A DNA stretch of 64,000 nucleotides from Candidatus Omnitrophota bacterium (GTDB taxonomy: Bacteria; Omnitrophota; Gorgyraeia; Gygaellales; Profunditerraquicolaceae). The DNA lies in assembly GCA_043812955.1 (NCBI GenBank), contig JBDRLN010000064.1, positions 326 through 64,325 of the forward strand. Reading direction: 5' to 3'. The notes beneath the pieces are model-generated. The model saw only the letters and a list, made by a program, of their open reading frames with translations. It made no database searches and had not been told where the DNA came from. Position numbers and translations under genes: made by a program. Shown piece after piece: positions 1 through 64,000 of the stretch. Numbering within the stretch: the first letter of the stretch is position 1; the number at the start of each line of letters is the position of its first letter.

Positions 1-146
1 GCAGGATAAAAGGAGGCATGTATCTTGCTCAGGATAAAAAATTATACTTGATTATTTTTACCCACTCTTTAAAAATAAGCCTCGAGGCTAATCCTGATCC
101 CGTATCAAATTAAATAATCCCAAAAACTAGGGAATGTTTCTTCGCT

Positions 147-203
147 AGGGGACGTTTCTATTCTTTAAGTTTGTATTAAGTTGTAAAAAATAGAAGCGTC
201 CCC
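147..203. repeat. Family-A palindrome copy 1: GGGGACGTTTCTATTC ... AAAAATAGAAGCGTCCCC, ~16-18 bp stem with one mismatch and ~20-nt AT loop
   Basis: Inverted repeat read directly; flanked by partial copies GGAATGTTTC (131-140) and GGAATGTCCCC (221-231). Confidence 0.8.
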
Positions 204-238
204 TGTTTATAGGAATGTCCCCGGTTTTAATTTTTCTA

Positions 239-265
239 TTGACATATTAAGTTTTTTTGTATAAT
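239..265 (+). promoter_or_regulatory. sigma70-like promoter: TTGACA (239-244), 15-nt spacer, TGTATAAT (258-265)
   Basis: Consensus -35 and -10/extended -10 hexamers ~70 bp upstream of the 335 start, which follows the RBS AAAAAGGAGGGGG. Confidence 0.5.
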
Positions 266-334
266 ATACTAACATTAGTCCGGTATCCCTATCAGGGCAG
301 TTTAAATTCTGGATAATCAAAAAAGGAGGGGGAA

Positions 335-1291
335 GTGAGTATAAGAAAATGGAGCGGGTTGGGTCTGGTGATTGCGGTATTGATGTGCGTCAGCGTATCT
401 TGGGCAGCGCAGAAAAAGGTCCTTTTTATTGATGCTTATCATGAAGGATATGCCTGGAGCGATGGTGAGGTTCAAGGGGCAAAAGATACAATCGGCAATA
501 AAGCGGAGTTTAAAGTTATTCGTATGGATACCAAGCGTAACGGATCGGAAGATTTCAAGAAACAGGCAGCGCTTCAGGTCAAGGCCGTAATAGAATCTTA
601 CAAGCCTGATGTGGTTATTGCCGCGGATGATAATCCCTCTAAGTATGTTATTGTTCCTTATTATAAAGATTCGAACATTCCGTTTGTATTTATCGGGGTT
701 AACTGGGATGCTTCTAGTTACGGATTTCCCTGGCCTAATGTTACCGGTGTATTGGAGGTTTCTGTTGTGAAGCCTCTTATTGAAATGATGCGGACCTACG
801 CTAAGGGTGACCGTTTGGGATTTATCGGTAAAGACAATGAAACCGATCGTAAAGAAGCGGACAACTGGACCAAAAAGTATGGCGTAGCGCTTAATACCAG
901 ATTTGTAAATACTTTTGAAGAATGGAAGGCTGCTTACAAAGAGTTAAACGATCAGTGTGATATGCTCTTTGTGGTTAATAATGCCGGTATCAAGGATTGG
1001 AATGATGCTGAAGCAAAAGCTTTTGTCAGAGAAGTTACTAAAATACCCACCAGTAGCTCGCATGATTTTATAGCCCCGTTTGTTTTAATTGATTATGCCA
1101 AGCTGGCTGAGGAACAAGGCGAGATCGGAGCAGAGATAGCCTTACAGATATTAAATGGTAAATCACCTAAAGATATACCGGTAACTAATAATAAAAAAGG
1201 CCAGACTTATGTTAATTTGCCTATTGCGAAAAAACTAGGCATTAAGTTCACGCCTCAGTTTTTAAGATCGTGTAAAGTTATTAACGAATAA
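335..1291 (+). CDS. secreted/periplasmic substrate-binding-like protein (ABC-type SBP fold, possibly COG2984/PF04392-like); GTG start; N-terminal signal peptide
   Basis: Hydrophobic N-terminus LGLVIAVLMCVSVSWAA; alpha/beta SBP-like composition; no permease or ATPase partner nearby. Confidence 0.4.
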   Translation: MSIRKWSGLGLVIAVLMCVSVSWAAQKKVLFIDAYHEGYAWSDGEVQGAKDTIGNKAEFKVIRMDTKRNGSEDFKKQAALQVKAVIESYKPDVVIAADDNPSKYVIVPYYKDSNIPFVFIGVNWDASSYGFPWPNVTGVLEVSVVKPLIEMMRTYAKGDRLGFIGKDNETDRKEADNWTKKYGVALNTRFVNTFEEWKAAYKELNDQCDMLFVVNNAGIKDWNDAEAKAFVREVTKIPTSSSHDFIAPFVLIDYAKLAEEQGEIGAEIALQILNGKSPKDIPVTNNKKGQTYVNLPIAKKLGIKFTPQFLRSCKVINE

Positions 1292-1376
1292 GGCTGCGAA
1301 TATTATTGCAGTAATTGACGCTGGTTTTAAAATCGGAGGTAAAATCAGCAGTTTAAGAGGCTCGGAAAAAACCGGG

Positions 1377-4154
1377 TTGATGCAAAAAGGGGTCAATCCG
1401 GTTTTTTCTTTTTTTTCGATGAAAAATAAAAAAACTTTATTAATCTTCTTATTGTTTCTTATTTCCTATTCTTTATTTGCTGAGCCTGCTTTTTCTGCCT
1501 CTCAGGCGGCGGAATATCTCTGCGATTTAGGTGTATCTTTTTATAAGCGCGAGAGATATGAAGAGGCGCTTACTGAATTTAAAAAAGCGCTGCTGCTTGA
1601 ACCCGATAATAAAATAGCCTTAAATTATATTAATAATGTATTTAACCGGCCTGTCCAACAGGCAGCCTCGCCTGTCGAACAACCTGCTAAAATAATTGCC
1701 CCGCAAGTACCTATCTTAGAGAACAAAAAAGTGACGACTAGCCGGGATCAAGTTATTCTTAGCGCTTTAAATAGCTACAGTCCAGTCCAATCTCAGGATA
1801 AATCTATTAATCAAACTTTACCTATTGATCAAACCGATAAAGCAATCAGTTATATAAATAGCAATACAGCCCAAGGAAATTTCGGAGTTCTGGATGTACA
1901 CGGAGATATTGCCTTGGGCGTAGGTTTTACTTCCGACGATTTTATCTGGAAAGATGCCAATGCTGATAAAATAGGAGTACCCAGGGAGAAAAACTGGAGG
2001 TATCTGTGGGGAGACGAAAAACACAATACTTACGATAAAAGGATTTTTGACCGCCTGAATCTGGATATAGAGACCAAATATAATTCGCCCTGGAATGCTT
2101 TTATGGAAATAACCGTTGATCCCTGGACTTTTGTCAGCAAGAAAGATGTGACCTCTTACTCTAATGTGGGAGGAGATTTTGTAGATATGCGTTTTAAATA
2201 CTGGTCTGCGGATAGAAGGACCGCAAATGAAGTATACCGTTCCAATAAAGGTAACATCATTAATATTAAACAGAATAAGGTTGTTGATGGTAAAACTAGC
2301 TTAATTAACCCTACGGCTTTAAATGATTGGTTTACAGATTTTAACCAGATAGAGCAGCAAAAACTTAAGATGGAATATCGCCCCTTAAGAAAACTCTGGA
2401 TTAATTATATAGACGATGATTATACCCTTAAGATATTTCCTATTTCCGACCAATTCGAGGCTTTAACTACCGATGACCCATTAAGGTTATCCGATAACCG
2501 TCACTATTGGGAAGAGGGCGCCTGGCTGGATGAGTATGAACCCAGCCGAGTATTTTATCCGGACAGCGGCTTAAAACCGATTAAAAGAGGAAGATGGATC
2601 AGGCGGATGTCTTTTTTTACCAAAGACAGCAGTGATGATTACCCCCATAGACTTACGTTTCTTCGGGGCGCGACTTTTAAAACTAAAACCGACTCTTATT
2701 CCTTTCAGGCCACCGTTGCTACTCCGATGAGCCTCTGGGATAATTACGAAAATTCAAATAGCATTAATTATGCTGACCGTTTAAAAATTCCTTTGAATGA
2801 AGACCTACAAGTAGGAATGGTTAATACGGTAAAATTAGGTTTAAATAAAGGCAGTTTAGAAGCCCAAAACGAGGTAACCGGGCTGGATTTAAATTATAAT
2901 TTGGATTGTAATACTGTCTTCTCGGCAGAAGCGGCGGGAAGTTACACCAGAATAGGGGAAGATCCAGGTTTTTACACAGTTTATCATGGGTTGGCAGGTA
3001 AAGCCGGGGTGAAATATGATGAATCTAAAGAGAAAAAAGGAGGATTTTATAAGTCAGAGGTATACGCTGCCCATATGGGCAATAAATTCTTTCCGGGATT
3101 GTCAAATTACCGTTATACCAGATCCGATGATCCAACTTTTAGCCGCAACGTATATTTTGATGAAATAGGTGATATTAATATACCCCTTATCTGGGGCGAT
3201 GGCATGGACCGGGCCAGAAATGCTCTCGGCCTTAAATTTAATATCAAAGGCTTTGATGAAAGATTAGACAATGATATCAAATACCGTAATGTCCATGAAG
3301 ATACGGGTAAATATGTTGAATCGGTATTAAGAGTAGAGTCTACCTATAAGGCTAATCCGCGATTAACTACTAAATTGTTGGGCTATTATCAGCATCTTCC
3401 CAAAACCCACGCTAATCAAGACCCCCTGCTTTACTTAAAGACTATGTATTCTTTAACCGATTATTTTTCTGATGTAGATGCCCATCCTGAAAATTCGGTA
3501 ATTGTCGATGATAAAGATCCGTCGATTGGCGCATTCGGAGCAGGGGCCCATTATTACCTGATAGAAGAATGCCTTGCGGTTGAAGGGATATATCAGCGGA
3601 CCAATGACCCGCTGGATTTTCCCCGTGGTTTGTTAAACGATAACTATGTTACAACCGAAACCCGAGATGGGCATCTCTGGGATAAAGTTTCTCCGTTTTT
3701 ATACGACCAGAGTTTTTTTAGCACGCCACCTTATCGATATTATGATATTGCCCGGACCAGATTGATCTACACCCCGAATGAAAAATGGGAACATATCTTT
3801 AGATTTACTTATAATGAAAATAGATACGCCAGCGCCTTAAATTATAATCTTAACCACGCCGGATTAGAAACAACCTATAAACCAAATGAGAAATGGACGT
3901 TTTGGGGTTCATATATTTACTCTCGCCTAATCGATGTTTATAAACAGAATGAACACCAAAAGAGAGCGGGATTCTCCGATGACCACCATAACTTTTTTAT
4001 CGGTACGGAATATAAATTAAACAAAGACGAAGCCTTTAACCTTCTTTATGGCGAGTTTGTGGCCTATAAGGAGCCTTTTCAACAGGGAAATTGGTGCCTT
4101 TCGTCCTTAGATACCCAGCACATAGTCCGCGTATCTTACCGCCGGAAATTCTAA
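1377..4154 (+). CDS. large secreted protein: N-terminal TPR repeats, then ~800-aa beta-rich region ending in aromatic ...YRRKF (possible outer-membrane beta-barrel)
   Basis: Signal peptide MKNKKTLLIFLLFLISYSLFA; real start more likely Met at 1419; TPR motif EEALTEFKKALLLEPDN; C-terminal Phe typical of OMPs. Confidence 0.55.
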   Translation: MMQKGVNPVFSFFSMKNKKTLLIFLLFLISYSLFAEPAFSASQAAEYLCDLGVSFYKRERYEEALTEFKKALLLEPDNKIALNYINNVFNRPVQQAASPVEQPAKIIAPQVPILENKKVTTSRDQVILSALNSYSPVQSQDKSINQTLPIDQTDKAISYINSNTAQGNFGVLDVHGDIALGVGFTSDDFIWKDANADKIGVPREKNWRYLWGDEKHNTYDKRIFDRLNLDIETKYNSPWNAFMEITVDPWTFVSKKDVTSYSNVGGDFVDMRFKYWSADRRTANEVYRSNKGNIINIKQNKVVDGKTSLINPTALNDWFTDFNQIEQQKLKMEYRPLRKLWINYIDDDYTLKIFPISDQFEALTTDDPLRLSDNRHYWEEGAWLDEYEPSRVFYPDSGLKPIKRGRWIRRMSFFTKDSSDDYPHRLTFLRGATFKTKTDSYSFQATVATPMSLWDNYENSNSINYADRLKIPLNEDLQVGMVNTVKLGLNKGSLEAQNEVTGLDLNYNLDCNTVFSAEAAGSYTRIGEDPGFYTVYHGLAGKAGVKYDESKEKKGGFYKSEVYAAHMGNKFFPGLSNYRYTRSDDPTFSRNVYFDEIGDINIPLIWGDGMDRARNALGLKFNIKGFDERLDNDIKYRNVHEDTGKYVESVLRVESTYKANPRLTTKLLGYYQHLPKTHANQDPLLYLKTMYSLTDYFSDVDAHPENSVIVDDKDPSIGAFGAGAHYYLIEECLAVEGIYQRTNDPLDFPRGLLNDNYVTTETRDGHLWDKVSPFLYDQSFFSTPPYRYYDIARTRLIYTPNEKWEHIFRFTYNENRYASALNYNLNHAGLETTYKPNEKWTFWGSYIYSRLIDVYKQNEHQKRAGFSDDHHNFFIGTEYKLNKDEAFNLLYGEFVAYKEPFQQGNWCLSSLDTQHIVRVSYRRKF

Positions 4155-4160
4155 TAATTA

Positions 4161-4212
4161 GGGGACGTTTCTATTTTTTTATTTGAAAAATTTGAAAAAA
4201 TAGAAACGTCCC
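4161..4212. repeat. Family-A palindrome copy 2: GGGGACGTTTCTATTTTTTT ... AAAAAATAGAAACGTCCC, between convergent genes; likely bidirectional terminator
   Basis: ~18-bp perfect stem, T-rich 3' flank on + strand; sits between the stop at 4154 (+) and the stop at 4221 (-). Confidence 0.8.
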
Positions 4213-4220
4213 GTTTGATT

Positions 4221-7200
4221 TTATTCTAAATAAATATCGATTTTTTTGATTTGCCTGTTGCGGATTTGTTCGGCGTAAGGCGAGGGTATGATTTCAGAAG
4301 TTATTTCTTTGGTATTTCCGGCCTGGTCAGATAGTATTATCTTCTTTATAAGAGCAGCGGCCTTACCAAACGTATTTTTCCTTTCCGGGTTATGGTATAT
4401 AACCGTGATTTTACTTAAAAAATTGAAAGTATAAGTTCTATCCTTCGAGAATAACCATCGCGGGAGAATAGGGCAGAACTTTAAATTTAATTCGTTTTTG
4501 TTATTCAAAACAAACGGCTGTTTTCCGATATTCATAACTAACCAGATATTTAAAAATTCCGCAGTTGAGCCGGAAAGGCGGGCTACAAATCCATTTCCAT
4601 GCAGTTTTTTATCCGGAAATACGCTGCTGACTAAAAATGACGAATTCTCTAGAATGCTCCTGCCGTAAACTTCAGGTTTTTGGAAAGGAATAAGGCAATT
4701 TTTAAAATCCTGAAAAAATTCTTCATAGAGCCCGCATTTAAGCAGTTCCAACAGATATTTATACTCCATATGCAGCCAGATAGATTCATTCTCTAGCCAG
4801 CCGGGAGTAAACACCCTGCAGCGCCCGATTTCTTCCGGCATGCTAGCCAGAGAAGAAGTTACTTTATACATCTTAAGTTTTTTATCGTAGAGCTGGCTTT
4901 TAAGGATTGCCTTATACATATTCTGGGCTTGGGCTTTATCCATTAGTCTTAAAGCATGAAAAGGTCCTTCCAAAAAGAAAGGCACTTTTTTCTGTTCAAA
5001 TTTCGTAGGTTTAATAAAGGGTGGTTCTAGGCTAACGAATTCTTCGACCACATTTATAAAATAGGAATAGTAAATGTTTTCTTTATTATCCCAGGCTTTA
5101 TTTAATCCTGAGTCTAATTTTTTTAGCGTATCTTCAAGTATGGTGATCAGCTCATCCCTATTAACCTGTTTTTCTTTTCCACTGACTCCAAAGTTAGTCT
5201 TCTGCCGATATTCCTCTTTTAAGGTGTGGGTTTTATCCCAGAAAATAAAGTCTTTATCATTAGTGTCAGTAGTAAAGTATTCGCGGATCAAAGCGCCTAA
5301 GCCAAAGAGCAGATTATATATTTCTTCAGCCAGAAACACATTTTCTATACTGTTTTTTTTGAGGCTTTCTTTTAAGAATATGGCCAGCCTTTTTAATTCA
5401 AAGGTTTCGCAACTTGATGATCCAAAAAGCGCGGGTAGACCGTTTAAGGAATCAAACCAGTTGGGCTTATCCGCCTCCATTTCAATACCTATTCCCGAGG
5501 GGTCAAGAGAAGCCAGCTTATTAGCTAAGATGCAGATCAATTTACCCGCGCAAGTGGTTTTATAAACTTCGCCTTGACCATGATCAGTCCTGGCTAAGCG
5601 CGGTGAGCTTACACGATTTTCCAACATCACTTTTTTTGAATCGTCAAAACCAACGGAATGCAATTGTTTAGGTAACCCATTGAGAAGAAGATATTTCTGG
5701 CAGCGGGGTTTTATAAACGTAAAATAATCATAAAACGTAAAATCTTTCTTTTCAAAGGCTAATTCTTTTAATTTCTCAGGATAGATTGCCAGGTAGTTTT
5801 CTATCAAGTCCAGATTATAGGCCCAGTGGTCAGTCCAAAAACCTTCATGAAAACTGGCTTCCTGGGATTTTTGGCAGTGAGAAAGAAGAATATTAATGAA
5901 TTCATCGGGTTTTACCTTCAGTTTAATTATTTTTTCTTCAAAAAATATAATGACCTCGCCGGGAGTAAAAGATTTGCTGAAGAACTCCGCTGTTTCCGGA
6001 GTAATTTTTCCCTGAATAAGAGTTTCTAATACCAGAAAAAACTGCTCCGGATTAGTCAGCCTGAATAAAGCGCCTTTGACTACTAAAGGGTTAAATCCGT
6101 CCAGTTGAATCAAGTTTAAGAACATGGTAATGTTTTCATCAGTTACCTCAGGATTAAACCAGTTGTCGCACCTGCGATTCTGATTAATGTCGCGGTAATT
6201 ACCATTACCTTGGGAGAAATAAGTAGGATCAAGTTCGTACTTATTATAGTCCCTTTCCAGATCTCCGTGTTTGCGGGAATAGAGATAAAATATGGTTTTA
6301 TGGAGTTTAGACTTGAAGCTGACCGGATAGCCACCGCGCATAATATTATCCAGGTAAGTCTGTTTGGCATAAAGGTCGAATTCTCTCGACGAGCTGCGGG
6401 TCGATATATCGTTCTGCAAATTTTCGATGGTCTCTTTATTCTGTTTCTTCTTTAAGTCTAAATAGCCTGCCTTCGTTATGCGGGAGAGGGAGGAATTCAG
6501 TATTTTTAGGTTGCGCATATTCCCGATTATGGAGTAATAAGTCTTCTGGGAATTGGGAGGAAGTTCAAAATCCAGGTCCAGAAAAGCGCAGGGGGTTTTA
6601 TTCTGAGTTATCTGGTTCTTGGGATAACGGAAAATTTTATTGCCCAGGAAATGATAGGGACAGGAAAAATCGCTTACCGGCCCAAATATGCATTGAGGAT
6701 CGACTACAGGCTTGATAATCTTTGAATGATTATTTTTGTCAAAGTGAAAACCCAGGAAGAAATTACCCTCTTTGATATGGATGACTTGTGGGCGGTCGAT
6801 CGGGTCGACATCTACTTTAAAGAAAGGAACATGATTCTCCAAATTCTCAACTTTCATCCAGGCCTCGACCGTACGGCTTAGTTTTTTCAAAAACAGATTA
6901 TATATTCCATACGGGACTATTTTAGGCACACCGTCCAACAACTGAATTTTACGGGTTTTTTTACCGGTATTTTTTATGGTTACGATCCTGACCAAGCCGG
7001 CATAGGAATCTTGGGGGATATTAAAATATTCAACTTCGGTTTTAAGTCCGAGAGTGGTATTTTCTTCCTGGATATTCAGGTCATGCGAAGTAATGGACAT
7101 CCTGGTATTTAGGTCAAAATCTATATTAGTAAACCCGTTATGAAAGGGCTCGTAAAATATATTATCTTTAGAGGAGAGTATCTTTACAAAAGTGCGGAAT

Positions 7201-7457
7201 CCCAGCAAGGAGACTGATTCCCAGGCTTTATTCGCCGGAAGGAATTCTAATATAGCGTGGTCGCGGTTTTTGACTCCGAAACTAATAATTGCCTGGCCGC
7301 GGTTAACATAGAAGAGCCACATTGGTATGCCGTATTCTCCGGCAATGCCCGGGAAAAAGCTGGCAAACGGCTTGGCATAGTTGTAATTTTCAATAATAAA
7401 TTCGTCTTTATCGTTTAAATAATATTTCGGTTTTTTATTTTTAAAATTTTTTGTCAT
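4221..7457 (-). CDS. large (1078 aa) cytoplasmic hypothetical protein, possibly a glycoside hydrolase/phosphorylase-like multidomain enzyme
   Basis: Long uninterrupted ORF with good RBS (AAGGGAG) before its ATG; no TM or signal peptide; weak resemblance to (alpha/alpha)6 glycosidase/phosphorylase architecture only. Confidence 0.6.
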   Translation of the reverse strand: MTKNFKNKKPKYYLNDKDEFIIENYNYAKPFASFFPGIAGEYGIPMWLFYVNRGQAIISFGVKNRDHAILEFLPANKAWESVSLLGFRTFVKILSSKDNIFYEPFHNGFTNIDFDLNTRMSITSHDLNIQEENTTLGLKTEVEYFNIPQDSYAGLVRIVTIKNTGKKTRKIQLLDGVPKIVPYGIYNLFLKKLSRTVEAWMKVENLENHVPFFKVDVDPIDRPQVIHIKEGNFFLGFHFDKNNHSKIIKPVVDPQCIFGPVSDFSCPYHFLGNKIFRYPKNQITQNKTPCAFLDLDFELPPNSQKTYYSIIGNMRNLKILNSSLSRITKAGYLDLKKKQNKETIENLQNDISTRSSSREFDLYAKQTYLDNIMRGGYPVSFKSKLHKTIFYLYSRKHGDLERDYNKYELDPTYFSQGNGNYRDINQNRRCDNWFNPEVTDENITMFLNLIQLDGFNPLVVKGALFRLTNPEQFFLVLETLIQGKITPETAEFFSKSFTPGEVIIFFEEKIIKLKVKPDEFINILLSHCQKSQEASFHEGFWTDHWAYNLDLIENYLAIYPEKLKELAFEKKDFTFYDYFTFIKPRCQKYLLLNGLPKQLHSVGFDDSKKVMLENRVSSPRLARTDHGQGEVYKTTCAGKLICILANKLASLDPSGIGIEMEADKPNWFDSLNGLPALFGSSSCETFELKRLAIFLKESLKKNSIENVFLAEEIYNLLFGLGALIREYFTTDTNDKDFIFWDKTHTLKEEYRQKTNFGVSGKEKQVNRDELITILEDTLKKLDSGLNKAWDNKENIYYSYFINVVEEFVSLEPPFIKPTKFEQKKVPFFLEGPFHALRLMDKAQAQNMYKAILKSQLYDKKLKMYKVTSSLASMPEEIGRCRVFTPGWLENESIWLHMEYKYLLELLKCGLYEEFFQDFKNCLIPFQKPEVYGRSILENSSFLVSSVFPDKKLHGNGFVARLSGSTAEFLNIWLVMNIGKQPFVLNNKNELNLKFCPILPRWLFSKDRTYTFNFLSKITVIYHNPERKNTFGKAAALIKKIILSDQAGNTKEITSEIIPSPYAEQIRNRQIKKIDIYLE

Positions 7458-7569
7458 TTATTTACTCCCTTAAGACCCCATAATAATTAGGATAAACCGT
7501 CTAATATTTGATTAACCTATTTTACATAATTTTACGAATTTGTCTACATCTTTTCTGGATAATGATAAT

Positions 7570-7624
7570 GGGGTCAGAATTATTTTTTAATACCCTGGGT
7601 GTTTAAAAATAATTCTGTGACCCC
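7570..7624. repeat. Family-B palindrome: GGGGTCAGAATTATTTTTT ... AAAAATAATTCTGTGACCCC
   Basis: Perfect ~19-bp inverted repeat with 16-nt loop, downstream (in transcript sense) of the minus-strand gene start; a half-copy occurs at 41083-41101. Confidence 0.75.
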
Positions 7625-7639
7625 ATTTCTCAATACCTT

Positions 7640-7668
7640 TTGACTTTGGGTTCGAAAAGTGCTAAAAT
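7640..7668 (+). promoter_or_regulatory. sigma70-like promoter for gatCAB: TTGACT, 17-nt spacer, TGCTAAAAT (extended -10)
   Basis: Consensus spacing; ~30 bp upstream of the GTG start at 7699 with RBS TAGGAGAAAG. Confidence 0.5.
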
Positions 7669-7698
7669 AAAGCATTAAATTAAGCATAGGAGAAAGCA

Positions 7699-7986
7699 GT
7701 GGCGATCAACAAAGATACAGTTGAATACGCAGCTAATTTATCCCGCATTGACATGGCGGATAATGAGTTAGAGAAATTATCCCGGCAGATCCAGGATATA
7801 GTTAATTATATTGATAAACTTAAAGCCCTGGATACCGCTGATATTGAACCTACAAGCCATATCCTGCCTATTAGTAATATATTGCGCGAAGATATTGCGG
7901 CTGCGTCATTACCGATAGAAAAAATCCTGAAAAATGCGCCTGCAAAAAAAGGTAATTTCTTCTCTGTCCCGAAAGTAATTGAATAA
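7699..7986 (+). CDS. gatC: Asp/Glu-tRNA(Asn/Gln) amidotransferase subunit C
   Basis: 95-aa protein immediately upstream of gatA and gatB; typical GatC size and operon position. Confidence 0.8.
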   Translation: MAINKDTVEYAANLSRIDMADNELEKLSRQIQDIVNYIDKLKALDTADIEPTSHILPISNILREDIAAASLPIEKILKNAPAKKGNFFSVPKVIE

Positions 7987-9468
7987 ATGGCCAGCCTAAA
8001 ACTTAATACCTTAACCGCACACGAATTATTGGAGAAACTTGATATTCAAGAAGTTTCTCCAGATGAGATTGTGGTTTGTCTCCAGGAGCAGATAAAAAAA
8101 GTCGATCCTATCGTCCGGGCTTATGCGCGCCTGGAGAAAGGCCTTAAAGATAAGCAGATTATGGGCAAGGGTGGGATTTTACAAGGGCTTCCAGTCTCCC
8201 TAAAAGATAATATTTGCACAGAAGGTTATAATACTGAATGCTGTTCCCGCATATTAGATGGTTTTAAGCCTCCTTACGATGCCACGGTAATCCGTAAATT
8301 AAAAGAAGCGGGAGCAACCGTCTTAAATATAAAAACCAATATGGATGAGTTTGCCTTTGGTTCTTCTACGGAGAATTCCTGTTTTGGCCCTACTCATAAT
8401 CCCTGGAATTTAGATTGTGTTCCCGGGGGTTCTTCGGGCGGCTCAGCCGCGGCTGTTGCCAGCAATGAAGCTGTATTTGCTATAGGAACGGATACTGGAG
8501 GCTCTATACGCCAACCAGCATCTTTTTGTGGCGTAGTCGGCCTTAAGCCGACCTATGGAAGAGTCTCCCGTAATGGATTGATTGCTTTTGCTTCAAGCCT
8601 TGATCAGATCGGCCCGATTACTAAAGATGTAAGAGACAGCGCGATATTAATGAATGTTATATCCGGATATGATCCTTATGACTCAACATCAGTCAATATA
8701 GGCGTTCCCGATTATACTAAATCATTAGTCAAGGATATCCATGGTTTAAAAATAGGCATACCCAAAGAATATTTTATTGAAGGAATGGATTCGGAGATAA
8801 AAAAGTTGACTGAAGACGCGATAAATAAATTAAAGGCCTTAGGGGCTGTTTGTACGCTGGTATCACTACCGCATACCGAATACGCGACTGCGGTTTATTA
8901 TATATTAGCTACTGCCGAGGCTAGTTCTAATCTATCCAGGTATGATGGCGTACAATACGGGCTGCGCAGCGAAAACCGTAAACCTTACCTGTCCGGCAGG
9001 CAGGCGGAAGCCGATAACCGGTTAATCGGCATGTATAAAACAACTCGGGGGAATGGTTTTGGCGACGAGGCAAAAAGAAGAATAATCCTGGGAACATTCG
9101 CCCTTTCACATGGATACTATGACGCTTATTACCTGCGGGCATTAAAAGTACGTACTTTGATAAAACAGGATTTTAACCGAATATTCAAGGAATACGATTG
9201 TATTGCCGCTCCTACAACGCCTTCTCCTGCGTTTAAAATCGGTGAGAGGGCGCAGGACCCTTTGAGTATGTACCTATCTGATATTTATACGATTTCGGCA
9301 AATTTAGCCGGTCTACCGGCGATATCCGTTCCTTGTGGTTTAACTAAAAATAATCTTCCGGCGGGATTACAGATTTTAGCTAAGCCGTTTGCGGAAGAGA
9401 CAATTTTTAAAGTAGCTTATACGTATGAACAAAATACGCCTTGGCACTTGCAGAGACCTAGTATTTAG
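7987..9468 (+). CDS. gatA: Asp/Glu-tRNA amidotransferase subunit A (amidase signature family)
   Basis: Amidase signature [12 protein letters not shown] and [12 protein letters not shown]. Confidence 0.95.
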
Positions 9469-9562
9469 ATGCGAAGAGAAGGTAGAGGTACAGGAAAAGG
9501 CATAGAAAAACTTTTCTTTACCTTCACCTATACCTTTACCTATTTATTTAAAATTCAATAAT

Positions 9563-10990
9563 ATGGAATACGAACCGGTTATAGGATTAGAGGTCCACCT
9601 GCATTTAAAAACCAAATCAAAGGCTTTTTGTAGCTGTCCGATTGAATTTGGCAATGAGCCAAATTCCCAGGTCTGCCCGGTATGTCTGGGATTCCCCGGG
9701 TCATTGCCGGTATTGAATAAAACAGCCCTGGAATATTCGATAAAAGTAGGTCTGGCTTTAAATTGTATTATCCAGGAATATACCAAATTTGACCGGAAAC
9801 ACTATTATTATCCTGATTTGCCAAAGAATTATCAGATATCCCAGTATGACCTGCCTATTTCTAAAGACGGGTTTTTGGATATTATTGTTGACGGAAAAAT
9901 AAAACGCGTCAATATCCGTCGGGCACATTTAGAGGAAGATGCCGGGAAGTTAATTCATAAAGATGACGTTACCCTGGTAGATTATAACCGCGCCGGCATT
10001 CCTTTATTGGAGATTGTCAGCGAGCCGGATATGAATTCACCGCAAGAAGCCTATGAATACTTGAATAAATTAAAAAGCATTATTGAATATCTGGATGTTT
10101 CGGATTGTGATATGGAAAAGGGGTCATTACGCTGCGACGCTAATATATCATTAAGGGAAAAAGGGAGTAATGGCCTGGGGATTAAGACTGAATTAAAGAA
10201 TATGAATTCTTTTAAAGCTGTTAAAGACGCATTAAGTTTCGAAATCAAACGCCAGGCAGACCTTTTAGATGACGGCGAGAAAATAATCCAGGATACCCGA
10301 TTATGGAATACCTTAGTACTAAAAACTCTGCCTATGCGCGTTAAAGAAGAAGCCAAGGATTACCGTTATTTTCCCGAGCCGGATCTTCCGCTGTTTATCA
10401 TAAACCAGGATAAAATTGCTGAGATCAAAAAAGAAATCCCTGAGCTTCCGGAAGAAAAAGCCCTACGCTTTCAAAAAGAATACAATATTCTAGAGTATGA
10501 TTCCCGCATTTTGGTGATTAGTAAAAAGGGCGCCCTATACGCTGAAGAATGCCTTAAGGCCTATCCGGGCAAAGATAAAAAGCCGGTAGTGAATTGGTTG
10601 ATCGGTCCCCTGCTTTCCGAGGCTAACAGCCGGAATTGTAATATATCAGAACTGAAAATTTCGGCTAAAGATTTAATCGAGTTAATCGGTTTTGTTGAAA
10701 GGCAGGAGATCTCTAATCTGTCGGCAAAATCAGTATTAACCGAAATTATCAGCGCGCAAAAATCCGCGGCCGCAGTAATAGCTGAGAAAAATTTGCTGCA
10801 GGTCTCTGATGTTTCAGGACTTGAGAACTATATCATCGAGGTTATCAAAGAAAACTCTCGTACGGTCAATGATTATAAAAATGGAAAAGAAAATTCCCTA
10901 ATGTTTTTGGTGGGCCAGGTGATGAAAAAAAGCCAGGGAAAGGCTAACCCCAAGGTGGCCCACGATATGTTAAAGAGGAGGCTGGTTTAA
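9563..10990 (+). CDS. gatB: Asp/Glu-tRNA amidotransferase subunit B
   Basis: N-terminus YEPVIGLEVHLHL; C-terminal GatB/YqeY domain. Confidence 0.95.
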   Translation: MEYEPVIGLEVHLHLKTKSKAFCSCPIEFGNEPNSQVCPVCLGFPGSLPVLNKTALEYSIKVGLALNCIIQEYTKFDRKHYYYPDLPKNYQISQYDLPISKDGFLDIIVDGKIKRVNIRRAHLEEDAGKLIHKDDVTLVDYNRAGIPLLEIVSEPDMNSPQEAYEYLNKLKSIIEYLDVSDCDMEKGSLRCDANISLREKGSNGLGIKTELKNMNSFKAVKDALSFEIKRQADLLDDGEKIIQDTRLWNTLVLKTLPMRVKEEAKDYRYFPEPDLPLFIINQDKIAEIKKEIPELPEEKALRFQKEYNILEYDSRILVISKKGALYAEECLKAYPGKDKKPVVNWLIGPLLSEANSRNCNISELKISAKDLIELIGFVERQEISNLSAKSVLTEIISAQKSAAAVIAEKNLLQVSDVSGLENYIIEVIKENSRTVNDYKNGKENSLMFLVGQVMKKSQGKANPKVAHDMLKRRLV

Positions 10991-10991
10991 T

Positions 10992-12269
10992 ATGCGTAAA
11001 AAATTTATTCTCGGAATAATTGTATCTTTATTGATATTAATATCTTCTTCCGCGGCAATTTCGGCTATAGATAAAAAAAAGGCCGAGATATATAAACAGG
11101 TGCAATTATTTTCTAATGCGCTGGCAATAATCCAGGCAGACTATGTAGAGGAACCTGTGCCCAAAGACCTGATCTACGGGGCTTTGAAAGGTATGCTTTC
11201 AAGCCTAGACGCACACAGCCAATTTATGGACTCAGAGACTTATAATGAATTAAAAATCAATACCGAAGGTAAGTTCGGGGGGTTGGGAATAGAAATTACC
11301 ATTAAAGACGGGTTATTAACCGTAGTTACGCCTATTGAAGATACCCCGGCCTGGAAAGCAGGGATAAAAGCTAATGACCGGATAGTCAAGATCAATAATG
11401 AGCTGACCCGGGATATAACCATTACTGACGCGGTAAAAAAAATGCGGGGTAAACCTGGCGAGACAGTCGGTATAACCATATTAAGGGAATCGGAAAAAAA
11501 GATCATCGACTTAAAAATTATCCGGGATATCATTAAAATCAGGGAAGTTAAAGACGCAAAGATCTTAGATAACCATATTGCCTATATCCGAATTATAGAA
11601 TTCAGCGAAAATACGGTGAGTGACCTGGATAAGGCTTTAGAAACCTTAATCAAGGCAGGAATGAAGGGGATAATCCTGGACTTAAGAAATAATCCGGGCG
11701 GGCTCTTAGACTCAGCGGCAAAGGTTGTTGAGCGCTTTATTGCAAAAAATAAATTAGTTGTTTATACTAAGTCCCGCATAAAATCCCAGGACTTAAAAAT
11801 AACCTCTCACTATGGGAATCCTATTCTGAATTTGCCGATTGTAGTATTGATCAATGAAGGGTCAGCTTCAGGCAGTGAAATAGTCGCTGGGGCTTTGCAA
11901 GATTACAGCCGGGCTATAATAGTAGGGGTAAAGTCATTCGGCAAAGGCTCGGTTCAGACAGTCATACCGTTAGGAGACGGCTCAGCCCTAAGGCTTACCA
12001 CTAGTAAATATTTTACCCCAAACGGTAAACTGATACACGGAAAAGGAATTATGCCGGATGTTATTGTTGAGGATGCCAGGAGTACTCCGGCAGAAAAAGT
12101 AGAGGCTATGCCGGAAGATAAAACAGCTGAGGTATTTGAACAGGTAGAAAAAAAAGATAATTTACCCGGTCAAATTAAAATTGACAACTATAAAAGCGAC
12201 AGCCAACTTATGCGGGCAATGGACATTCTAAAAGGCATTCTGGTCTATCGTAACATCGAGAATAGGTAG
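10992..12269 (+). CDS. ctpA: carboxyl-terminal processing protease (S41 family, PDZ-containing)
   Basis: Signal peptide, PDZ region, S41 motifs GGLLD and SASGSEIVAGALQD. Confidence 0.9.
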   Translation: MRKKFILGIIVSLLILISSSAAISAIDKKKAEIYKQVQLFSNALAIIQADYVEEPVPKDLIYGALKGMLSSLDAHSQFMDSETYNELKINTEGKFGGLGIEITIKDGLLTVVTPIEDTPAWKAGIKANDRIVKINNELTRDITITDAVKKMRGKPGETVGITILRESEKKIIDLKIIRDIIKIREVKDAKILDNHIAYIRIIEFSENTVSDLDKALETLIKAGMKGIILDLRNNPGGLLDSAAKVVERFIAKNKLVVYTKSRIKSQDLKITSHYGNPILNLPIVVLINEGSASGSEIVAGALQDYSRAIIVGVKSFGKGSVQTVIPLGDGSALRLTTSKYFTPNGKLIHGKGIMPDVIVEDARSTPAEKVEAMPEDKTAEVFEQVEKKDNLPGQIKIDNYKSDSQLMRAMDILKGILVYRNIENR

Positions 12270-12279
12270 GTTTAAGGAT

Positions 12280-13062
12280 ATGCTGCGTAATTATAAAATA
12301 GCGGTTGTAATTTTATCGACCTTGCTGATAATTCAGGGGGTATTTATTTTTGTTTTATTGAAACCCAAAAAAGCGGTTAAGGCCCCTCCAACTATTATAA
12401 AAACAAAGCCGCAGATTGCCATTGTTCTCGACGATTGGGGTTATAATTTAAACGGCCTGCCTGTTTTAGATCAGATAAAATACCCATTGACTATGTCGGT
12501 GTTGCCTAACCTGGCCTACTCTAAAACTATTTCCCTGGAATTGCACAACAGGGGATTTGAGATAATTCTGCATCTGCCAACAGAGCCTTTAGAAAAAATC
12601 AGGTTAGAAGAAAACACTATCCTTACTACAATGGATGAAATGACTATAAAAAATATTCTCAACCTAGATTTAGAAAATACCCCTTACGTCAAAGGCGTAT
12701 CCAACCATATGGGGTCAAAATTAACTTCAGATATTAAATCTTTAAGGTTTGTGTTTAAAGAATTAAAAAAAAGAAATCTTTTTTTCTTGGACAGTTTAGT
12801 CTCTTCAAGGTCGATTGCCTCAACTTTAGCGGCTAATGAACATATTTCATTCGCTAAGAGGGATGTATTCCTGGATAATAAGGCGGATTATAACTACATT
12901 AAACAACAGTTACAGGAATTAAAAAATATTGCAAAGGCCCGCGGAAAAGCGATAGGTATAGGACATGACCACAAGCTAACCTTAGAGGTCCTGCGCGATG
13001 TAATGCCTGAAATAGAACGAGAGGGGTTTAAGTTTGTTTTTGTTTCGGAATTAGTAAAATAA
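12280..13062 (+). CDS. divergent polysaccharide deacetylase family protein (YibQ-like), membrane anchored
   Basis: N-terminal TM; IAIVLDDWGYN motif typical of YibQ/PF04748. Confidence 0.7.
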   Translation: MLRNYKIAVVILSTLLIIQGVFIFVLLKPKKAVKAPPTIIKTKPQIAIVLDDWGYNLNGLPVLDQIKYPLTMSVLPNLAYSKTISLELHNRGFEIILHLPTEPLEKIRLEENTILTTMDEMTIKNILNLDLENTPYVKGVSNHMGSKLTSDIKSLRFVFKELKKRNLFFLDSLVSSRSIASTLAANEHISFAKRDVFLDNKADYNYIKQQLQELKNIAKARGKAIGIGHDHKLTLEVLRDVMPEIEREGFKFVFVSELVK

Positions 13063-13063
13063 T

Positions 13064-14047
13064 ATGTATACCTTAGGGATAGAGACATCCTGCGACGAGA
13101 CTTCAGCTGCCGTAGTCAAAGACGGCAATAAACTTCTTTCGAATATTGTGATTTCAAGCTTACCCCTGCATAATAAATATGGAGGAGTGATTCCTGAAAT
13201 CGCTTTTAGGGCGCAGATGGAGGCAATAACCTACGTGGCGGATTATGCCTTAAATGAAGCGAGGGTAAAATTAAATAATATTCGATTAATCTCTGTGACC
13301 GTTGGGCCGGGATTATTAGGCTCTCTGGTTGTGGGTTTATCTTTTGCTAAAGGAGTTGTTTTAAGTTCAGGAATTTCACTGCTGGGAGTGAATCATCTGT
13401 ATAGCCATATCTACGCCAGCTTCCTGAATAATAAAGCTATTCCAGAATTTCCTTTTATATCCTTGGTAGTCTCAGGAGGGCATACCAGCCTGTTTTTTAT
13501 GGAAGATTTTGACCGGATCAAAATTTTAGGCTCTACCCAGGATGATGCCTGCGGAGAGGCTTTTGATAAAACGGCAAAAATATTAGGCCTGGGATATCCC
13601 GGCGGGCCGATAATAGAAAAAATGGCTAAAAGCGCTAATCCCTACAAAATTAGGTTCAACTGCTCAAATACCAACAAAGCTTTAGATTTTAGTTTTAGTG
13701 GCATAAAAACCGCGGTATTATATTATGTCCGGGATAACGGCAGATCCGCGCTTAATGATATCTGTGCTTCATTTCAAAAAACAGTGATTGATACTTTAAT
13801 AGCTAAATCCCTACTGGCCTGCGAAACCAAAAAAACTAAAAAAATTGTGATCGGCGGCGGGGTGGCGGCGAATAATTATTTAAGGCGGGAATTTTACCGG
13901 GTGCTGCAGGAAGAGAACGGTATAAAATGCTATTTTCCCAACCAAGAGCTGTGTATGGATAATGCGGCTATGGTAGCTGGCCTAGGTTATCAATTATTCA
14001 GAAAAGGTTATAGGTCGGATCTGGATCTAAACGCCGCGCTTAATTAA
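13064..14047 (+). CDS. tsaD: tRNA N6-adenosine threonylcarbamoyltransferase
   Basis: N-terminus LGIETSCDETSAAV; Kae1/TsaD family. Confidence 0.9.
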   Translation: MYTLGIETSCDETSAAVVKDGNKLLSNIVISSLPLHNKYGGVIPEIAFRAQMEAITYVADYALNEARVKLNNIRLISVTVGPGLLGSLVVGLSFAKGVVLSSGISLLGVNHLYSHIYASFLNNKAIPEFPFISLVVSGGHTSLFFMEDFDRIKILGSTQDDACGEAFDKTAKILGLGYPGGPIIEKMAKSANPYKIRFNCSNTNKALDFSFSGIKTAVLYYVRDNGRSALNDICASFQKTVIDTLIAKSLLACETKKTKKIVIGGGVAANNYLRREFYRVLQEENGIKCYFPNQELCMDNAAMVAGLGYQLFRKGYRSDLDLNAALN

Positions 14048-14063
14048 CAATGGAGGAGAATGT

Positions 14064-14522
14064 ATGCTTACCGATAATCAGGTACTTTTCCGTTTAGTCA
14101 TGTCTGTATTTTTAGGGGGTTTAATCGGTTTAGAGCGTCAGTTGCATCGCCGTAATGCGGGGCTGCGCACTCACATTCTGGTCAGTCTGGGCTCTTGTCT
14201 TATAATGTTGACATCCATGTATGTTTTTGATATATATAAAAATATGGCGGATATTGATCCCAGCCGGATTGCCGCGGGAGTTATTACCGGTATTGGTTTT
14301 TTAGGAGCAGGCACAATAATCAGGGACAGGGATGGAATAAAGGGTTTAACTACAGCTGCCAGCCTGTGGGTTGCTTCCGGGATCGGTTTAGCCGTAGGCT
14401 GTGGTTTTTATACAGCAGGTTTATTTACCGCTTTACTATCCTTGGTCGCGCTTATATTATTGCGTAAAATAGAAGCGACTATGCTGGGCAAAGAAGATCA
14501 ATCTACTAAGGGAGGTGTCTAA
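14064..14522 (+). CDS. mgtC: MgtC/SapB family membrane protein
   Basis: RLVMSVFLGGLIGLERQ MgtC signature; 4 TM helices. Confidence 0.8.
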   Translation: MLTDNQVLFRLVMSVFLGGLIGLERQLHRRNAGLRTHILVSLGSCLIMLTSMYVFDIYKNMADIDPSRIAAGVITGIGFLGAGTIIRDRDGIKGLTTAASLWVASGIGLAVGCGFYTAGLFTALLSLVALILLRKIEATMLGKEDQSTKGGV

Positions 14523-15028
14523 TGGCATTTAGTAAAAAGAAGGCGGAAGAAAAGGTGCTAGATGTTGATGCTGCCATGCAGGGAACTCTTAGTTTTAAAG
14601 ATCCGGTTAATCTTAAAATCAACGGTAAATTTGAAGGAAACTTGGAGACCAAGGGGAATTTAACTGTCGGCTCAACGGCCATAGTGATTGCCGATATTAA
14701 AGGGGATAATATAATTATTGCCGGTAAGGTTAAGGGGAAGGTGATCGCCCGAGAAAAATTAACCCTTTTATCCAGCGCGATAGTAGAAGGAGAGATATTC
14801 CCTACCAGGTTATGCGTTGCCGATGGAGCGATCTTAGAAGGAAAATGTTCGATGCTGGCTGATTTTTTAAATGATGAAGAGTTAGCCCGATATCTTGAGG
14901 TAGACTTAAATTCTATTAACGAGTGGGCGAATTCCGGAAAAATCCCGGCAATCAAAGACGGAAATGGCTTTAAGTTTGAAAGAAAAGCCGTAGATTCCTG
15001 GATCGCCGCCGGAAAAATCGGTAAATAA
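14522..15028 (+). CDS. bactofilin domain fused to a C-terminal HTH_17 (excisionase-family) DNA-binding domain
   Basis: Bactofilin beta-helix repeats (GNLTVGSTAIVIADIKGDNIIIAGKVKGKVIA...); C-terminus EELARYLEVDLNSINEWANSGKIPAIKDGNGFKF matches excisionase-type HTH. Confidence 0.65.
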   Translation: MAFSKKKAEEKVLDVDAAMQGTLSFKDPVNLKINGKFEGNLETKGNLTVGSTAIVIADIKGDNIIIAGKVKGKVIAREKLTLLSSAIVEGEIFPTRLCVADGAILEGKCSMLADFLNDEELARYLEVDLNSINEWANSGKIPAIKDGNGFKFERKAVDSWIAAGKIGK

Positions 15029-15111
15029 TGAATTTAATATTTCACTTAAACCAATAACATTAATTAACATCCGCCGTAGCGTACCGTGGCGAAGGCGGAT
15101 AAAGGGTAAAT

Positions 15112-15420
15112 ATGGCAGAAGAAAAACTTTTGACTGTTAGAGATGTTTCCTATTTTCTTGGTATATCCGAAAAGGAAGTCCTGGATTTATCCGAGAGCGG
15201 TGTTATTCCCGCCTATAAAGTAGGAGGGGTCTACTTACGGTTTAAGCGGGACCAAGTTGAAGAATATAAAAAGAAGAATAAATCGCTATTACAGAAGAAT
15301 AACTTAAGCCTTGATTACCCGTTTTCCGACAGGGTCCAGGATTTTCTATACTTCAATGATTTTTATTTATTCTCTTTTGTGATTATAGCGCTGATTATCT
15401 TTATTATCTTTAAAGGATAA
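15112..15420 (+). CDS. HTH_17 (excisionase-family) DNA-binding protein with C-terminal TM anchor
   Basis: LLTVRDVSYFLGISEKEVLDLSESGVIPAYKVGGVYLRF; hydrophobic C-terminus LFSFVIIALIIFIIF. Confidence 0.55.
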   Translation: MAEEKLLTVRDVSYFLGISEKEVLDLSESGVIPAYKVGGVYLRFKRDQVEEYKKKNKSLLQKNNLSLDYPFSDRVQDFLYFNDFYLFSFVIIALIIFIIFKG

Positions 15421-15431
15421 AAAATTAATCC

Positions 15432-15821
15432 ATGGCAAGGATAAGAAAAGTTTTAAGGCACGTTTTTCATGTCCGGGGTTTAACCAGAAGTTTCAAACTG
15501 GCCCTGATCGGGATAGGTTACCTATTTTATTATCATCGAAATATGCGTATGATTTTCTTAGCTGGTATCACGGCTGCCCTCTTCGGGATTTATTTCGAGT
15601 TGCGCGGGATAGAGTTAGCCGTATTATGCGTAATCATAACTTTAGTTTTCATGGCCGAGATTTTTAATACAGCTATCGAGCTAGTTATAGATATAACCTG
15701 TAAAAAATACCACCCTTTGGTAAAATTGGTTAAAGATATTTCGGCGGCAGTAGTACTTATAGCTTCCTTAAACGCGGTAACCGTAGGATTTATATTATTT
15801 AGTAAACGTATTTTCCACTAA
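15432..15821 (+). CDS. dgkA: diacylglycerol kinase / undecaprenol kinase (prokaryotic DgkA family)
   Basis: 3-TM ~125-aa protein with AEIFNTAIELVID motif. Confidence 0.8.
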   Translation: MARIRKVLRHVFHVRGLTRSFKLALIGIGYLFYYHRNMRMIFLAGITAALFGIYFELRGIELAVLCVIITLVFMAEIFNTAIELVIDITCKKYHPLVKLVKDISAAVVLIASLNAVTVGFILFSKRIFH

Positions 15822-15830
15822 CCTTTTTTT

Positions 15831-15863
15831 ACACCCCGTAGGTGTAATACACCTACGGGGTGT
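15831..15863. repeat. Family-C hairpin: ACACCCCGTAGGTGT-AAT-ACACCTACGGGGTGT (15-bp perfect stem, 3-nt loop) at the dgkA stop
   Basis: Read directly; a near-identical hairpin occurs at 59730-59762. Confidence 0.8.
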
Positions 15864-15881
15864 ACGGATAGATCAAGTTTT

Positions 15882-15930
15882 GGCGGCGTAACTTTAGCCT
15901 GATAGAGTAGTCGGCTCATACCCGATTTGT
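15882..15930 (+). pseudogene. truncated duplicate of the 5' half of the tRNA(CAU) gene (acceptor, D-arm and anticodon arm only), followed by a TCCCGC/GCGGGA hairpin insert
   Basis: 15872-15928 is a near-identical direct repeat of 16022-16078 but lacks a T-arm and 3' acceptor strand. Confidence 0.6.
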
Positions 15931-16031
15931 CACTGCTTTTCCCGCTAAATAGAGCGGGATTTCGCTAGACTGTTTTATTGCGGCGCTCATAAATCCAGTA
16001 TTAACGTAGCAAATTTATAAACTTAAGTTTT

Positions 16032-16105
16032 GGCGGCGTAACTCAGCCTGATAGAGTAGTCGGCTCATACCCGATATGCCAGAGGTTTAAATCCTCTCGC
16101 CGCCA
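16032..16105 (+). tRNA. tRNA-Met-type (anticodon CAU; could be elongator Met, initiator, or the tRNA-Ile2 TilS substrate) with non-canonical D-loop/T-loop
   Basis: Cloverleaf: acceptor GGCGGCG/CGCCGCC, anticodon loop CUCAUAC, T-arm AGAGG-TTTAAAT-CCTCT; D-loop AGCCTGATA implies an A19:U56 covariation in place of G19:C56. Confidence 0.6.
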
Positions 16106-16251
16106 TAAATTTGATAGACGGTGGTTTTCCCGCCCAAAGTTTAACATTTAGGCGGAATCCCGCCTGGCAATAAGAGCATTCTGGCGGGAAAATCCAGTCG
16201 CCGCCACCAGTTCTTTTATAGCAGGCGGCATTTTATTATCGCATTAACTGG

Positions 16252-16344
16252 TTTTCCCGCAAAATAATATAATTATGCGGGATTAACTCGCAGACGGGCT
16301 TCGTCCTATGATTTACGTTGCTAACGCTTCCGTAAATCATCTGC
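16252..16344 (+). ncRNA. candidate structured 5'-leader element: TTTCCCGC-loop-GCGGGATTAACTCGCAGACGG ... CATCTGC (copy A)
   Basis: Shares a ~30-nt core (GCGGGATTAAYTCGCAGACGGSCTT) and an outer GCAGAYG/CRTCTGC helix with 50922-51038, upstream of the ACP gene. Confidence 0.4.
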
Positions 16345-16401
16345 TTGTTATAAATCCAGTCGCCGCCACCAGTTCTTTAATAAGTAAAGGGGATTCAAGA
16401 T

Positions 16402-16644
16402 ATGGATATCAAACCGACGGATAAATGGTATTTTAAAACTACCCCTATAATAATCACCTTTTTGGCAGTGGAACCTTTAGTTTTACCCTTAATCTGGTTC
16501 AACCCGAATAATAAAAAAAATAAAAAAATTGTATTAAGCATAGTTGTTAGCATTTTAAGCATTTTCTTAGGCATCGCGACTATAATCTCCTTCAAATCGA
16601 TTATTAAATATTACGGGCTGATAAATATTGGTTATTTAAAATAA
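16402..16644 (+). CDS. small 2-TM membrane protein (80 aa), hypothetical
   Basis: RBS AAAGGGGA upstream; two hydrophobic helices; no recognisable homology. Confidence 0.4.
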   Translation: MDIKPTDKWYFKTTPIIITFLAVEPLVLPLIWFNPNNKKNKKIVLSIVVSILSIFLGIATIISFKSIIKYYGLINIGYLK

Positions 16645-16701
16645 ACCTTCATCTATCTGGTTTCCCTATGAATTTTTATCCTGCCGGGTTAATATATAAT
16701 C

Positions 16702-17676
16702 ATGCTGCTTGATAAGATCAAGTCTACAGTTAAAAAGTATAGCCTTTTAAACAAAGGAGATACAGTGGTAGTCGGCGTATCCGGAGGACCGGATTCGATT
16801 ACCCTGCTTTATGCCTTAAATAACCTAAAAAATATATTCGGTCTTAAGCTGCATATTGCCCATATCGACCATAAACTACGCAGGGATTCCGGTCAGGATA
16901 AAGAGTTTGTGATTAAATTGGCCAATAATTTAAAAATACCAGTAACAGTAGAAACTCTCAATATCCGAAAATTATCTTCAAAAGGCTCCCTGGAAGAGAT
17001 AGCCCGGAACATGAGACTCGCTGCCCTATTCAGGATAGCCAAAAAAATCAAAGCCAAAAAGATCGCCCTGGGGCATAACCTGGATGATCAGGCAGAAACA
17101 ATCCTGATGCGTATATTAAGGGGCGCGGGATTATGCGGACTATCCGGAATATTACCCAAGAGAAAATTTTCCGGTTTTACTCTCATCCGGCCTTTAATCG
17201 AAGTAAGGCGCAGGGATATTGAGGTTTTTTTAAAAAGAAAAGGGGTTTTACCCAGAATCGATAAAACCAATTCAAAAGACATATATTTCCGGAACAAGAT
17301 CCGCAACAGGCTTTTTCCATTATTGGAAAGAGAATACAGCCCTAATCTTAAAGAAATATTATCGAATATGGCTGAAAATATTGGTAATGATTATGATTAC
17401 CTTCTGCGGGAGGCCTATAAACATTTAGCCCGAACCGGCAACAGGGTAAATTTAAAGAAGCTCTCTAACTTACATCCCTCAATTCAGAGATTAGTGCTGC
17501 GCTTAAGTATTATTAGGATAAAAGGCGATACCCGGGCTATTACCTTCCAGCATATCCGGGAACTGGAGGATTTGATCTCAAACCGCCCAGTTAATTCTAT
17601 AGTTGATCTGCCTAAAAATATATCCGTAATCAAGAAGGAAAAAAACCTCTATTTATACCGCAAAAAAACTCAATAA
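16702..17676 (+). CDS. tilS: tRNA(Ile)-lysidine synthetase
   Basis: PP-loop VGVSGGPDS; TilS N- and C-terminal domains. Confidence 0.9.
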   Translation: MLLDKIKSTVKKYSLLNKGDTVVVGVSGGPDSITLLYALNNLKNIFGLKLHIAHIDHKLRRDSGQDKEFVIKLANNLKIPVTVETLNIRKLSSKGSLEEIARNMRLAALFRIAKKIKAKKIALGHNLDDQAETILMRILRGAGLCGLSGILPKRKFSGFTLIRPLIEVRRRDIEVFLKRKGVLPRIDKTNSKDIYFRNKIRNRLFPLLEREYSPNLKEILSNMAENIGNDYDYLLREAYKHLARTGNRVNLKKLSNLHPSIQRLVLRLSIIRIKGDTRAITFQHIRELEDLISNRPVNSIVDLPKNISVIKKEKNLYLYRKKTQ

Positions 17677-17745
17677 ATACTTGATTTTATTGGTGTTTAA
17701 AGCTATAATTAAAAGTCTAAAAAGAGATACGGAAAGGAATAAATA

Positions 17746-19602
17746 ATGGCTAATAATCCCTCCAAGTTTAAAAAAAGCAAATTACCCAAACGCCTGCCCT
17801 TTGGATGGGTGATACTTACCCTGTTATTATTTTATTTATTTGCCGGTCTGATAAAATATCCACCTACGCAAATACCCAAAGATATACCCTATAGCGAATT
17901 TTATTCTTTATTAAAGAACTCTCCAAATAATATAAAATCACTCTCCAAGATCGAAACCCTGCTTGAAGGTGAATATACCGAAGGAGCTAAGTTTCGGGTA
18001 CTCATCCCGGAAAACGATACGGAACTGCTTAATTTGATCCGGCAGAATGTAAAATATTTTGAAGTTAAACCGCCGCGTACTTTTCTAGCTAGTTTATTAT
18101 TTAACTTTGGCCCGGTATTTTTATTCATTATTATCTGGTGGTTAATGGCATCAAAAGGAGAGCAATTGGGCAACCGGGTTATGTCTTTTGGAAAAATCCG
18201 TCCAAAAATTCAGACTGAAAAGGATGAAAAAGTAACCTTTAATGATGTGGCGGGAGTTGATGAAGCCAAGGAAGAACTTAAAGAAGTAATTGAATTTCTC
18301 AAAGATCCTAAGAAATTCCAGGTATTAGGCGGAAAAATACCCAAAGGCGTGCTGTTAGTCGGCGCTCCAGGAACAGGTAAAACTCTTTTAGCCAAGGCAG
18401 TTGCAGGTGAGGCCGGAGTGCCGTTTTATTCCATAAGCGGATCTGATTTTGTAGAGATGTTTGTCGGTGTAGGCGCCAGCCGGGTAAGGGATTTGTTTGA
18501 CCAGGGCAGAAAAGCAGCTAAAGTCTCAGGCAAAGGGGCGATTATTTTTATAGATGAAATAGATGCGGTTGGCCGCCTGCGTTTTTCCGGTATTGGCGGC
18601 GGCCATGACGAAAGAGAGCAGACTTTAAATGCCCTCTTAGTGGAGATGGATGGTTTTAATACTGAACAGGGTCTTATCTTGGTAGCGGCAACTAACCGGC
18701 CGGATACCTTGGATCCGGCGATCTTACGGCCAGGTAGGTTTGACCGGCATATCGTAGTAAATCTACCTGATATAAAGGGTAGGGAGGAAATACTAAAAGT
18801 CCACACCCGTAAGATCAAACTGGAACCAACAGTTGACTTGAAATCCATCGCCTCGCAGACACCGGGATTTTCCGGAGCGGATATCGCGAATCTTTGCAAT
18901 GAAGCAGCCCTAGTTGCTGCCCGGCAGAGTAAAAAAGCCGTAGATATGCAGGATTTTGAGAAATCCGTGGAAAGAGTCCTTATGGGCCCGGAGAAAAAAA
19001 GCCGGATTATCTCCAAAAAAGAAAAGGAGATTACCTCGCTTCACGAATCCGGGCATGCGCTTTTATCATTGCTTTTACCGGAAGTAAATCCTTTAAAGAA
19101 AGTCTCCATAATCCCCCGGGGGCTTGCCGGAGGCTATACTTTTACTCCGCCGCTTGAAGACAGACATTACTGGACTAAAACCGAATTAATCGCCGAAATT
19201 GTGATGATGCTAGGGGGGCGGGCCTCTGAAGAACTTACCTTAAGCGAAGTTACGACCGGAGCTCAAAATGACCTGGAAGTGGCTACCCAAATGGCCAGAA
19301 AAATGATCTGTCAGTTTGGGATGTCAGAGAAAATGGGTAACGTTACTTTAGGTAAACGGGAGGGAATGGTATTCTTAGGCCGGGATATGATGGAAGAGAG
19401 GAATTATAGCGACGCTACGGCCCGCCTCATTGATGAAGAAGTTAAAAGCATAATTGATACGGCGTACGCTAAGGCCAAGGTATTATTACGGGGGAGTTTG
19501 GAAAAATTAAAAACCCTTTCTAATACACTTTTGGAAAAAGAAGTGCTGGATGGGGAAGAAGTAAAAAAATTGTTGGGAATCGAGAAAAAAGACCTCGTTT
19601 AA
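17746..19602 (+). CDS. ftsH: ATP-dependent zinc metalloprotease FtsH
   Basis: 2 TM, AAA Walker A GAPGTGKT, zinc motif HESGHAL. Confidence 0.95.
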   Translation: MANNPSKFKKSKLPKRLPFGWVILTLLLFYLFAGLIKYPPTQIPKDIPYSEFYSLLKNSPNNIKSLSKIETLLEGEYTEGAKFRVLIPENDTELLNLIRQNVKYFEVKPPRTFLASLLFNFGPVFLFIIIWWLMASKGEQLGNRVMSFGKIRPKIQTEKDEKVTFNDVAGVDEAKEELKEVIEFLKDPKKFQVLGGKIPKGVLLVGAPGTGKTLLAKAVAGEAGVPFYSISGSDFVEMFVGVGASRVRDLFDQGRKAAKVSGKGAIIFIDEIDAVGRLRFSGIGGGHDEREQTLNALLVEMDGFNTEQGLILVAATNRPDTLDPAILRPGRFDRHIVVNLPDIKGREEILKVHTRKIKLEPTVDLKSIASQTPGFSGADIANLCNEAALVAARQSKKAVDMQDFEKSVERVLMGPEKKSRIISKKEKEITSLHESGHALLSLLLPEVNPLKKVSIIPRGLAGGYTFTPPLEDRHYWTKTELIAEIVMMLGGRASEELTLSEVTTGAQNDLEVATQMARKMICQFGMSEKMGNVTLGKREGMVFLGRDMMEERNYSDATARLIDEEVKSIIDTAYAKAKVLLRGSLEKLKTLSNTLLEKEVLDGEEVKKLLGIEKKDLV

Positions 19603-19724
19603 AAGCGGGGACGGTTCTGAAATCAAAGTAAAAGCCTGCCTGCCGGTGAGTCAGGTTCCTACTCTAGCTGGGAGGAGTAAAAGATTGTTTACCTAACTGT
19701 CCCTAGTGGCTCGAAAGAATAAAT

Positions 19725-20912
19725 ATGCGGATAATCCAAAATTACAATGACGCGGATCTAAAGAAGATGCTCCAAGAGATAAAGGTGGATCCTTACGGTA
19801 ATAACATTATGCGACCAAAAGCAGATTTTTATCTGGTCAAAATCAATTCCCTGGCCTGTATTGCCGCGAATATTTTAAAACAAGAGATGCTCTCGTTAGG
19901 CGCTGATGCCGCGGTTGCCAAGGATTCTATAAGCGGGATGATTAAATCAACGGATTGCCTTTTAATGGCCAACTTCACCCAGCTTAAACTTTTAAATGAA
20001 AAATTAAAACATCAGCCATTCGGCCTGAATAAATTAGCCAAAGACCTAGCGTCAGCTTTAGAGAATTACCGCAAAGATAAATTCATTCTTGATCTGGGAA
20101 AATACAAATTAAACCTGTCCCAACGCACCTATATCATGGGTATAGTCAATATAACTACTGATTCATTTAGCGGTGATGGACTCTACCACAAAACTAAAGA
20201 TATAATTAAATATGCCGAAGATTTATCCAAACAAGGAGCAGATATAATTGATGTGGGTGGAGAATCCAGCCGGCCGGGAGCAAAAAGTATTCCGGTAAAA
20301 GAGGAGCTGCGCCGGGTGATTCCGGTAATAAAAAAACTGGTAAAAAAAATCGGTGTGCCGATATCTGTGGATACCTATAAACCTGAAGTCGCTGAACAGG
20401 CCCTGGATAACGGAGCAACAATAGTAAACGATATTACCGGGCTTAGCGATAAACTAATGCGCAAAGTTGCGGCAAGATACAAGGCTGCGGTTGTTATTAT
20501 GCATATGCAGGGAACTCCCCGGAGCATGCAGAAAGATCCTCATTACGAGTCTTTGATCGATGAGATCATTGATTATCTGGGTAAGGCGGTAGACAGGGCA
20601 ATGGAAGCTGGAATAGACAGAGATAAAATCATAATTGACCCGGGTATTGGCTTTGGAAAAACTTTAGATCATAACCTAGAGATATTAAAAAAGCTTAAAG
20701 AATTTAAAACCTTAGGCATGCCCATATTAGTTGGAACTTCCCGAAAATCATTTATCGGAAAAATCCTGAACGCCCAGCCTCAAGAAAGGCTGTTTGGCAC
20801 AATATCCAGCTGTGTCCTGGCCAGCTTAAACTCAGCGAATATCTTAAGGGTTCACGATGTCAAAGCTGTGCGCGACGCCTTAAAAATAAGCGATAAAATA
20901 ATAAAACAATGA
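19725..20912 (+). CDS. folP: dihydropteroate synthase with ~130-aa N-terminal extension of unknown function
   Basis: IMGIVNITTDSFSGDG pterin-binding signature starts at ~residue 135; the N-terminal part has no assignable domain. Confidence 0.85.
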   Translation: MRIIQNYNDADLKKMLQEIKVDPYGNNIMRPKADFYLVKINSLACIAANILKQEMLSLGADAAVAKDSISGMIKSTDCLLMANFTQLKLLNEKLKHQPFGLNKLAKDLASALENYRKDKFILDLGKYKLNLSQRTYIMGIVNITTDSFSGDGLYHKTKDIIKYAEDLSKQGADIIDVGGESSRPGAKSIPVKEELRRVIPVIKKLVKKIGVPISVDTYKPEVAEQALDNGATIVNDITGLSDKLMRKVAARYKAAVVIMHMQGTPRSMQKDPHYESLIDEIIDYLGKAVDRAMEAGIDRDKIIIDPGIGFGKTLDHNLEILKKLKEFKTLGMPILVGTSRKSFIGKILNAQPQERLFGTISSCVLASLNSANILRVHDVKAVRDALKISDKIIKQ

Positions 20913-21658
20913 CTTTGCAGATCTGGAAACCAATAGTCGAAATTACCATACTCTGGTTTATTATTTATCATGTTTTGCGTTTTTTTGAAGGAACCCGGGC
21001 TTTATATGTTTTACGGGGAATAATAACTCTCTTGGCCGTATTTTTCTTATTTCAAAAACTAGACCTCAAAGTGCTGGATTGGCTTCTGAGTAAACTTTTC
21101 GGAATCTCGGTTATCGCTATTTTAATCATCTTTCACCCTGAAATAAAGCAAGGCTTGGCAAAACTTGGACGCAGGCGTTTATTTATGGTCCAGCTTAAGG
21201 AAAAAGAACTTGATCAGATACTGCGGGAATTAGCTGACTCAGCCGAAAAACTCTGCAAAGAAAAAATAGGAGGCCTCATTGTCATAGAAAATAATGATCC
21301 TTTAAGCGCTTATATTGAAAATGGAGTACCTGTCGATGCCAAGATATCCTCGGACCTGATCCAGGCGATATTTACTCCTAATAACCCCCTGCATGATGGG
21401 GGTTTAATTATACAGGCAGGAAGGATAGCGGCCGCGGGATGTTTATTTCCACTGATCCAAAATCAGGAATTAAGCCGCATCTATGGCACAAGGCACCGGG
21501 CTGCTTTAGGATTAAGTGAAGAGACTGACGCGATAATCATCGTAATTTCGGAGGAACGCCGGGATATATCGCTAGTTTACCAATCTAAGCTGCATAAAGA
21601 CTTGGGCAAAGACGAATTATCATCTAAAATCAAAGAGATAATCAAACCCAAAAAATAA
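20909..21658 (+). CDS. cdaA: diadenylate cyclase CdaA (c-di-AMP synthase), membrane anchored
   Basis: 3 N-terminal TM helices; DAC domain motifs DGGLIIQ and TRHRAALGLSEETDA. Confidence 0.9.
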   Translation: MTLQIWKPIVEITILWFIIYHVLRFFEGTRALYVLRGIITLLAVFFLFQKLDLKVLDWLLSKLFGISVIAILIIFHPEIKQGLAKLGRRRLFMVQLKEKELDQILRELADSAEKLCKEKIGGLIVIENNDPLSAYIENGVPVDAKISSDLIQAIFTPNNPLHDGGLIIQAGRIAAAGCLFPLIQNQELSRIYGTRHRAALGLSEETDAIIIVISEERRDISLVYQSKLHKDLGKDELSSKIKEIIKPKK

Positions 21659-21659
21659 T

Positions 21660-21779
21660 ATGCTTAAAAGAATATTACATTTTTTTACCTATCATCCTTG
21701 GCTGAAGGTCATCAGTTTAATCCTGGCGGTATTAACCTGGGTTTATATTTTTAGCGAAATAAATAGGCCGAATCATTAA
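21660..21779 (+). CDS. 39-aa CdaR/YbbR-like N-terminal TM fragment (remnant or mini-ORF) between cdaA and pdxJ
   Basis: Translation MLKRILHFFTYHPWLKVISLILAVLTWVYIFSEINRPNH resembles the TM start of the CdaA regulator YbbR, which canonically follows cdaA; no YbbR repeats follow. Confidence 0.35.
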   Translation: MLKRILHFFTYHPWLKVISLILAVLTWVYIFSEINRPNH

Positions 21780-21780
21780 A

Positions 21781-22491
21781 ATGAAAAAACTAGGCATAAA
21801 TATCGACCATGTGGCTACCCTGCGCCAGGCCCGCAGAGGCCGGGAACCTGACCCGGTGCTGGCCGCGTTAATATGCGAGTTGGCCGGGGCAGATAGTATT
21901 GTTGCGCATTTAAGGGAAGATCGCCGTCATATTAATGAAAGAGACCTGCGTATTTTAAAACAAACGCTTAAAACCAAACTTAACCTGGAGATGTCGGTCT
22001 CTCAAGACGTATTAAAAATTGCCTGCGGAATTTTACCCGGACAGGCAACGCTGGTGCCGGAGAAAAGGCAGGAATTAACCACCGAGGGCGGCTTAGACGC
22101 GGTAGCTAATTTTAAGAAAATTAAGACGGCCTGCGCTAAATTAGAAAATAAAGGTATACCGGTAAGCCTTTTTATTAACCCGGATATTAAACAGATCGAT
22201 GCCGCCTGTAAACTCGGAGTAGGAAAAATAGAATTGCACACCGGAAAATATGCTGATTCCAGAAATGACGACGAACAAAAGATATACCTAGAAGAATTAA
22301 AGACTGCGGCTGAGTACGCATTTAGCCAAGGATTACAGGTATTTGCCGGTCATGGCTTAAATTACCACAATGTAAAACAGGTCTCCCGGATTAAATGTAT
22401 CGAGGAATTGAATATAGGTCATTCCGTTATCTGCCAGGCGCTGATTGTAGGATTAGAAAAAGCTGTGCGTCAGATGAAGGCTTTAATATGA
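21781..22491 (+). CDS. pdxJ: pyridoxine 5'-phosphate synthase
   Basis: N-terminus LGINIDHVATLRQARRG. Confidence 0.9.
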   Translation: MKKLGINIDHVATLRQARRGREPDPVLAALICELAGADSIVAHLREDRRHINERDLRILKQTLKTKLNLEMSVSQDVLKIACGILPGQATLVPEKRQELTTEGGLDAVANFKKIKTACAKLENKGIPVSLFINPDIKQIDAACKLGVGKIELHTGKYADSRNDDEQKIYLEELKTAAEYAFSQGLQVFAGHGLNYHNVKQVSRIKCIEELNIGHSVICQALIVGLEKAVRQMKALI

Positions 22492-22844
22492 TAATCGGGA
22501 CCGGAGTGGATATAACTGAGGTAAAACGGCTTAAACAAGCGATAGACAGGTGGGGTAACGGTTTTTTAAACCGGGTTTTTACCGATAAAGAGCTTAAGAA
22601 CGCCTTGGCCCATGTAAATTTCTTCCAGCATCTGGCCGGCAGGTTTGCGGCTAAAGAAGCGGTATTTAAAGCTTTGGGTGAAGCTGACCTGCTCTGGAAA
22701 GACGTCCAGATCTTAAATGATAAACAGGGCAAACCGTATTGCGCCATACTTAACGGCAAAGCCAGGAATAAAGATATTCATATATCAATTTCTCACGTAA
22801 AAAATTATGCAGTTGCCAACGCGATTGTCGCGAAGAAGAGCTGA
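22488..22844 (+). CDS. acpS: holo-[acyl-carrier-protein] synthase
   Basis: MIIGTGVDITEVKRL start overlapping the pdxJ stop; 4'-phosphopantetheinyl transferase fold. Confidence 0.85.
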   Translation: MIIGTGVDITEVKRLKQAIDRWGNGFLNRVFTDKELKNALAHVNFFQHLAGRFAAKEAVFKALGEADLLWKDVQILNDKQGKPYCAILNGKARNKDIHISISHVKNYAVANAIVAKKS

Positions 22845-23652
22845 TTGCCATAAGGGGGATTTTGGCCATATATTTATTATAGCTGGTTCTTTGAAATATT
22901 CCGGCGCCGGCGTATTATGCGCTGAAGCGGCCTTGCGCAGCGGCGCGGGATTGGTAACTTTAGGCGTGCCCCAAAGTTTAGCTATATCCTTAATAAGAAT
23001 AAAGGCAAAAGAGGTAATGCTTCTGCCTCTGCCTGAAAATAATGATGGGAGTTTTTCCCTGTCTGGCTATGAACAGATAAGAGATTTTGCTTCCAAGATC
23101 AATGTATTAGCAATAGGCCCGGGCGCCGGAGAGAACAAGTCCACGCAAGGTTTAATCCGCAAGATTGTATTAAAAATAAATAAACCTATGGTTATTGATG
23201 CGGATGGGTTAAATGCGTTAGTTAGGCATCTAAATCTAGCGCGGGGTGTCAGAATATTAACACCCCATCCTGGAGAGATGGCTAAGCTAACAGGTATTAA
23301 AATAAAAGAGGTCCAAAAAAATAGAAAAGTGATTGCCAGAAAGATCAGTTCTGATTATAATACCACGGTTGTTTTAAAAGGCCGGAATACCATAATTGCG
23401 GACTACAACGGGAGTTTTTATCTTAATAAAACCGGTAATCCGGGTATGGCGACTGCCGGAAGCGGAGATGTATTAACCGGGATGATCGCGGCTTTTTTAG
23501 GCCAGGGTTTAACGGCGTTCCAGGCAGCCAAATACGCGGTTAACCTGCATGGCTTAGCCGGTGATCTAGCAGCTAAAGAAAAAACCCAAATGGGCATGCT
23601 AGCCTCGGATATTATCGCTAAGATACCAGAGGCAATCAAAAAATGCAGTTAA
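22807..23652 (+). CDS. nnr: ADP-dependent NAD(P)H-hydrate dehydratase (Nnr carbohydrate-kinase domain)
   Basis: HKGDFGHIFIIAGS ... GDVLTGMIAAFLGQG motifs. Confidence 0.8.
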   Translation: MQLPTRLSRRRADCHKGDFGHIFIIAGSLKYSGAGVLCAEAALRSGAGLVTLGVPQSLAISLIRIKAKEVMLLPLPENNDGSFSLSGYEQIRDFASKINVLAIGPGAGENKSTQGLIRKIVLKINKPMVIDADGLNALVRHLNLARGVRILTPHPGEMAKLTGIKIKEVQKNRKVIARKISSDYNTTVVLKGRNTIIADYNGSFYLNKTGNPGMATAGSGDVLTGMIAAFLGQGLTAFQAAKYAVNLHGLAGDLAAKEKTQMGMLASDIIAKIPEAIKKCS

Positions 23653-23653
23653 T

Positions 23654-23726
23654 GCCGGCTTAGCTCAGTTGGTAGAGCGTCTGTTTTGTAAACAGATGGT
23701 CGGGGGTTCAATTCCTCTAGCCGGCT
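23654..23726 (+). tRNA. tRNA-Thr (anticodon UGU)
   Basis: Cloverleaf: acceptor GCCGGCT/AGCCGGC, anticodon loop TTTGTAA, T-loop TTCAATT. Confidence 0.85.
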
Positions 23727-23794
23727 TTATTAAGTTCATAGGTGATAGTTCATAGCTTAATAGTAAAATCTATAAACTACGAACAGTGAACTAC

Positions 23795-23888
23795 GAACTA
23801 AAATGGGCAGGTACCCAAGTGGCTAAAGGGGACAGACTGTAAATCTGTTGCACTTCGTGCTTCGGGGGTTCGAAACCCTCCCTGCCCA
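23795..23888 (+). tRNA. tRNA-Tyr (anticodon GUA) with long variable arm
   Basis: Acceptor GGGCAGG/CCTGCCC, anticodon loop CTGTAAA, long variable arm, T-loop TTCGAAA. Confidence 0.85.
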
Positions 23889-23968
23889 TTAAAAAATTTT
23901 ACCAAAAGGTGTAACGGGGCGTGGCCTCCGTTAAAAAGTATGGCGGATTCACCACGCAAGATGCAATA

Positions 23969-24043
23969 CGGGGCGTGGCTCAGTTTGGCTAGAGCGCTTG
24001 AATGGGGTTCAAGAGGTCACAGGTTCAAGTCCTGTCGCCCCGA
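23969..24043 (+). tRNA. tRNA-Pro (anticodon GGG) with C1:G72
   Basis: Acceptor CGGGGCG/CGCCCCG, anticodon loop ATGGGGT, T-arm ACAGG-TTCAAGT-CCTGT. Confidence 0.8.
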
Positions 24044-24260
24044 AATATTGACGAGGCACAGGTTTCCCGCTTTATGCAGAAGTTCTCAAGCGGGATTTCG
24101 CCACGATGAGTTAATAAGGTGGCTCATCAAGTCCTGTCGCCCCGAATAAATGAGGACAGTTTCCCGCCAGATAGATAAATTGCCTGCGGGATCCCGACTG
24201 TTCAAGAGTGGGTGTCGGGTCAAGTCTGTCCGCCCCGAAATATTGACGAGGCACAGGTTG
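24026..24260 (+). repeat. ~2.5 degenerate tandem units (~95-100 bp); each is a copy of the tRNA-Pro 3' end (CAAGTCCTGTCGCCCCGA) plus a TTTCCCGC-loop-GCGGGAT hairpin
   Basis: 39-bp near-identical direct repeats at 24026-24064 and 24218-24260; a partial unit at 24124-24147; TCCCGC/GCGGGA hairpins at ~24063-24100 and ~24168-24205. Confidence 0.75.
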
Positions 24261-24266
24261 AAATTT

Positions 24267-24322
24267 GGGGACGTTTTTATTTTTTATGCCTTTATCAGTA
24301 GAAGAAAAATAGAAACGTCCCC
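24267..24322. repeat. Family-A palindrome copy 3: GGGGACGTTTTTATTTTTT ... AAAAATAGAAACGTCCCC
   Basis: Read directly; immediately upstream of the PilZ gene at 24351. Confidence 0.8.
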
Positions 24323-24350
24323 AAATAAACACGACTAGGAATAACCGGCC

Positions 24351-24704
24351 ATGGAAGAGCAGACCTATACAGATACTGAACGCAGGCAATTTGTAAGGAT
24401 GGATTATACGACTCCCTTGGCATATAAGGTATGCAAACAAGAAACCCTATCTAAAATATTAGAGGGATACACGGTAGATATAAGCCAGGCAGGATTACTT
24501 TGCAACTTAAAAGACTGGGTTAACATCGATGATGTTATGTGGCTCTCCTTTGAAAGAAGCGTATTGCGTATATTCGTAGAGCTGGAGAAAAGAAGCCTTA
24601 TTTATCAAAACGGCGTAATTGGCAAAGTGGTAAGAATACTGAATAACGATAATGGTTCTTATAATGTAGGCGTACAATTTCTGACCCGGGAAGAAAAAAT
24701 ATAG
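24351..24704 (+). CDS. single-domain PilZ (c-di-GMP receptor) protein
   Basis: PilZ motifs RRQFVR (RxxxR) and DISQAGL (DxSxxG); its stop lies 1 nt before the gpsA start. Confidence 0.7.
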   Translation: MEEQTYTDTERRQFVRMDYTTPLAYKVCKQETLSKILEGYTVDISQAGLLCNLKDWVNIDDVMWLSFERSVLRIFVELEKRSLIYQNGVIGKVVRILNNDNGSYNVGVQFLTREEKI

Positions 24705-24705
24705 T

Positions 24706-25704
24706 ATGAAAAAAATCAATATTGCTGTTCTAGGTGATGGGGGGTGGGGAACTACCTTGAGCCTCCTGCTTAATAAAACTGGTTTTGAAGTCACATTATG
24801 GAGCGTTTTTAAAGATTATGCCGCTTATTTAGATAAAAAAAGAGTAAATACCAGATTTCTGCCTAAGATCAAAATACCCCATAATATAACCATTACTGCA
24901 GATTTAAAAGAAGCCCTAACAGGCAAAAATTTAATCATTCTGGCAGTGCCATCGCAATATATGCGCCAGGTCTTAAAAAAGATTAAAAAAATTGAATACC
25001 CGAAGAAGGCAACTTATCTGAGCGTTACTAAGGGCATAGAAATTAAAACGCTGGATACGATGACCGATGTTATCCGGAAAGAATTGGGAGATGTAAAATT
25101 GGCGGTATTATCCGGGCCAACCATCGCCCATGAAGTAGCCTATGGCGTGCCGACTACAGCGGTAGTAGCTGCGCCTGACCATAAACTTTGTAAATATCTG
25201 CAGGATATTTTTATGTATGAAAGTTTCAGGGTTTATACCTCATCGGATACTATAGGGGTAGAATTGGGAGGCAGCGTAAAAAATGTTATTGCTATTGCCT
25301 GTGGCATATCTGACGGCCTGGGATTCGGCACAAATACTAAAGCCGCGCTTTTATCCCGGGGGCTGGCGGAAATCTCCCGATTAGGGATCGCAATGGGAGC
25401 GGATCCTAAAACTTTTAGCGGCGTAAGCGGGCTAGGTGACTTAGTAACAACCTGTATCAGCCTTTACAGCCGTAATAGGTACGTAGGCGAACAGATCGGC
25501 AAGGGGAAAACGCTAAATGAAATAAAGAAAACAATGCGGATGGTAGCCGAAGGCATACCCACATCTAAATCTACTTACGCGTTAAGTAAAAAATATAAAG
25601 TGGATATGCCAATAATAAGGGAAGTTTACCAGGTGCTTTATAAGAATAAATCTCCTAAAGATGCGGTTAGATATCTGATGACCCGCCAGAAGAAAGCAGA
25701 GTAA
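24706..25704 (+). CDS. gpsA: NAD(P)H-dependent glycerol-3-phosphate dehydrogenase
   Basis: N-terminus INIAVLGDGGWGTTL; GpsA fold. Confidence 0.9.
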   Translation: MKKINIAVLGDGGWGTTLSLLLNKTGFEVTLWSVFKDYAAYLDKKRVNTRFLPKIKIPHNITITADLKEALTGKNLIILAVPSQYMRQVLKKIKKIEYPKKATYLSVTKGIEIKTLDTMTDVIRKELGDVKLAVLSGPTIAHEVAYGVPTTAVVAAPDHKLCKYLQDIFMYESFRVYTSSDTIGVELGGSVKNVIAIACGISDGLGFGTNTKAALLSRGLAEISRLGIAMGADPKTFSGVSGLGDLVTTCISLYSRNRYVGEQIGKGKTLNEIKKTMRMVAEGIPTSKSTYALSKKYKVDMPIIREVYQVLYKNKSPKDAVRYLMTRQKKAE

Positions 25705-25780
25705 AAAAGGATAGGACAATAAACTTCTTTTTTAGTTTAGGATAATGAGATTGTGGATTGGTAAAGCTATACGCTAATAT

Positions 25781-25851
25781 GCGGGCATAGCACAGAGGAA
25801 GTGCAGTAGCCTTCCAAGCTACCTACACGGGTTCGAGTCCCGTTGCCCGCT
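25781..25851 (+). tRNA. tRNA-Gly (anticodon UCC)
   Basis: Acceptor GCGGGCA/TGCCCGC, anticodon loop CTTCCAA, T-arm CGGG-TTCGAGT-CCCG. Confidence 0.8.
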
Positions 25852-25972
25852 ATAAGTAGCCTTCTCCCGCTCAGAGAATATAGCAGAGAGGCGGGATCCC
25901 GCTATGATATAATATTAATAGTGGCGGGACAAGCGTAACATATATGTGAGTTCGATTCTCATCGCCCGCTAT
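25852..25972 (+). repeat. degenerate duplicate of the tRNA-Gly 3' end (GTGAGTTCGATTCTCATCGCCCGCTAT) preceded by a TCCCGC-loop-GCGGGA hairpin
   Basis: TTCGAGTCCCGTTGCCCGCTAT (tRNA) vs TTCGATTCTCATCGCCCGCTAT ~100 bp downstream; same arrangement as at the tRNA-Pro locus. Confidence 0.55.
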
Positions 25973-26000
25973 TGATAATATTCAAAAAGGGATTGCGAAT

Positions 26001-26357
26001 ATGAACAAAGAAAGAAGAAAATCCATACGCATCAAAAAACAGATAGACGCCCAATATCAACATATTATTAACGATAAAACAGTCTGGATTACAGTATTGG
26101 TCAATGATATCAGCGAAGCCGGGGCCTGCGTACTAATAGATAGATTCCCCCTGATAGGAGAAGAAATTATATTACGCTTAAGAACACCTTTAAATCCTGG
26201 AGAATGGCTTCAGGTCAATACCAAAGTCATAGACGTAGATAAATATATGACTAACACGTATTTTGCTAGATTGCATTTTATAGATCTGCAGGTCGAATAT
26301 AAAGAACGAATTAGAGAATATATTGATTTTTATCTGAAACGGGAGAAGCGCTTATGA
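26001..26357 (+). CDS. single-domain PilZ protein
   Basis: RRKSIR (RxxxR) and DISEAGA (DxSxxG); overlaps the hom start by 4 nt. Confidence 0.7.
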   Translation: MNKERRKSIRIKKQIDAQYQHIINDKTVWITVLVNDISEAGACVLIDRFPLIGEEIILRLRTPLNPGEWLQVNTKVIDVDKYMTNTYFARLHFIDLQVEYKERIREYIDFYLKREKRL

Positions 26358-27649
26358 AAAAAATAAACGTAGGAATAATTGGTTTCGGAAATGTCGGTTC
26401 GGGGGTTATCAGGATCTTGCAGGAGAGATCCGGATTACTATCCCAAAAGGTAGGTCTGGGCATCCAGGTCAAGAAAATCTGCGATAAGGATATTTTATCT
26501 AAACGCAATGTCAATATTAACAAAGGACTTTTGACTAAAAATCCTCTGGATATTATAAATAACCCTCAGATAGATATAGTGGTGGAATTAATGGGAGGTA
26601 TACATCCGGCCAAGGAGCTTATCTTAGGCGCTTTAAAAAAAGGGAAGAACATCGTCACTGCTAACAAAGCTTTATTGGCCCTTTATGGTAAAGAATTATT
26701 TGCTACTGCCTTTGACTGCGGAAAAAATATTTATTTTGAGGCAGCGGTCGGAGCAGGTATTCCGATCATTAAATCGCTCAAAGAAGGATTAGTGGCTAAC
26801 AAATTCAATAGTATCTACGGCATAGTCAATGGGACCTCTAATTTTATACTCTCTCAGATGTATAATAATAATTGTTCCTTTAATGAAGCCTTAAAAGAAG
26901 CTAAGGCCAGGGGATTTGCTGAAAAAGACCCGACCCTGGATATTGAAGGAATTGATTCAGCCCATAAGTTAATAATACTTACCTACCTTTGCTTTGGAAG
27001 GCTGATCTCGCTTGATGATATTTATATTGAAGGAGTTTCTCGTATATCCCTGGCTGATATTAATTATGCCAAGGAATTAAACCTCAAGGTAAAATTATTA
27101 GCCATTGCTAAAAAAGAGGGCGACAGCCTGGATGTCCGGGTCCACCCGACCCTGATACCTAATGAACACATGCTCTCTTCTGTAGATGAAGTCAATAACG
27201 CTATTTATGTATCTTCGGACCTGGCCGGCAATCTTTTATTCTATGGCCCGGGGGCCGGTCAATCATCAGCGGCCTCGGCCGTAGTCTCGGATATAATTGA
27301 TTTAACCAATGATATAAAAGCCGGTTTATTCCGGTCGACCTTGAATATTATCACTGATAAGTCAATAAAAAAATTGTCCAAAATAGATGAGATACAAAGC
27401 CGCTACTATATCCGGATGCTAGTTTTAGATAAGCCTGGCGTACTGGCTAAGCTATCCGGGGTATTATCTAAATTCGGAATCAGTATCGCTTCGGTAACCC
27501 AGAAAGAGAGAAGAAAAGCCCAGAGCGTGCCCATTGTTATGATTATCCACGAAGCTAAAGAAAAGAATTTAAGAGAGGCTTTACGGATTATTGATCGCCT
27601 GGATATTGTGAAGGAAAAATCCGTGGCTATCCGGATGGAGAGAGTATGA
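26354..27649 (+). CDS. hom: homoserine dehydrogenase (with C-terminal ACT domain)
   Basis: N-terminus [15 protein letters not shown]; Hom catalytic and ACT regions. Confidence 0.9.
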
Positions 27650-28773
27650 TTTCCGATAAAGCATATAAAGGCTTGATAATTAAGTATCGACAATATCTGC
27701 CGGTAACCAAAAAAACGCCGGTGATTACCCTTAATGAGGGAAATACTCCTCTGATTTATGCCAATTACCTGAGCAAGATGATTGGAAAGGGTTTTGAAGT
27801 TTATTTAAAATACGAAGGATTGAATCCCACTGGTTCATTTAAAGACCGGGGCATGACCCTGGCAATATCAAAAGCCTGCGAAGAAGGCTCAAAAGCGGTG
27901 ATCTGCGCTTCAACCGGTAATACCTCAGCATCCGCAGCTGCCTACGCTGCCAGGGCAGGAATCAAATGTATCGTGCTTATACCCAGCGGAGCAATTGCTT
28001 TAGGTAAATTAAGCCAAGCCTTGATCCACGGAGCTACTGTTTTAGCTGTAGACGGTAATTTTGACGATGCGCTAAATCTGGTTAAGGAGATTACAGCTAA
28101 ATACCCCATTACCTTAGTAAATTCACTTAATCCTTATCGTATTGAAGGGCAAAAAACCGCCAGTTTTGAAATCTGCGATTTCTTGACCGATGCACCAAAT
28201 TTTCAGATTATGCCCGTAGGAAATGCCGGAAATATTACTGCCTACTGGAAAGGTTATAAGGAGTATAAAAAAATAGGTAAATCCGTTAAATTACCCAGAA
28301 TGCTGGGTTTCCAGGCTGAAGGTTCGGCCCCCATTGTAAGAGGCCATCCGATTAAAAATCCTGAAACTATTGCCACGGCGATAAGGATAGGCAATCCTGC
28401 CAGCTGGAAACAGGCAGAACAAGCCCGCGACGAATCCAACGGTCTTATTGACCTGGTCTCGGATAAAGAAATAATCCAAGCCTATAAACTATTATCGATA
28501 AAAGAAGGGGTGTTTGTAGAACCAGCATCAGCAGCTTCTATTGCCGGATTATTAAAATTAGCTAAAAAGGGCTATTTTGAGCGGTTGTCGGTTAGCGGTT
28601 GTCGGTTAGCGTCCGCTCACCGTTCACCGCGAACCGCGAACCGAAAGCTTCGCATTGTATGTATACTCACCGGACATGGCCTGAAAGATCCGGACAGGGC
28701 AATTAAAACTATTAAAGCGCCAAAGATCATAAAACCAAATATGAAGGCGATATTGAAAGAAATTGGATACTAG
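27646..28773 (+). CDS. thrC: threonine synthase carrying a ~20-aa in-frame insertion encoded by a GC-rich palindromic element
   Basis: PLP site SFKDRGM; the C-terminus [44 protein letters not shown] is ~20 aa longer than canonical ThrC (KKG...IVCxLTGHG). Confidence 0.9.
28579..28650. repeat. GC-rich repetitive/palindromic insert inside thrC: tandem CGGTTGTCGGTTAG x2, then CACCGTTCACCGCGAACCGCGAACCG
   Basis: Sharp local GC rise; direct repeats with inverted symmetry (GAGCGG...CCGCTC; CGGTT.../...AACCG); reading frame preserved. Confidence 0.7.
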
Positions 28774-29515
28774 CAAAACTAAAAACTCAAAGCGCAAGAC
28801 TCAAAGTTTAAAACTTAAAGCTAAAAACTTTAAGCGCAAAACTCAAAGCTTAAAGGGAAAAAAGGTATTAATTACTGCCGGACCGACTTGGGCAGCCATA
28901 GATGATGTAAGGGTAATCTCTAATACTGCCACAGGAGAAACCGGAAGGCTTTTAGCTGAGAAATTAACAACTAAAGGCGCTAAGGTTGCTCTTCTAATTA
29001 ACGCGGAAAACAGATGCTGGCTAAATAAAAAAATTAAAATTCTGACCTTTAGGTTCTTTGACCAGCTCAAAAAACATATTGTCAAAGAAGTGTCATCCGG
29101 AAGATACGATATTTTTATACATTCAGCCGCAGTTTCTGATTATAGGCCGGCTAAATCAGTTAAAGGAAAAATCAATTCGGGTAAATTTAAGCTCCGCCTG
29201 GATTTAGTCCCTACCCCTAAAATCATTAACCGGATAAAGAAAATTGATAGTTCTTTGTTCTTAGTTGGTTTCAAATACGAGCCTGGTAATGATAAAAAAA
29301 CTTTGATTCAGAAGGCAAAAAAACTAATGTCTAAGTCAAACGCGGATATTATTGTTGCCAATACATCAGGCAAAAAAGGTTACCAAGCGTATATCATAAA
29401 CAGGGATAAGATATTCTGTGGTCCGGTCTATAATAAATCGGTAATGATCAATAGCCTTATACAGGCGATAAACAGGTCATTTGGTTTAAAGAAAACGTTA
29501 CAAAAAAGCAATTAA
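28763..29515 (+). CDS. coaB: phosphopantothenate--cysteine ligase (stand-alone CoaB domain, no CoaC) with Lys-rich repetitive N-terminus
   Basis: [30 protein letters not shown] matches the CoaB core; N-terminal KRKTQSLK repeats are encoded by tandem DNA repeats. Confidence 0.7.
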
Positions 29516-29532
29516 GGAATATAATATAAACC

Positions 29533-30729
29533 ATGAAATACATAGTTTTAGTCGCGGATGGAATGGCGGATTACCCGATTGCAGAATTGGGTAATCGTAC
29601 GCCTTTGGAAGCTAGCCGCACTCCTAATATGGATTATATAGCTAGGCAAGGAAGGCTGGGCCGGGTAAAAACTATACCCGAGAATATGATTCCAGCTTCA
29701 GATGTGGCTAATATTTCTATACTGGGATACGATCCTAAAATATATTATACCGGCAGAGGGCCCCTAGAGGCGGCTAATTTAGGCATTGAAATGGAAGGCG
29801 ATGATGTGGCTTTTCGCTGCAACTTAGTTACTATCGCTAATGATAAAATGATAGATTACAGCTCTGGGCATATAAGTTCTAAAGAGGCCAGCGTTTTGAT
29901 TAAGGCAGTCAACCATAATTTAGGCAGCGATAAATTCAAATTCTATCCCGGGATAAGCTACAGGCATTTATTGCTGGTAAAAAAAAGCGCTGATGAGCAA
30001 CTGGAAAAAATAAATTGCGTCGCCCCCCATGATATCTTTGAACAGAATATTGTTAAATTTCTGCCTAAAGGAAAAAATAGCGATAACTTAATCAAGTTAA
30101 TGCGTGATTCCCAAAAAGTCCTGGAGGCCCATGAGATAAACCAAGTGAGAATTGACCTTAAGGAGAATCCGGCAAATATGATTTGGTTGTGGGGCCAGGG
30201 GAAAAAGCCGGATTTACCTAAATTTACCGATAAGTACGGGCTCAGCGGTAGCGTAATATCTGCGGTTGATCTGATCAAAGGTCTGGGTAAGGTTATCGGA
30301 CTCAACGTAATTAATGTTGCCGGCGCTACCGGATACTATGATACCGACTATAAAGGTAAGGCTAATGCCGCGATAAGGTCCCTGGAGAACAATGATTTTG
30401 TTTTTGTCCATGTGGAGGCACCGGATGAGGCCGGGCATAACGGAGATTTGAGGGAAAAGATAACCGCTATTGAAAGATTTGACCAGTTAGTGGTAGGGAC
30501 AATATTAGAGGCATTTAAACGTAAAAAGAATTTTAAGATCATGGTTTTGCCTGACCACGCGACACCGGTATCTTTAAAAACGCATACCTCTGATGTAATA
30601 TGTTTCGGCATTTTCGGGAAAGGCATCATCGGCAGGGGTTTTTTGAATTACAGCGAAAAGGAGGCGGCGAAATCCGACCTCTATTTTGATAAAGGCCACG
30701 AATTAATGGATTATTTTATTAAATCCTAA
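29533..30729 (+). CDS. apgM: cofactor-independent phosphoglycerate mutase, archaeal-type (ApgM family)
   Basis: N-terminus MKYIVLVADGMADYPI; metalloenzyme domain. Confidence 0.85.
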   Translation: MKYIVLVADGMADYPIAELGNRTPLEASRTPNMDYIARQGRLGRVKTIPENMIPASDVANISILGYDPKIYYTGRGPLEAANLGIEMEGDDVAFRCNLVTIANDKMIDYSSGHISSKEASVLIKAVNHNLGSDKFKFYPGISYRHLLLVKKSADEQLEKINCVAPHDIFEQNIVKFLPKGKNSDNLIKLMRDSQKVLEAHEINQVRIDLKENPANMIWLWGQGKKPDLPKFTDKYGLSGSVISAVDLIKGLGKVIGLNVINVAGATGYYDTDYKGKANAAIRSLENNDFVFVHVEAPDEAGHNGDLREKITAIERFDQLVVGTILEAFKRKKNFKIMVLPDHATPVSLKTHTSDVICFGIFGKGIIGRGFLNYSEKEAAKSDLYFDKGHELMDYFIKS

Positions 30730-30739
30730 AAAAGCAGAG

Positions 30740-31057
30740 GTGATCATGAATGAGAAAAGAAAATTTTACAGGTCGGCGGTTCCGCTGGATAAACTGAAGT
30801 GCAGGATAATCGAGCCCGTAAGCATAGCTAACGATACTGAATTTTCTATTCTTAATATAAGCGTAATGGGCATAGCCTTTGAAAGCGATGAAAAAATAGA
30901 CCACGACGCCATCAGGCTAGCGATCAAATTTCCTTTTACTTCTTATGAAGAAGCGGCCTATGTCTGGGGCAGGGTAGTATATTCGAATAAAATGCTGAAT
31001 AATGATAAACACCTTATCGGTATAGCCTTTATAAGAAAAAAACAGGGTCATAAATAA
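30740..31057 (+). CDS. single-domain PilZ protein
   Basis: RKFYR (RxxxR) and NISVMGI (NxSxxG); its stop overlaps the lysC start codon. Confidence 0.65.
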   Translation: MIMNEKRKFYRSAVPLDKLKCRIIEPVSIANDTEFSILNISVMGIAFESDEKIDHDAIRLAIKFPFTSYEEAAYVWGRVVYSNKMLNNDKHLIGIAFIRKKQGHK

Positions 31058-32271
31058 TGAAAAAACTGATTGTGCAGAAATTTGGCGGTTCTTCGGTGGC
31101 GAATGTCGAACGAATTCAGAATGTAGCTAAAAGGGTCGTTGGCTATAAAAAAGAAGGCCATGATTTAGTGGTGGTAGTATCAGCCTTAGGAGACACTACC
31201 GATGAACTGATCGAACTGGCAAATCAGATCAGCAATGATCCTCCGGAACGGGAGATGGATATGCTTTTATCAACTGGAGAACAGATATCCGTTGCCCTGC
31301 TGGCTATGGCAATCCATAAGCTTGGCTTTGAGGCAATTTCTTTTACCGGAGCGCAAGTCGGGATAATTACCGATAAAAACCACACCCAGGCCAGGATTAT
31401 CAAAATAAATGCCGATAGAATCCGCCGAGCCTTAAAAGAAGGCAAGATCGTTATTGTAGCCGGGTTTCAGGGAATAACCATCGATGAAAATATCACTACC
31501 CTGGGAAGAGGCGGGTCTGATCTTACTGCCGTGGCCTTGGCCAAAGAACTAAACGCTAACGAATGCGAGATATATACCGATGTAGAGGGTATTTATACTA
31601 CGGATCCCCGGATCGAACCCAAGGCAAAAAAGATTAAAGCCATTACTTTTGACGAAATGCTGGAGATGGCTTCTTTGGGCGCCCAGGTAATGCAGCCCCG
31701 TTCCATAGAAGTAGCCAAGAAATTCAACGTCCCGATACACGTACGTTCGTCATTATCATTAAAACGCGGAACTATGATCATCAAGGAGGTAAAAATAATG
31801 GAAGATGCGCTTATCACCGGCGTAACCCTGAATAAAAATGAGACCAAGATTACTGTCTGCGATGTTCCGGATAAGCCCGGAGTGGCAGCCAGAATATTTA
31901 AAGAACTCTCTGATAGCGGCATTAGCGTAGACATGATCGTTCAGAATGTCTCTCATACCCGCAAAACCGATATCTCGTTTACCGTGTCTAAGGCAAATTC
32001 TGCTAAAACAATACGCAAGGCTAAAAAAACATCCCAGGCGATCGGTGCAGGCGTTGTACTGGAAGACGCAGATATTGCCAGGGTCTCGGTAGTCGGCGTA
32101 GGCATGAAATCACACCACGGAGTTGCCGCGACCATGTTCGGGACTTTAGCCGAAAATAAAATCAACATTGAAATGATCTCTACATCCGATATAAGTATCT
32201 CCTGCATCATCCAGAAGAAATTCGCGGAATTAGCAGTTAGAGAAATACATAAAAAGTTTGGCCTGGGATAA
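31057..32271 (+). CDS. lysC: aspartate kinase (with ACT domains)
   Basis: N-terminus QKFGGSSVAN; two C-terminal ACT repeats. Confidence 0.9.
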   Translation: MKKLIVQKFGGSSVANVERIQNVAKRVVGYKKEGHDLVVVVSALGDTTDELIELANQISNDPPEREMDMLLSTGEQISVALLAMAIHKLGFEAISFTGAQVGIITDKNHTQARIIKINADRIRRALKEGKIVIVAGFQGITIDENITTLGRGGSDLTAVALAKELNANECEIYTDVEGIYTTDPRIEPKAKKIKAITFDEMLEMASLGAQVMQPRSIEVAKKFNVPIHVRSSLSLKRGTMIIKEVKIMEDALITGVTLNKNETKITVCDVPDKPGVAARIFKELSDSGISVDMIVQNVSHTRKTDISFTVSKANSAKTIRKAKKTSQAIGAGVVLEDADIARVSVVGVGMKSHHGVAATMFGTLAENKINIEMISTSDISISCIIQKKFAELAVREIHKKFGLG

Positions 32272-33862
32272 TAATTTAAGCCGGAGGCATGAAATGCGCA
32301 AGATTCAAATATATGATACGACCTTAAGAGACGGATCCCAAGGCGAAGGTATTTCTTATTCGGTCAGCGATAAAGTGCGTATCGCTGAAGAATTAGACCT
32401 TTTGGGAGTTGATTATATTGAAGGCGGCTGGCCAGGTTCAAACCCGAAAGACATGGAATTCTTTTTAAAGATGTCCCAGAAGACCCTGAAAAATGCCCAA
32501 TTAACCGCTTTTAGTATGACTCGCAGGCCGAATATCAGAGCATCCCAGGACACGAATATAAAAGATTTGATCAAATCCCGGGTCAAGATCATAACCATTG
32601 TCGGTAAAACTTGGGATCTGCACGTCAGCGACGTTTTAAAAGTAACCTTGGATGAAAACCTGGAAATGATCAAAGATACTGTTTCTTTTTTAGTGTCTGC
32701 CGGCCTTACTGTTTTTTATGATGCTGAACATTTTTTTGACGCCTATAAGGCTAATAAGGAATACGCTTTAAAAACTATTGCCTTCTGCCAAGAGGCAGGG
32801 GCTAAAGCGGTTGTGCTCTGTGATACTAACGGTGGCTCGCTTCCTTCGGAGATTTCGCAGGTGATCAATCAAATCCTACCCTTAGTGAAAGTTCCCTTAG
32901 GTATTCACTGCCATAATGATTGCGGAATGGCTATAGCTAATTCAATCGCGGCAGTTGAATCCGGGGCTGATATGGTCCAGGGAACTATTAACGGTTATGG
33001 TGAACGCTGCGGTAACGCTGATCTGATCCCGGTTATCGCTAATCTCAGAATTAAGTTAGGACTTAAGGCGTTGGGCGAAGACAAATTAAAAGAATTAACC
33101 AAGGTCTCCCATTTTGTCAGTGAAATAAGCAATATGAAACAAAGGGATGACCAGCCTTTTGTGGGAGCCTCGGCATTTGCCCACAAAGGCGGAATGCACA
33201 TCAATGCGGTAATAAAGAACTCTCTGGCCTACGAGCATTGCGAGCCAGGGATCGTCGGTAACCATAGGAGATTCTTGATATCGGAGCTGGGAGGAAAAAC
33301 CGGGATAATGCTCAGGGCTAAAGCCATGGAATTTGACTTAAGCAAAGAGAATCCTCAGACCCAGAGAATACTTAAATTGATCCAGAACCTGGAACATCAA
33401 GGGTATCATTTTGAAGCGGCTGAGGCATCTTTTGAATTATTAATGAAGAGGGCGCTTAAGAAGTATAAAAAATTCTTTGAATTGCAGGGATTCAGGATTG
33501 TGATAGAGAAGATATCCAATAAAAAGATAACCTCGGAAGCGATCATAAAACTAAAGGTAAAGGGCAAAATGGAACATACCGCCGCTGAAGGGGATGGCCC
33601 GGTCAATGCCCTGGATAATGCCGTAAGAAAAGCCTTAAAAAATTTCTATCCCACATTGTCTAAAATGCATCTGGCGGACTTTAAGGTCCGGGTATTGGAT
33701 GAACAAGCCGGAACCGCGGCTAAAGTACGGGTATTAATTCAGTCTCAGGATGAAAAGGATGATTGGAATACCATCGGCGTGCATGAAAATATTATCGAGG
33801 CATCCTGGCAGGCGATGGTCGACAGTATCGAATATAAATTGCTTAAAGATAAAGTATCTTAA
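32258..33862 (+). CDS. cimA: citramalate synthase / 2-isopropylmalate synthase family (CimA-like, 534 aa)
   Basis: IYDTTLRDGSQGEGIS HMGL-like TIM barrel plus C-terminal LeuA dimerisation region. Confidence 0.8.
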   Translation: MAWDNNLSRRHEMRKIQIYDTTLRDGSQGEGISYSVSDKVRIAEELDLLGVDYIEGGWPGSNPKDMEFFLKMSQKTLKNAQLTAFSMTRRPNIRASQDTNIKDLIKSRVKIITIVGKTWDLHVSDVLKVTLDENLEMIKDTVSFLVSAGLTVFYDAEHFFDAYKANKEYALKTIAFCQEAGAKAVVLCDTNGGSLPSEISQVINQILPLVKVPLGIHCHNDCGMAIANSIAAVESGADMVQGTINGYGERCGNADLIPVIANLRIKLGLKALGEDKLKELTKVSHFVSEISNMKQRDDQPFVGASAFAHKGGMHINAVIKNSLAYEHCEPGIVGNHRRFLISELGGKTGIMLRAKAMEFDLSKENPQTQRILKLIQNLEHQGYHFEAAEASFELLMKRALKKYKKFFELQGFRIVIEKISNKKITSEAIIKLKVKGKMEHTAAEGDGPVNALDNAVRKALKNFYPTLSKMHLADFKVRVLDEQAGTAAKVRVLIQSQDEKDDWNTIGVHENIIEASWQAMVDSIEYKLLKDKVS

Positions 33863-36544
33863 ATGCCTGAACTTGACAAGCAGTATAACCCCAAAGAAAC
33901 CGAAGATAAATGGTATAAATTCTGGGAAGAAAATAACCTCTTTGCTGCAAAACCTCAATCCCCTAAAAAACCATTCAGCATAGTAATTCCGCCTCCTAAT
34001 GTAACCGGCATCCTGCATATGGGCCATGCCCTGAATAATACTATTCAGGACATTCTCATCCGCTATCATAGGATGAAAGGGGAAGAATCATTATGGATGC
34101 CCGGGACTGACCACGCCGGGATCGCTACCCAGAATGTAGTGGAGAAATCAATTGCTAAAGACGGACTGAAGCGTCAGGATCTAGGCCGGGATAAATTTAT
34201 CCAGAGGGTCTGGCAATGGAAGGAAGAATACGGCTCGACCATTATCCGTCAGCTTAAAAAATTAGGGTCTTCCTGTGATTGGCAGAGGATCCGCTTTACC
34301 ATGGATGAAGAATACTCGAAATCCGTGGTCGAGGTTTTTGTTAGGCTTTATGAAAAAGGCCTGATCTATCAAGGCAATTATATTATCAACTGGTGCCCGC
34401 GCTGCCAAACCGCGCTATCCGATGAAGAAGCCCCTCACCATGAGCTCCAGGGAAATTTATATTATTTACGATATCCGCTTAAAGATTACCCGCAAGATTT
34501 CGTAGTTGTTGCAACTACCCGTCCGGAAACAATGCTGGGGGATACTGCGGTAGCAGTAAATCCTAAAGACAAACGCTACCAGAAATTAATCGGTAAAATC
34601 CTTATCCTGCCGCTGATTAAGCGCGAAATTAAAATTATCGCTGATTCTATGGTAGATACAAAATTCGGTACAGGGGCGGTTAAGGTTACTCCGGCCCATG
34701 ACCCGAATGATTACGCTTTAGGCAAAAAACACAACCTGGAATTCGTGAATGTAATGTATCCTGATGCCCGAATGAATCAAAATGCCGCAGATTATAAAGA
34801 TATGGACAGGTTTGAAGCTAGAGAGGTCATCCTGGAAGATTTAAAAGAACAGGGGCTTTTAGAAAAAATCGAACCTCATAATTTGTCCGCCGGACACTGC
34901 TACCGCTGTCACACCATAATCGAACCTTATCTATCCAAACAGTGGTTTGTGAAAATGAAACCTTTGGCTATACCGGCTATAGAGGTAGTTAAAAAAGGTA
35001 AAATAAAATTTTATCCCAGCCGCTGGACTAAAGTTTATCTTAACTGGATGGAGAATATCCAGGATTGGTGCATATCCCGTCAGATCTGGTGGGGACATCG
35101 CTTGCCGGTATATTATTGTAAGGATTGCCTGCAACAAGCCTGCGGGTCCACAGTCCACAAAGTCCATCAGTCCACAACAAACAGAAAAGGTATAATAGTT
35201 TCCTGCGTAAAACCTGAAAAATGCCCAGACTGCGGCTCAAGCGATATATATCAGGATGAGGATGTCTTAGATACCTGGTTTTCTTCCTGGCTCTGGCCTT
35301 TTGCAACTTTTAGAAGTGAATTAGACCTGAAATATTTCTATCCCACTTCAACCCTGGTAACTGCTCCTGAAATAATTTTCTTCTGGGTAGCCAGAATGAT
35401 CATGGCTGGGATGGAATTCCTAAAAGACATCCCCTTTAAAGATGTCTACATCCACGGCACTGTCAGGGATATAGAAGGTAAAAAAATGTCCAAATCATTG
35501 GGAAATATAATTGATCCCTTGGAAATTATTAATGAATACGGAACTGATGCCCTGCGTTTCAGCTTAATTTCTATAACTGCCCAGGGCCAGGATGTATTCC
35601 TCTCTAAGGAAAGGTTTGAACAGGGAAGGAATTTTGCTAATAAGATCTGGAATGCCTCCAGATTTATCCTGATGAACCTGGGATCCGAGAATACAAAAGC
35701 AGATCTATGTGCTTTCTTTAAACAAGAGCGATTAGATACGGCTAATCGCTGGATCTTAAGCCGTTTTTACTCAACAGTTAAACAAGCCTATAAATTACTG
35801 GATAACTACCGTTTTAATGAAGCGCTGAACCTGCTTTATCATTTTTTTTGGCATGAATTTTGCGATTGGTATTTAGAGATCATCAAAGCGGATATCAAAA
35901 ACCCCCATAATCAGGTAGTGATGTATAAAATACTGGAAAAATTCTTAAAGGCAATTCATCCTTTTATGCCTTTTATCAGCGAAGAGATTTGGCAAAAACT
36001 TCCCCATCAGGACATATCAATAATGGTTACACGGGTTGTGCATATCCAGGAAGAGATTATTGATAAAAAAATTGAAAATAAAATGGCTTTGTTGCTTGAA
36101 TTAATTACTACCATTAGGAATATGCGCTGGGAATTAGAGATATTACCCCAGGCCTGCGTAGATGTCAAAATCTGTACTTTAAACAAGGCTAATAGGGCTT
36201 TTATAGGGCAATCTTCGGCTTGCGTTAAAAACCTGGCAAAACTAATGAATCTTGTTTTAGAATCAGAATATGGGCCTGCGCAGGGTCAATTTGCCGTGGT
36301 TTTAAAGGATATGCACGTGGTTATTCCTCTTGCCGGACTGATAGATATTGAAAAATATAAGCAAAAAACATGGGAAAGAATCAAAAAAACCGATTCCGAT
36401 ATTAAAGCCAAAGGAATAATGTTGGCAAATAAAGATTTTGTTAAAAGGGCTCCCGCGCACATCGTAGAAAAGGAGAAACTTAAACTCCAGGAACTTAATG
36501 AAACCCTTAATAAACTGAAAGGAGTCATCCATGGCCTTGGATAA
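33863..36544 (+). CDS. valS: valine--tRNA ligase
   Basis: HMGH and KMSKS motifs, editing domain, C-terminal coiled coil. Confidence 0.95.
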   Translation: MPELDKQYNPKETEDKWYKFWEENNLFAAKPQSPKKPFSIVIPPPNVTGILHMGHALNNTIQDILIRYHRMKGEESLWMPGTDHAGIATQNVVEKSIAKDGLKRQDLGRDKFIQRVWQWKEEYGSTIIRQLKKLGSSCDWQRIRFTMDEEYSKSVVEVFVRLYEKGLIYQGNYIINWCPRCQTALSDEEAPHHELQGNLYYLRYPLKDYPQDFVVVATTRPETMLGDTAVAVNPKDKRYQKLIGKILILPLIKREIKIIADSMVDTKFGTGAVKVTPAHDPNDYALGKKHNLEFVNVMYPDARMNQNAADYKDMDRFEAREVILEDLKEQGLLEKIEPHNLSAGHCYRCHTIIEPYLSKQWFVKMKPLAIPAIEVVKKGKIKFYPSRWTKVYLNWMENIQDWCISRQIWWGHRLPVYYCKDCLQQACGSTVHKVHQSTTNRKGIIVSCVKPEKCPDCGSSDIYQDEDVLDTWFSSWLWPFATFRSELDLKYFYPTSTLVTAPEIIFFWVARMIMAGMEFLKDIPFKDVYIHGTVRDIEGKKMSKSLGNIIDPLEIINEYGTDALRFSLISITAQGQDVFLSKERFEQGRNFANKIWNASRFILMNLGSENTKADLCAFFKQERLDTANRWILSRFYSTVKQAYKLLDNYRFNEALNLLYHFFWHEFCDWYLEIIKADIKNPHNQVVMYKILEKFLKAIHPFMPFISEEIWQKLPHQDISIMVTRVVHIQEEIIDKKIENKMALLLELITTIRNMRWELEILPQACVDVKICTLNKANRAFIGQSSACVKNLAKLMNLVLESEYGPAQGQFAVVLKDMHVVIPLAGLIDIEKYKQKTWERIKKTDSDIKAKGIMLANKDFVKRAPAHIVEKEKLKLQELNETLNKLKGVIHGLG

Positions 36545-37385
36545 ACTAGACCCTCGTAAGATAGAAAGCATAGTTAAACAAGCTTTAGTTGAAGATATTG
36601 GCAAAGGAGATATTACCACTCAGTTAACTATCCCTAAAGATAAACTTATTAAAGGAACAGTGCTGGCTAAAGAAGATTGCGTAGTTTGCGGATTAGATAT
36701 AATGGAGGCGGCTTTTAAAACCGTAGATAAAAATATTAAATTCTCTCCTCAGGCTAAAGAGGGACATAAAGTTAAGAAAGGGAAGGCGATTGCCCTGGTA
36801 GAAGGCAAGGCCCAAAATATTCTTAGCGCTGAGCGGGTAGGATTGAATTTATTATCCCTGCTTTCATCCGTAGCCACTAAAACCAGGGAATATGTGGATA
36901 GGATTGAACCATCTAAAGTAAAGATCTCGGATACCCGTAAGACCATTCCCGGTTTGAGGGACCTGCAAAAATACGCGGTCAGGGTAGGAGGAGGACATAA
37001 CCACCGCATGAGCCTGGATGAAATGGTCCTAATCAAAGACAACCATATCAAGGTTACCGAGGGATATTCCAAACTTCCTATCGTGCCTAAAGGCTTTAAG
37101 ATTGAGGTAGAGGTTCAAAATCTGGAAGAATTTAAACATGCGCTTAAATTTAAGCCGGATTTTATTATGCTGGACAATATGGATATAGCCGATATGAAAA
37201 AAGCTGTAGAGATACTTAATAATACTCTTTTTAAAAGCCATCATCCCCGGACAAAACTTGAAGCCTCGGGAGGAGTTAATCTGGATAATATTAAGGAGAT
37301 TGCCTCAACCGGAGTAGATATAATCTCCATCGGAGACATTACTCATTCCATAAAATCGGTTGACATATCCCTAGAAGTTGAATGA
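36531..37385 (+). CDS. nadC: nicotinate-nucleotide pyrophosphorylase (carboxylating)
   Basis: QPRTase family; Gly-rich GGG motif MVLIKDNH...ASGGV. Confidence 0.9.
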   Translation: MALDKLDPRKIESIVKQALVEDIGKGDITTQLTIPKDKLIKGTVLAKEDCVVCGLDIMEAAFKTVDKNIKFSPQAKEGHKVKKGKAIALVEGKAQNILSAERVGLNLLSLLSSVATKTREYVDRIEPSKVKISDTRKTIPGLRDLQKYAVRVGGGHNHRMSLDEMVLIKDNHIKVTEGYSKLPIVPKGFKIEVEVQNLEEFKHALKFKPDFIMLDNMDIADMKKAVEILNNTLFKSHHPRTKLEASGGVNLDNIKEIASTGVDIISIGDITHSIKSVDISLEVE

Positions 37386-38215
37386 AAAGAATAGTATTAC
37401 CGGTAGCGGTATTTTTATTCAGCGCCATATTCATTTATTCCCTTCGTGCCCAAAATTTCGCGAAAAAACCTCAGGAAAAAATATCCCTGTCTGAGCCTCA
37501 AAAATCATTAGTTAAAGGCGAAACCCTTGAATACTCGGTTGAGTGGCTAGGTATACCCTCCGGGGTAATAATTTTTAATGTCGTAGGTACATTTAACTAC
37601 AAGGGAAGAGAATGCTATTATCTGAAATTCTGGGCTAGACTAAATAATTTTTTTGCCAGGTTTTATGATGTTGAATACAACATCGAAAGCTTTGTAGACG
37701 TTGAGCATTTTTATCCCTATTATTATATAAAGAGGAGCCGTTACCGGAATAAATTATGTGTTGAAACGATTGAATTTGACCGCTTGGCCAATACTGCTAA
37801 AACCACTATCGACGGAATAACCGAGGACCTGATAAACTCGTCGTTAAAAAATAAAGTCAAACAACCCCGTACTTCGCTGATCAATGAAAAAAGCCTTGAT
37901 CCGCTTTCCGCAATTTATTTCCTGCGCCTTCAGGATATCGCGCTTAATCAGGAGACCGGATTCTTTATTTACCATGATCGTTCCAATTGGCAGGTTAGCG
38001 TAAAATCAGACGCTCCATATTTAAGAGACTTGCGCAGGATTGGAACGCTGGCGATTATAGAATTAACTCCGCAGTCCAGCCTCACAGGTTTTGTTTTCGG
38101 AAAAAATAACGCGAATATTTATCTAACCCCGGATTCCCGGCGTATCCCGGTAGAATTCAGTGCAAACACAGCTATAGGCTTTATCCGGGCCCGGATCAAA
38201 AAAATCCCTAATTAA
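37382..38215 (+). CDS. DUF3108-like secreted protein
   Basis: Signal peptide; LEYSVEWLGIPSGV motif typical of DUF3108. Confidence 0.6.
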   Translation: MKRIVLPVAVFLFSAIFIYSLRAQNFAKKPQEKISLSEPQKSLVKGETLEYSVEWLGIPSGVIIFNVVGTFNYKGRECYYLKFWARLNNFFARFYDVEYNIESFVDVEHFYPYYYIKRSRYRNKLCVETIEFDRLANTAKTTIDGITEDLINSSLKNKVKQPRTSLINEKSLDPLSAIYFLRLQDIALNQETGFFIYHDRSNWQVSVKSDAPYLRDLRRIGTLAIIELTPQSSLTGFVFGKNNANIYLTPDSRRIPVEFSANTAIGFIRARIKKIPN

Positions 38216-38216
38216 A

Positions 38217-40196
38217 ATGGATGGATTCAAACTAACCTCGCGTTACAAACCCCGCGGAGACCAGCCTAAAGCGATACAAGGATTAAATCAAAGCGTTTTA
38301 AGTAGGAATAAATATCAGACCCTTTTAGGCGTAACCGGTTCAGGTAAAACCTTTACCCTGGCAAATATTATCCATAAGGTAAATCTCCCTACCCTGGTAA
38401 TATCTCATAATAAAACCCTGGCCGCCCAGTTATATTCTGAATTTAAGGAATTCTTTCCCCATAATGCCGTGGAATATTTTGTCAGCTACTATGATTATTA
38501 TCAGCCAGAGGCCTACATGCCAGCAACCGATACCTATATTGAAAAAGACGCTTCCATTAATGACCGACTGGACCGCCTGCGCTTATCCGCTACCAGTAGC
38601 CTGATGTCCCGCCAGGACGTGATTATCATAGCCTCGGTATCCTGCATTTACAATCTAGGTTCGCCTGAAGAATACCGGGAATCCCTAGTTTTTATAGAAA
38701 GAGGTGAAGTTGCCTCCAGGGATAGCCTGATCTCCCGCTTTATCCGGATACAATATGAGCGTAATGATTATGAATTTGTAAGAGGCAGGATCCGGGTAAG
38801 AGGGGATGTAGTAGAAATTTACCCAACTTATAGCGAAAAAGCCCTGCGCCTGGAATTCTTTGGTGATATAATTGAAAAAATACAGGAAATAGACCCGGTA
38901 TCTGCGAAAGTTTTAAATCAGTTAGAAAAAATTGCTGTTTATCCGGCAAAACATTTTATCGCCCCATCTGACAGGATTGATAGCGCAATTAAATCAATCG
39001 AATCAGAACTTAAGGTTCAATTCGACTTCTTAAAAGGCAAAAATAAGCTCTTGGAAGCCCAGCGCCTGGAATCCCGGACTAAATACGACATGGAGATGCT
39101 AAAAGAAATCGGTTATTGTCACGGGATCGAGAATTATTCCCGCCAACTCTCAAACCGGCCCGCCGGCTCAAGGCCGTATTGTTTGATCGATTATTTCCCT
39201 AAAAAATTCTTAACCATTATAGACGAATCCCATGTAACTATACCTCAAATTAGAGGAATGTATAACGGGGATAAGGCCAGAAAGGAAACTCTGGTGGATT
39301 ATGGTTTTAGGCTTCCATCCTGCTTAGATAACAGACCTTTAAAATTTAGCGAATTTGAAAAGGTCATCCAGCAGGTTATTTTTACCTCAGCTACTCCGGA
39401 TGAATATGAAACTAAGAAAAGCAAAAATAAAATATTTGAACAAATAATCCGGCCTACCGGGTTAGTTGACCCACAAATCATCATCAGGCCTACCGAAGGG
39501 CAGATCCCAGATTTAATCCAGGAGGTTAAGAAACGGTCTAAGCAAAACAGCCGGATCTTATTAACTACCTTGACTAAAAGAATGGCCGAAGATTTGACCA
39601 GTTACCTTCAAGAAAAAGGACTTAAGGTTAAATATTTGCATTCCGAGATCAAAACTATCGAACGCTCTAAAATACTCAGAGCCTTAAGGCGGAAGGAATT
39701 TGACTGCCTGGTAGGGATTAATCTTTTAAGAGAAGGTCTGGATCTACCCGAAGTATCCTTGGTAGCGATCTTAGACGCGGATAAAGAAGGCTTCCTACGA
39801 TCGGCAACATCACTGATCCAGGTTTCCGGGAGGGCGGCCCGCAATATTAACGGCTGCGTAATAATGTACGCCGATACAATAACTGGATCAATGAAAAAAG
39901 CGATTACCGAAAGCTCACGGCGCAGGAAGATCCAACTGGAATTTAACCGGAATAATAAAATCACTCCTAAAGGAATAGTAAAAGCGATAAAATCAGGAAT
40001 AGAGGATATGGAAAGCGCGGAAGAATTTGTCCAAGACCTTACAGGTGTGAAAAAAGAGGAATACGAGTTGAAAAATTATATTTCCGAGTTAGAATATGAG
40101 ATGGAATTAGCCAGCCGTAACCTGCATTTTGAAAAAGCGGCTCAGCTAAGGGACAAGATAAAAGACATTAAAGACAGCCTGAAGTCTAAAGGCTAA
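38217..40196 (+). CDS. uvrB: excinuclease ABC subunit B
   Basis: Walker A GVTGSGKTFT, helicase motifs, C-terminal UVR domain. Confidence 0.95.
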   Translation: MDGFKLTSRYKPRGDQPKAIQGLNQSVLSRNKYQTLLGVTGSGKTFTLANIIHKVNLPTLVISHNKTLAAQLYSEFKEFFPHNAVEYFVSYYDYYQPEAYMPATDTYIEKDASINDRLDRLRLSATSSLMSRQDVIIIASVSCIYNLGSPEEYRESLVFIERGEVASRDSLISRFIRIQYERNDYEFVRGRIRVRGDVVEIYPTYSEKALRLEFFGDIIEKIQEIDPVSAKVLNQLEKIAVYPAKHFIAPSDRIDSAIKSIESELKVQFDFLKGKNKLLEAQRLESRTKYDMEMLKEIGYCHGIENYSRQLSNRPAGSRPYCLIDYFPKKFLTIIDESHVTIPQIRGMYNGDKARKETLVDYGFRLPSCLDNRPLKFSEFEKVIQQVIFTSATPDEYETKKSKNKIFEQIIRPTGLVDPQIIIRPTEGQIPDLIQEVKKRSKQNSRILLTTLTKRMAEDLTSYLQEKGLKVKYLHSEIKTIERSKILRALRRKEFDCLVGINLLREGLDLPEVSLVAILDADKEGFLRSATSLIQVSGRAARNINGCVIMYADTITGSMKKAITESSRRRKIQLEFNRNNKITPKGIVKAIKSGIEDMESAEEFVQDLTGVKKEEYELKNYISELEYEMELASRNLHFEKAAQLRDKIKDIKDSLKSKG

Positions 40197-40336
40197 AATT
40201 AAAAGTCTAAAGGACGAATAAAGATTAAAGGTAAAAGATAAAAAGTATAAAATCATATGTTTAAATCTTTGATCTTGGAGTTTTGGTCTTCCTTTAAGAT
40301 TTAAACTCCAATCTTTAAACCTTAAGGTCACTAAAT

Positions 40337-41071
40337 ATGTTATTAGCACTCGATATAGGTAATACTAACATAGCTCTAGGCGTATTCACCAATAACCAAC
40401 TTATTAGAAAATACGCCATTCCCACTAAAATTAAAGATTATTACCCGGATTTAAAAAAAATTACTCGGAAAAACAGAATTACCAGCTGCATCATCTGCAG
40501 CGTTGTTCCGAAGGTAACTAAACGATTAACCTGGGCGCTTAGAAAAGCAGCAGTTAAGAAAATCGGGGTCTGCGGCGTTCATCGTAAAATCCCGATTAAA
40601 AACCTTTACCACTATCCTAGCCAGGTTGGCCAAGACAGATTAGTAAACGCTTATGCCGCTATATCTCTTTACCGATCTCCGGCAATTATCATAGATTTCG
40701 GAACCGCAATAACCTTTGATGTTGTTTCCGCTAAAAAAGAATATAAGGGAGGGCTGATCATTCCCGGATTAGGAATCTCTTTGGAGACCCTGGCGGAGAA
40801 TACCGCACTTTTGCCGAAAGTTAAATTAGCTAAACCCCGTGAGCTTATTGGCCAAGATACCCGCAATAGCATTTTAAGCGGAATAATCTATGGATATAGT
40901 ACGCTAACTGACGGCTTAATCAGGAAACTAAAAACCAACCTCAATAATAAACCCATAGTTATCGGCACTGGCGGTAATATTAAACTGATAGCTGATTACT
41001 GCCGGGAAATAGATAAAATAGACATCAATCTCACCCTCAAAGGCCTTTCTTTAATCTCTAAATCTACGTAG
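40337..41071 (+). CDS. coaX: type III pantothenate kinase
   Basis: N-terminus LLALDIGNTNIALG. Confidence 0.9.
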   Translation: MLLALDIGNTNIALGVFTNNQLIRKYAIPTKIKDYYPDLKKITRKNRITSCIICSVVPKVTKRLTWALRKAAVKKIGVCGVHRKIPIKNLYHYPSQVGQDRLVNAYAAISLYRSPAIIIDFGTAITFDVVSAKKEYKGGLIIPGLGISLETLAENTALLPKVKLAKPRELIGQDTRNSILSGIIYGYSTLTDGLIRKLKTNLNNKPIVIGTGGNIKLIADYCREIDKIDINLTLKGLSLISKST

Positions 41072-41106
41072 AGATGGGAAGAAACGGGGTCAGAATTTTT
41101 TTTAAT

Positions 41107-41163
41107 TAGGGGACGTTTCTATTTTTAATTACTTTAAAAGAAAAAAATAGAAACGTCCCCTAA
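41107..41163. repeat. Family-A palindrome copy 4: GGGGACGTTTCTATTTTT ... AAAAATAGAAACGTCCCC, followed by partial direct repeat TCGTCCCCTAAT
   Basis: Read directly; preceded by a half-copy of family B (GGGGTCAGAATTTTTTTT, 41083-41101). Confidence 0.8.
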
Positions 41164-41180
41164 TCGTCCCCTAATTTTGC

Positions 41181-41209
41181 TTGACAAAACATTGTTTTAC
41201 TTGTATATG
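41181..41209 (+). promoter_or_regulatory. candidate sigma70 promoter (TTGACA, 17-nt spacer, TATATG) followed by ATATG-type short repeats (possible operator) upstream of the HTH gene
   Basis: TTGACA at 41181-41186; AT-rich -10 region; repeated TGTATATG/TGTAGATATG/TGATATGTC motifs at 41200-41240. Confidence 0.4.
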
Positions 41210-41258
41210 TATAATTAGTGTAGATATGCTTTGATATGTCTAAATAGGAGATGAATTT

Positions 41259-41447
41259 ATGTCCAAAACTCAAGAAATCATGACCACCAAAGAGGTAGCT
41301 GACTATTTGCATGTGCACCCCTTAACTGTTCATCGCTATGCCCGAGAAGGTAAGATACCGGCATTTAAAATCGGGACAGACTGGCGTTTTCATCGCAAAT
41401 ATCTGGAAAATTGGATTCGGCAAAAGGTGGACTCAAAAAACAAATGA
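41259..41447 (+). CDS. small HTH_17 (excisionase/MerR-like) DNA-binding protein
   Basis: MTTKEVADYLHVHPLTVHRYAREGKIPAFKIGTDWRF. Confidence 0.65.
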   Translation: MSKTQEIMTTKEVADYLHVHPLTVHRYAREGKIPAFKIGTDWRFHRKYLENWIRQKVDSKNK

Positions 41448-41478
41448 ATTAATTTATCCCTAAAACATTATTTTAGCT

Positions 41479-42072
41479 ATGTGGTATTGGGTATTTTGCG
41501 CGATATTCTCGGTAATAGGCAGGTCGCTATTTAGATTAAAAGTAGAGGGTCTGGAAAATATACCCTCGAAAACTAATTTTATAATAGTCTCTAATCATAA
41601 TAGTTTTCTTGACCCTTTGGTATTTATGGCGGTTATTCCTAAAAAAGTATATTGCATCGCTTTAAGAGATATCTATAAAATCAACTGGATGTCCTGGTTT
41701 TTAAAGGCCGCGGAGACTTTGCCCAGTGGTAGCGCATCGATTAAAGCAGTAAACCTATTACAGCTGAACAAAAATATAGGTTTATTCCCCGAAGGGGGAA
41801 TCAGTCGTGATGGTAAACTAAAAGAATTCAGAAGGGGCGCTGCTTTATTAGCCTATAAAACCGGACGCCCGATACTCCCTTGTGCGATATTAGGAACCTA
41901 TGAATCGCTTCCTTTTGGCTCACGGATCCCAAGGCTGCGGCCCATAAAACTTAAGATCGGAAAACCTATTTATTTTAGTAAAGAATTCGACGAAGAGATA
42001 GATAGCCTGTCGTTACAAGACGGTATACTCAAAATCAGAACTACGATCAAAGGAATGTTAAATGCAAAATAA
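41479..42072 (+). CDS. plsC: 1-acyl-sn-glycerol-3-phosphate acyltransferase family
   Basis: NHNSFLDP (HX4D) and FPEGG motifs. Confidence 0.8.
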   Translation: MWYWVFCAIFSVIGRSLFRLKVEGLENIPSKTNFIIVSNHNSFLDPLVFMAVIPKKVYCIALRDIYKINWMSWFLKAAETLPSGSASIKAVNLLQLNKNIGLFPEGGISRDGKLKEFRRGAALLAYKTGRPILPCAILGTYESLPFGSRIPRLRPIKLKIGKPIYFSKEFDEEIDSLSLQDGILKIRTTIKGMLNAK

Positions 42073-43633
42073 TGAGTTGTTTGAAATAGCGTTAAGCAGA
42101 GTGATTCCGGCTGAGAAATGGAGAATAATACGCCTGCTGACTAAGGTCTGGGAATTTCCTTCCTACATAGGCTGTGTCAAAGAGGCCTCAGTTATCCAAA
42201 AAAAACATAACACTATGCGCACAAAATGGCGGATCCAGGTAGACCACGTGCCGATCAGTTGGATAGAAGAAGATACTCTGGACCTTAAAGAAAATGCCAT
42301 TTACTTTAAAGCGATTGAAGGAGACTTGCCGGAATTCCAGGGTAAATGGTCATTTTACAGCCATCCTGACGGAACAGAAGTTAAGGTAAATGTCTTTCTT
42401 AAGGTCGGTATACCGGCAATCAACGATTTCGCGGATAATTATATAAAAAAATTAGTCACCAAAAATTTTGAGGCAATTCTAGAGGCAATAGAGCGTAGGC
42501 TGATCTCTACTAAATATTCCAGCTATAAACGCGGCAACAAAAATAAAATAGCTGGGTTCGGCATTATCGCCCATCTATATAATTATTGCCATCTGGAAAA
42601 ATGCCTGACTACTTTAAAACCAGGCATTAAGATGCCTTCCCGGGCTTTCCTGCAGCAGCTATATCAGATTACCCCGTCATTTAAGCTCTACGATATTGGT
42701 AAGTTCACTTCTAAAACCGGTGATACGCTAAAAGGATGTGTAGTCATGGCCACTTTTATCCCGGATATGATAGAGCAGGATCAATGGGCAGTCTTCTCCA
42801 AGATCACTAAGGCCTGCAAGATCGCTGAAAAAAACGGAATAGGGATAGTTACTCTTTCCTGTTTCGCATCGATGGTGCCGCAGAAAATCGACCATAATGT
42901 TTCGGATGATGTGCAGATCCCGATAACCACGGGAAATTCATTTACCGTGGCCATGGTTATGGAATCTTTATTAAAAGCCTGCCGTTTACTGCGTATTGAT
43001 TTAAAGCATTCAAAATGCGCTATTATCGGAGGCTGCGGAGATATCGGAAGCGCCTGTGCTCAGATCCTAACAGAAAAGGTAAATCAACTTTGTCTTGCCG
43101 GCAGAACTCCTGCGAAGCTAAAAAGTTTAAGCGATGAACTTACCCGTAAACACAAAGCTAAAATAATCACAAGTACTGATAATGAATTGGCGATTAAGGA
43201 TGCAGATATAGTGATTTGCGCGGCTAACCCCAGCGCCTCAATCATAAACATTAACTGGTTTAAGCCCGGAGCTGTAATCTGCGACGTAGGATACCCTAAA
43301 AATACTCCATATTTTTCCAGCCGCGAAGATATTTTAATATTCTCCGGTGGTTTGGTAAAATCCCCGACACCAATAAATTTCCCAATAGATATGGGCCTGC
43401 CTGCCCCGGATATCCTCTATGCCGCTTATGCCGAAGGTATAATACTGGCATTTGAAAAAAGATATGAAAATTTCACTCCGGAAAAAGGAAATATTACCCC
43501 AGAAATGGTTGATGAGATAAAAAAACTCGGGGCTAGGCATGGATTCGAAACAGCGGACTTTTACTGGGAAGGAAAATTGATCAGCGCTGAAAAGATCAAT
43601 AAAATAAAGAAAATCAAACAATTGATAAAATAA
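42062..43633 (+). CDS. fusion protein: N-terminal SRPBCC (polyketide cyclase/START-like) domain + full acyl-ACP reductase (AAR, cyanobacterial aldehyde-forming type) domain
   Basis: AAR-like blocks FGIIAHLYN, TTGNSFTVAMV, IIGGCGDIGSACAQIL, ICDVGYPKN, LYAAYAEGIILAFE, ARHGFE align with Synechococcus AAR; N-terminal ~170 aa resembles the SRPBCC ligand-binding fold. Confidence 0.65.
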   Translation: MQNNELFEIALSRVIPAEKWRIIRLLTKVWEFPSYIGCVKEASVIQKKHNTMRTKWRIQVDHVPISWIEEDTLDLKENAIYFKAIEGDLPEFQGKWSFYSHPDGTEVKVNVFLKVGIPAINDFADNYIKKLVTKNFEAILEAIERRLISTKYSSYKRGNKNKIAGFGIIAHLYNYCHLEKCLTTLKPGIKMPSRAFLQQLYQITPSFKLYDIGKFTSKTGDTLKGCVVMATFIPDMIEQDQWAVFSKITKACKIAEKNGIGIVTLSCFASMVPQKIDHNVSDDVQIPITTGNSFTVAMVMESLLKACRLLRIDLKHSKCAIIGGCGDIGSACAQILTEKVNQLCLAGRTPAKLKSLSDELTRKHKAKIITSTDNELAIKDADIVICAANPSASIININWFKPGAVICDVGYPKNTPYFSSREDILIFSGGLVKSPTPINFPIDMGLPAPDILYAAYAEGIILAFEKRYENFTPEKGNITPEMVDEIKKLGARHGFETADFYWEGKLISAEKINKIKKIKQLIK

Positions 43634-43643
43634 TTAATATTCA

Positions 43644-44741
43644 ATGAAAAAAGTTAAACCTCATTTTGCTTTTTTAATTCACCCGCCAGAACTTAAGGAT
43701 GTTTCTAAGCGATACCCTATTGCTAATTATATACCTGGATTTATCTTGGAAAAGATCCTTCGGATTTTACCACCGCTGATCGGAACGCAGATAACCGGTT
43801 TTAAATTAAACGGTAAAGAAATCCCGGGCATAATAGTAATTTGCCCACTCACAGCCCAACAAATGTTAAAATATCCGCAGCTCGCAGAGAAAAAGGTTAC
43901 TCAAAGCGTTCTCCTGGCTGAACGCCTGGGTTGCGAGTATATCGGCCTAGGTGCCTTTACCTCCATAGCTACAGATGGAGGTCTAAGTTTAATAAATAAG
44001 GTTAATAATATTAAATTAACTTCAGGTAACGTTTATGCCGCTGCCCTTATTATTGAAAATATTCAAAAAGCTGCCAAAATATTAAATACGGACATTTCTA
44101 AAGCCAGTCTGGCGATCGTAGGCGCCGCAGGTTCAGTTGGTTCGGCCTGCTCAAGAATACTCAGTAAAAAAGTAAATAAGATCATACTTATTGACAAAAG
44201 GTTCGATGAATTAGGCAAAATAGCGCAAGTTATAAAATCTAATAATAACCAGATCGATCTCGAATATTATCCCAATATACCATCGCCTATCCATGCGGAT
44301 ATCGTGGTTTCTGTTGCTAGCGCGTCAAAAGGTATAATTGAATCCTCACATCTAAGGCCAGGCACTATTGTTATTGATGCAGCTCAACCTCATAATGTTT
44401 CAGCAAAAGTCCTGGAAACGCGCAATGATGTAATAATCATCCATTCCGGAATAGCATATTTAGCGGGAATAGATTTACAAATGAACATCGGCCTGAACAA
44501 AGAAGAGATCTATGCCTGCCTGGGAGAAGTGTTAATGCTTATGTATCGAAACTGGGATAATCACTATAGCCTGGGGCCAGTAAATCCCGAACTTGTAGAA
44601 GAAGTACTGGTATATGCGCCGAAAATCGGATTACGGGTAGCTGATTTTCGTAATGGAAAAAAAATGGTTAAAGATGAAGATATTATTAGAGTAATAAAGA
44701 GTTGTCATAGCGGAGAGAAAAATGGCTTATCAAGTCTGTAA
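43644..44741 (+). CDS. acyl-ACP reductase (AAR) family paralog, stand-alone
   Basis: FAFLIHPPELKDV, LGAFTSI, VGAAGSVGSACSRIL, YACLGEVLMLMYRNWDNHYSLG match AAR blocks. Confidence 0.7.
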   Translation: MKKVKPHFAFLIHPPELKDVSKRYPIANYIPGFILEKILRILPPLIGTQITGFKLNGKEIPGIIVICPLTAQQMLKYPQLAEKKVTQSVLLAERLGCEYIGLGAFTSIATDGGLSLINKVNNIKLTSGNVYAAALIIENIQKAAKILNTDISKASLAIVGAAGSVGSACSRILSKKVNKIILIDKRFDELGKIAQVIKSNNNQIDLEYYPNIPSPIHADIVVSVASASKGIIESSHLRPGTIVIDAAQPHNVSAKVLETRNDVIIIHSGIAYLAGIDLQMNIGLNKEEIYACLGEVLMLMYRNWDNHYSLGPVNPELVEEVLVYAPKIGLRVADFRNGKKMVKDEDIIRVIKSCHSGEKNGLSSL

Positions 44742-45756
44742 TAAGTGTATTCTTGATACAAATATCCCTTATATTAATTTTAATAACGACGGTGTTTGTA
44801 ATATATGCGTTGATCATCAAAAGGCTCTAACGGGTGAGCCGATTAAAGATTACGAAAGGTTAGAGAAAAAATTCGCAAAATTGGTAAAAACAAATAATAA
44901 AAAAATCAAGTATGACTGTTTATGCCTTTATAGCGGAGGCAAAGACAGCACTAATATGCTTTATAACCTAGTAAAAAAACACAATCTTAAAGTGTTGGCT
45001 TTTACGCTGGATAACTGGTTTCTCTCAAAACAAACCTACTCCAATATCAATAAGGTTTTATCGAAATTGAATATTGATCATATAATTTTCAAACCTTCCT
45101 GGAACTTAACGGAATCTTTATTTAAATCCGGGATTTATAAGACTGGAAATTCAAAAGAAGCTCAAAAAATGTCATTTCTGATAGGCCATGTTTGCTGGCC
45201 TTGTTTTGTTATGATTAGTATTTTTTCAATCAAAACAGCTTTAGAAAAGAATATACCCAATATTATAGTCGGCACTACTCCCGGTCAGCTTACCCAAAAG
45301 GAGAGCACTCTTTTAAGTAAATATTCCGGAATAACTGATGTGTATAAAAAAATGATACTCCCTTTTTTAAAAATACTGGATAACGATGAAAAATATTATT
45401 TGAATTTATCGCTGGGTGAAAAACTCAAGAGCCTAAAGCTTAAACTTGTACCTTTTTATGAATACCATCGATATTGCGAAGAAGACGTTTTTAAAACAGT
45501 TGAAACTGAATTTGGATGGCAAAAACCGCAGGATACTGATTCCTGCAGCAGTAATTGCTCGATTAATTCCCTGGGCATATTAATTCATAGGAAAAAATAT
45601 AATATCAGTCCGTATTTAATCCCCCTGGCTCATGATGTAAGGGAAGGCTTAGTAAATCGGGAGAAGGCCATGAGCGATACATCTTCAGTCATCGACGAAA
45701 ATCTGGCGCGGGATATGGCGGCAAAACTGAATATTAACTGCGAAGACATCTTATGA
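44722..45756 (+). CDS. N-acetyl sugar amidotransferase-like PP-loop ATP pyrophosphatase (WbuX/PseA-like)
   Basis: N-terminal Cys cluster CNKC...CNIC followed by the PP-loop YSGGKDST. Confidence 0.65.
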   Translation: MAYQVCNKCILDTNIPYINFNNDGVCNICVDHQKALTGEPIKDYERLEKKFAKLVKTNNKKIKYDCLCLYSGGKDSTNMLYNLVKKHNLKVLAFTLDNWFLSKQTYSNINKVLSKLNIDHIIFKPSWNLTESLFKSGIYKTGNSKEAQKMSFLIGHVCWPCFVMISIFSIKTALEKNIPNIIVGTTPGQLTQKESTLLSKYSGITDVYKKMILPFLKILDNDEKYYLNLSLGEKLKSLKLKLVPFYEYHRYCEEDVFKTVETEFGWQKPQDTDSCSSNCSINSLGILIHRKKYNISPYLIPLAHDVREGLVNREKAMSDTSSVIDENLARDMAAKLNINCEDIL

Positions 45757-47960
45757 GCTTTAGATTAATTAATTATATTATTTCTTATGCTCTAGTGGGC
45801 ACGGTATTAACCTACCTGGCTTGCTTTATTTATTTCAGAGACAGAAAAAACTGGTTATTCAAAATTTTCGCTCTTTACAATTTATCTATCGCCTGGTGGT
45901 GCATTTTCTCAATACCTGCAATAATAGCCCCTAATAACGAGACCGGCGTATTGTGGTGCAGAATATTTATCAGCGGCGTTATTTTTATGCCCACCCTGGT
46001 TCTGCATTGCGCTTATTTACTATTAGGATATTCAGATAATAATAAATGTAAACTTATATTAAAAATATCCTACCTGTTATCTTTTATATTTTTACTTTTA
46101 AACTTTACGCCTTTTTTAATTCCAGCGGCTGAAAAAAAGTCGACTTTACTTTCTTATACGGTACCGGGACCGTTTTTTCATCTTCATGTTTTACACTTCT
46201 TTTTTATTATGCTCTACGCAGAAACCCTTTATTTAACCCATTATTTAAAAATCAGGGTTAAGGAAAAAATAGAAAGCAGGAAATACCTGTATTATTTTCT
46301 TTCATCTGTCATAGCTACTTTAGGCGGTGGCGCCAATTATCTTCCTGTTTATAGGTTTGAAATTCCATTCCTGAATCCTTACGGGACATATACAATTCTT
46401 TTATACGCCTCAGTTGTTACTTATACAATTATCCGCTACCGCTTTCTAAATACGTCTGTTATTATTACTCGCGCGGGTATATTTTTAGGTGTTTACGCTA
46501 TTGTCCTGGGATGCCCGTTTATCCTCGCAACCTCAGGGAAAAGCCCTCTTGTCAATCTATTCGGCCCGCTTTGGTGGGCCGGGCCGTTGGTTTTAATGGC
46601 TTCTTTGGGGACCTTGGGACCGTTTGTTTATATCTCCCTGCGCAAAAAAGCCGATGCCATACTCTTAAGAGAACAGCTGCGCTATCAGGATATCTTAAAA
46701 CTGGCGGCAGTAGATATGACCCGGATCCGCAACCTGCAAAAATTACTGGATTTTATTGCCCAAATCATCACTGAATCTGTGCGCATTTCCCATTCAGTAA
46801 TATATTATTTTAATCCGGAGAGTAAGCGTTTTGAATTGAAAGCCGGGATCAACTTAAATAAAAACCAGCCAACTGTAATCGATAATAAAAATAAGTTAGC
46901 CGCTTGGCTCGAGAAAAACAAACTGCCTCTGGTTTATGAAGAGATTAGAGATAGATCTAAAAATCATCCTGAATTTGTGGAATTAGAAAAACAGATGCGT
47001 TTGTTAAATGCTGATGTGGCTTTACCCTGTATCCTGGAGAATAAATTACTGGATATTATTATATTGGGGAAGAAGCTTTCAGGAAATATCTATACCTCTG
47101 ACGATCTGGATAACTTCCTTACTTTAGCAAAAGAAACCGCCTTGGCTACGGAAAATGCCCAACTATATGGGAAAATAGAGGAAGATGTGAAGCAAAGGAC
47201 CAAAGACCTGGTGGAGCTTCAAAAACAACTTATCCAGGCAGAAAAATTAGCCACCGTAGGTACGCTTGCTGGCGGCGTAGCCCATGAAATAAATAATCCC
47301 CTGACTGCGATCTTAACTAATGTCCAGATGCTCTTAAGATCGGATGAGTTAGATAAAGAGTCGCTAGAGATGATCGAAGAAGCGACTAAACGCTGCAAGA
47401 CTATTGTTCAGAAATTAATGGTTTACGCCAAAAAACCGCATCAGGAAACAATCGCTCCTTCTAAGATAAATTTAAAGGATACTCTTAATAGCGCTATCGC
47501 CTTCCTGAAATATCAATTTGAGCAGGATAATATAAAAATCAATATCGATGCCCTCAGGGATACTTATTTAGTTGAAGGCAACCAGAATGAGCTAGAGCAG
47601 GTAATAACCAACATAATACTCAATGCCAAAGATGCCATTAAACAAATTAAAAAAAGTGGTATAATAGAGTTGTCTCTAACGCAAACTGAAAGTTCGGTTA
47701 AAGTTGAAATCAAGGATGATGGAGTAGGAATTTCTAAAGATATAATCAACCGGATATTTGACCCTTTTTTTACCACTAAAGACGTGGGTAAAGGCTTAGG
47801 CCTGGGACTTTCGATCTGCCAATCTATCCTGGAAAAACATAAAGGAAAAATCACGGTCCGCTCTGAAATTAATAAAGGAGCGGTGTTTACTATTATATTA
47901 CCCGGCTTAAAAGATATCGACAGAGCAAATAGCTTAAAAGATGGAGGCCGCAATGGCTAA
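45753..47960 (+). CDS. sensor histidine kinase: multi-TM (7TM-type) N-terminal domain + GAF + HisKA + HATPase
   Basis: 7-8 TM helices; H-box AHEINNPLTAI; G-boxes DDGVGI and GKGLGLGLSI. Confidence 0.85.
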   Translation: MSFRLINYIISYALVGTVLTYLACFIYFRDRKNWLFKIFALYNLSIAWWCIFSIPAIIAPNNETGVLWCRIFISGVIFMPTLVLHCAYLLLGYSDNNKCKLILKISYLLSFIFLLLNFTPFLIPAAEKKSTLLSYTVPGPFFHLHVLHFFFIMLYAETLYLTHYLKIRVKEKIESRKYLYYFLSSVIATLGGGANYLPVYRFEIPFLNPYGTYTILLYASVVTYTIIRYRFLNTSVIITRAGIFLGVYAIVLGCPFILATSGKSPLVNLFGPLWWAGPLVLMASLGTLGPFVYISLRKKADAILLREQLRYQDILKLAAVDMTRIRNLQKLLDFIAQIITESVRISHSVIYYFNPESKRFELKAGINLNKNQPTVIDNKNKLAAWLEKNKLPLVYEEIRDRSKNHPEFVELEKQMRLLNADVALPCILENKLLDIIILGKKLSGNIYTSDDLDNFLTLAKETALATENAQLYGKIEEDVKQRTKDLVELQKQLIQAEKLATVGTLAGGVAHEINNPLTAILTNVQMLLRSDELDKESLEMIEEATKRCKTIVQKLMVYAKKPHQETIAPSKINLKDTLNSAIAFLKYQFEQDNIKINIDALRDTYLVEGNQNELEQVITNIILNAKDAIKQIKKSGIIELSLTQTESSVKVEIKDDGVGISKDIINRIFDPFFTTKDVGKGLGLGLSICQSILEKHKGKITVRSEINKGAVFTIILPGLKDIDRANSLKDGGRNG

Positions 47961-48336
47961 AAGGATCCTGATAGTTGATGATGAAGCAATGATAACCAAG
48001 AGCCTGAAAAAACTACTCACTAAAGAAGGTTTTGAGCCAGTCATTGTCTCAGGAGGCAACGAGGCATTGGGCCAGGTAAAAACTAATGACTTTGATTTGT
48101 TGATTATAGACATACGTATGCCCCAGATGGATGGGATTGAAACGATCCGGGCGATCAGAGAGTATATGGCGGTAGAAGGCAAAGATCCTATACCGGAAAT
48201 TGTTATCACCGGCTATGCTGATGAAAATAAATATAAATGCGCGGTTGACTTAAAAGTAAACGCCTATATCTATAAACCATTTGATACCAGCGAGTTCCTT
48301 GGCACAATAAGAGAAGTTCTAGAGAAAAACCCTTAG
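47941..48336 (+). CDS. stand-alone response-regulator receiver (CheY-like) protein
   Basis: ILIVDDE ... LLIIDIRMPQMDG receiver motifs; no output domain. Confidence 0.85.
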   Translation: MEAAMAKRILIVDDEAMITKSLKKLLTKEGFEPVIVSGGNEALGQVKTNDFDLLIIDIRMPQMDGIETIRAIREYMAVEGKDPIPEIVITGYADENKYKCAVDLKVNAYIYKPFDTSEFLGTIREVLEKNP

Positions 48337-48339
48337 GAT

Positions 48340-49566
48340 ATGAACAAAGCAGTCATTACAGGAGTCGGGGTAATTGCTCCAAACGGGATCGGTAAAGAGG
48401 AATACTGGAAAGCCTTGAAAAGCGGTACATCCGGGATAAGGCCGATCAGTGTTTTTGATTCCAGCTTATTTAAGGCCCACTTAGCCGCGGAAGTAATTAA
48501 TTTTGATCCGGTAACCTATTTGGGAGACAAGGGTTTAAGAAATCTGGACCGGGGAACTAAATTCCTTTGTTCCGCGGCCAAATTAGCCATAGACGACGCC
48601 AAGCTAGAGATTAACGATGATAATTCTAATGACATCGGAGTTGTTACAGCTACAACCTTGTCCGTTATCTGGAATATCTCCACATTCAGTAAAGAAGCCG
48701 AAGACGAAGGCCCTCAATTCGTAAACCCGGCCATGTTTCCCGGAACAACCATTAATGCCCCTTCAAGCCAGGTATCCATAAGATTCAATATAAAAGGCTT
48801 TAATACTACTATCTCCACAGGCTTTACCGCAGGTTTAGACAGCCTTAGGTACGCTATTGATTTTATTAAACTTGGCCGGGCAAAAGCGATTTTAGTCGCT
48901 GGAGTAGAATCTCTTTTTTTTCAGACCTTTGTTGGTTTCCATAAACTGGAATTCCTGGCCGGTATTAAAGGAGAAGAGGTATGCGCTCCTTTTGACCTGC
49001 GTAGAAACGGTATCATAATTGGAGAGGGGAGCGCCGTACTGATCCTGGAAAACGAAAAAGACGCTTTAAAAAGAAAAGCTAAAATATATGCTGAAGTTTC
49101 CGCGGTCGAGAATTTCTTCGACCCTTTTCGCAGCGGCAGATATAATCCCAAGGCCGAAGGATTAAAACGCTCAATTACCCATTCTTTAAAAAAAGCAAAA
49201 ATAAAAAACAGCGAAATAAATTATATCTCATCTTCTGCTAACTCAGTTCCGGCGCAGGATATGTTAGAAACTAAAGCGATTAAAGATGTTTTTGAAAACC
49301 AAGCAAGGAACATTCCGATTAGCTCTATTAAATCTATGATTGGAGAAGCGGTAAGCGCGTCAGGGATATTGCAGGTTGCTGCGTGTTTAGGGGCTATGGA
49401 GAATAATTTCATACCTCCGACCATAAATTACCAAGCACCTGACCCGGCTTGCGATTTAGATTATGTCCCCAATAAATCCCGGGATAAAAGGGTAGAAAAA
49501 GCCTTAATAACTAATTTTGGTCCGGGCGGAAACAATGCCGCAGCCATCATTGTGAAATATGAATAA
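48340..49566 (+). CDS. beta-ketoacyl synthase homolog lacking the catalytic Cys-His-His triad (KSbeta/chain-length-factor-like)
   Basis: Thiolase/KS fold, but the active-site position reads TGFTAGL (no Cys) and His positions read SSSANS / GEAVSASG. Confidence 0.75.
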   Translation: MNKAVITGVGVIAPNGIGKEEYWKALKSGTSGIRPISVFDSSLFKAHLAAEVINFDPVTYLGDKGLRNLDRGTKFLCSAAKLAIDDAKLEINDDNSNDIGVVTATTLSVIWNISTFSKEAEDEGPQFVNPAMFPGTTINAPSSQVSIRFNIKGFNTTISTGFTAGLDSLRYAIDFIKLGRAKAILVAGVESLFFQTFVGFHKLEFLAGIKGEEVCAPFDLRRNGIIIGEGSAVLILENEKDALKRKAKIYAEVSAVENFFDPFRSGRYNPKAEGLKRSITHSLKKAKIKNSEINYISSSANSVPAQDMLETKAIKDVFENQARNIPISSIKSMIGEAVSASGILQVAACLGAMENNFIPPTINYQAPDPACDLDYVPNKSRDKRVEKALITNFGPGGNNAAAIIVKYE

Positions 49567-50776
49567 GAATACCAGAATAGTAGTTACCGGCTTAGGAGTG
49601 ATCTCTGCTATCGGGATCGGAAAAAAGCAATTTTGGGATGCCGCACTTGCCGGGACATCCGGGATCAGCGATATCGTTTCTGTAGACACTACTGGTTTTA
49701 AATGCCATCGTGGCGGAGAAGTCAAAGATTTCCATCCTGAAGATTTTATTCCTAAAAGAAAGGTTAAATATCTTGGCCGGGCTTCACAACTGGCTATTGC
49801 CGCTGCTAAATTAGCCATTGAAGATAGCGGAATTGTATTTAAAGAAATACCTAAAACAAAACTAGGTGTCCTCGTGGGCACTACTATGGGCGAAAAACCT
49901 GTGGAAGAATTAATTCAGTCCTGGGTAAAAGGCGGATTAAAAGATTTAGACCGGCGCAGGATCCTTCAGGCCTCAGCCAATAATATATCGGCCAATGTAG
50001 CTTTGTATTTTAAAGCCAAAGCTCAGAATTATCTTTTTCCAACAGCCTGCGCAGCCGGAAACTACGCTATTGGATATGGATTTGATTTGATTAAAAGCGG
50101 CAGCTTGGATTTTGTTTTAGCCGGAGGGGCAGAACCTTTTTCTTATACCGCTTATATGGGTTTTCAACGGCTTTACGCCATGGCAACTGATAAATGCCAA
50201 CCCTTTGATAAAAACCGCAAAGGAATGATGTTAGGCGAAGGTTCAGGAATGCTTCTTTTAGAAAAACTGAAGTCAGCCCTGGAAAGAGGGGCGAATATCT
50301 ACGCCGAGATCTTAGGATACAGCCTATCCTGCGATGCCCATCATCCTACAGCTCCTGAAGTTGGCGGGATTTCTATGGTTATGGAAAAAGCCCTAAAGGA
50401 AACTAATATTTCTTATAAAGACGTTGATTATATCTGTTCTCACGGCACCGGCACACCGATGAATGATAAGGTTGAATCCCAGGCAATTAAGAATGTATTT
50501 AAAGAACGCTATAAAGATATACCGGTAAATTCCCTAAAATCAATGCTCGGACATAGCATGGGCGCTGCCTCAGCGATTGAGGCTTTATCCTGTTGCTTGT
50601 CGGTAAAAGAGGACCTGATCCCGCCGACTATAAATTACGAAACCCCTGACCCGGATTGCGATATAGATTGTGTCCCGAATGTCAAAAGAGAAAAAATTGT
50701 GAATATCGCCTTTAATAACGGTTTTGCTTTTGGCGGGAATAATTCCTGTTTAGTGATTAAAAAATTCATTAAATAA
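49559..50776 (+). CDS. beta-ketoacyl-ACP synthase (KAS II/FabF-like, KSalpha partner) with intact Cys-His-His
   Basis: PTACAAGNYAIG (Cys), CSHGTGTPMND (His), GHSMGAAS (His); overlaps the upstream KS by 8 nt. Confidence 0.85.
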   Translation: MNKNTRIVVTGLGVISAIGIGKKQFWDAALAGTSGISDIVSVDTTGFKCHRGGEVKDFHPEDFIPKRKVKYLGRASQLAIAAAKLAIEDSGIVFKEIPKTKLGVLVGTTMGEKPVEELIQSWVKGGLKDLDRRRILQASANNISANVALYFKAKAQNYLFPTACAAGNYAIGYGFDLIKSGSLDFVLAGGAEPFSYTAYMGFQRLYAMATDKCQPFDKNRKGMMLGEGSGMLLLEKLKSALERGANIYAEILGYSLSCDAHHPTAPEVGGISMVMEKALKETNISYKDVDYICSHGTGTPMNDKVESQAIKNVFKERYKDIPVNSLKSMLGHSMGAASAIEALSCCLSVKEDLIPPTINYETPDPDCDIDCVPNVKREKIVNIAFNNGFAFGGNNSCLVIKKFIK

Positions 50777-50921
50777 GTGAGGGCATAAGTTATGGAGCTG
50801 GACATAATAAACAAGGCGTCCGCCACAAAGTCGCCACAGGAATTGGCGACCCGCCAAGCTATGTGGAGGGATCGGCGGATCCGCCAATATTTATGGCGGA
50901 ACATAACTTATATATCCATAC

Positions 50922-51038
50922 TTATCCCGCCCTTTTGGCGTGATAAAAAACAAATTCTATCAAAAAAGCGGGATTAATTCGCAGACGGCCTTGCGGCCTA
51001 CGAATTGCGTCGTAAGAATCACTCCCTAAGTCGTCTGC
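50922..51038 (+). ncRNA. candidate structured 5'-leader element (copy B) upstream of the ACP gene: TCCCGC...GCGGGATTAATTCGCAGACGG-GGCCTTGCGGCC-...-CGTCTGC
   Basis: Homologous core with 16252-16344; outer helix GCAGACGG (50981-50988) / CGTCTGC (51032-51038) ends 5 nt before the RBS AAAGGAG. Confidence 0.4.
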
Positions 51039-51058
51039 TCATTAAAGGAGAGTATAAA

Positions 51059-51310
51059 ATGGCAAAAGACAACTTTACAGAAATAAAAAAAGATGTCAAA
51101 AATAAGGTTTCGGAGATCATTGAGGTTGGGGAAGAGAAGTTAAAAGATGAAACCAAATTCGTGGAAGACCTGGGAGTTGACAGCATGATGGCGCTGGAGA
51201 TCGTCGCCAGCATAGAGAAAAAATACAAGATCAGCATTCCCGAAGCGGACATACCCAAGATCCGCTGCCTTAATGATATCTACACAGTGCTTGAAAAAAC
51301 ATTGAAATGA
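51059..51310 (+). CDS. acyl carrier protein (discrete, cluster-associated)
   Basis: LGVDSMMALEIV phosphopantetheine-attachment motif (DSM variant); RBS AAAGGAGAG; 83 aa. Confidence 0.8.
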   Translation: MAKDNFTEIKKDVKNKVSEIIEVGEEKLKDETKFVEDLGVDSMMALEIVASIEKKYKISIPEADIPKIRCLNDIYTVLEKTLK

Positions 51311-51344
51311 AAATAATCGCTTTTCCCAATTATGAGGTGATAAA

Positions 51345-51791
51345 GTGAGTAACATATGGGATATAAATAAAATCCAGGAGATCCTGCCCCAAAGATATCC
51401 TTTTTTATTCATTGATAGCGTAGTAGAGATAAATGAAGAGGAAGGAAAGGTATCCTGCCTGAAAAACGTAAGTATTAATGATTACTTCTTTAGGGGGCAT
51501 TTTCCCGGAAACCCGGTTATGCCGGGAGTTATCATTATTGAGGCAATGGCCCAAGCCAGCATTATTCTTTACGCGGCTTTAAAACCGGAAATCGCCGTCA
51601 AACACCCGGTTTATTACCTGGGTAACGTGGATATCAAATTCCTCAAACCCGTATTGCCCGGCAACCAGCTTATCCTGCAAATTTCCAAAGAAAAAATAAT
51701 GGATAAGGCAGGCATTGTCAGCGCTGAGGCAAAAGTAAATAATGCAGTTGTAGCCAAAGGCAGGATTACCTTCGGGGTTCAGCCTAAATAA
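51345..51791 (+). CDS. 3-hydroxyacyl-ACP dehydratase (FabZ/FabA hotdog family)
   Basis: YPFLFIDSV ... FFRGHFPGNPVMPGVIIIEAMAQ. Confidence 0.85.
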   Translation: MSNIWDINKIQEILPQRYPFLFIDSVVEINEEEGKVSCLKNVSINDYFFRGHFPGNPVMPGVIIIEAMAQASIILYAALKPEIAVKHPVYYLGNVDIKFLKPVLPGNQLILQISKEKIMDKAGIVSAEAKVNNAVVAKGRITFGVQPK

Positions 51792-51869
51792 AATTATTGA
51801 CAAACGCGTAAATCCCATTTATAATCGTTCTTAGAAAGTATACATTAATGTTAACTAACAAGGAACGAT

Positions 51870-52550
51870 ATGGAAAAAGAATATGCCCTCAATCTATCCT
51901 CCCAAATCGGAATTGACGTACAGCAGGTGGTCAGAGAAGAGATCGAGCTTATTTTCCTTAAGGCCCTTTTTGAATCAAAAATTTCAGATTCATTAGTTTT
52001 TAAGGGCGGCACAGCCCTGCGGCTTATATATAATTCGCCGCGTTTCTCAGAGGACCTCGATTTTTCCCTGACTGCCGCGATAACCTACCGTGATTTTAAA
52101 ACAATAATTTCCAGGATAATCAAATCGGATGATCGTTTTTCCATAAACGACCTGGCTGAAAAATTTTACACCTGCCTGGCTGAAATCCGGGTAAAAGAAG
52201 CCTGGATGGACCAGGCATTCTCGCTTAAAATCGAAGTATCTAAACGCCCGGAAAAAATAAAATCAGCGAATCTCGCAAATATGCTGGCAAAATCTCCCGC
52301 TACCAACTTAATGGTCATGACTAAGGTATATACGCTTAAAAAGATACTTGAAGATAAACAGCGTTTGCTTTCCGAACGAAAAATGCCCCGGGACATCTTT
52401 GATACCTGGTATATCTGCCAAAAAACCGGGGAACCATTTACTTTTAAACAATTCGGTTATCCCAAAGGAAAAATCCGCCAGGAATTAAGAAAATTTCTTC
52501 CCCGCGGTTTTTACTCGGTTATTGATGAACTGGAGAAATTAAATGCTTAA
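51870..52550 (+). CDS. AbiEii/AbiGii-family nucleotidyltransferase (type IV TA toxin-like)
   Basis: FKGGTALRLIYNSPRFSEDLDFS nucleotidyltransferase motif. Confidence 0.6.
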   Translation: MEKEYALNLSSQIGIDVQQVVREEIELIFLKALFESKISDSLVFKGGTALRLIYNSPRFSEDLDFSLTAAITYRDFKTIISRIIKSDDRFSINDLAEKFYTCLAEIRVKEAWMDQAFSLKIEVSKRPEKIKSANLANMLAKSPATNLMVMTKVYTLKKILEDKQRLLSERKMPRDIFDTWYICQKTGEPFTFKQFGYPKGKIRQELRKFLPRGFYSVIDELEKLNA

Positions 52551-53124
52551 GGTATATGAAGCCCTGCTTAATTTAGATAAACGCTACCTTAGCGCCAGGG
52601 AAATAGCGCGCATACTCAATATCAGCTCCGGAAATAGAAAAGTATCGATAAGCAGGCTTACAAAGAGGAAGATACTGCGTAGGCTCAGGCGCAATCTTTA
52701 CGAAGTATCGCTAAAACCAACGGATATCCTTGAAGCCGCTAACAGCGTTTACCAACCGAGTTATCTTTCATTTACCTATTGCCTGGGCAAACTCGGGTTA
52801 TTGAACCAGATCGCTTATGAAATAGAATTTGCCACCCCAAAGAAAACAAAGAGGATTGAAATCCGCGGCCGCGGCGTGATCTTCCGCAAAATTAAAAAAG
52901 AATTATTTTTTGGTTACGAGCTTAACGACAATATTTTTACAGCGAAGCCTGAGAAGGCGCTTTTGGATACATTATATTTAAAAACAAAAGGCCTGGCGGT
53001 TATCAATGAGAAAGAACTTAATCTTAAAGATATTAATAAACAGAAAATAATCACGATGAGCAGGAAATTTCCGCTCAAAGTCCAGCAAGAAACAAAAAAA
53101 CTTATTTCAAAATATGTCAAATAA
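52543..53124 (+). CDS. AbiEi-like antitoxin/transcriptional regulator (winged-helix N-domain)
   Basis: N-domain LSAREIARILNIS...RLTKRKILRRLRRNLYEV resembles the AbiEi antitoxin domain; 8-nt overlap with the upstream NTase gene. Confidence 0.5.
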   Translation: MLKVYEALLNLDKRYLSAREIARILNISSGNRKVSISRLTKRKILRRLRRNLYEVSLKPTDILEAANSVYQPSYLSFTYCLGKLGLLNQIAYEIEFATPKKTKRIEIRGRGVIFRKIKKELFFGYELNDNIFTAKPEKALLDTLYLKTKGLAVINEKELNLKDINKQKIITMSRKFPLKVQQETKKLISKYVK

Positions 53125-54214
53125 ACCCGCGATATTCCTGACCGGAGCTACGGGATTAGTCGGATCATACCTATTAAAACTATTCCTGGAAAAAAACCAT
53201 AAAGTTTTTGCCTTAGGCAGGGGTAAAAACGAGAAAACTACCATAGAAAGGGTAATGGAGGTTTTGAGATTCTGGGATAAAAATATACCAAACAGCAAAA
53301 TTAATAATCTCCAGATTATAGAAGGCGACGTAGCTGAAAATAATCTAGGGCTGGATAAAAACAGCAGAAAAATGCTGGCTCTGGAGACAGAAGAAATCTT
53401 CCATTCCGCAGCTATCACTGATCTGCACCGGCCGATAAAAGAAATCAACAAGGTCAACGTAGGTGGCACCAGAAACATCATGATTTTCGCTGAAAAACTG
53501 AATAAAGAACGCCTGGTAAAAGTAAATCACATCAGCACCGCTTATATTTACGGCAATTATAGGGGCGTATTCAAGGAAGATTCCCTAGACGTCAAACAGA
53601 AATTTAATACCAATTATGAAAGTTCCAAGTTCGAAGCCGAAAAACTGATCAGTGAATTCCGCAAGAAAGGACTTTGGATAGATATTTTTCGGCCGTCAAT
53701 GGTTACCGGAGACACCAAAACCGGAAAGACCTTCCAATTCCGCCATATCTACCAATTCATTAACCTCTGCTGCTTAGAAATATTTGACACCCTGCCGCTG
53801 AAAAACGGTAGGGTAAGCTTGGTTCCTATAGATGTTTTCTCCGAAGCCGCGTATGTTATAACCAGGAAGAACCGGGCCAAATGCGCGAATTATCATCCTT
53901 TTCCGGCTAAACTGGTCAGCGTGGAGAAAATCGTTGATTTAGGCCATCAGATCATTGGCTTTAAGAAGCCAAAATTGGTCCTGCCCGAAGAATTCCGGAT
54001 GGATACCCTGACTCCTTCCCAGAGATTAATTCTACGGGGAACTATTCTGGCAATAAACTTCCAGACTAAGCTTAATTCTAACTATACTAAGCAAATCTTA
54101 AAAAAATATCATTTTAATATGCCTGAAATCACCAATAAATTGCTGGCTAAGAATATTGAATATTTCAAGGATAATATCCGAATCGGAGGCGTCTACCATG
54201 ACCGGAAGATTTGA
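53114..54214 (+). CDS. thioester-reductase (TR) domain protein / fatty acyl reductase (NAD_binding_4, SDR-type)
   Basis: IFLTGATGLVGSYLL Rossmann motif; FHSAAITD...NVGGTRNIM...VNHISTAYIYG matches TR-domain blocks. Confidence 0.7.
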   Translation: MSNKPAIFLTGATGLVGSYLLKLFLEKNHKVFALGRGKNEKTTIERVMEVLRFWDKNIPNSKINNLQIIEGDVAENNLGLDKNSRKMLALETEEIFHSAAITDLHRPIKEINKVNVGGTRNIMIFAEKLNKERLVKVNHISTAYIYGNYRGVFKEDSLDVKQKFNTNYESSKFEAEKLISEFRKKGLWIDIFRPSMVTGDTKTGKTFQFRHIYQFINLCCLEIFDTLPLKNGRVSLVPIDVFSEAAYVITRKNRAKCANYHPFPAKLVSVEKIVDLGHQIIGFKKPKLVLPEEFRMDTLTPSQRLILRGTILAINFQTKLNSNYTKQILKKYHFNMPEITNKLLAKNIEYFKDNIRIGGVYHDRKI

Positions 54215-55472
54215 TTACATAATCGTGGGCGCCGGCCTCTGCGGACTTACTTTAGCCAAAGGACTTAGCCAGAAAAACAAAAAAGTCCTGGTCTTGGAAC
54301 AGGGTGGCTATATTAAGAAATTTGGCAATTTATTATACGCAGCTTCAATTTACGATAAATTCACTCTATCTAAAAGTAGACAGGGATTTATAATTCTGCG
54401 CTCATTTGGAGTAGGCGGAACAAGCATAGTCAGCTGCGGCAATGCCGTGGAATTTCCTGAGGAAGAAATAAATAAGATAGGTATAGATTTCCGCAGCGAA
54501 TTGGATTCAGCAAAAAAAGAATGCTGCCAAACCACCAAACACCCTATTGGAAAAGCTTCAATGAAGATAATGAAAACTGCTAATCAATTAGGATACGATA
54601 TGCAACCAATGCCCAAACTCGGTTTAGAAAAATGTGTATCTTGTGGCAATTGCATTTTAGGGTGCGGTCATCTGGCAAAATGGACTGCAGCAGAATACCT
54701 CAAAGATATTAATAAACATGATGTTTGTATAATTACCGGTTTTAAAGTCAAAAAGGTATTGAGCTCCGCTGGTAAAGCAATAGGAATAGAAGGAAGCGGT
54801 GGTTTATTCTCAAGTCAAAAATATTTTTCCGATAAAATAATCCTTTCTGCCGGAGGTATCGGTACTCCGATCATATTGCAAAAATCAGGAGTAGAAGAAG
54901 CTGGAAAAAGTCTTTTTGTGGATTTTTTCACCAATATATACGGGATCAATAAAGAATTTAACCAGGCTAAAGAAGTAAGTATGTCGGTGGTCTGCGCAAA
55001 ATTTCACAAGAAAGACGGCTTTATACTTTCACCTTTTATTGACAGTTCAATCGGGCTTTTAGCCTGCGTTGAGATTAAACACGCCGGTTACGCTCTAAAG
55101 CTAAATAGCCTGATGGGATTAATGAATAAAATTAACGATGATAATGTTGGCCGGGTTTATCCCAACGGCGCTGTTGACAAAGCACTCACTCAAAATGACT
55201 GGAAAAAATTAAGAAAAGGCAATGAAATAGCTACAGAAATCCTGATTAAAAGCGGGGTGAATCCTAAGAGTATATTTATTACCTTGCCCAGAGGAGCGCA
55301 TCCCGGAGGAACAGCTGCTATTGGTAAAGTTGTAAATACCAGCTTAGAGACTAAAATAAAAAATCTTTACGTTTGTGATTGCAGTGTATTACCGGAAGCT
55401 CCCGGTTTTCCGCCAATCTTGACCCTGATCGCCATTTCCAAATGGTTTGCTAAGAATGTTTTGTTGAAATAA
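54198..55472 (+). CDS. GMC-family FAD-dependent oxidoreductase-like protein
   Basis: N-terminus DYIIVGAGLCGLTLA (FAD fingerprint); C-terminal GGTAAIGKVVNTSLETKIKNLYVCDCSVLP resembles the GMC C-terminal motif; start at 54198 after RBS GGAGG. Confidence 0.55.
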   Translation: MTGRFDYIIVGAGLCGLTLAKGLSQKNKKVLVLEQGGYIKKFGNLLYAASIYDKFTLSKSRQGFIILRSFGVGGTSIVSCGNAVEFPEEEINKIGIDFRSELDSAKKECCQTTKHPIGKASMKIMKTANQLGYDMQPMPKLGLEKCVSCGNCILGCGHLAKWTAAEYLKDINKHDVCIITGFKVKKVLSSAGKAIGIEGSGGLFSSQKYFSDKIILSAGGIGTPIILQKSGVEEAGKSLFVDFFTNIYGINKEFNQAKEVSMSVVCAKFHKKDGFILSPFIDSSIGLLACVEIKHAGYALKLNSLMGLMNKINDDNVGRVYPNGAVDKALTQNDWKKLRKGNEIATEILIKSGVNPKSIFITLPRGAHPGGTAAIGKVVNTSLETKIKNLYVCDCSVLPEAPGFPPILTLIAISKWFAKNVLLK

Positions 55473-56056
55473 TGAGCATATTAAAATTAATTAAACAAAG
55501 AACAGCGGTTAGAAAGTATAAAAATAAAGCTATTTCTGCTAAAAGAATAGCAAAAATAATAGAGGCTGGAATATGGGGCCCGTCTATTCATGGTATACAA
55601 TCTTGGAAATTCGTAATAGTACATAATAAAAACATAATTAATAAAATTTCGAATATAACGGCTAAAAAATCTAAAAAAATTAATATTCCAACTTTTATTT
55701 CAATTCCGACTATAAAAGCACTCGCCAGTACAGAAATACTCATTTGCATATATAATACCAGAAAATTTAGCTTATTTGCCAGTAGATTAAATAAGTTATA
55801 TAAGAAGAATGCTGAAGTTGCAGAATTATCAGCAATTTCGGCAGCTATTCAGAATATGATTCTTACTGCAGAAGACCTTAAAATTGGGTCGTGTTGGCTA
55901 GATATGCCATTGTTCTGCAAAGAGGATATCAGCCATATAATAAAAGAACCTACAGGAGAATTAGTAGCGCTTTTAACTCTAGGGTATGCTGTCGACACAA
56001 GAAAATATAGAACACCACGTAAAATAACTAAAGAAACAGTTAGGTATCTAAAATAG
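55472..56056 (+). CDS. nitroreductase-family flavoprotein
   Basis: LIKQRTAVRKYKNKAIS N-terminal nitroreductase motif; size ~190 aa. Confidence 0.65.
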   Translation: MSILKLIKQRTAVRKYKNKAISAKRIAKIIEAGIWGPSIHGIQSWKFVIVHNKNIINKISNITAKKSKKINIPTFISIPTIKALASTEILICIYNTRKFSLFASRLNKLYKKNAEVAELSAISAAIQNMILTAEDLKIGSCWLDMPLFCKEDISHIIKEPTGELVALLTLGYAVDTRKYRTPRKITKETVRYLK

Positions 56057-56058
56057 GC

Positions 56059-57513
56059 ATGAATAAGGAGTACGATATAATAATTATTGGGGCTGGAATC
56101 GGCGGACTAACCTGTGGTTGTTATCTGGCGAAGGCTGGCTTAAAGGTTCTAATCGTAGAGCAACATTATAAAGCAGGAGGATATTGCACTTCTTTTGAAA
56201 GGCAGGGGTATAAATTTGATGTTGGAGTACATTATTTCGGAGGAATAAAAAAAGGTATTTTAAGTGTTATCCTTGATGACTTAAATTTAAGAAAAACAAT
56301 AAAGTTTAAACAGTTTAATCCTACCGATAAAATAATTACCCCAAAAGCTACCACATATATTAGGTCTAATCCCAAAGATACTATCCGAGAATTTAAGGAT
56401 AACTTTCCATCGGAAAACATGAACATTGATGCATTCTTTAAATTTATAAAACAAGATAATTTTATTAATATTTACAAAAGAACATCAAAGGTGACTTTTA
56501 ATGATGTCTTGGACGAATTTTTTAAGAACCAGGTTTTAAAAGCTACCTTTAACGTCCTTTTAAGGAATATCGGATTATGCGCCAACGATGCATCGGCCCT
56601 AGCAACAATAATATTCCTGAGAGAATACATACTTGATCCCGGATATTATCCTGAAGGCGGAATACAAAAATTTCCTGAAGCCCTACTCGATAAATTCAGG
56701 GAATATGGCGGAATGGTTATGTTAGCTCAAAAGGTAAATAAAATTATTACCGGGAATAATCAAGTTAGGGGTGTCCGGCTTAAGAACGAAAAAACAATTA
56801 AAGCCAGGTATGTAATTTCAAATGCCGATGTCACTGAAACCTTTGGGGAATTGCTTGATATAAAAACAGAGGAATTAAAAAAAATAAGGAAGTTAGCTAT
56901 TTCACCTTCGGCTTTTATTGTTTACCTTGGCTTAAATGAAGATTTCATAAAGCAGATAAAGGATCCGTGCAATATATGGCCTTTTTCAACTTATAGCCTG
57001 ACCAAATCTCCAATTAATCATAAGAACGACATACTTAAAGGAAAACCATTATTAAGCTTACTTACTTTTCCTCATTCCCATGATTTAACTTATAAAAATC
57101 GGAAAAAACCAACAATGCAATTAATGGGGTTAACTTATTATGAATCAAAAGGATTTTGGGCAAAAAATAGAGACAAACTAACTAATAAATTGATAATAGA
57201 AGCTGAAAAATTATTTCCGTCTTTGAAGAAATATATTGTTATAAAAGAGAGCGCTACACCAATTACCTGTAAAAGATATACTTCAAACAGCTATGGCTCT
57301 GCTTTTGGCTGGGCTTCAACAGTTAAACAAATTAATCCTTTAGCTTCTCCGGCAAAAACCTCTATTAAAGGATTATTTCTCACTGGACATTGGTGTACTG
57401 TGGGAAGCGGACAGGGAGGGATCCCAAAAGTAGCTTTCTCTGGCAGAAGAACAGCTAGTTTAATTTTGAAGGAATGTGCCATAAAGTCGTATTTAAGTGA
57501 CTACCTATTATAA
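56059..57513 (+). CDS. phytoene-desaturase-family (CrtI-like) FAD-dependent oxidoreductase/desaturase
   Basis: YDIIIIGAGIGGLTCGCYLAKAGLKVLIVEQHYKAGGYCTSF dinucleotide-binding motif; amine-oxidase/CrtI-like length. Confidence 0.7.
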   Translation: MNKEYDIIIIGAGIGGLTCGCYLAKAGLKVLIVEQHYKAGGYCTSFERQGYKFDVGVHYFGGIKKGILSVILDDLNLRKTIKFKQFNPTDKIITPKATTYIRSNPKDTIREFKDNFPSENMNIDAFFKFIKQDNFINIYKRTSKVTFNDVLDEFFKNQVLKATFNVLLRNIGLCANDASALATIIFLREYILDPGYYPEGGIQKFPEALLDKFREYGGMVMLAQKVNKIITGNNQVRGVRLKNEKTIKARYVISNADVTETFGELLDIKTEELKKIRKLAISPSAFIVYLGLNEDFIKQIKDPCNIWPFSTYSLTKSPINHKNDILKGKPLLSLLTFPHSHDLTYKNRKKPTMQLMGLTYYESKGFWAKNRDKLTNKLIIEAEKLFPSLKKYIVIKESATPITCKRYTSNSYGSAFGWASTVKQINPLASPAKTSIKGLFLTGHWCTVGSGQGGIPKVAFSGRRTASLILKECAIKSYLSDYLL

Positions 57514-57520
57514 TTAAAAA

Positions 57521-59740
57521 ATGAATATTTATACCAATTCCTCAATTCTCATCTTTTTTTCAAGCATATTACTTCTCATAATTACTTTAATGAAAGGTGG
57601 GGGGAGAAGAATAGCTGGCATATGGTCATTCACAAGCCTAGCAATATCATTTTGGGGATTTGGTGGATATAAATTTTCCACTGCGACTTCGGATAAAGAT
57701 GCATTCTTCTGGTGGCAAATAGCGCATATTGGTGTTATATTTACACCGATTTTATTTTATCATTTTGTCTATGATTTCTTAAAATTAAATAAAAAATATC
57801 AAAAATTATTACTTTATGCCTTATATATAATAGGCTTCTTTTTATTAATACTTAACTTCATACCCTCGCGTAACATATTTCTCGGACAGGTAAGACTTTA
57901 TTTTACACACGATCGGTATTTTATTCATTATTGGCCGGATAATAGAAATATCTTATACTTATTGTTTTATATTTTCTTCTATTGGATTCTACTTATATAT
58001 GCTTTTTTAATTCTCATAAACGCTTACAAAAATTCAAAAGGAATATTGCGTAATCAATTAAAATATTTCATATTAGGTTCTTTAATCGCCTGGGTTGGCC
58101 CTCATGGTGATTACCTACCTGTTTTTGGAATTAACATTTATCCTTATTCAAATTTTTTAATTGGAATTTATCCCTTAATTTTTGTATACGCTATACTTAA
58201 GTATAGGTTAATGGATATTACATTAGCTTTTACTCGCGCTAGCATATTCTTAGTCACATATACTTTAATCTTAGGCATACCATTTGCTGTAGCAACTATT
58301 TTTAAAGATAAACTAATCGCTATATTCGGGGGAAATTGGTGGATTTCTCCTTTAGTATTAATGGGTATTCTAGCTACTGTTGGCCCATTTATTTACATCT
58401 ACCTTAACCGTAAGGCGGAAGAGGCGCTGTTAAGAGAGCAGAAACGCTATCAAAACACCTTAAAGCAGGCTTCAATAGGAATGACCCGGATCCGTAATTT
58501 AAGAAGGCTGCTGGAATTGATCGCCCATATCGTTACCAAAACCGTTAAAATAGCTTACGTAGCAATTTATCTTTATGACCCGGATACCGATGAATATATC
58601 CTGCAAGTCAGCCGGGATAAAGGGAGAATATCTATCCCTAAAGTGCCGGCGGATAACCCTTTAATTAAATGGATAATATTAAAGCGCCAACCCCTAATTT
58701 ACGAAGAAGTTAAACACCAGATGGGAGAAAACAACAAAGAACTATATAAATTACTGGAAGAGAACATGCGGCTTTTAACCGCCTCAGTGATCATTCCCAG
58801 CCTTTTAGAGAAAAAACCAATGGGCTTTATTGTCTTGGGAGATAAGATGTCCGGGCAAATTTATACCCTTGACGATTTAAACGTCTTCCAGGTACTGGCC
58901 AGCCAGGCAGCCCTGGCGATTGAAAACGCTAAATTTATCGAAGAAGCTAAAGAGATGCAGGTTCAAATCGCCCAGGCTGAAAAAATGGCTACTATCGGAA
59001 CTATGGCTGACGGCTTATCGCATCAGATAAATAACCGTTTTTACGCGCTATCATTAATAGCCGGTGATAGTATTGACACTATCAAGCATACCGACATTAC
59101 CAATTGCACTCCGGAGATAAAAGAAATGGTTAACCAGATCAATCACGCCTTAGAACGCATCCAGACTAATGTCGGGCAGGGGAGCGAGGTAGTCAAGGGT
59201 ATCTTAAAATATACCCGCAAAGAAGAAGCGGTATTTGAAGTAATATCCTTAGACCAGGTTATTAACGGCACCCTGGAAATGGTCCAATACAAGGTCAAGC
59301 TATCTGAAATTGATATTATCCGTGATTATCCTATAGACATCCCCAGGTTAAAGGCCAATCTGGTCCAGCTGGAAGAGGTATTTTTTAATTTTGTGGATAA
59401 TGCCTATGATTCCATAGTTGAACGCCGCAATCTGCTAAAAGAACCGGGTTACCGGGGAAAGATTATAATCTCGGCTAAAGCTAATGGGAAAGTATTAGAA
59501 ATCGTAGTCCAGGATAATGGCTTGGGCGTAAAAGAAGAAAACATCAAAAAAGTATTTACCCCGTTTTTTACCACCAAGGTCTCTTCGCGCAAAGGCACCG
59601 GCCTTGGGCTTTACGTAATTAATAAAATCGTCACTGACGGGCATAAAGGTAAAATCAACTTCGCCTCCCAATACAAGGTAGGCACCCGATTTACCCTGGA
59701 ACTGCCGATTAATCAGGATACTCCCGCGTCCACCCCGTAG
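57521..59740 (+). CDS. sensor histidine kinase paralog (7TM-type domain + GAF + HisKA + HATPase)
   Basis: Paralogous to 45753-47960 (e.g. LLREQKRYQNTLKQASIGMTRIRNLRRLLELIAHIV vs LLREQLRYQDILKLAAVDMTRIRNLQKLLDFIAQII); H-box LSHQINN; G-box GTGLGLYV. Confidence 0.85.
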   Translation: MNIYTNSSILIFFSSILLLIITLMKGGGRRIAGIWSFTSLAISFWGFGGYKFSTATSDKDAFFWWQIAHIGVIFTPILFYHFVYDFLKLNKKYQKLLLYALYIIGFFLLILNFIPSRNIFLGQVRLYFTHDRYFIHYWPDNRNILYLLFYIFFYWILLIYAFLILINAYKNSKGILRNQLKYFILGSLIAWVGPHGDYLPVFGINIYPYSNFLIGIYPLIFVYAILKYRLMDITLAFTRASIFLVTYTLILGIPFAVATIFKDKLIAIFGGNWWISPLVLMGILATVGPFIYIYLNRKAEEALLREQKRYQNTLKQASIGMTRIRNLRRLLELIAHIVTKTVKIAYVAIYLYDPDTDEYILQVSRDKGRISIPKVPADNPLIKWIILKRQPLIYEEVKHQMGENNKELYKLLEENMRLLTASVIIPSLLEKKPMGFIVLGDKMSGQIYTLDDLNVFQVLASQAALAIENAKFIEEAKEMQVQIAQAEKMATIGTMADGLSHQINNRFYALSLIAGDSIDTIKHTDITNCTPEIKEMVNQINHALERIQTNVGQGSEVVKGILKYTRKEEAVFEVISLDQVINGTLEMVQYKVKLSEIDIIRDYPIDIPRLKANLVQLEEVFFNFVDNAYDSIVERRNLLKEPGYRGKIIISAKANGKVLEIVVQDNGLGVKEENIKKVFTPFFTTKVSSRKGTGLGLYVINKIVTDGHKGKINFASQYKVGTRFTLELPINQDTPASTP

Positions 59741-59762
59741 GTGGAGTCCACCTACGGGGTGG
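59730..59762. repeat. Family-C hairpin: CCACCCCGTAGGTGG-AGT-CCACCTACGGGGTGG (15-bp stem, 3-nt loop) spanning the histidine kinase stop codon
   Basis: Read directly; same core as the hairpin at 15831-15863. Confidence 0.8.
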
Positions 59763-59873
59763 AATATAGTCAAAGTAATTGACAACCAGGCTAAATAGCG
59801 ATATCTTGTACATCTGTACCCATGATCAAAGTCATAATCTTTGATGTTTTTTTAAAACAGGAGAAGAGCTTAA

Positions 59874-60242
59874 ATGGCAAAGATACTTATTGTTGACGAC
59901 GAGAATGACGTGCTGGAGTTCGCGGCAAATTTCTTCCGCAAGCGCAAGATTGGAGTGGCTGTGGCTACCAGCGGAGAAGAAGCCTTAAGTAAATTAGAGG
60001 CTGAAGCCCCGGATTTAATATTGCTGGACATTCAAATGGGGGGGATCAATGGGATTGAAACCCTGGAACGCCTGCGCCAGATGAATGGTAACATTAAGGT
60101 CATCATGGTTACCGGCAAGGCCCCTATGGCGGACGGGGCGCTGGAAAAATGCCTGAATTTAGGCGCGCTGGCTTATATCCACAAACCACTTAAGTTGGAT
60201 GAACTTGAAAGGGTAGTCCTTAAAACTTTAGGCGCAAAATGA
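59874..60242 (+). CDS. stand-alone response-regulator receiver protein
   Basis: ILIVDDE ... LILLDIQMGGINGIE. Confidence 0.85.
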   Translation: MAKILIVDDENDVLEFAANFFRKRKIGVAVATSGEEALSKLEAEAPDLILLDIQMGGINGIETLERLRQMNGNIKVIMVTGKAPMADGALEKCLNLGALAYIHKPLKLDELERVVLKTLGAK

Positions 60243-61405
60243 ATATCAATTACAAAAAAGAGCTAGAGCTGGCGGCAAAGAATATGATCATGGTCCACGA
60301 ACCCGACTTACTGATCAAGATGATCGCCCGCACTATTGTCCAGAAAGTCGGAATTAAACACGCCGGCATATTACTTCATAATGAAGAAGAGAAGAGTTAT
60401 ATCTTAAACGTCTCCCACGGAGCCAAAGGCATAAAAATCCCGGCGGGTTTTGCCCGCATAGATTATGACAACGCCCTTATCCGGATATTCCAGGAAAACA
60501 AGAAAAATCCCTTCTTGGAAAACGGATCATTTATTTACCATAATGTAAAAAAAGTAATAGCTAATCACAGCTATCCTCCTGAATTCAAAGAACTCTTGAG
60601 TCAGTCATTATATCAAATGGAAATTTTTGATTCCATAGCCTGCATTCCCAGTTATTTTCGGGATGACCTTTTAGGCGTATTGCTTCTGGGAGCAAAAACT
60701 GATAACCAGAATTTTGAACAGGAAGAATTGGATTTTTTTACCGCCCTGGCTTCGGATGTAGCTATGGCTATTCGCAACGCCCAGCTGTTTAAGGAATTGG
60801 AAGGCGAACTGCAAAAAAAACGCCGTTTGTTTATTAATACTACCGTGGCCTTAGCCGCTGCAGTTGACGCCAAAGACCACTATACCCACGGCCATATTAA
60901 CCGGGTAACCGCTATATGCCTAGAGATAGCCAAAGAGCTGAATCAAAAAAATAAAAAAACTTTTGATGAGAAGTTTATGGAAAACTTACATATCGCCAGC
61001 CTCCTGCACGATATCGGAAAGATCGGCATCCCGGAATATATCCTGAATAAAGAAGGCCCATTAAACGAAGAGGAGAGGCAGAAGATAAATGAACACCCGA
61101 TGATCGGAGTTACCATCCTTCAGCCGATAAGTGAACTAGACGAGGCAATAATGGGAGTAAAACACCACCATGAAAGATATGATGGCCTGGGGTATCCCAG
61201 CGGTTTAAAAAAAGAGGAGATCCCTATGATTGCCGCAATAATATCTGTAGCTGACACCTATGACGCCATGACTTCTAATAGGCCATACCGTAAAGCCCTG
61301 GATAAAGATCAAGCCCTGAATGAGATCAAAAACCAGATCGGAAAACAATTTCATCCGTCAATAGCCGCTGTATTCGTCGAACTTTTTAATGAAGGCAAGA
61401 TATAA
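60239..61405 (+). CDS. GAF-domain HD-GYP phosphodiesterase (c-di-GMP hydrolase family)
   Basis: HDIGKIGIP (HD) and HHERYDGLGYP (GYP) motifs; N-terminal GAF-like region. Confidence 0.8.
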   Translation: MNINYKKELELAAKNMIMVHEPDLLIKMIARTIVQKVGIKHAGILLHNEEEKSYILNVSHGAKGIKIPAGFARIDYDNALIRIFQENKKNPFLENGSFIYHNVKKVIANHSYPPEFKELLSQSLYQMEIFDSIACIPSYFRDDLLGVLLLGAKTDNQNFEQEELDFFTALASDVAMAIRNAQLFKELEGELQKKRRLFINTTVALAAAVDAKDHYTHGHINRVTAICLEIAKELNQKNKKTFDEKFMENLHIASLLHDIGKIGIPEYILNKEGPLNEEERQKINEHPMIGVTILQPISELDEAIMGVKHHHERYDGLGYPSGLKKEEIPMIAAIISVADTYDAMTSNRPYRKALDKDQALNEIKNQIGKQFHPSIAAVFVELFNEGKI

Positions 61406-61407
61406 TC

Positions 61408-62523
61408 ATGGCTGGTAAACGCGTCCTCCTCTTACATATCTCCCAGGTATCCGGACATCGCAGCGCCAGCATCGCTATTGAAAAAGCTTTAAGAATATTA
61501 TCCAAAGACACAGAAATCTTAAATCTTAACGCCTTCCGTTACACCAACCCGATCGCTGAGAAATTAATTAACCGCCTTTATATGGCGGTGATCAAGAATA
61601 CTCCTTTAATATGGGATTATCTTTATGACAACCAAAAAGTAGCCAAGAAACTTGATCGCTGGAAAAAATTAGTCCATAAATTTAATAACTCCCGCCTTAA
61701 ACAACTCTTTGATGAATTTAAACCCGATGTAGTCGCCTGCACCCAGGCCTTCCCCTGCGGCATGGTTGCGGATTACAAGTTGACCCATAACTCTAATATA
61801 CCCCTCTTGGCAGTGCTTACTGATTACGCCCCGCACTCCTACTGGATCTATGATAATGTAGATTATTTTATTACCCCAGCGGAAGAGATAAGCCAACGGC
61901 TGATAAATAAGGGGGTTGACCCTAAAAAAATAAAATCATTAGGTATCCCTATTGACCCTAAATTCAATGAACCGATAGATCGTGCTTTAGTCTGGAAAAA
62001 ATTAGGTTTAAACTCAAGCTTACCAACCATTCTGATAATGGGAGGTAGCCATGGTTTAGGCCCGATCACCACTATTATTAAATCCCTGGATAAGGTTAAG
62101 CTTGAAATCCAGGAAATAATCGTAGCCGGGGCAAATAAAAAACTTTACTATTTTCTGGATAAGAAAATCAAAAAACTAAAGAAAAAGATATTGCTTCTGG
62201 GTTTTAGCGATAATATACATGAGCTAATGGGAATCTCGAGCGTAATAATCACCAAGCCGGGAGGAATGAGTCTCTCTGAAGCGCTGGTTAAGAAACTTCC
62301 GATGGTTATCGTTAAACCGCTCCCCGGACAGGAGGCTGCTAACACCGCTTATCTACTTGAAAAAAAAGCTATTATTAAAACCGATAATTTAAAAAAGATA
62401 AACCTGGTAATTAGTAGCCTGTTGGGTGACCCGGAAAAATTAAAAAAGCTCTCAGAATCAGCGGCAAGTATTAGCAAACCTGATTCCAGTTTAGATATTG
62501 CTAAACTAATTTTAAATTTATAA
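61408..62523 (+). CDS. MGDG-synthase/UgtP-like diacylglycerol glycosyltransferase (GT28)
   Basis: N-terminal VLLLHISQVSGHRSASIAIEKAL MGDG_synth motif; C-terminal GT28 domain (KPGGMSLSEAL). Confidence 0.7.
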   Translation: MAGKRVLLLHISQVSGHRSASIAIEKALRILSKDTEILNLNAFRYTNPIAEKLINRLYMAVIKNTPLIWDYLYDNQKVAKKLDRWKKLVHKFNNSRLKQLFDEFKPDVVACTQAFPCGMVADYKLTHNSNIPLLAVLTDYAPHSYWIYDNVDYFITPAEEISQRLINKGVDPKKIKSLGIPIDPKFNEPIDRALVWKKLGLNSSLPTILIMGGSHGLGPITTIIKSLDKVKLEIQEIIVAGANKKLYYFLDKKIKKLKKKILLLGFSDNIHELMGISSVIITKPGGMSLSEALVKKLPMVIVKPLPGQEAANTAYLLEKKAIIKTDNLKKINLVISSLLGDPEKLKKLSESAASISKPDSSLDIAKLILNL

Positions 62524-62534
62524 TTTTTTTTGAT

Positions 62535-63392
62535 ATGTTAAGTTATATCCTATACCGCTTTGCACAATTCATCGCCTTATCCCTGCCGATAAAATTGGCC
62601 TATAGAGTCGCCATTTTTTTTTCCGATATCCACTACCTCTTTGCCGATAAAGACCGGGCCAGGACATATGCCAACCTAAAAGCGATATTCCCGGAAAAGC
62701 CCAGCCAGGAGATTCGGCGTATCCGCTTAGGGATGTTTAGAAATTTTGCCAAATACTTAGTTGATTTTTTCCGTTTCTCCGTAGTAGATGAGGAATTCAT
62801 CAAAAAAAACGTTACCCTGGTAAACATCAATTATCTTAACCAGGTATTAAATAATGGCAAAGGAGGGATTTTATTAAGCGCGCATTTAGGAAATTGGGAA
62901 TTAGGCGGTATAGCGGTTCCTCTTTTAGGCTATCCTACATCAGCGGTCGCTCTCACCCATAAACACATAAAAGTAAATAATTTCTTTGTTTCCCAACGAG
63001 AAAATAAAGGATTAAAAGTAATACCCCTAGGTAAGGCGGTTAAACAGTGCTTAAGCGCAATCGCCTCAAACCAGCTAATTGCCCTAGTGGGAGATAGAGA
63101 TTTCAGCGAAAAAGGGATGATAGTGGATTTCTTTAATAAACCCACCATCTTTCCTGAAGGACCGGCAGTTTTTCATTTAAAAACCGGAGCCCCGATAATC
63201 CCGATATTTATGCTTAGAAATCAGGATGATTCATTCACCTATAAGCTGGAAAAGCCGATTGAGTTTACTCCCACAGGAGACAGGAATAAAGATGTTAAAG
63301 AATTAATTAGCCTTTATAAACTGATATTTGAGGATTATATCCGCAAATATCCTGACCAATGGTATATGTTCCGTCAATTCTGGGTTAAATAA
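62535..63392 (+). CDS. lysophospholipid/lipid-A-type acyltransferase (LpxL/HtrB/MsbB family)
   Basis: Lipid A biosynthesis acyltransferase family fold with HLGNWE (HX4E-like) motif. Confidence 0.7.
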   Translation: MLSYILYRFAQFIALSLPIKLAYRVAIFFSDIHYLFADKDRARTYANLKAIFPEKPSQEIRRIRLGMFRNFAKYLVDFFRFSVVDEEFIKKNVTLVNINYLNQVLNNGKGGILLSAHLGNWELGGIAVPLLGYPTSAVALTHKHIKVNNFFVSQRENKGLKVIPLGKAVKQCLSAIASNQLIALVGDRDFSEKGMIVDFFNKPTIFPEGPAVFHLKTGAPIIPIFMLRNQDDSFTYKLEKPIEFTPTGDRNKDVKELISLYKLIFEDYIRKYPDQWYMFRQFWVK

Positions 63393-64000
63393 TGAAAACC
63401 TGTGTAATTATACCTACCTATAACGAAGCTAAAACAATAGGAAAATTAACCGCTAAGATCCGCGGCAGACAATTAGAAGTTTTAATAATCGATGACGGCT
63501 CGCTGGATAATACCGGACAGATCGCTCTAGATAACGCAGCAATTGTTTTAAAAAACGATATCAATAAAGGCAAGGGGGCCTCATTCATCAGGGGGTTTAA
63601 TTACCTGGTCGAGCGCGATTTTGACTTGATAATCACTATGGATGGCGACGGACAACACGACCCCGAGGAGATACCGGCCTTTATCCAAGCTGCGCAAGAT
63701 CACAATTATGGCATTGTGGTAGGTAACCGAATGTGTAATTGCGAGGGGATGCCTTTACTCAGGGTAATTACCAATAAATTTATGTCCTGGATTATCTCCG
63801 GAATCGCCAGGCAGAATATTCCCGATACACAGTGTGGATTCCGTCTGATAAAAAAAGAGGTAATTCAAGAAGTTAAATTAGCTACTTCAAGATACGAAAC
63901 TGAATCAGAGATATTGATCCGGGCGGCGCAAAAAGGGTTTAAAATAGGCTCAATACCTATTAAGAGTATATATCGGGGAGAGAAAAGCAGGATCAACCCT
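63392..64000 (+). CDS. family-2 glycosyltransferase (Dpm1/GtrB-like), truncated at window end
   Basis: CVIIPTYNEAKTI ... DDGSLDNT ... DGDGQHDP DXD-type GT-A motifs. Confidence 0.75.
   Translation, partial: MKTCVIIPTYNEAKTIGKLTAKIRGRQLEVLIIDDGSLDNTGQIALDNAAIVLKNDINKGKGASFIRGFNYLVERDFDLIITMDGDGQHDPEEIPAFIQAAQDHNYGIVVGNRMCNCEGMPLLRVITNKFMSWIISGIARQNIPDTQCGFRLIKKEVIQEVKLATSRYETESEILIRAAQKGFKIGSIPIKSIYRGEKSRINP

What the first reader, a model, noticed from the sequence alone, without database searches (positions are those of the whole stretch)
53114..57513. Redox tailoring block: TR-domain reductase, GMC oxidoreductase, nitroreductase and CrtI-like desaturase
Four consecutive, closely spaced redox enzymes directly follow the KS/ACP/DH module and the TA pair.
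- A stand-alone thioester-reductase-domain protein (GATGLVGS, STAYIYG) would release acyl thioesters as aldehydes or alcohols.
- GMC-type flavoenzymes oxidise long-chain alcohols.
- CrtI-family enzymes desaturate lipid chains.

Together with the two AAR enzymes upstream, the locus has three independent routes to fatty aldehydes/alcohols. That redundancy is unusual and suggests a multi-step or branched pathway.
Basis: inference. Interest (0 to 1): 0.6.

Follow-up and report, generated by a model that had tools for sequence, protein, structure and literature searches.

The report
Reductive tailoring half of ladderane-like operon
The four redox genes are real and belong to a fatty-chain-building operon conserved across the uncultured phylum Omnitrophota; that operon is a close relative, lacking the radical-SAM enzyme, of the gene cluster thought to make ladderane lipids in anammox bacteria, and here the chain is released by reduction instead.

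Summary
Four tightly packed + strand genes encode a stand-alone thioester reductase (TR, 53114-54214), a short GMC flavoprotein (54198-55472), a nitroreductase-fold protein (NTR, 55472-56056) and a CrtI-fold flavoprotein (56059-57513).

They are functionally linked to the KS/ACP/DH genes. The order KS-KS-ACP-DH-TR-(GMC)-(NTR)-CrtI-like-7TM histidine kinase recurs in Omnitrophota relatives down to 45% TR identity. The AbiE toxin-antitoxin pair between DH and TR is a local insertion.

- The first KS lacks its Cys-His-His triad, so it is chain-length-factor-like.
- KS, dead KS, ACP and DH have anammox "Cluster I" (ladderane-associated) proteins as their best solved-structure matches.
- The CrtI-like gene is a homolog (33-34%) of that cluster's phytoene-dehydrogenase-like gene. 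It is therefore core, not an add-on.

TR, GMC and NTR are the Omnitrophota-specific part. The anammox B12 radical-SAM gene is absent.

The GMC has an invariant CX2CX2CX3C motif and folds like Fe-S sugar dehydrogenases, so it is probably an O2-independent dehydrogenase. It is fused directly after TR in two giant PKSs. PilZ fusions and an HD-GYP gene tie the pathway to c-di-GMP.

The "three redundant aldehyde routes" are overcounted: the SRPBCC-AAR fusion lacks the catalytic Cys. The product is unknown.

The parts
41259..41447 (+). HTH_17 (MerR/excisionase-like) small regulator that opens the cluster
   Evidence: Pfam HTH_17 E=5.9e-17. A homolog sits at the cluster start in L001, L002, L004, L005, L010, L015, L085, L166 and L168.
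41479..42072 (+). PlsC-type acyltransferase; best match is acyl-ACP:phospholipid O-acyltransferase
   Evidence: Pfam Acyltransferase E=8e-25. NCBIfam NF006386 96 bits, below cut-off. Conserved in L001 and L168; a cut Acyltransferase gene also precedes the SRPBCC-AAR gene at the start of L165.
42062..43633 (+). SRPBCC lipid-binding domain fused to an AAR-like reductase domain; the catalytic Cys is replaced by Ala
   Evidence: Pfam and NCBIfam. Best PDB match is S. elongatus AAR 6jzq, E=5e-29. Cys294 aligns with Ala here, Ser in L001 and L165, Cys in L167 and L168.
43644..44741 (+). Second AAR/PigE-N-like reductase that retains the catalytic Cys
   Evidence: NCBIfam AcACP_reductase 101 bits and PigE 134 bits, both below cut-off. 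Cys conserved.
44722..45756 (+). WbuX-like PP-loop amidotransferase, in a slot whose content varies between relatives
   Evidence: NCBIfam TIGR03573 131 bits, below cut-off. The same slot holds a LuxD-like acyltransferase-methyltransferase in L001 and a PEMT/ICMT methyltransferase in L165.
45753..47960 (+). Histidine kinase with an N-terminal 7TM domain (HK1)
   Evidence: Pfam HisKA_7TM, HisKA and HATPase_c. Conserved in L001, L165, L167 and L168.
47941..48336 (+). Receiver-only response regulator
   Evidence: Pfam Response_reg E=7.7e-25.
48340..49566 (+). Catalytically dead ketosynthase (chain-length-factor-like); homolog of anammox amxFabFmut
   Evidence: The triad is Phe/Ser/Glu instead of Cys/His/His, and the triad is dead in all 12 KS1-type sequences collected from related loci (10 non-anammox, 2 anammox). 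Best PDB match 9s5h_C, 364 bits. 46-47% identity to FabFmut in L169.
49559..50776 (+). Active ketosynthase; homolog of anammox amxFabF2
   Evidence: Cys-His-His intact. Best PDB match 9s5h_B, 478 bits, about 60% identity; next is Iga11 (6kxd), 335 bits. 54% identity to FabF2 in L169.
51059..51310 (+). Acyl carrier protein (ORF opens at 51005; likely start is ATG 51059)
   Evidence: Pfam PP-binding E=5e-12. Best PDB matches include 9s5i_E and 7auf_A, an entry named 'Similar to acyl carrier protein'.
51345..51791 (+). FabZ/FabA-fold dehydratase; homolog of amxFabZ
   Evidence: Pfam FabA E=1.7e-29. Best PDB matches are 7qv0_A, 8ayb and 8ayd, which are amxFabZ (identities confirmed in PMC10139942).
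51797..53124 (+). Inserted AbiEii/AbiEi toxin-antitoxin cassette with its own promoter; not part of the pathway
   Evidence: Pfam AbiEii E=6.8e-19 and AbiEi_4 E=3.9e-5. A perfect TTGACA-17-TATAAT lies at 51797-51825. The cassette is absent from the same spacer in L001 (82% relative), L165 and L168.
53114..54214 (+). Stand-alone thioester reductase (NAD_binding_4, extended SDR)
   Evidence: Pfam E=5.6e-49. TIGR01746 149.7 bits, below the 213 cut-off. Best PDB match MxaA 4u7w, E=1.9e-22. TGxxGxxG, Y168 and K172 are invariant in 25 homologs. It always lies next to ACP or the KS genes.
54198..55472 (+). Short (424 aa) GMC-fold flavoprotein with an invariant CX2CX2CX3C motif; probable Fe-S dehydrogenase
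   Evidence: Pfam. C146, C149, C152, C156 and H368 are invariant in 38 homologs. AF2 model pLDDT 95; best folds are the fructose dehydrogenase large subunit and BcGDH alpha, TM 0.80-0.83. TR-GMC fusions occur in P0371, P0372 and P0382.
55472..56056 (+). Nitroreductase-fold FMN protein
   Evidence: Pfam Nitroreductase E=9.7e-25. Best PDB match 3gfa, E=1.2e-18. Present at this position in 8 of 13 type A loci.
56059..57513 (+). CrtI-fold flavoprotein; homolog of the phytoene-dehydrogenase-like gene of anammox Cluster I
   Evidence: Pfam and NCBIfam. 33-34% identity to the PDH-like gene in L169 and L170: 252-256 bits by blastp, 219 bits by tblastn. AF2 model pLDDT 93; best fold 4rep, TM 0.81.
57521..59740 (+). 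7TM-GAF histidine kinase (HK2), the gene that most constantly follows the TR block
   Evidence: Pfam HisKA_7TM, GAF and HATPase_c. A homolog lies downstream of TR in L002, L004, L005, L008, L011-L013, L015, L052, L085, L165-L168 and L171.
59874..60242 (+). Receiver-only response regulator
   Evidence: Pfam E=3.3e-29.
60239..61405 (+). GAF-HD-GYP protein (c-di-GMP phosphodiesterase family)
   Evidence: Pfam HD_5 E=6.5e-36. Conserved in L007, L012, L165, L166 and L168.
61408..62523 (+). MGDG-synthase-like glycosyltransferase; possible downstream lipid-head-group step (linkage weaker)
   Evidence: Pfam MGDG_synth E=4.7e-26. Conserved at this position only in L165 and L168.
62535..63392 (+). LpxL/HtrB-family lipid acyltransferase (linkage weaker)
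   Evidence: Pfam Lip_A_acyltrans E=1.1e-46. Conserved in L165 and L168.

Best explanation
The four genes are the chain-release and redox-tailoring half of one long operon (about 41.26-61.4 kb, possibly to 63.4 kb) that is conserved across Omnitrophota.

**Shown**
- The operon's building half consists of a dedicated ACP, a FabZ-like dehydratase, one active ketosynthase and one dead, chain-length-factor-like ketosynthase.
- That half, together with the CrtI-like flavoprotein, is homologous gene for gene to anammox "Cluster I", the cluster generally held to underlie ladderane lipid synthesis.
- The anammox B12 radical-SAM gene is missing. A stand-alone thioester reductase, usually with a nitroreductase-fold protein and often with a short Fe-S-type GMC dehydrogenase, sits between the FAS genes and the CrtI-like gene.

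**Inferred mechanism**
1. The KS/CLF pair, the DH and a ketoreductase build a special acyl chain on the cluster's own ACP. The ketoreductase is encoded in the cluster in most relatives but is absent from this window. The chain may be short to medium in length and possibly unsaturated.
2. The CrtI-like enzyme, perhaps with the FMN nitroreductase-fold protein, changes the C-C saturation or double-bond pattern of the chain.
3. The TR uses NAD(P)H to cleave the acyl-ACP thioester reductively, giving an aldehyde or alcohol.
4. The Fe-S GMC dehydrogenase then acts on that product (alcohol/aldehyde interconversion) and passes electrons to a partner rather than to O2.
5. The PlsC-type acyltransferase provides a parallel ester branch from the same acyl-ACP.

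The likely end product is a specialised envelope lipid building block, such as a fatty alcohol or aldehyde for ether-type or glyco-lipids. Its synthesis is controlled by the flanking 7TM histidine kinases and by c-di-GMP.
For: **Synteny**
- The order KS(dead)-KS-ACP-DH-TR-GMC-NTR-CrtI-like-HK7TM, or KS-KR-ACP-DH-KS-TR-..., recurs in L001, L002, L005 and L165-L168 at 45-82% TR identity.
- Genes overlap or nearly abut.
- The TA pair is absent from relatives.

**Homology to anammox Cluster I**
- Best PDB matches: KS2 to 9s5h_B (478 bits), KS1 to 9s5h_C (364 bits), DH to amxFabZ 7qv0/8ayb, ACP to 9s5i_E and 7auf.
- The 9s5h_B sequence is 87-95% identical to Brocadia, Jettenia and Kuenenia proteins.
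- Direct comparison with anammox loci L169 and L170: KS2 54-56%, KS1 45-47%, DH 45-48%, ACP 43%, CrtI-like 33-34% (219-256 bits).
- The dead triad, with Glu at the third position, and tunnel residue F135 are shared with amxFabFmut (preprint 10.64898/2026.05.19.726425).
- tblastn finds no B12-rSAM in the window or in type A loci.

**TR**
- Motifs and invariant residues.
- Best PDB matches are MxaA and PKS TR domains.
- ACP immediately precedes TR in L004 and L013; in the type B loci L010 and L015 a fatty-acyl ligase gene lies between ACP and TR, and in L011 the ACP is the C-terminal part of a PilZ fusion.

**TR-GMC coupling**
- Two giant type I PKSs and one fragment end in ...ACP-TR-GMC with the same Cys motif.

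**GMC as an Fe-S dehydrogenase**
- Four invariant Cys residues.
- Fold is closest to the Fe-S fructose and glucose dehydrogenases (PMC6719666).

**Regulation**
- A 7TM HK lies directly downstream in more than 14 loci. HD-GYP genes are present. PilZ is fused to ACP (L011), to GMC and to SRPBCC-AAR (L171).
Against: - No enzyme of this Omnitrophota family, and no step of anammox Cluster I beyond KS/CLF decarboxylation and FabZ dehydration, has been shown biochemically. The product is unknown.
- No protein reaches an NCBIfam equivalog cut-off.
- This window has no ketoreductase and no enoyl reductase anywhere in its 64 kb, so the reduction state of the chain cannot be inferred.
- GMC is absent from about half of the related loci and NTR from about a third, so neither can be essential to the core chemistry.
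- One relative (L013) has KS/CLF-ACP-TR-HK with no CrtI-like gene. In another (L006) TR and the CrtI-like gene are separated by unrelated genes.
- The second catalytic His/Asn of classical GMC enzymes is not evident.
- The Fe-S cluster is inferred from sequence and fold only.
- The glycosyltransferase and LpxL-like genes are conserved only in the closer relatives.
Confidence: 0.55

Rival explanations
1. The locus is a lipid-signal production and sensing module. The ACP-TR line makes a fatty aldehyde or alcohol that acts as a membrane-soluble signal. The adjacent 7TM histidine kinases sense it, and the output goes through receiver proteins and an HD-GYP c-di-GMP phosphodiesterase. From my own knowledge, this would be analogous to DSF/RpfF-RpfC-RpfG or CAI-1/CqsA-CqsS.
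For: - The most constant partner of TR across all cluster variants is a 7TM HK directly downstream. This holds in type A loci, type B loci (FadL-ACP-FAAL-TR-rSAM-HK) and type C (FadL-PilZ-SRPBCC-AAR-GMC-PilZ-HK).
- HD-GYP genes and PilZ fusions are present.
- The anammox KS/CLF and FabZ homologs prefer C6-C8 chains, which would give small diffusible products.
Against: - A PlsC-type acyl-ACP:lysophospholipid acyltransferase is conserved at the cluster start in L001 and L168 (a cut copy in L165), and a lipid glycosyltransferase plus an LpxL-like acyltransferase lie at its end in L165 and L168. These point to bulk lipid.
- Kinases next to an operon more often regulate it than sense its product.
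- The ligand of HisKA_7TM domains is unknown.
- No conserved ligand-binding Lys or other signature was found in the 7TM region.
Confidence: 0.2
2. The locus is a highly reducing type II polyketide (polyene) pathway. KS/CLF, KR and DH, without an enoyl reductase, make a conjugated polyenoyl-ACP as in ishigamide or aryl-polyene synthesis. TR releases a polyenal or polyenol pigment or antioxidant, which the flavoenzymes isomerise or trim.
For: - There is a KS/CLF heterodimer signature. Iga11 is the second-best PDB match of KS2: 335 bits against 307 for the best FabF.
- Precomputed Pfam hits to ApeP-like and ApeI-like dehydratase families are recorded for the DH orthologs in relatives; the window DH itself gives only a weak ApeI-like hit.
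- No ER gene lies in any cluster.
- The CrtI family acts on polyenes.
- A glycosyltransferase and an acyltransferase lie downstream, as in aryl-polyene loci (the latter from my own knowledge).
Against: - The closest characterised relatives are the anammox KS/CLF and FabZ, which are described as fatty-acid-type enzymes preferring C6-C8 saturated probes.
- KR is missing from this window.
- No aryl starter or CoA-ligase genes occur in type A loci.
- Most Omnitrophota live in dark anoxic habitats, where pigments are less expected (my own knowledge).
Confidence: 0.12
3. The locus makes hydrocarbons. Aldehydes produced by TR or AAR-like enzymes are converted to alkanes or alkenes, with the GMC protein acting like the GMC-family fatty acid photodecarboxylase or as a decarbonylase. 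This would recall the polyunsaturated hydrocarbons found in Desulfotalea psychrophila, which has related FASII plus phytoene-dehydrogenase-like clusters.
For: - AAR-like genes are present.
- Fatty acid photodecarboxylases appear among the weak PDB sequence matches of the GMC.
- Rattray 2009 links similar clusters to polyunsaturated hydrocarbons.
Against: - No aldehyde-deformylating oxygenase (ferritin-like) gene is in the cluster.
- The fold of the GMC is closest to Fe-S sugar dehydrogenases, not to the photodecarboxylase.
- GMC is absent from half of the related loci.
- The SRPBCC-AAR fusion lacks the catalytic Cys here.
Confidence: 0.05
4. The four genes are unrelated housekeeping redox enzymes, for example a sugar epimerase/dehydratase, choline dehydrogenase, nitroreductase or carotenoid desaturase, that lie next to the FAS-like genes by chance.
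For: - The TR also scores on Epimerase and GDP_Man_Dehyd profiles, which is usual for extended SDRs.
- No protein reaches a curated equivalog cut-off.
Against: - NAD_binding_4 is by far the best TR match: 167 bits against 72 for Epimerase.
- Synteny is conserved across deep divergence, with overlapping genes.
- TR-GMC fusions occur in PKSs.
- No carotenoid genes lie anywhere in the window.
Confidence: 0.02

Closest known systems
Anammox 'Cluster I' (KustE3603-3608: amxACP, amxFabZ, amxFabF2, amxFabFmut, phytoene-dehydrogenase homolog, B12 radical-SAM), the presumed ladderane lipid cluster
   Same: Five of its six genes have homologs here in one operon.
- ACP: 43% identity.
- FabZ-like DH: 45-48%.
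- Active KS: 54-56%.
- Dead KS with Glu at the third triad position and the same tunnel Phe: 45-47%.
- CrtI-fold flavoprotein: 33-34%.

For KS, dead KS and DH the anammox proteins are clearly the best-matching solved structures; for the ACP the margin over ordinary ACPs is small.
   Different: - There is no B12 radical-SAM gene in the window or in type A relatives.
- Gene order differs: dead KS before active KS, and ACP/DH after them.
- TR, GMC and NTR are inserted before the CrtI-like gene.
- A KR is often encoded in the cluster.
- The locus carries regulators (7TM HKs, HD-GYP), a PlsC-like acyltransferase and AAR-like genes.
- The host is Omnitrophota, not Brocadiales, and no ladderanes are known from it.
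ElbD-dependent ether-lipid system of Myxococcus xanthus (a multidomain protein with fatty-acyl reductase-like, acyl-CoA synthetase, ACP and AGPAT-like acyltransferase domains)
   Same: - The same catalytic parts are present as separate genes: ACP, NAD_binding_4 reductase and PlsC-type acyltransferase.
- Type B relatives add a fatty-acyl ligase.
- A Black Sea survey reported ElbD BLAST hits in 93 of 267 Omnitrophota MAGs (PMC11868695).
   Different: - The parts are not fused.
- There is no ligase in this window; the chain is made de novo by KS/CLF.
- The HAD-like ElbB and the ElbC/ElbE partners were not looked for (PMC9131029).
- ElbD chemistry itself is unresolved.
Terminal thioester reductase domains of PKS/NRPS (for example MxaA of myxalamid synthase, PDB 4u7w)
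   Same: - Best solved-structure match (E=1.9e-22).
- NAD(P)-binding TGxxGxxG motif and Tyr-Lys catalytic residues.
- Acts on carrier-protein thioesters.
   Different: - It is a stand-alone protein of 366 aa, not a C-terminal domain.
- It scores below the TIGR01746 cut-off (149.7 against 213 bits).
- Whether it stops at the aldehyde or goes on to the alcohol cannot be told.
Fe-S-containing GMC-type dehydrogenases (Burkholderia cepacia FAD-glucose dehydrogenase alpha subunit; Gluconobacter fructose dehydrogenase large subunit)
   Same: - Closest folds to the AF2 model (TM 0.80-0.83).
- A cysteine cluster lies in the N-terminal half at a comparable relative position. In BcGDH it binds a 3Fe-4S cluster that carries electrons from FAD to a partner instead of to O2 (PMC6719666).
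   Different: - About 110 residues shorter.
- The motif is CX2CX2CX3C (four Cys, ferredoxin-like) rather than CCX4CX3C.
- No cytochrome or hitchhiker subunit genes are nearby.
- The context is lipid/polyketide, not sugar.
- Sequence identity is only 13-15%.
Highly reducing type II PKS (ishigamide Iga11/Iga12) and aryl-polyene synthases
   Same: - KS plus dead-KS (CLF) heterodimer logic with a discrete ACP, KR and DH and no ER.
- Iga11 is the second-best structure match of KS2.
- Precomputed Pfam hits to ApeP-like and ApeI-like families are recorded for the DH orthologs in relatives.
   Different: - Identity to Iga11 is clearly lower than to amxFabF2.
- There is no aryl or amide starter or termination machinery.
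- Release is reductive.
Cyanobacterial acyl-ACP reductase (AAR)
   Same: The two upstream genes share the AAR fold and NAD(P)-binding region (E about 1e-29 to 6jzq).
   Different: - Scores are far below the TIGR04058 cut-off (141 and 101 bits against 450).
- The SRPBCC fusion has Ala at the catalytic Cys294 position.
- No ADO partner is present.

Membership tests
Thioester reductase (NAD_binding_4 / TIGR01746) | N-terminal TGxxGxxG NAD(P)-binding motif | tested here: met
   TGATGLVGS at residues 10-18. T10, G11, G14 and G17 are invariant in 25 homologs.
Thioester reductase (NAD_binding_4 / TIGR01746) | SDR catalytic Ser/Thr-Tyr-Lys residues (YxxxK) | tested here: met
   S141, T142, Y168 and K172 are invariant or nearly so.
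Thioester reductase (NAD_binding_4 / TIGR01746) | Score above the curated family thresholds | tested here: inconclusive
   Pfam PF07993 gives 167 bits against a 20.1 cut-off, which is met. NCBIfam TIGR01746 gives 149.7 bits against 213.35, which is not met.
Thioester reductase (NAD_binding_4 / TIGR01746) | Works on a carrier-protein-bound thioester | tested here: inconclusive
   Genetic evidence only. ACP lies next to TR in all variants, and TR follows ACP inside PKS fusions.
GMC oxidoreductase | N-terminal FAD-binding GxGxxG and a GMC_oxred_N match | tested here: met
   65 bits against a cut-off of 23. G11 and G13 are invariant.
GMC oxidoreductase | C-terminal catalytic His plus a His/Asn pair | tested here: inconclusive
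   The His in AHPGG (H368) is invariant. No conserved His or Asn was identified at the second position, which reads ...DxSVLPxAPGxPP....
GMC oxidoreductase | Full-length architecture of about 500-600 aa with a complete substrate domain | tested here: not met
   424 aa. GMC_oxred_C is matched only over profile positions 84-138. The whole subfamily is 405-450 aa.
Fe-S GMC-type dehydrogenases (BcGDH/FDH type) | Cysteine cluster binding an Fe-S centre near FAD | tested here: inconclusive
   The CX2CX2CX3C motif is invariant in 38 homologs and the closest folds are BcGDH and FDH. The metal centre itself cannot be tested in silico.
Nitroreductase superfamily | Pfam PF00881 match over the full domain | tested here: met
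   88 bits against a cut-off of 23.5, covering positions 1-167 of 167. No NCBIfam equivalog is reached.
CrtI / phytoene desaturase family | FAD-binding Rossmann fold plus Amino_oxidase fold | tested here: met
   Pfam 95.8 bits. AF2 model (pLDDT 93) superposes on 4rep (TM 0.81) and 4dgk.
CrtI / phytoene desaturase family | Score above the TIGR02734 crtI_fam cut-off | tested here: not met
   138.3 bits against 238.1. The anammox PDH-like protein behaves alike, at 158 bits.
CrtI / phytoene desaturase family | Carotenoid pathway context (phytoene/squalene synthase, cyclases) | tested here: not met
   No such gene was found among the ORFs of at least 100 aa that are not nested in larger genes, nor in related loci.
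Anammox Cluster I (ladderane-associated) | Dedicated ACP, FabZ-like DH, active FabF2 and dead FabFmut encoded together | tested here: met
   Best PDB matches and 43-56% identity to L169 and L170. Dead triad confirmed.
Anammox Cluster I (ladderane-associated) | Phytoene-dehydrogenase-like flavoprotein in the same cluster | tested here: met
   33-34% identity, 219-256 bits, same strand and operon.
Anammox Cluster I (ladderane-associated) | Cobalamin-dependent radical-SAM enzyme in the cluster | tested here: not met
   tblastn with the L169 rSAM gives no hit in the window or in L001-L005 and L165-L168.
Anammox Cluster I (ladderane-associated) | Host produces ladderane lipids | not testable with these tools
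   Omnitrophota are uncultured and no lipid data were found.
ElbD-type ether lipid system | Fatty-acyl ligase, ACP, reductase and AGPAT-like domains fused in one protein | tested here: not met
   Here they are separate genes. There is no AMP-binding gene in this cluster, although one is present in type B loci L010, L011 and L015.
Cyanobacterial acyl-ACP reductase | Catalytic Cys (Cys294 of S. elongatus AAR) | tested here: not met
   Not met for the SRPBCC-AAR fusion, which has Ala. The second AAR-like gene at 43644-44741 keeps the Cys.

The most novel reading that the evidence does not exclude
The Omnitrophota operon is the non-cyclising sister of the anammox ladderane cluster. Both would use the same KS/CLF-ACP-FabZ-PDH machinery to make the same kind of unusual, probably unsaturated, ACP-bound intermediate. 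Anammox bacteria would then hand it to a B12 radical-SAM enzyme for cyclobutane formation, whereas Omnitrophota release it reductively with TR.

If so, three consequences follow.
- The cluster is not exclusive to ladderane producers.
- The radical-SAM enzyme is pinpointed as the ladderane-specific step.
- The simpler Omnitrophota operon offers an expressible route to identify the long-sought ladderane precursor.
Probability: 0.25. Interest if true: 0.85.

Novelty: new variant of a known kind. Interest (0 to 1): 0.62.

Why it matters
**Ladderane biosynthesis.** This is a long-standing open problem. The literature treats Cluster I as conserved in, and exclusive to, ladderane producers (PMC10139942), and the KS/CLF pair as the first chain-length factor found in fatty-acid synthesis (2026 preprint). 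A widespread Omnitrophota operon shares five of the six Cluster I genes but swaps the radical-SAM enzyme for a thioester reductase.
- It gives a natural comparison that separates what the shared genes do from what is ladderane-specific.
- It offers a smaller system for heterologous expression.

**Other points of interest**
- The data define a previously undescribed pairing of thioester reductases with a short Fe-S-type GMC dehydrogenase, also seen fused at the end of giant PKSs.
- They show an unusually direct wiring of a lipid pathway to c-di-GMP, with PilZ fused to ACP, to GMC and to an AAR-like reductase.
- They give a first concrete hypothesis about specialised lipids in an uncultured, globally distributed phylum.

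Tried and rejected
1. **Elb recollection.** I recalled that the Myxococcus elb operon contains a CrtI-like ElbB. PMC9131029 shows this is wrong: ElbB is HAD-like. Only the ElbD domain-set analogy remains.
2. **Retinal-like chromophore.** The idea was that a polyene aldehyde binds the 7TM kinases through a Schiff base. No conserved Lys lies in the 7TM region of 20 kinases; Lys-rich columns reach at most 65%. Dropped.
3. **Metagenome scan.** Only L085 and L086 were useful.
4. **Type B radical-SAM genes.** B12-rSAM genes in type B loci (L010-L012, L015) looked like the missing Cluster I enzyme (30-33% identity). By NCBIfam they are generic B12-rSAMs, with HpnJ- and BchE-like models scoring best. 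Orthology is not claimed.
5. **Myxococcota TR-like hits.** L073 and L077 hold stand-alone ORFs of about 370-400 aa at the TR hit, not ElbD.
6. **Brocadia TR-like gene.** The L053 gene is a stand-alone reductase next to an SCP2 protein and is not linked to Cluster I.
7. **Rfam and tRNA scans.** They show only five tRNAs and nothing in the cluster.
8. **Literature on the gene combination.** A search for TR, nitroreductase and phytoene desaturase together found nothing relevant.
9. **antiSMASH "ladderane" calls.** Such calls in Omnitrophota MAGs exist (Cariaco Basin) but were not analysed there, and it was not checked whether they are this cluster.
10. **Octanoyl-ACP/lipoate supply.** This role is suggested by lpd-lipB-lipoyl-carrier genes directly upstream in four relatives. 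It was left as an untested idea because those genes are absent here and lie outside the HTH_17 boundary.

Full report
**1. What is there**

The window is a long run of + strand genes from a Candidatus Omnitrophota MAG. The CrtI-like protein is 100% identical to an NCBI Omnitrophota protein on a 71-kb contig, and nearly all named best hits of the TR and the CrtI-like protein are Omnitrophota.

The four genes of the finding are present as described.
- A 366-aa NAD_binding_4 thioester reductase at 53114-54214, with E=5.6e-49. Both quoted motifs and the YxxxK residues are present.
- A short GMC flavoprotein in ORF 54156-55472. The likely start is ATG 54198, behind a GGAGG.
- A nitroreductase-fold protein at 55472-56056.
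- A CrtI-fold flavoprotein at 56059-57513.

The genes overlap or are at most 7 nt apart, up to and including the next gene, a 7TM-GAF histidine kinase. None reaches an NCBIfam equivalog cut-off.

**2. The block belongs to a larger conserved operon**

I mapped the surroundings with Pfam and NCBIfam. In order, the genes are:
- HTH_17 regulator (41259)
- PlsC-type acyltransferase
- SRPBCC-AAR fusion
- second AAR-like gene
- WbuX-like amidotransferase
- 7TM histidine kinase
- receiver
- KS
- KS
- ACP
- FabZ-like DH
- AbiEii/AbiEi
- TR
- GMC
- NTR
- CrtI-like
- 7TM-GAF kinase
- receiver
- GAF-HD-GYP
- MGDG-synthase-like glycosyltransferase
- LpxL-like acyltransferase

I fetched loci around TR homologs from other assemblies and scored them with the window's proteins. 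The same order recurs at 45-82% TR identity. The region between TR and the kinase varies as follows.
- TR-GMC-NTR-CrtI-like-HK: window, L002/L003, L005, L165, L166.
- TR-NTR-CrtI-like-HK: L167, L085.
- ACP-TR-[another AbiE pair]-NTR-CrtI-like-HK: L004.
- TR-CrtI-like-HK: L168, L007.
- A shuffled version: a Planctomycetales MAG (L052).

Exceptions are L013, which has no CrtI-like gene, and L006, where the cluster is dispersed. At least nine further TR/CrtI-like pairs in the two homolog lists share an identical longest-contig length. This is a crude sign of co-location.

The redox genes travel with the KS/ACP genes.

The AbiE cassette is a local insertion. It carries the only perfect sigma-70-type promoter in 20 kb and sits exactly in the DH-TR spacer. 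It is missing from the 82% relative L001 and from the others.

**3. The biosynthetic half is an anammox Cluster I homolog**

The first KS (48340-49566) has Phe/Ser/Glu where Cys/His/His should be. The second KS is intact. All ten non-anammox KS1-type orthologs collected (and the two anammox ones) are likewise dead, always with Glu at the third position.

Solved-structure searches gave strikingly close hits.
- KS2 to 9s5h_B: 478 bits, about 60% identity.
- KS1 to 9s5h_C: 364 bits.
- DH to 7qv0_A, 8ayb and 8ayd.
- ACP to 9s5i_E and 7auf.

PMC10139942 identifies 7QV0, 8AYB and 8AYD as amxFabZ of Scalindua and Kuenenia. The 9s5h_B sequence is 87-95% identical to Brocadia, Jettenia and Kuenenia proteins. 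A 2026 preprint describes exactly such an amxFabF2/amxFabFmut KS/CLF-like heterodimer and its ACP complex. The PDB code itself is not printed in the held text, so that link is inferred.

I fetched two anammox Cluster I loci, L169 and L170. Their order is ACP-FabZ-FabF2-FabFmut-PDH-like-B12 rSAM. Direct comparison gives KS2 54-56%, KS1 45-47%, DH 45-48% and ACP 43%.

Importantly, the CrtI-like protein is 33-34% identical to the anammox phytoene-dehydrogenase-like protein: 252-256 bits by blastp and 219 bits by tblastn. Against the best solved CrtI it scores only about 80 bits. The tunnel residue Phe135 of amxFabFmut is conserved, and Val139 is Val or Thr.

The anammox B12 radical-SAM gene has no counterpart in the window or in any type A locus.

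So the CrtI-like gene is a core member of an ancestral five-gene module. The Omnitrophota-specific genes are TR, NTR and GMC, inserted between the FAS genes and the CrtI-like gene.

The literature calls Cluster I exclusive to ladderane producers. Rattray et al. 2009 had noted that FASII clusters with SAM and phytoene-dehydrogenase-like genes are "rare but not unique", citing Desulfotalea and Geobacter, and proposed an anaerobic polyunsaturation route. antiSMASH "ladderane" calls in Omnitrophota MAGs have been reported without analysis.

**4. The individual redox enzymes**

*TR.* Its best structure matches are MxaA and PKS/NRPS reductase domains. The NAD(P) motif and the Tyr/Lys residues are invariant. 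An ACP gene lies immediately upstream in L004 and L013, and close upstream (separated by a fatty-acyl ligase, or fused to PilZ) in the type B loci.

*GMC.* A search of 1.8 billion representatives shows a distinct subfamily of 405-450 aa, with 174 representatives at E<1e-30.
- All close members carry an invariant CX2CX2CX3C motif.
- An AF2 model (pLDDT 95) is closest to the large subunit of Gluconobacter fructose dehydrogenase and to the Burkholderia FAD-glucose dehydrogenase alpha subunit, at TM 0.80-0.83.
- The Burkholderia enzyme is a GMC-fold enzyme that carries a 3Fe-4S cluster and passes electrons to a partner instead of to O2 (PMC6719666); that the Gluconobacter enzyme does the same rests on my own knowledge.
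- I therefore read this protein as an O2-independent dehydrogenase, not an oxidase. This is an inference.

Two giant type I PKSs (4689 and 5953 aa) and one fragment end in ...KR-ACP-TR-GMC with the same motif. This Rosetta-stone fusion argues that the GMC acts directly after TR.

*NTR.* It is a generic nitroreductase-fold FMN protein. Weak best hits include the FbiB C-terminal domain, BluB and albonoursin synthase. From my own knowledge, members of this fold reduce or introduce C=C bonds. That fits a role alongside the CrtI-like enzyme but proves nothing.

*CrtI-like.* The AF2 model (pLDDT 93) superposes best on a CrtD-type desaturase and on CrtI. There are no carotenoid genes in the window.

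**5. The "redundant" AAR enzymes**

Both upstream genes have the AAR fold. In the conserved SRPBCC-AAR fusion, however, the catalytic Cys294 position is Ala here, Ser in L001 and L165, and Cys in L167 and L168. The extra AAR-like gene, present in the window and in L165, keeps the Cys.

This looks like replacement rather than redundancy. "Three independent routes" is an overcount.

**6. Regulation**

A HisKA_7TM kinase immediately follows the TR block in every variant. This includes two other architectures.
- Type B, in L010, L011, L012 and L015: (HTH_17-FadL)-ACP-fatty-acyl ligase-TR-B12 rSAM-HK.
- Type C, in L171: FadL-[PilZ-SRPBCC-AAR]-[GMC-PilZ]-HK.

PilZ is also fused to the ACP in L011. 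An HD-GYP gene follows in six loci. The pathway is thus wired to two-component and c-di-GMP signalling.

This leaves two readings.
- Regulated envelope-lipid synthesis. I prefer this because of the PlsC-type and lipid-transferase genes.
- A lipid-signal production and sensing module.

A retinal-like chromophore idea was tested and dropped, because no conserved Lys lies in the 7TM region.

**7. Limits**

- The product is unknown.
- No KR or ER is encoded in this window.
- GMC and NTR are dispensable in some lineages.
- MAG taxonomic labels may be imperfect, for example the "Nitrospirales" and "Planctomycetia" bins.
- Orthology between the Omnitrophota and anammox CrtI-like proteins rests on pairwise scores and synteny, not on a full phylogeny.
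- The Fe-S centre is inferred.

**8. Verdict**

- **Observation:** confirmed.
- **Interpretation:** partly right, namely reductive release plus redox tailoring linked to the KS/ACP module. It missed the key identity of the system.
- **Novelty:** a new variant of a known but biochemically unsolved kind, the Cluster-I-type KS/CLF fatty-chain pathway.
- **Value:** real comparative leverage on the ladderane problem.

Noticed in passing
window 51797-53124; L004 11103-12346: AbiE-type toxin-antitoxin pairs have inserted independently into the same operon at two different spacers. In the window the pair sits between DH and TR; in L004 it sits between TR and NTR. The two pairs are only 32-34% identical. 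The window copy brings a perfect sigma-70-type promoter that would also drive the downstream TR block.
   Followed up: partly
window 50777-51058 and 16277-16318: The KS2-ACP spacer is 282 nt here against 78 nt in the 82% relative L001. It holds a probably spurious 61-aa ORF. It also holds a 43-nt stretch repeated at 84% identity in the intergenic region about 170 nt downstream of tRNA-Met, which may be a small repeat element.
   Followed up: partly
L002 2193-4511; L004 7671-9172; L005; L168 134-1019; L169 15685-17118: Dihydrolipoyl dehydrogenase, LipB-type octanoyltransferase and a lipoyl-carrier protein lie directly upstream of the cluster's HTH_17 gene in four Omnitrophota relatives. An Lpd-like gene follows the radical-SAM gene in one anammox locus. 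Because the anammox KS/CLF and FabZ prefer C6-C8 chains, a link to octanoyl-ACP/lipoate supply is conceivable but untested.
   Followed up: no
L011 1402-2064; L171 6034-9632 (P0362): PilZ (c-di-GMP receptor) domains are fused to three different pathway proteins in relatives: the ACP, the GMC dehydrogenase and the SRPBCC-AAR reductase. The window itself has three stand-alone PilZ genes (24351-24704, 26001-26357, 30740-31057) and a c-di-AMP cyclase gene (20909-21658).
   Followed up: partly
P0371 (MEW5803368.1, 4689 aa) and P0372 (MGA1867996.1, 5953 aa): Two giant type I polyketide synthases from unclassified MAGs end in a TR-GMC didomain carrying the Fe-S-like Cys motif. I am not aware of any description of this chain-termination architecture.
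   Followed up: partly
window 55472-57513 versus 48340-50776: The NTR and CrtI-like genes are much more AT-rich (GC 0.31 and 0.34) than the KS genes (0.42). They are also less conserved relative to L165 (45-52% against 75-79% identity). This suggests faster evolution or a different history within one operon.
   Followed up: no
window 4221-7457 (- strand): A 1078-aa ORF, the only large gene on the minus strand in the window, has no Pfam match.
   Followed up: no
window 22395-22844, 28763-29515, 40337-41071: Holo-ACP synthase (AcpS), a CoaBC-type flavoprotein domain and type III pantothenate kinase all lie in the same 64-kb window as the ACP-dependent cluster. coaX is immediately upstream of the cluster.
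   Followed up: no
L053 9989-11598 (Candidatus Brocadia MAG): An anammox genome encodes a stand-alone NAD_binding_4 reductase followed by an SCP2 lipid-transfer protein, unlinked to Cluster I. It is a candidate for making ladderane alcohols.
   Followed up: no
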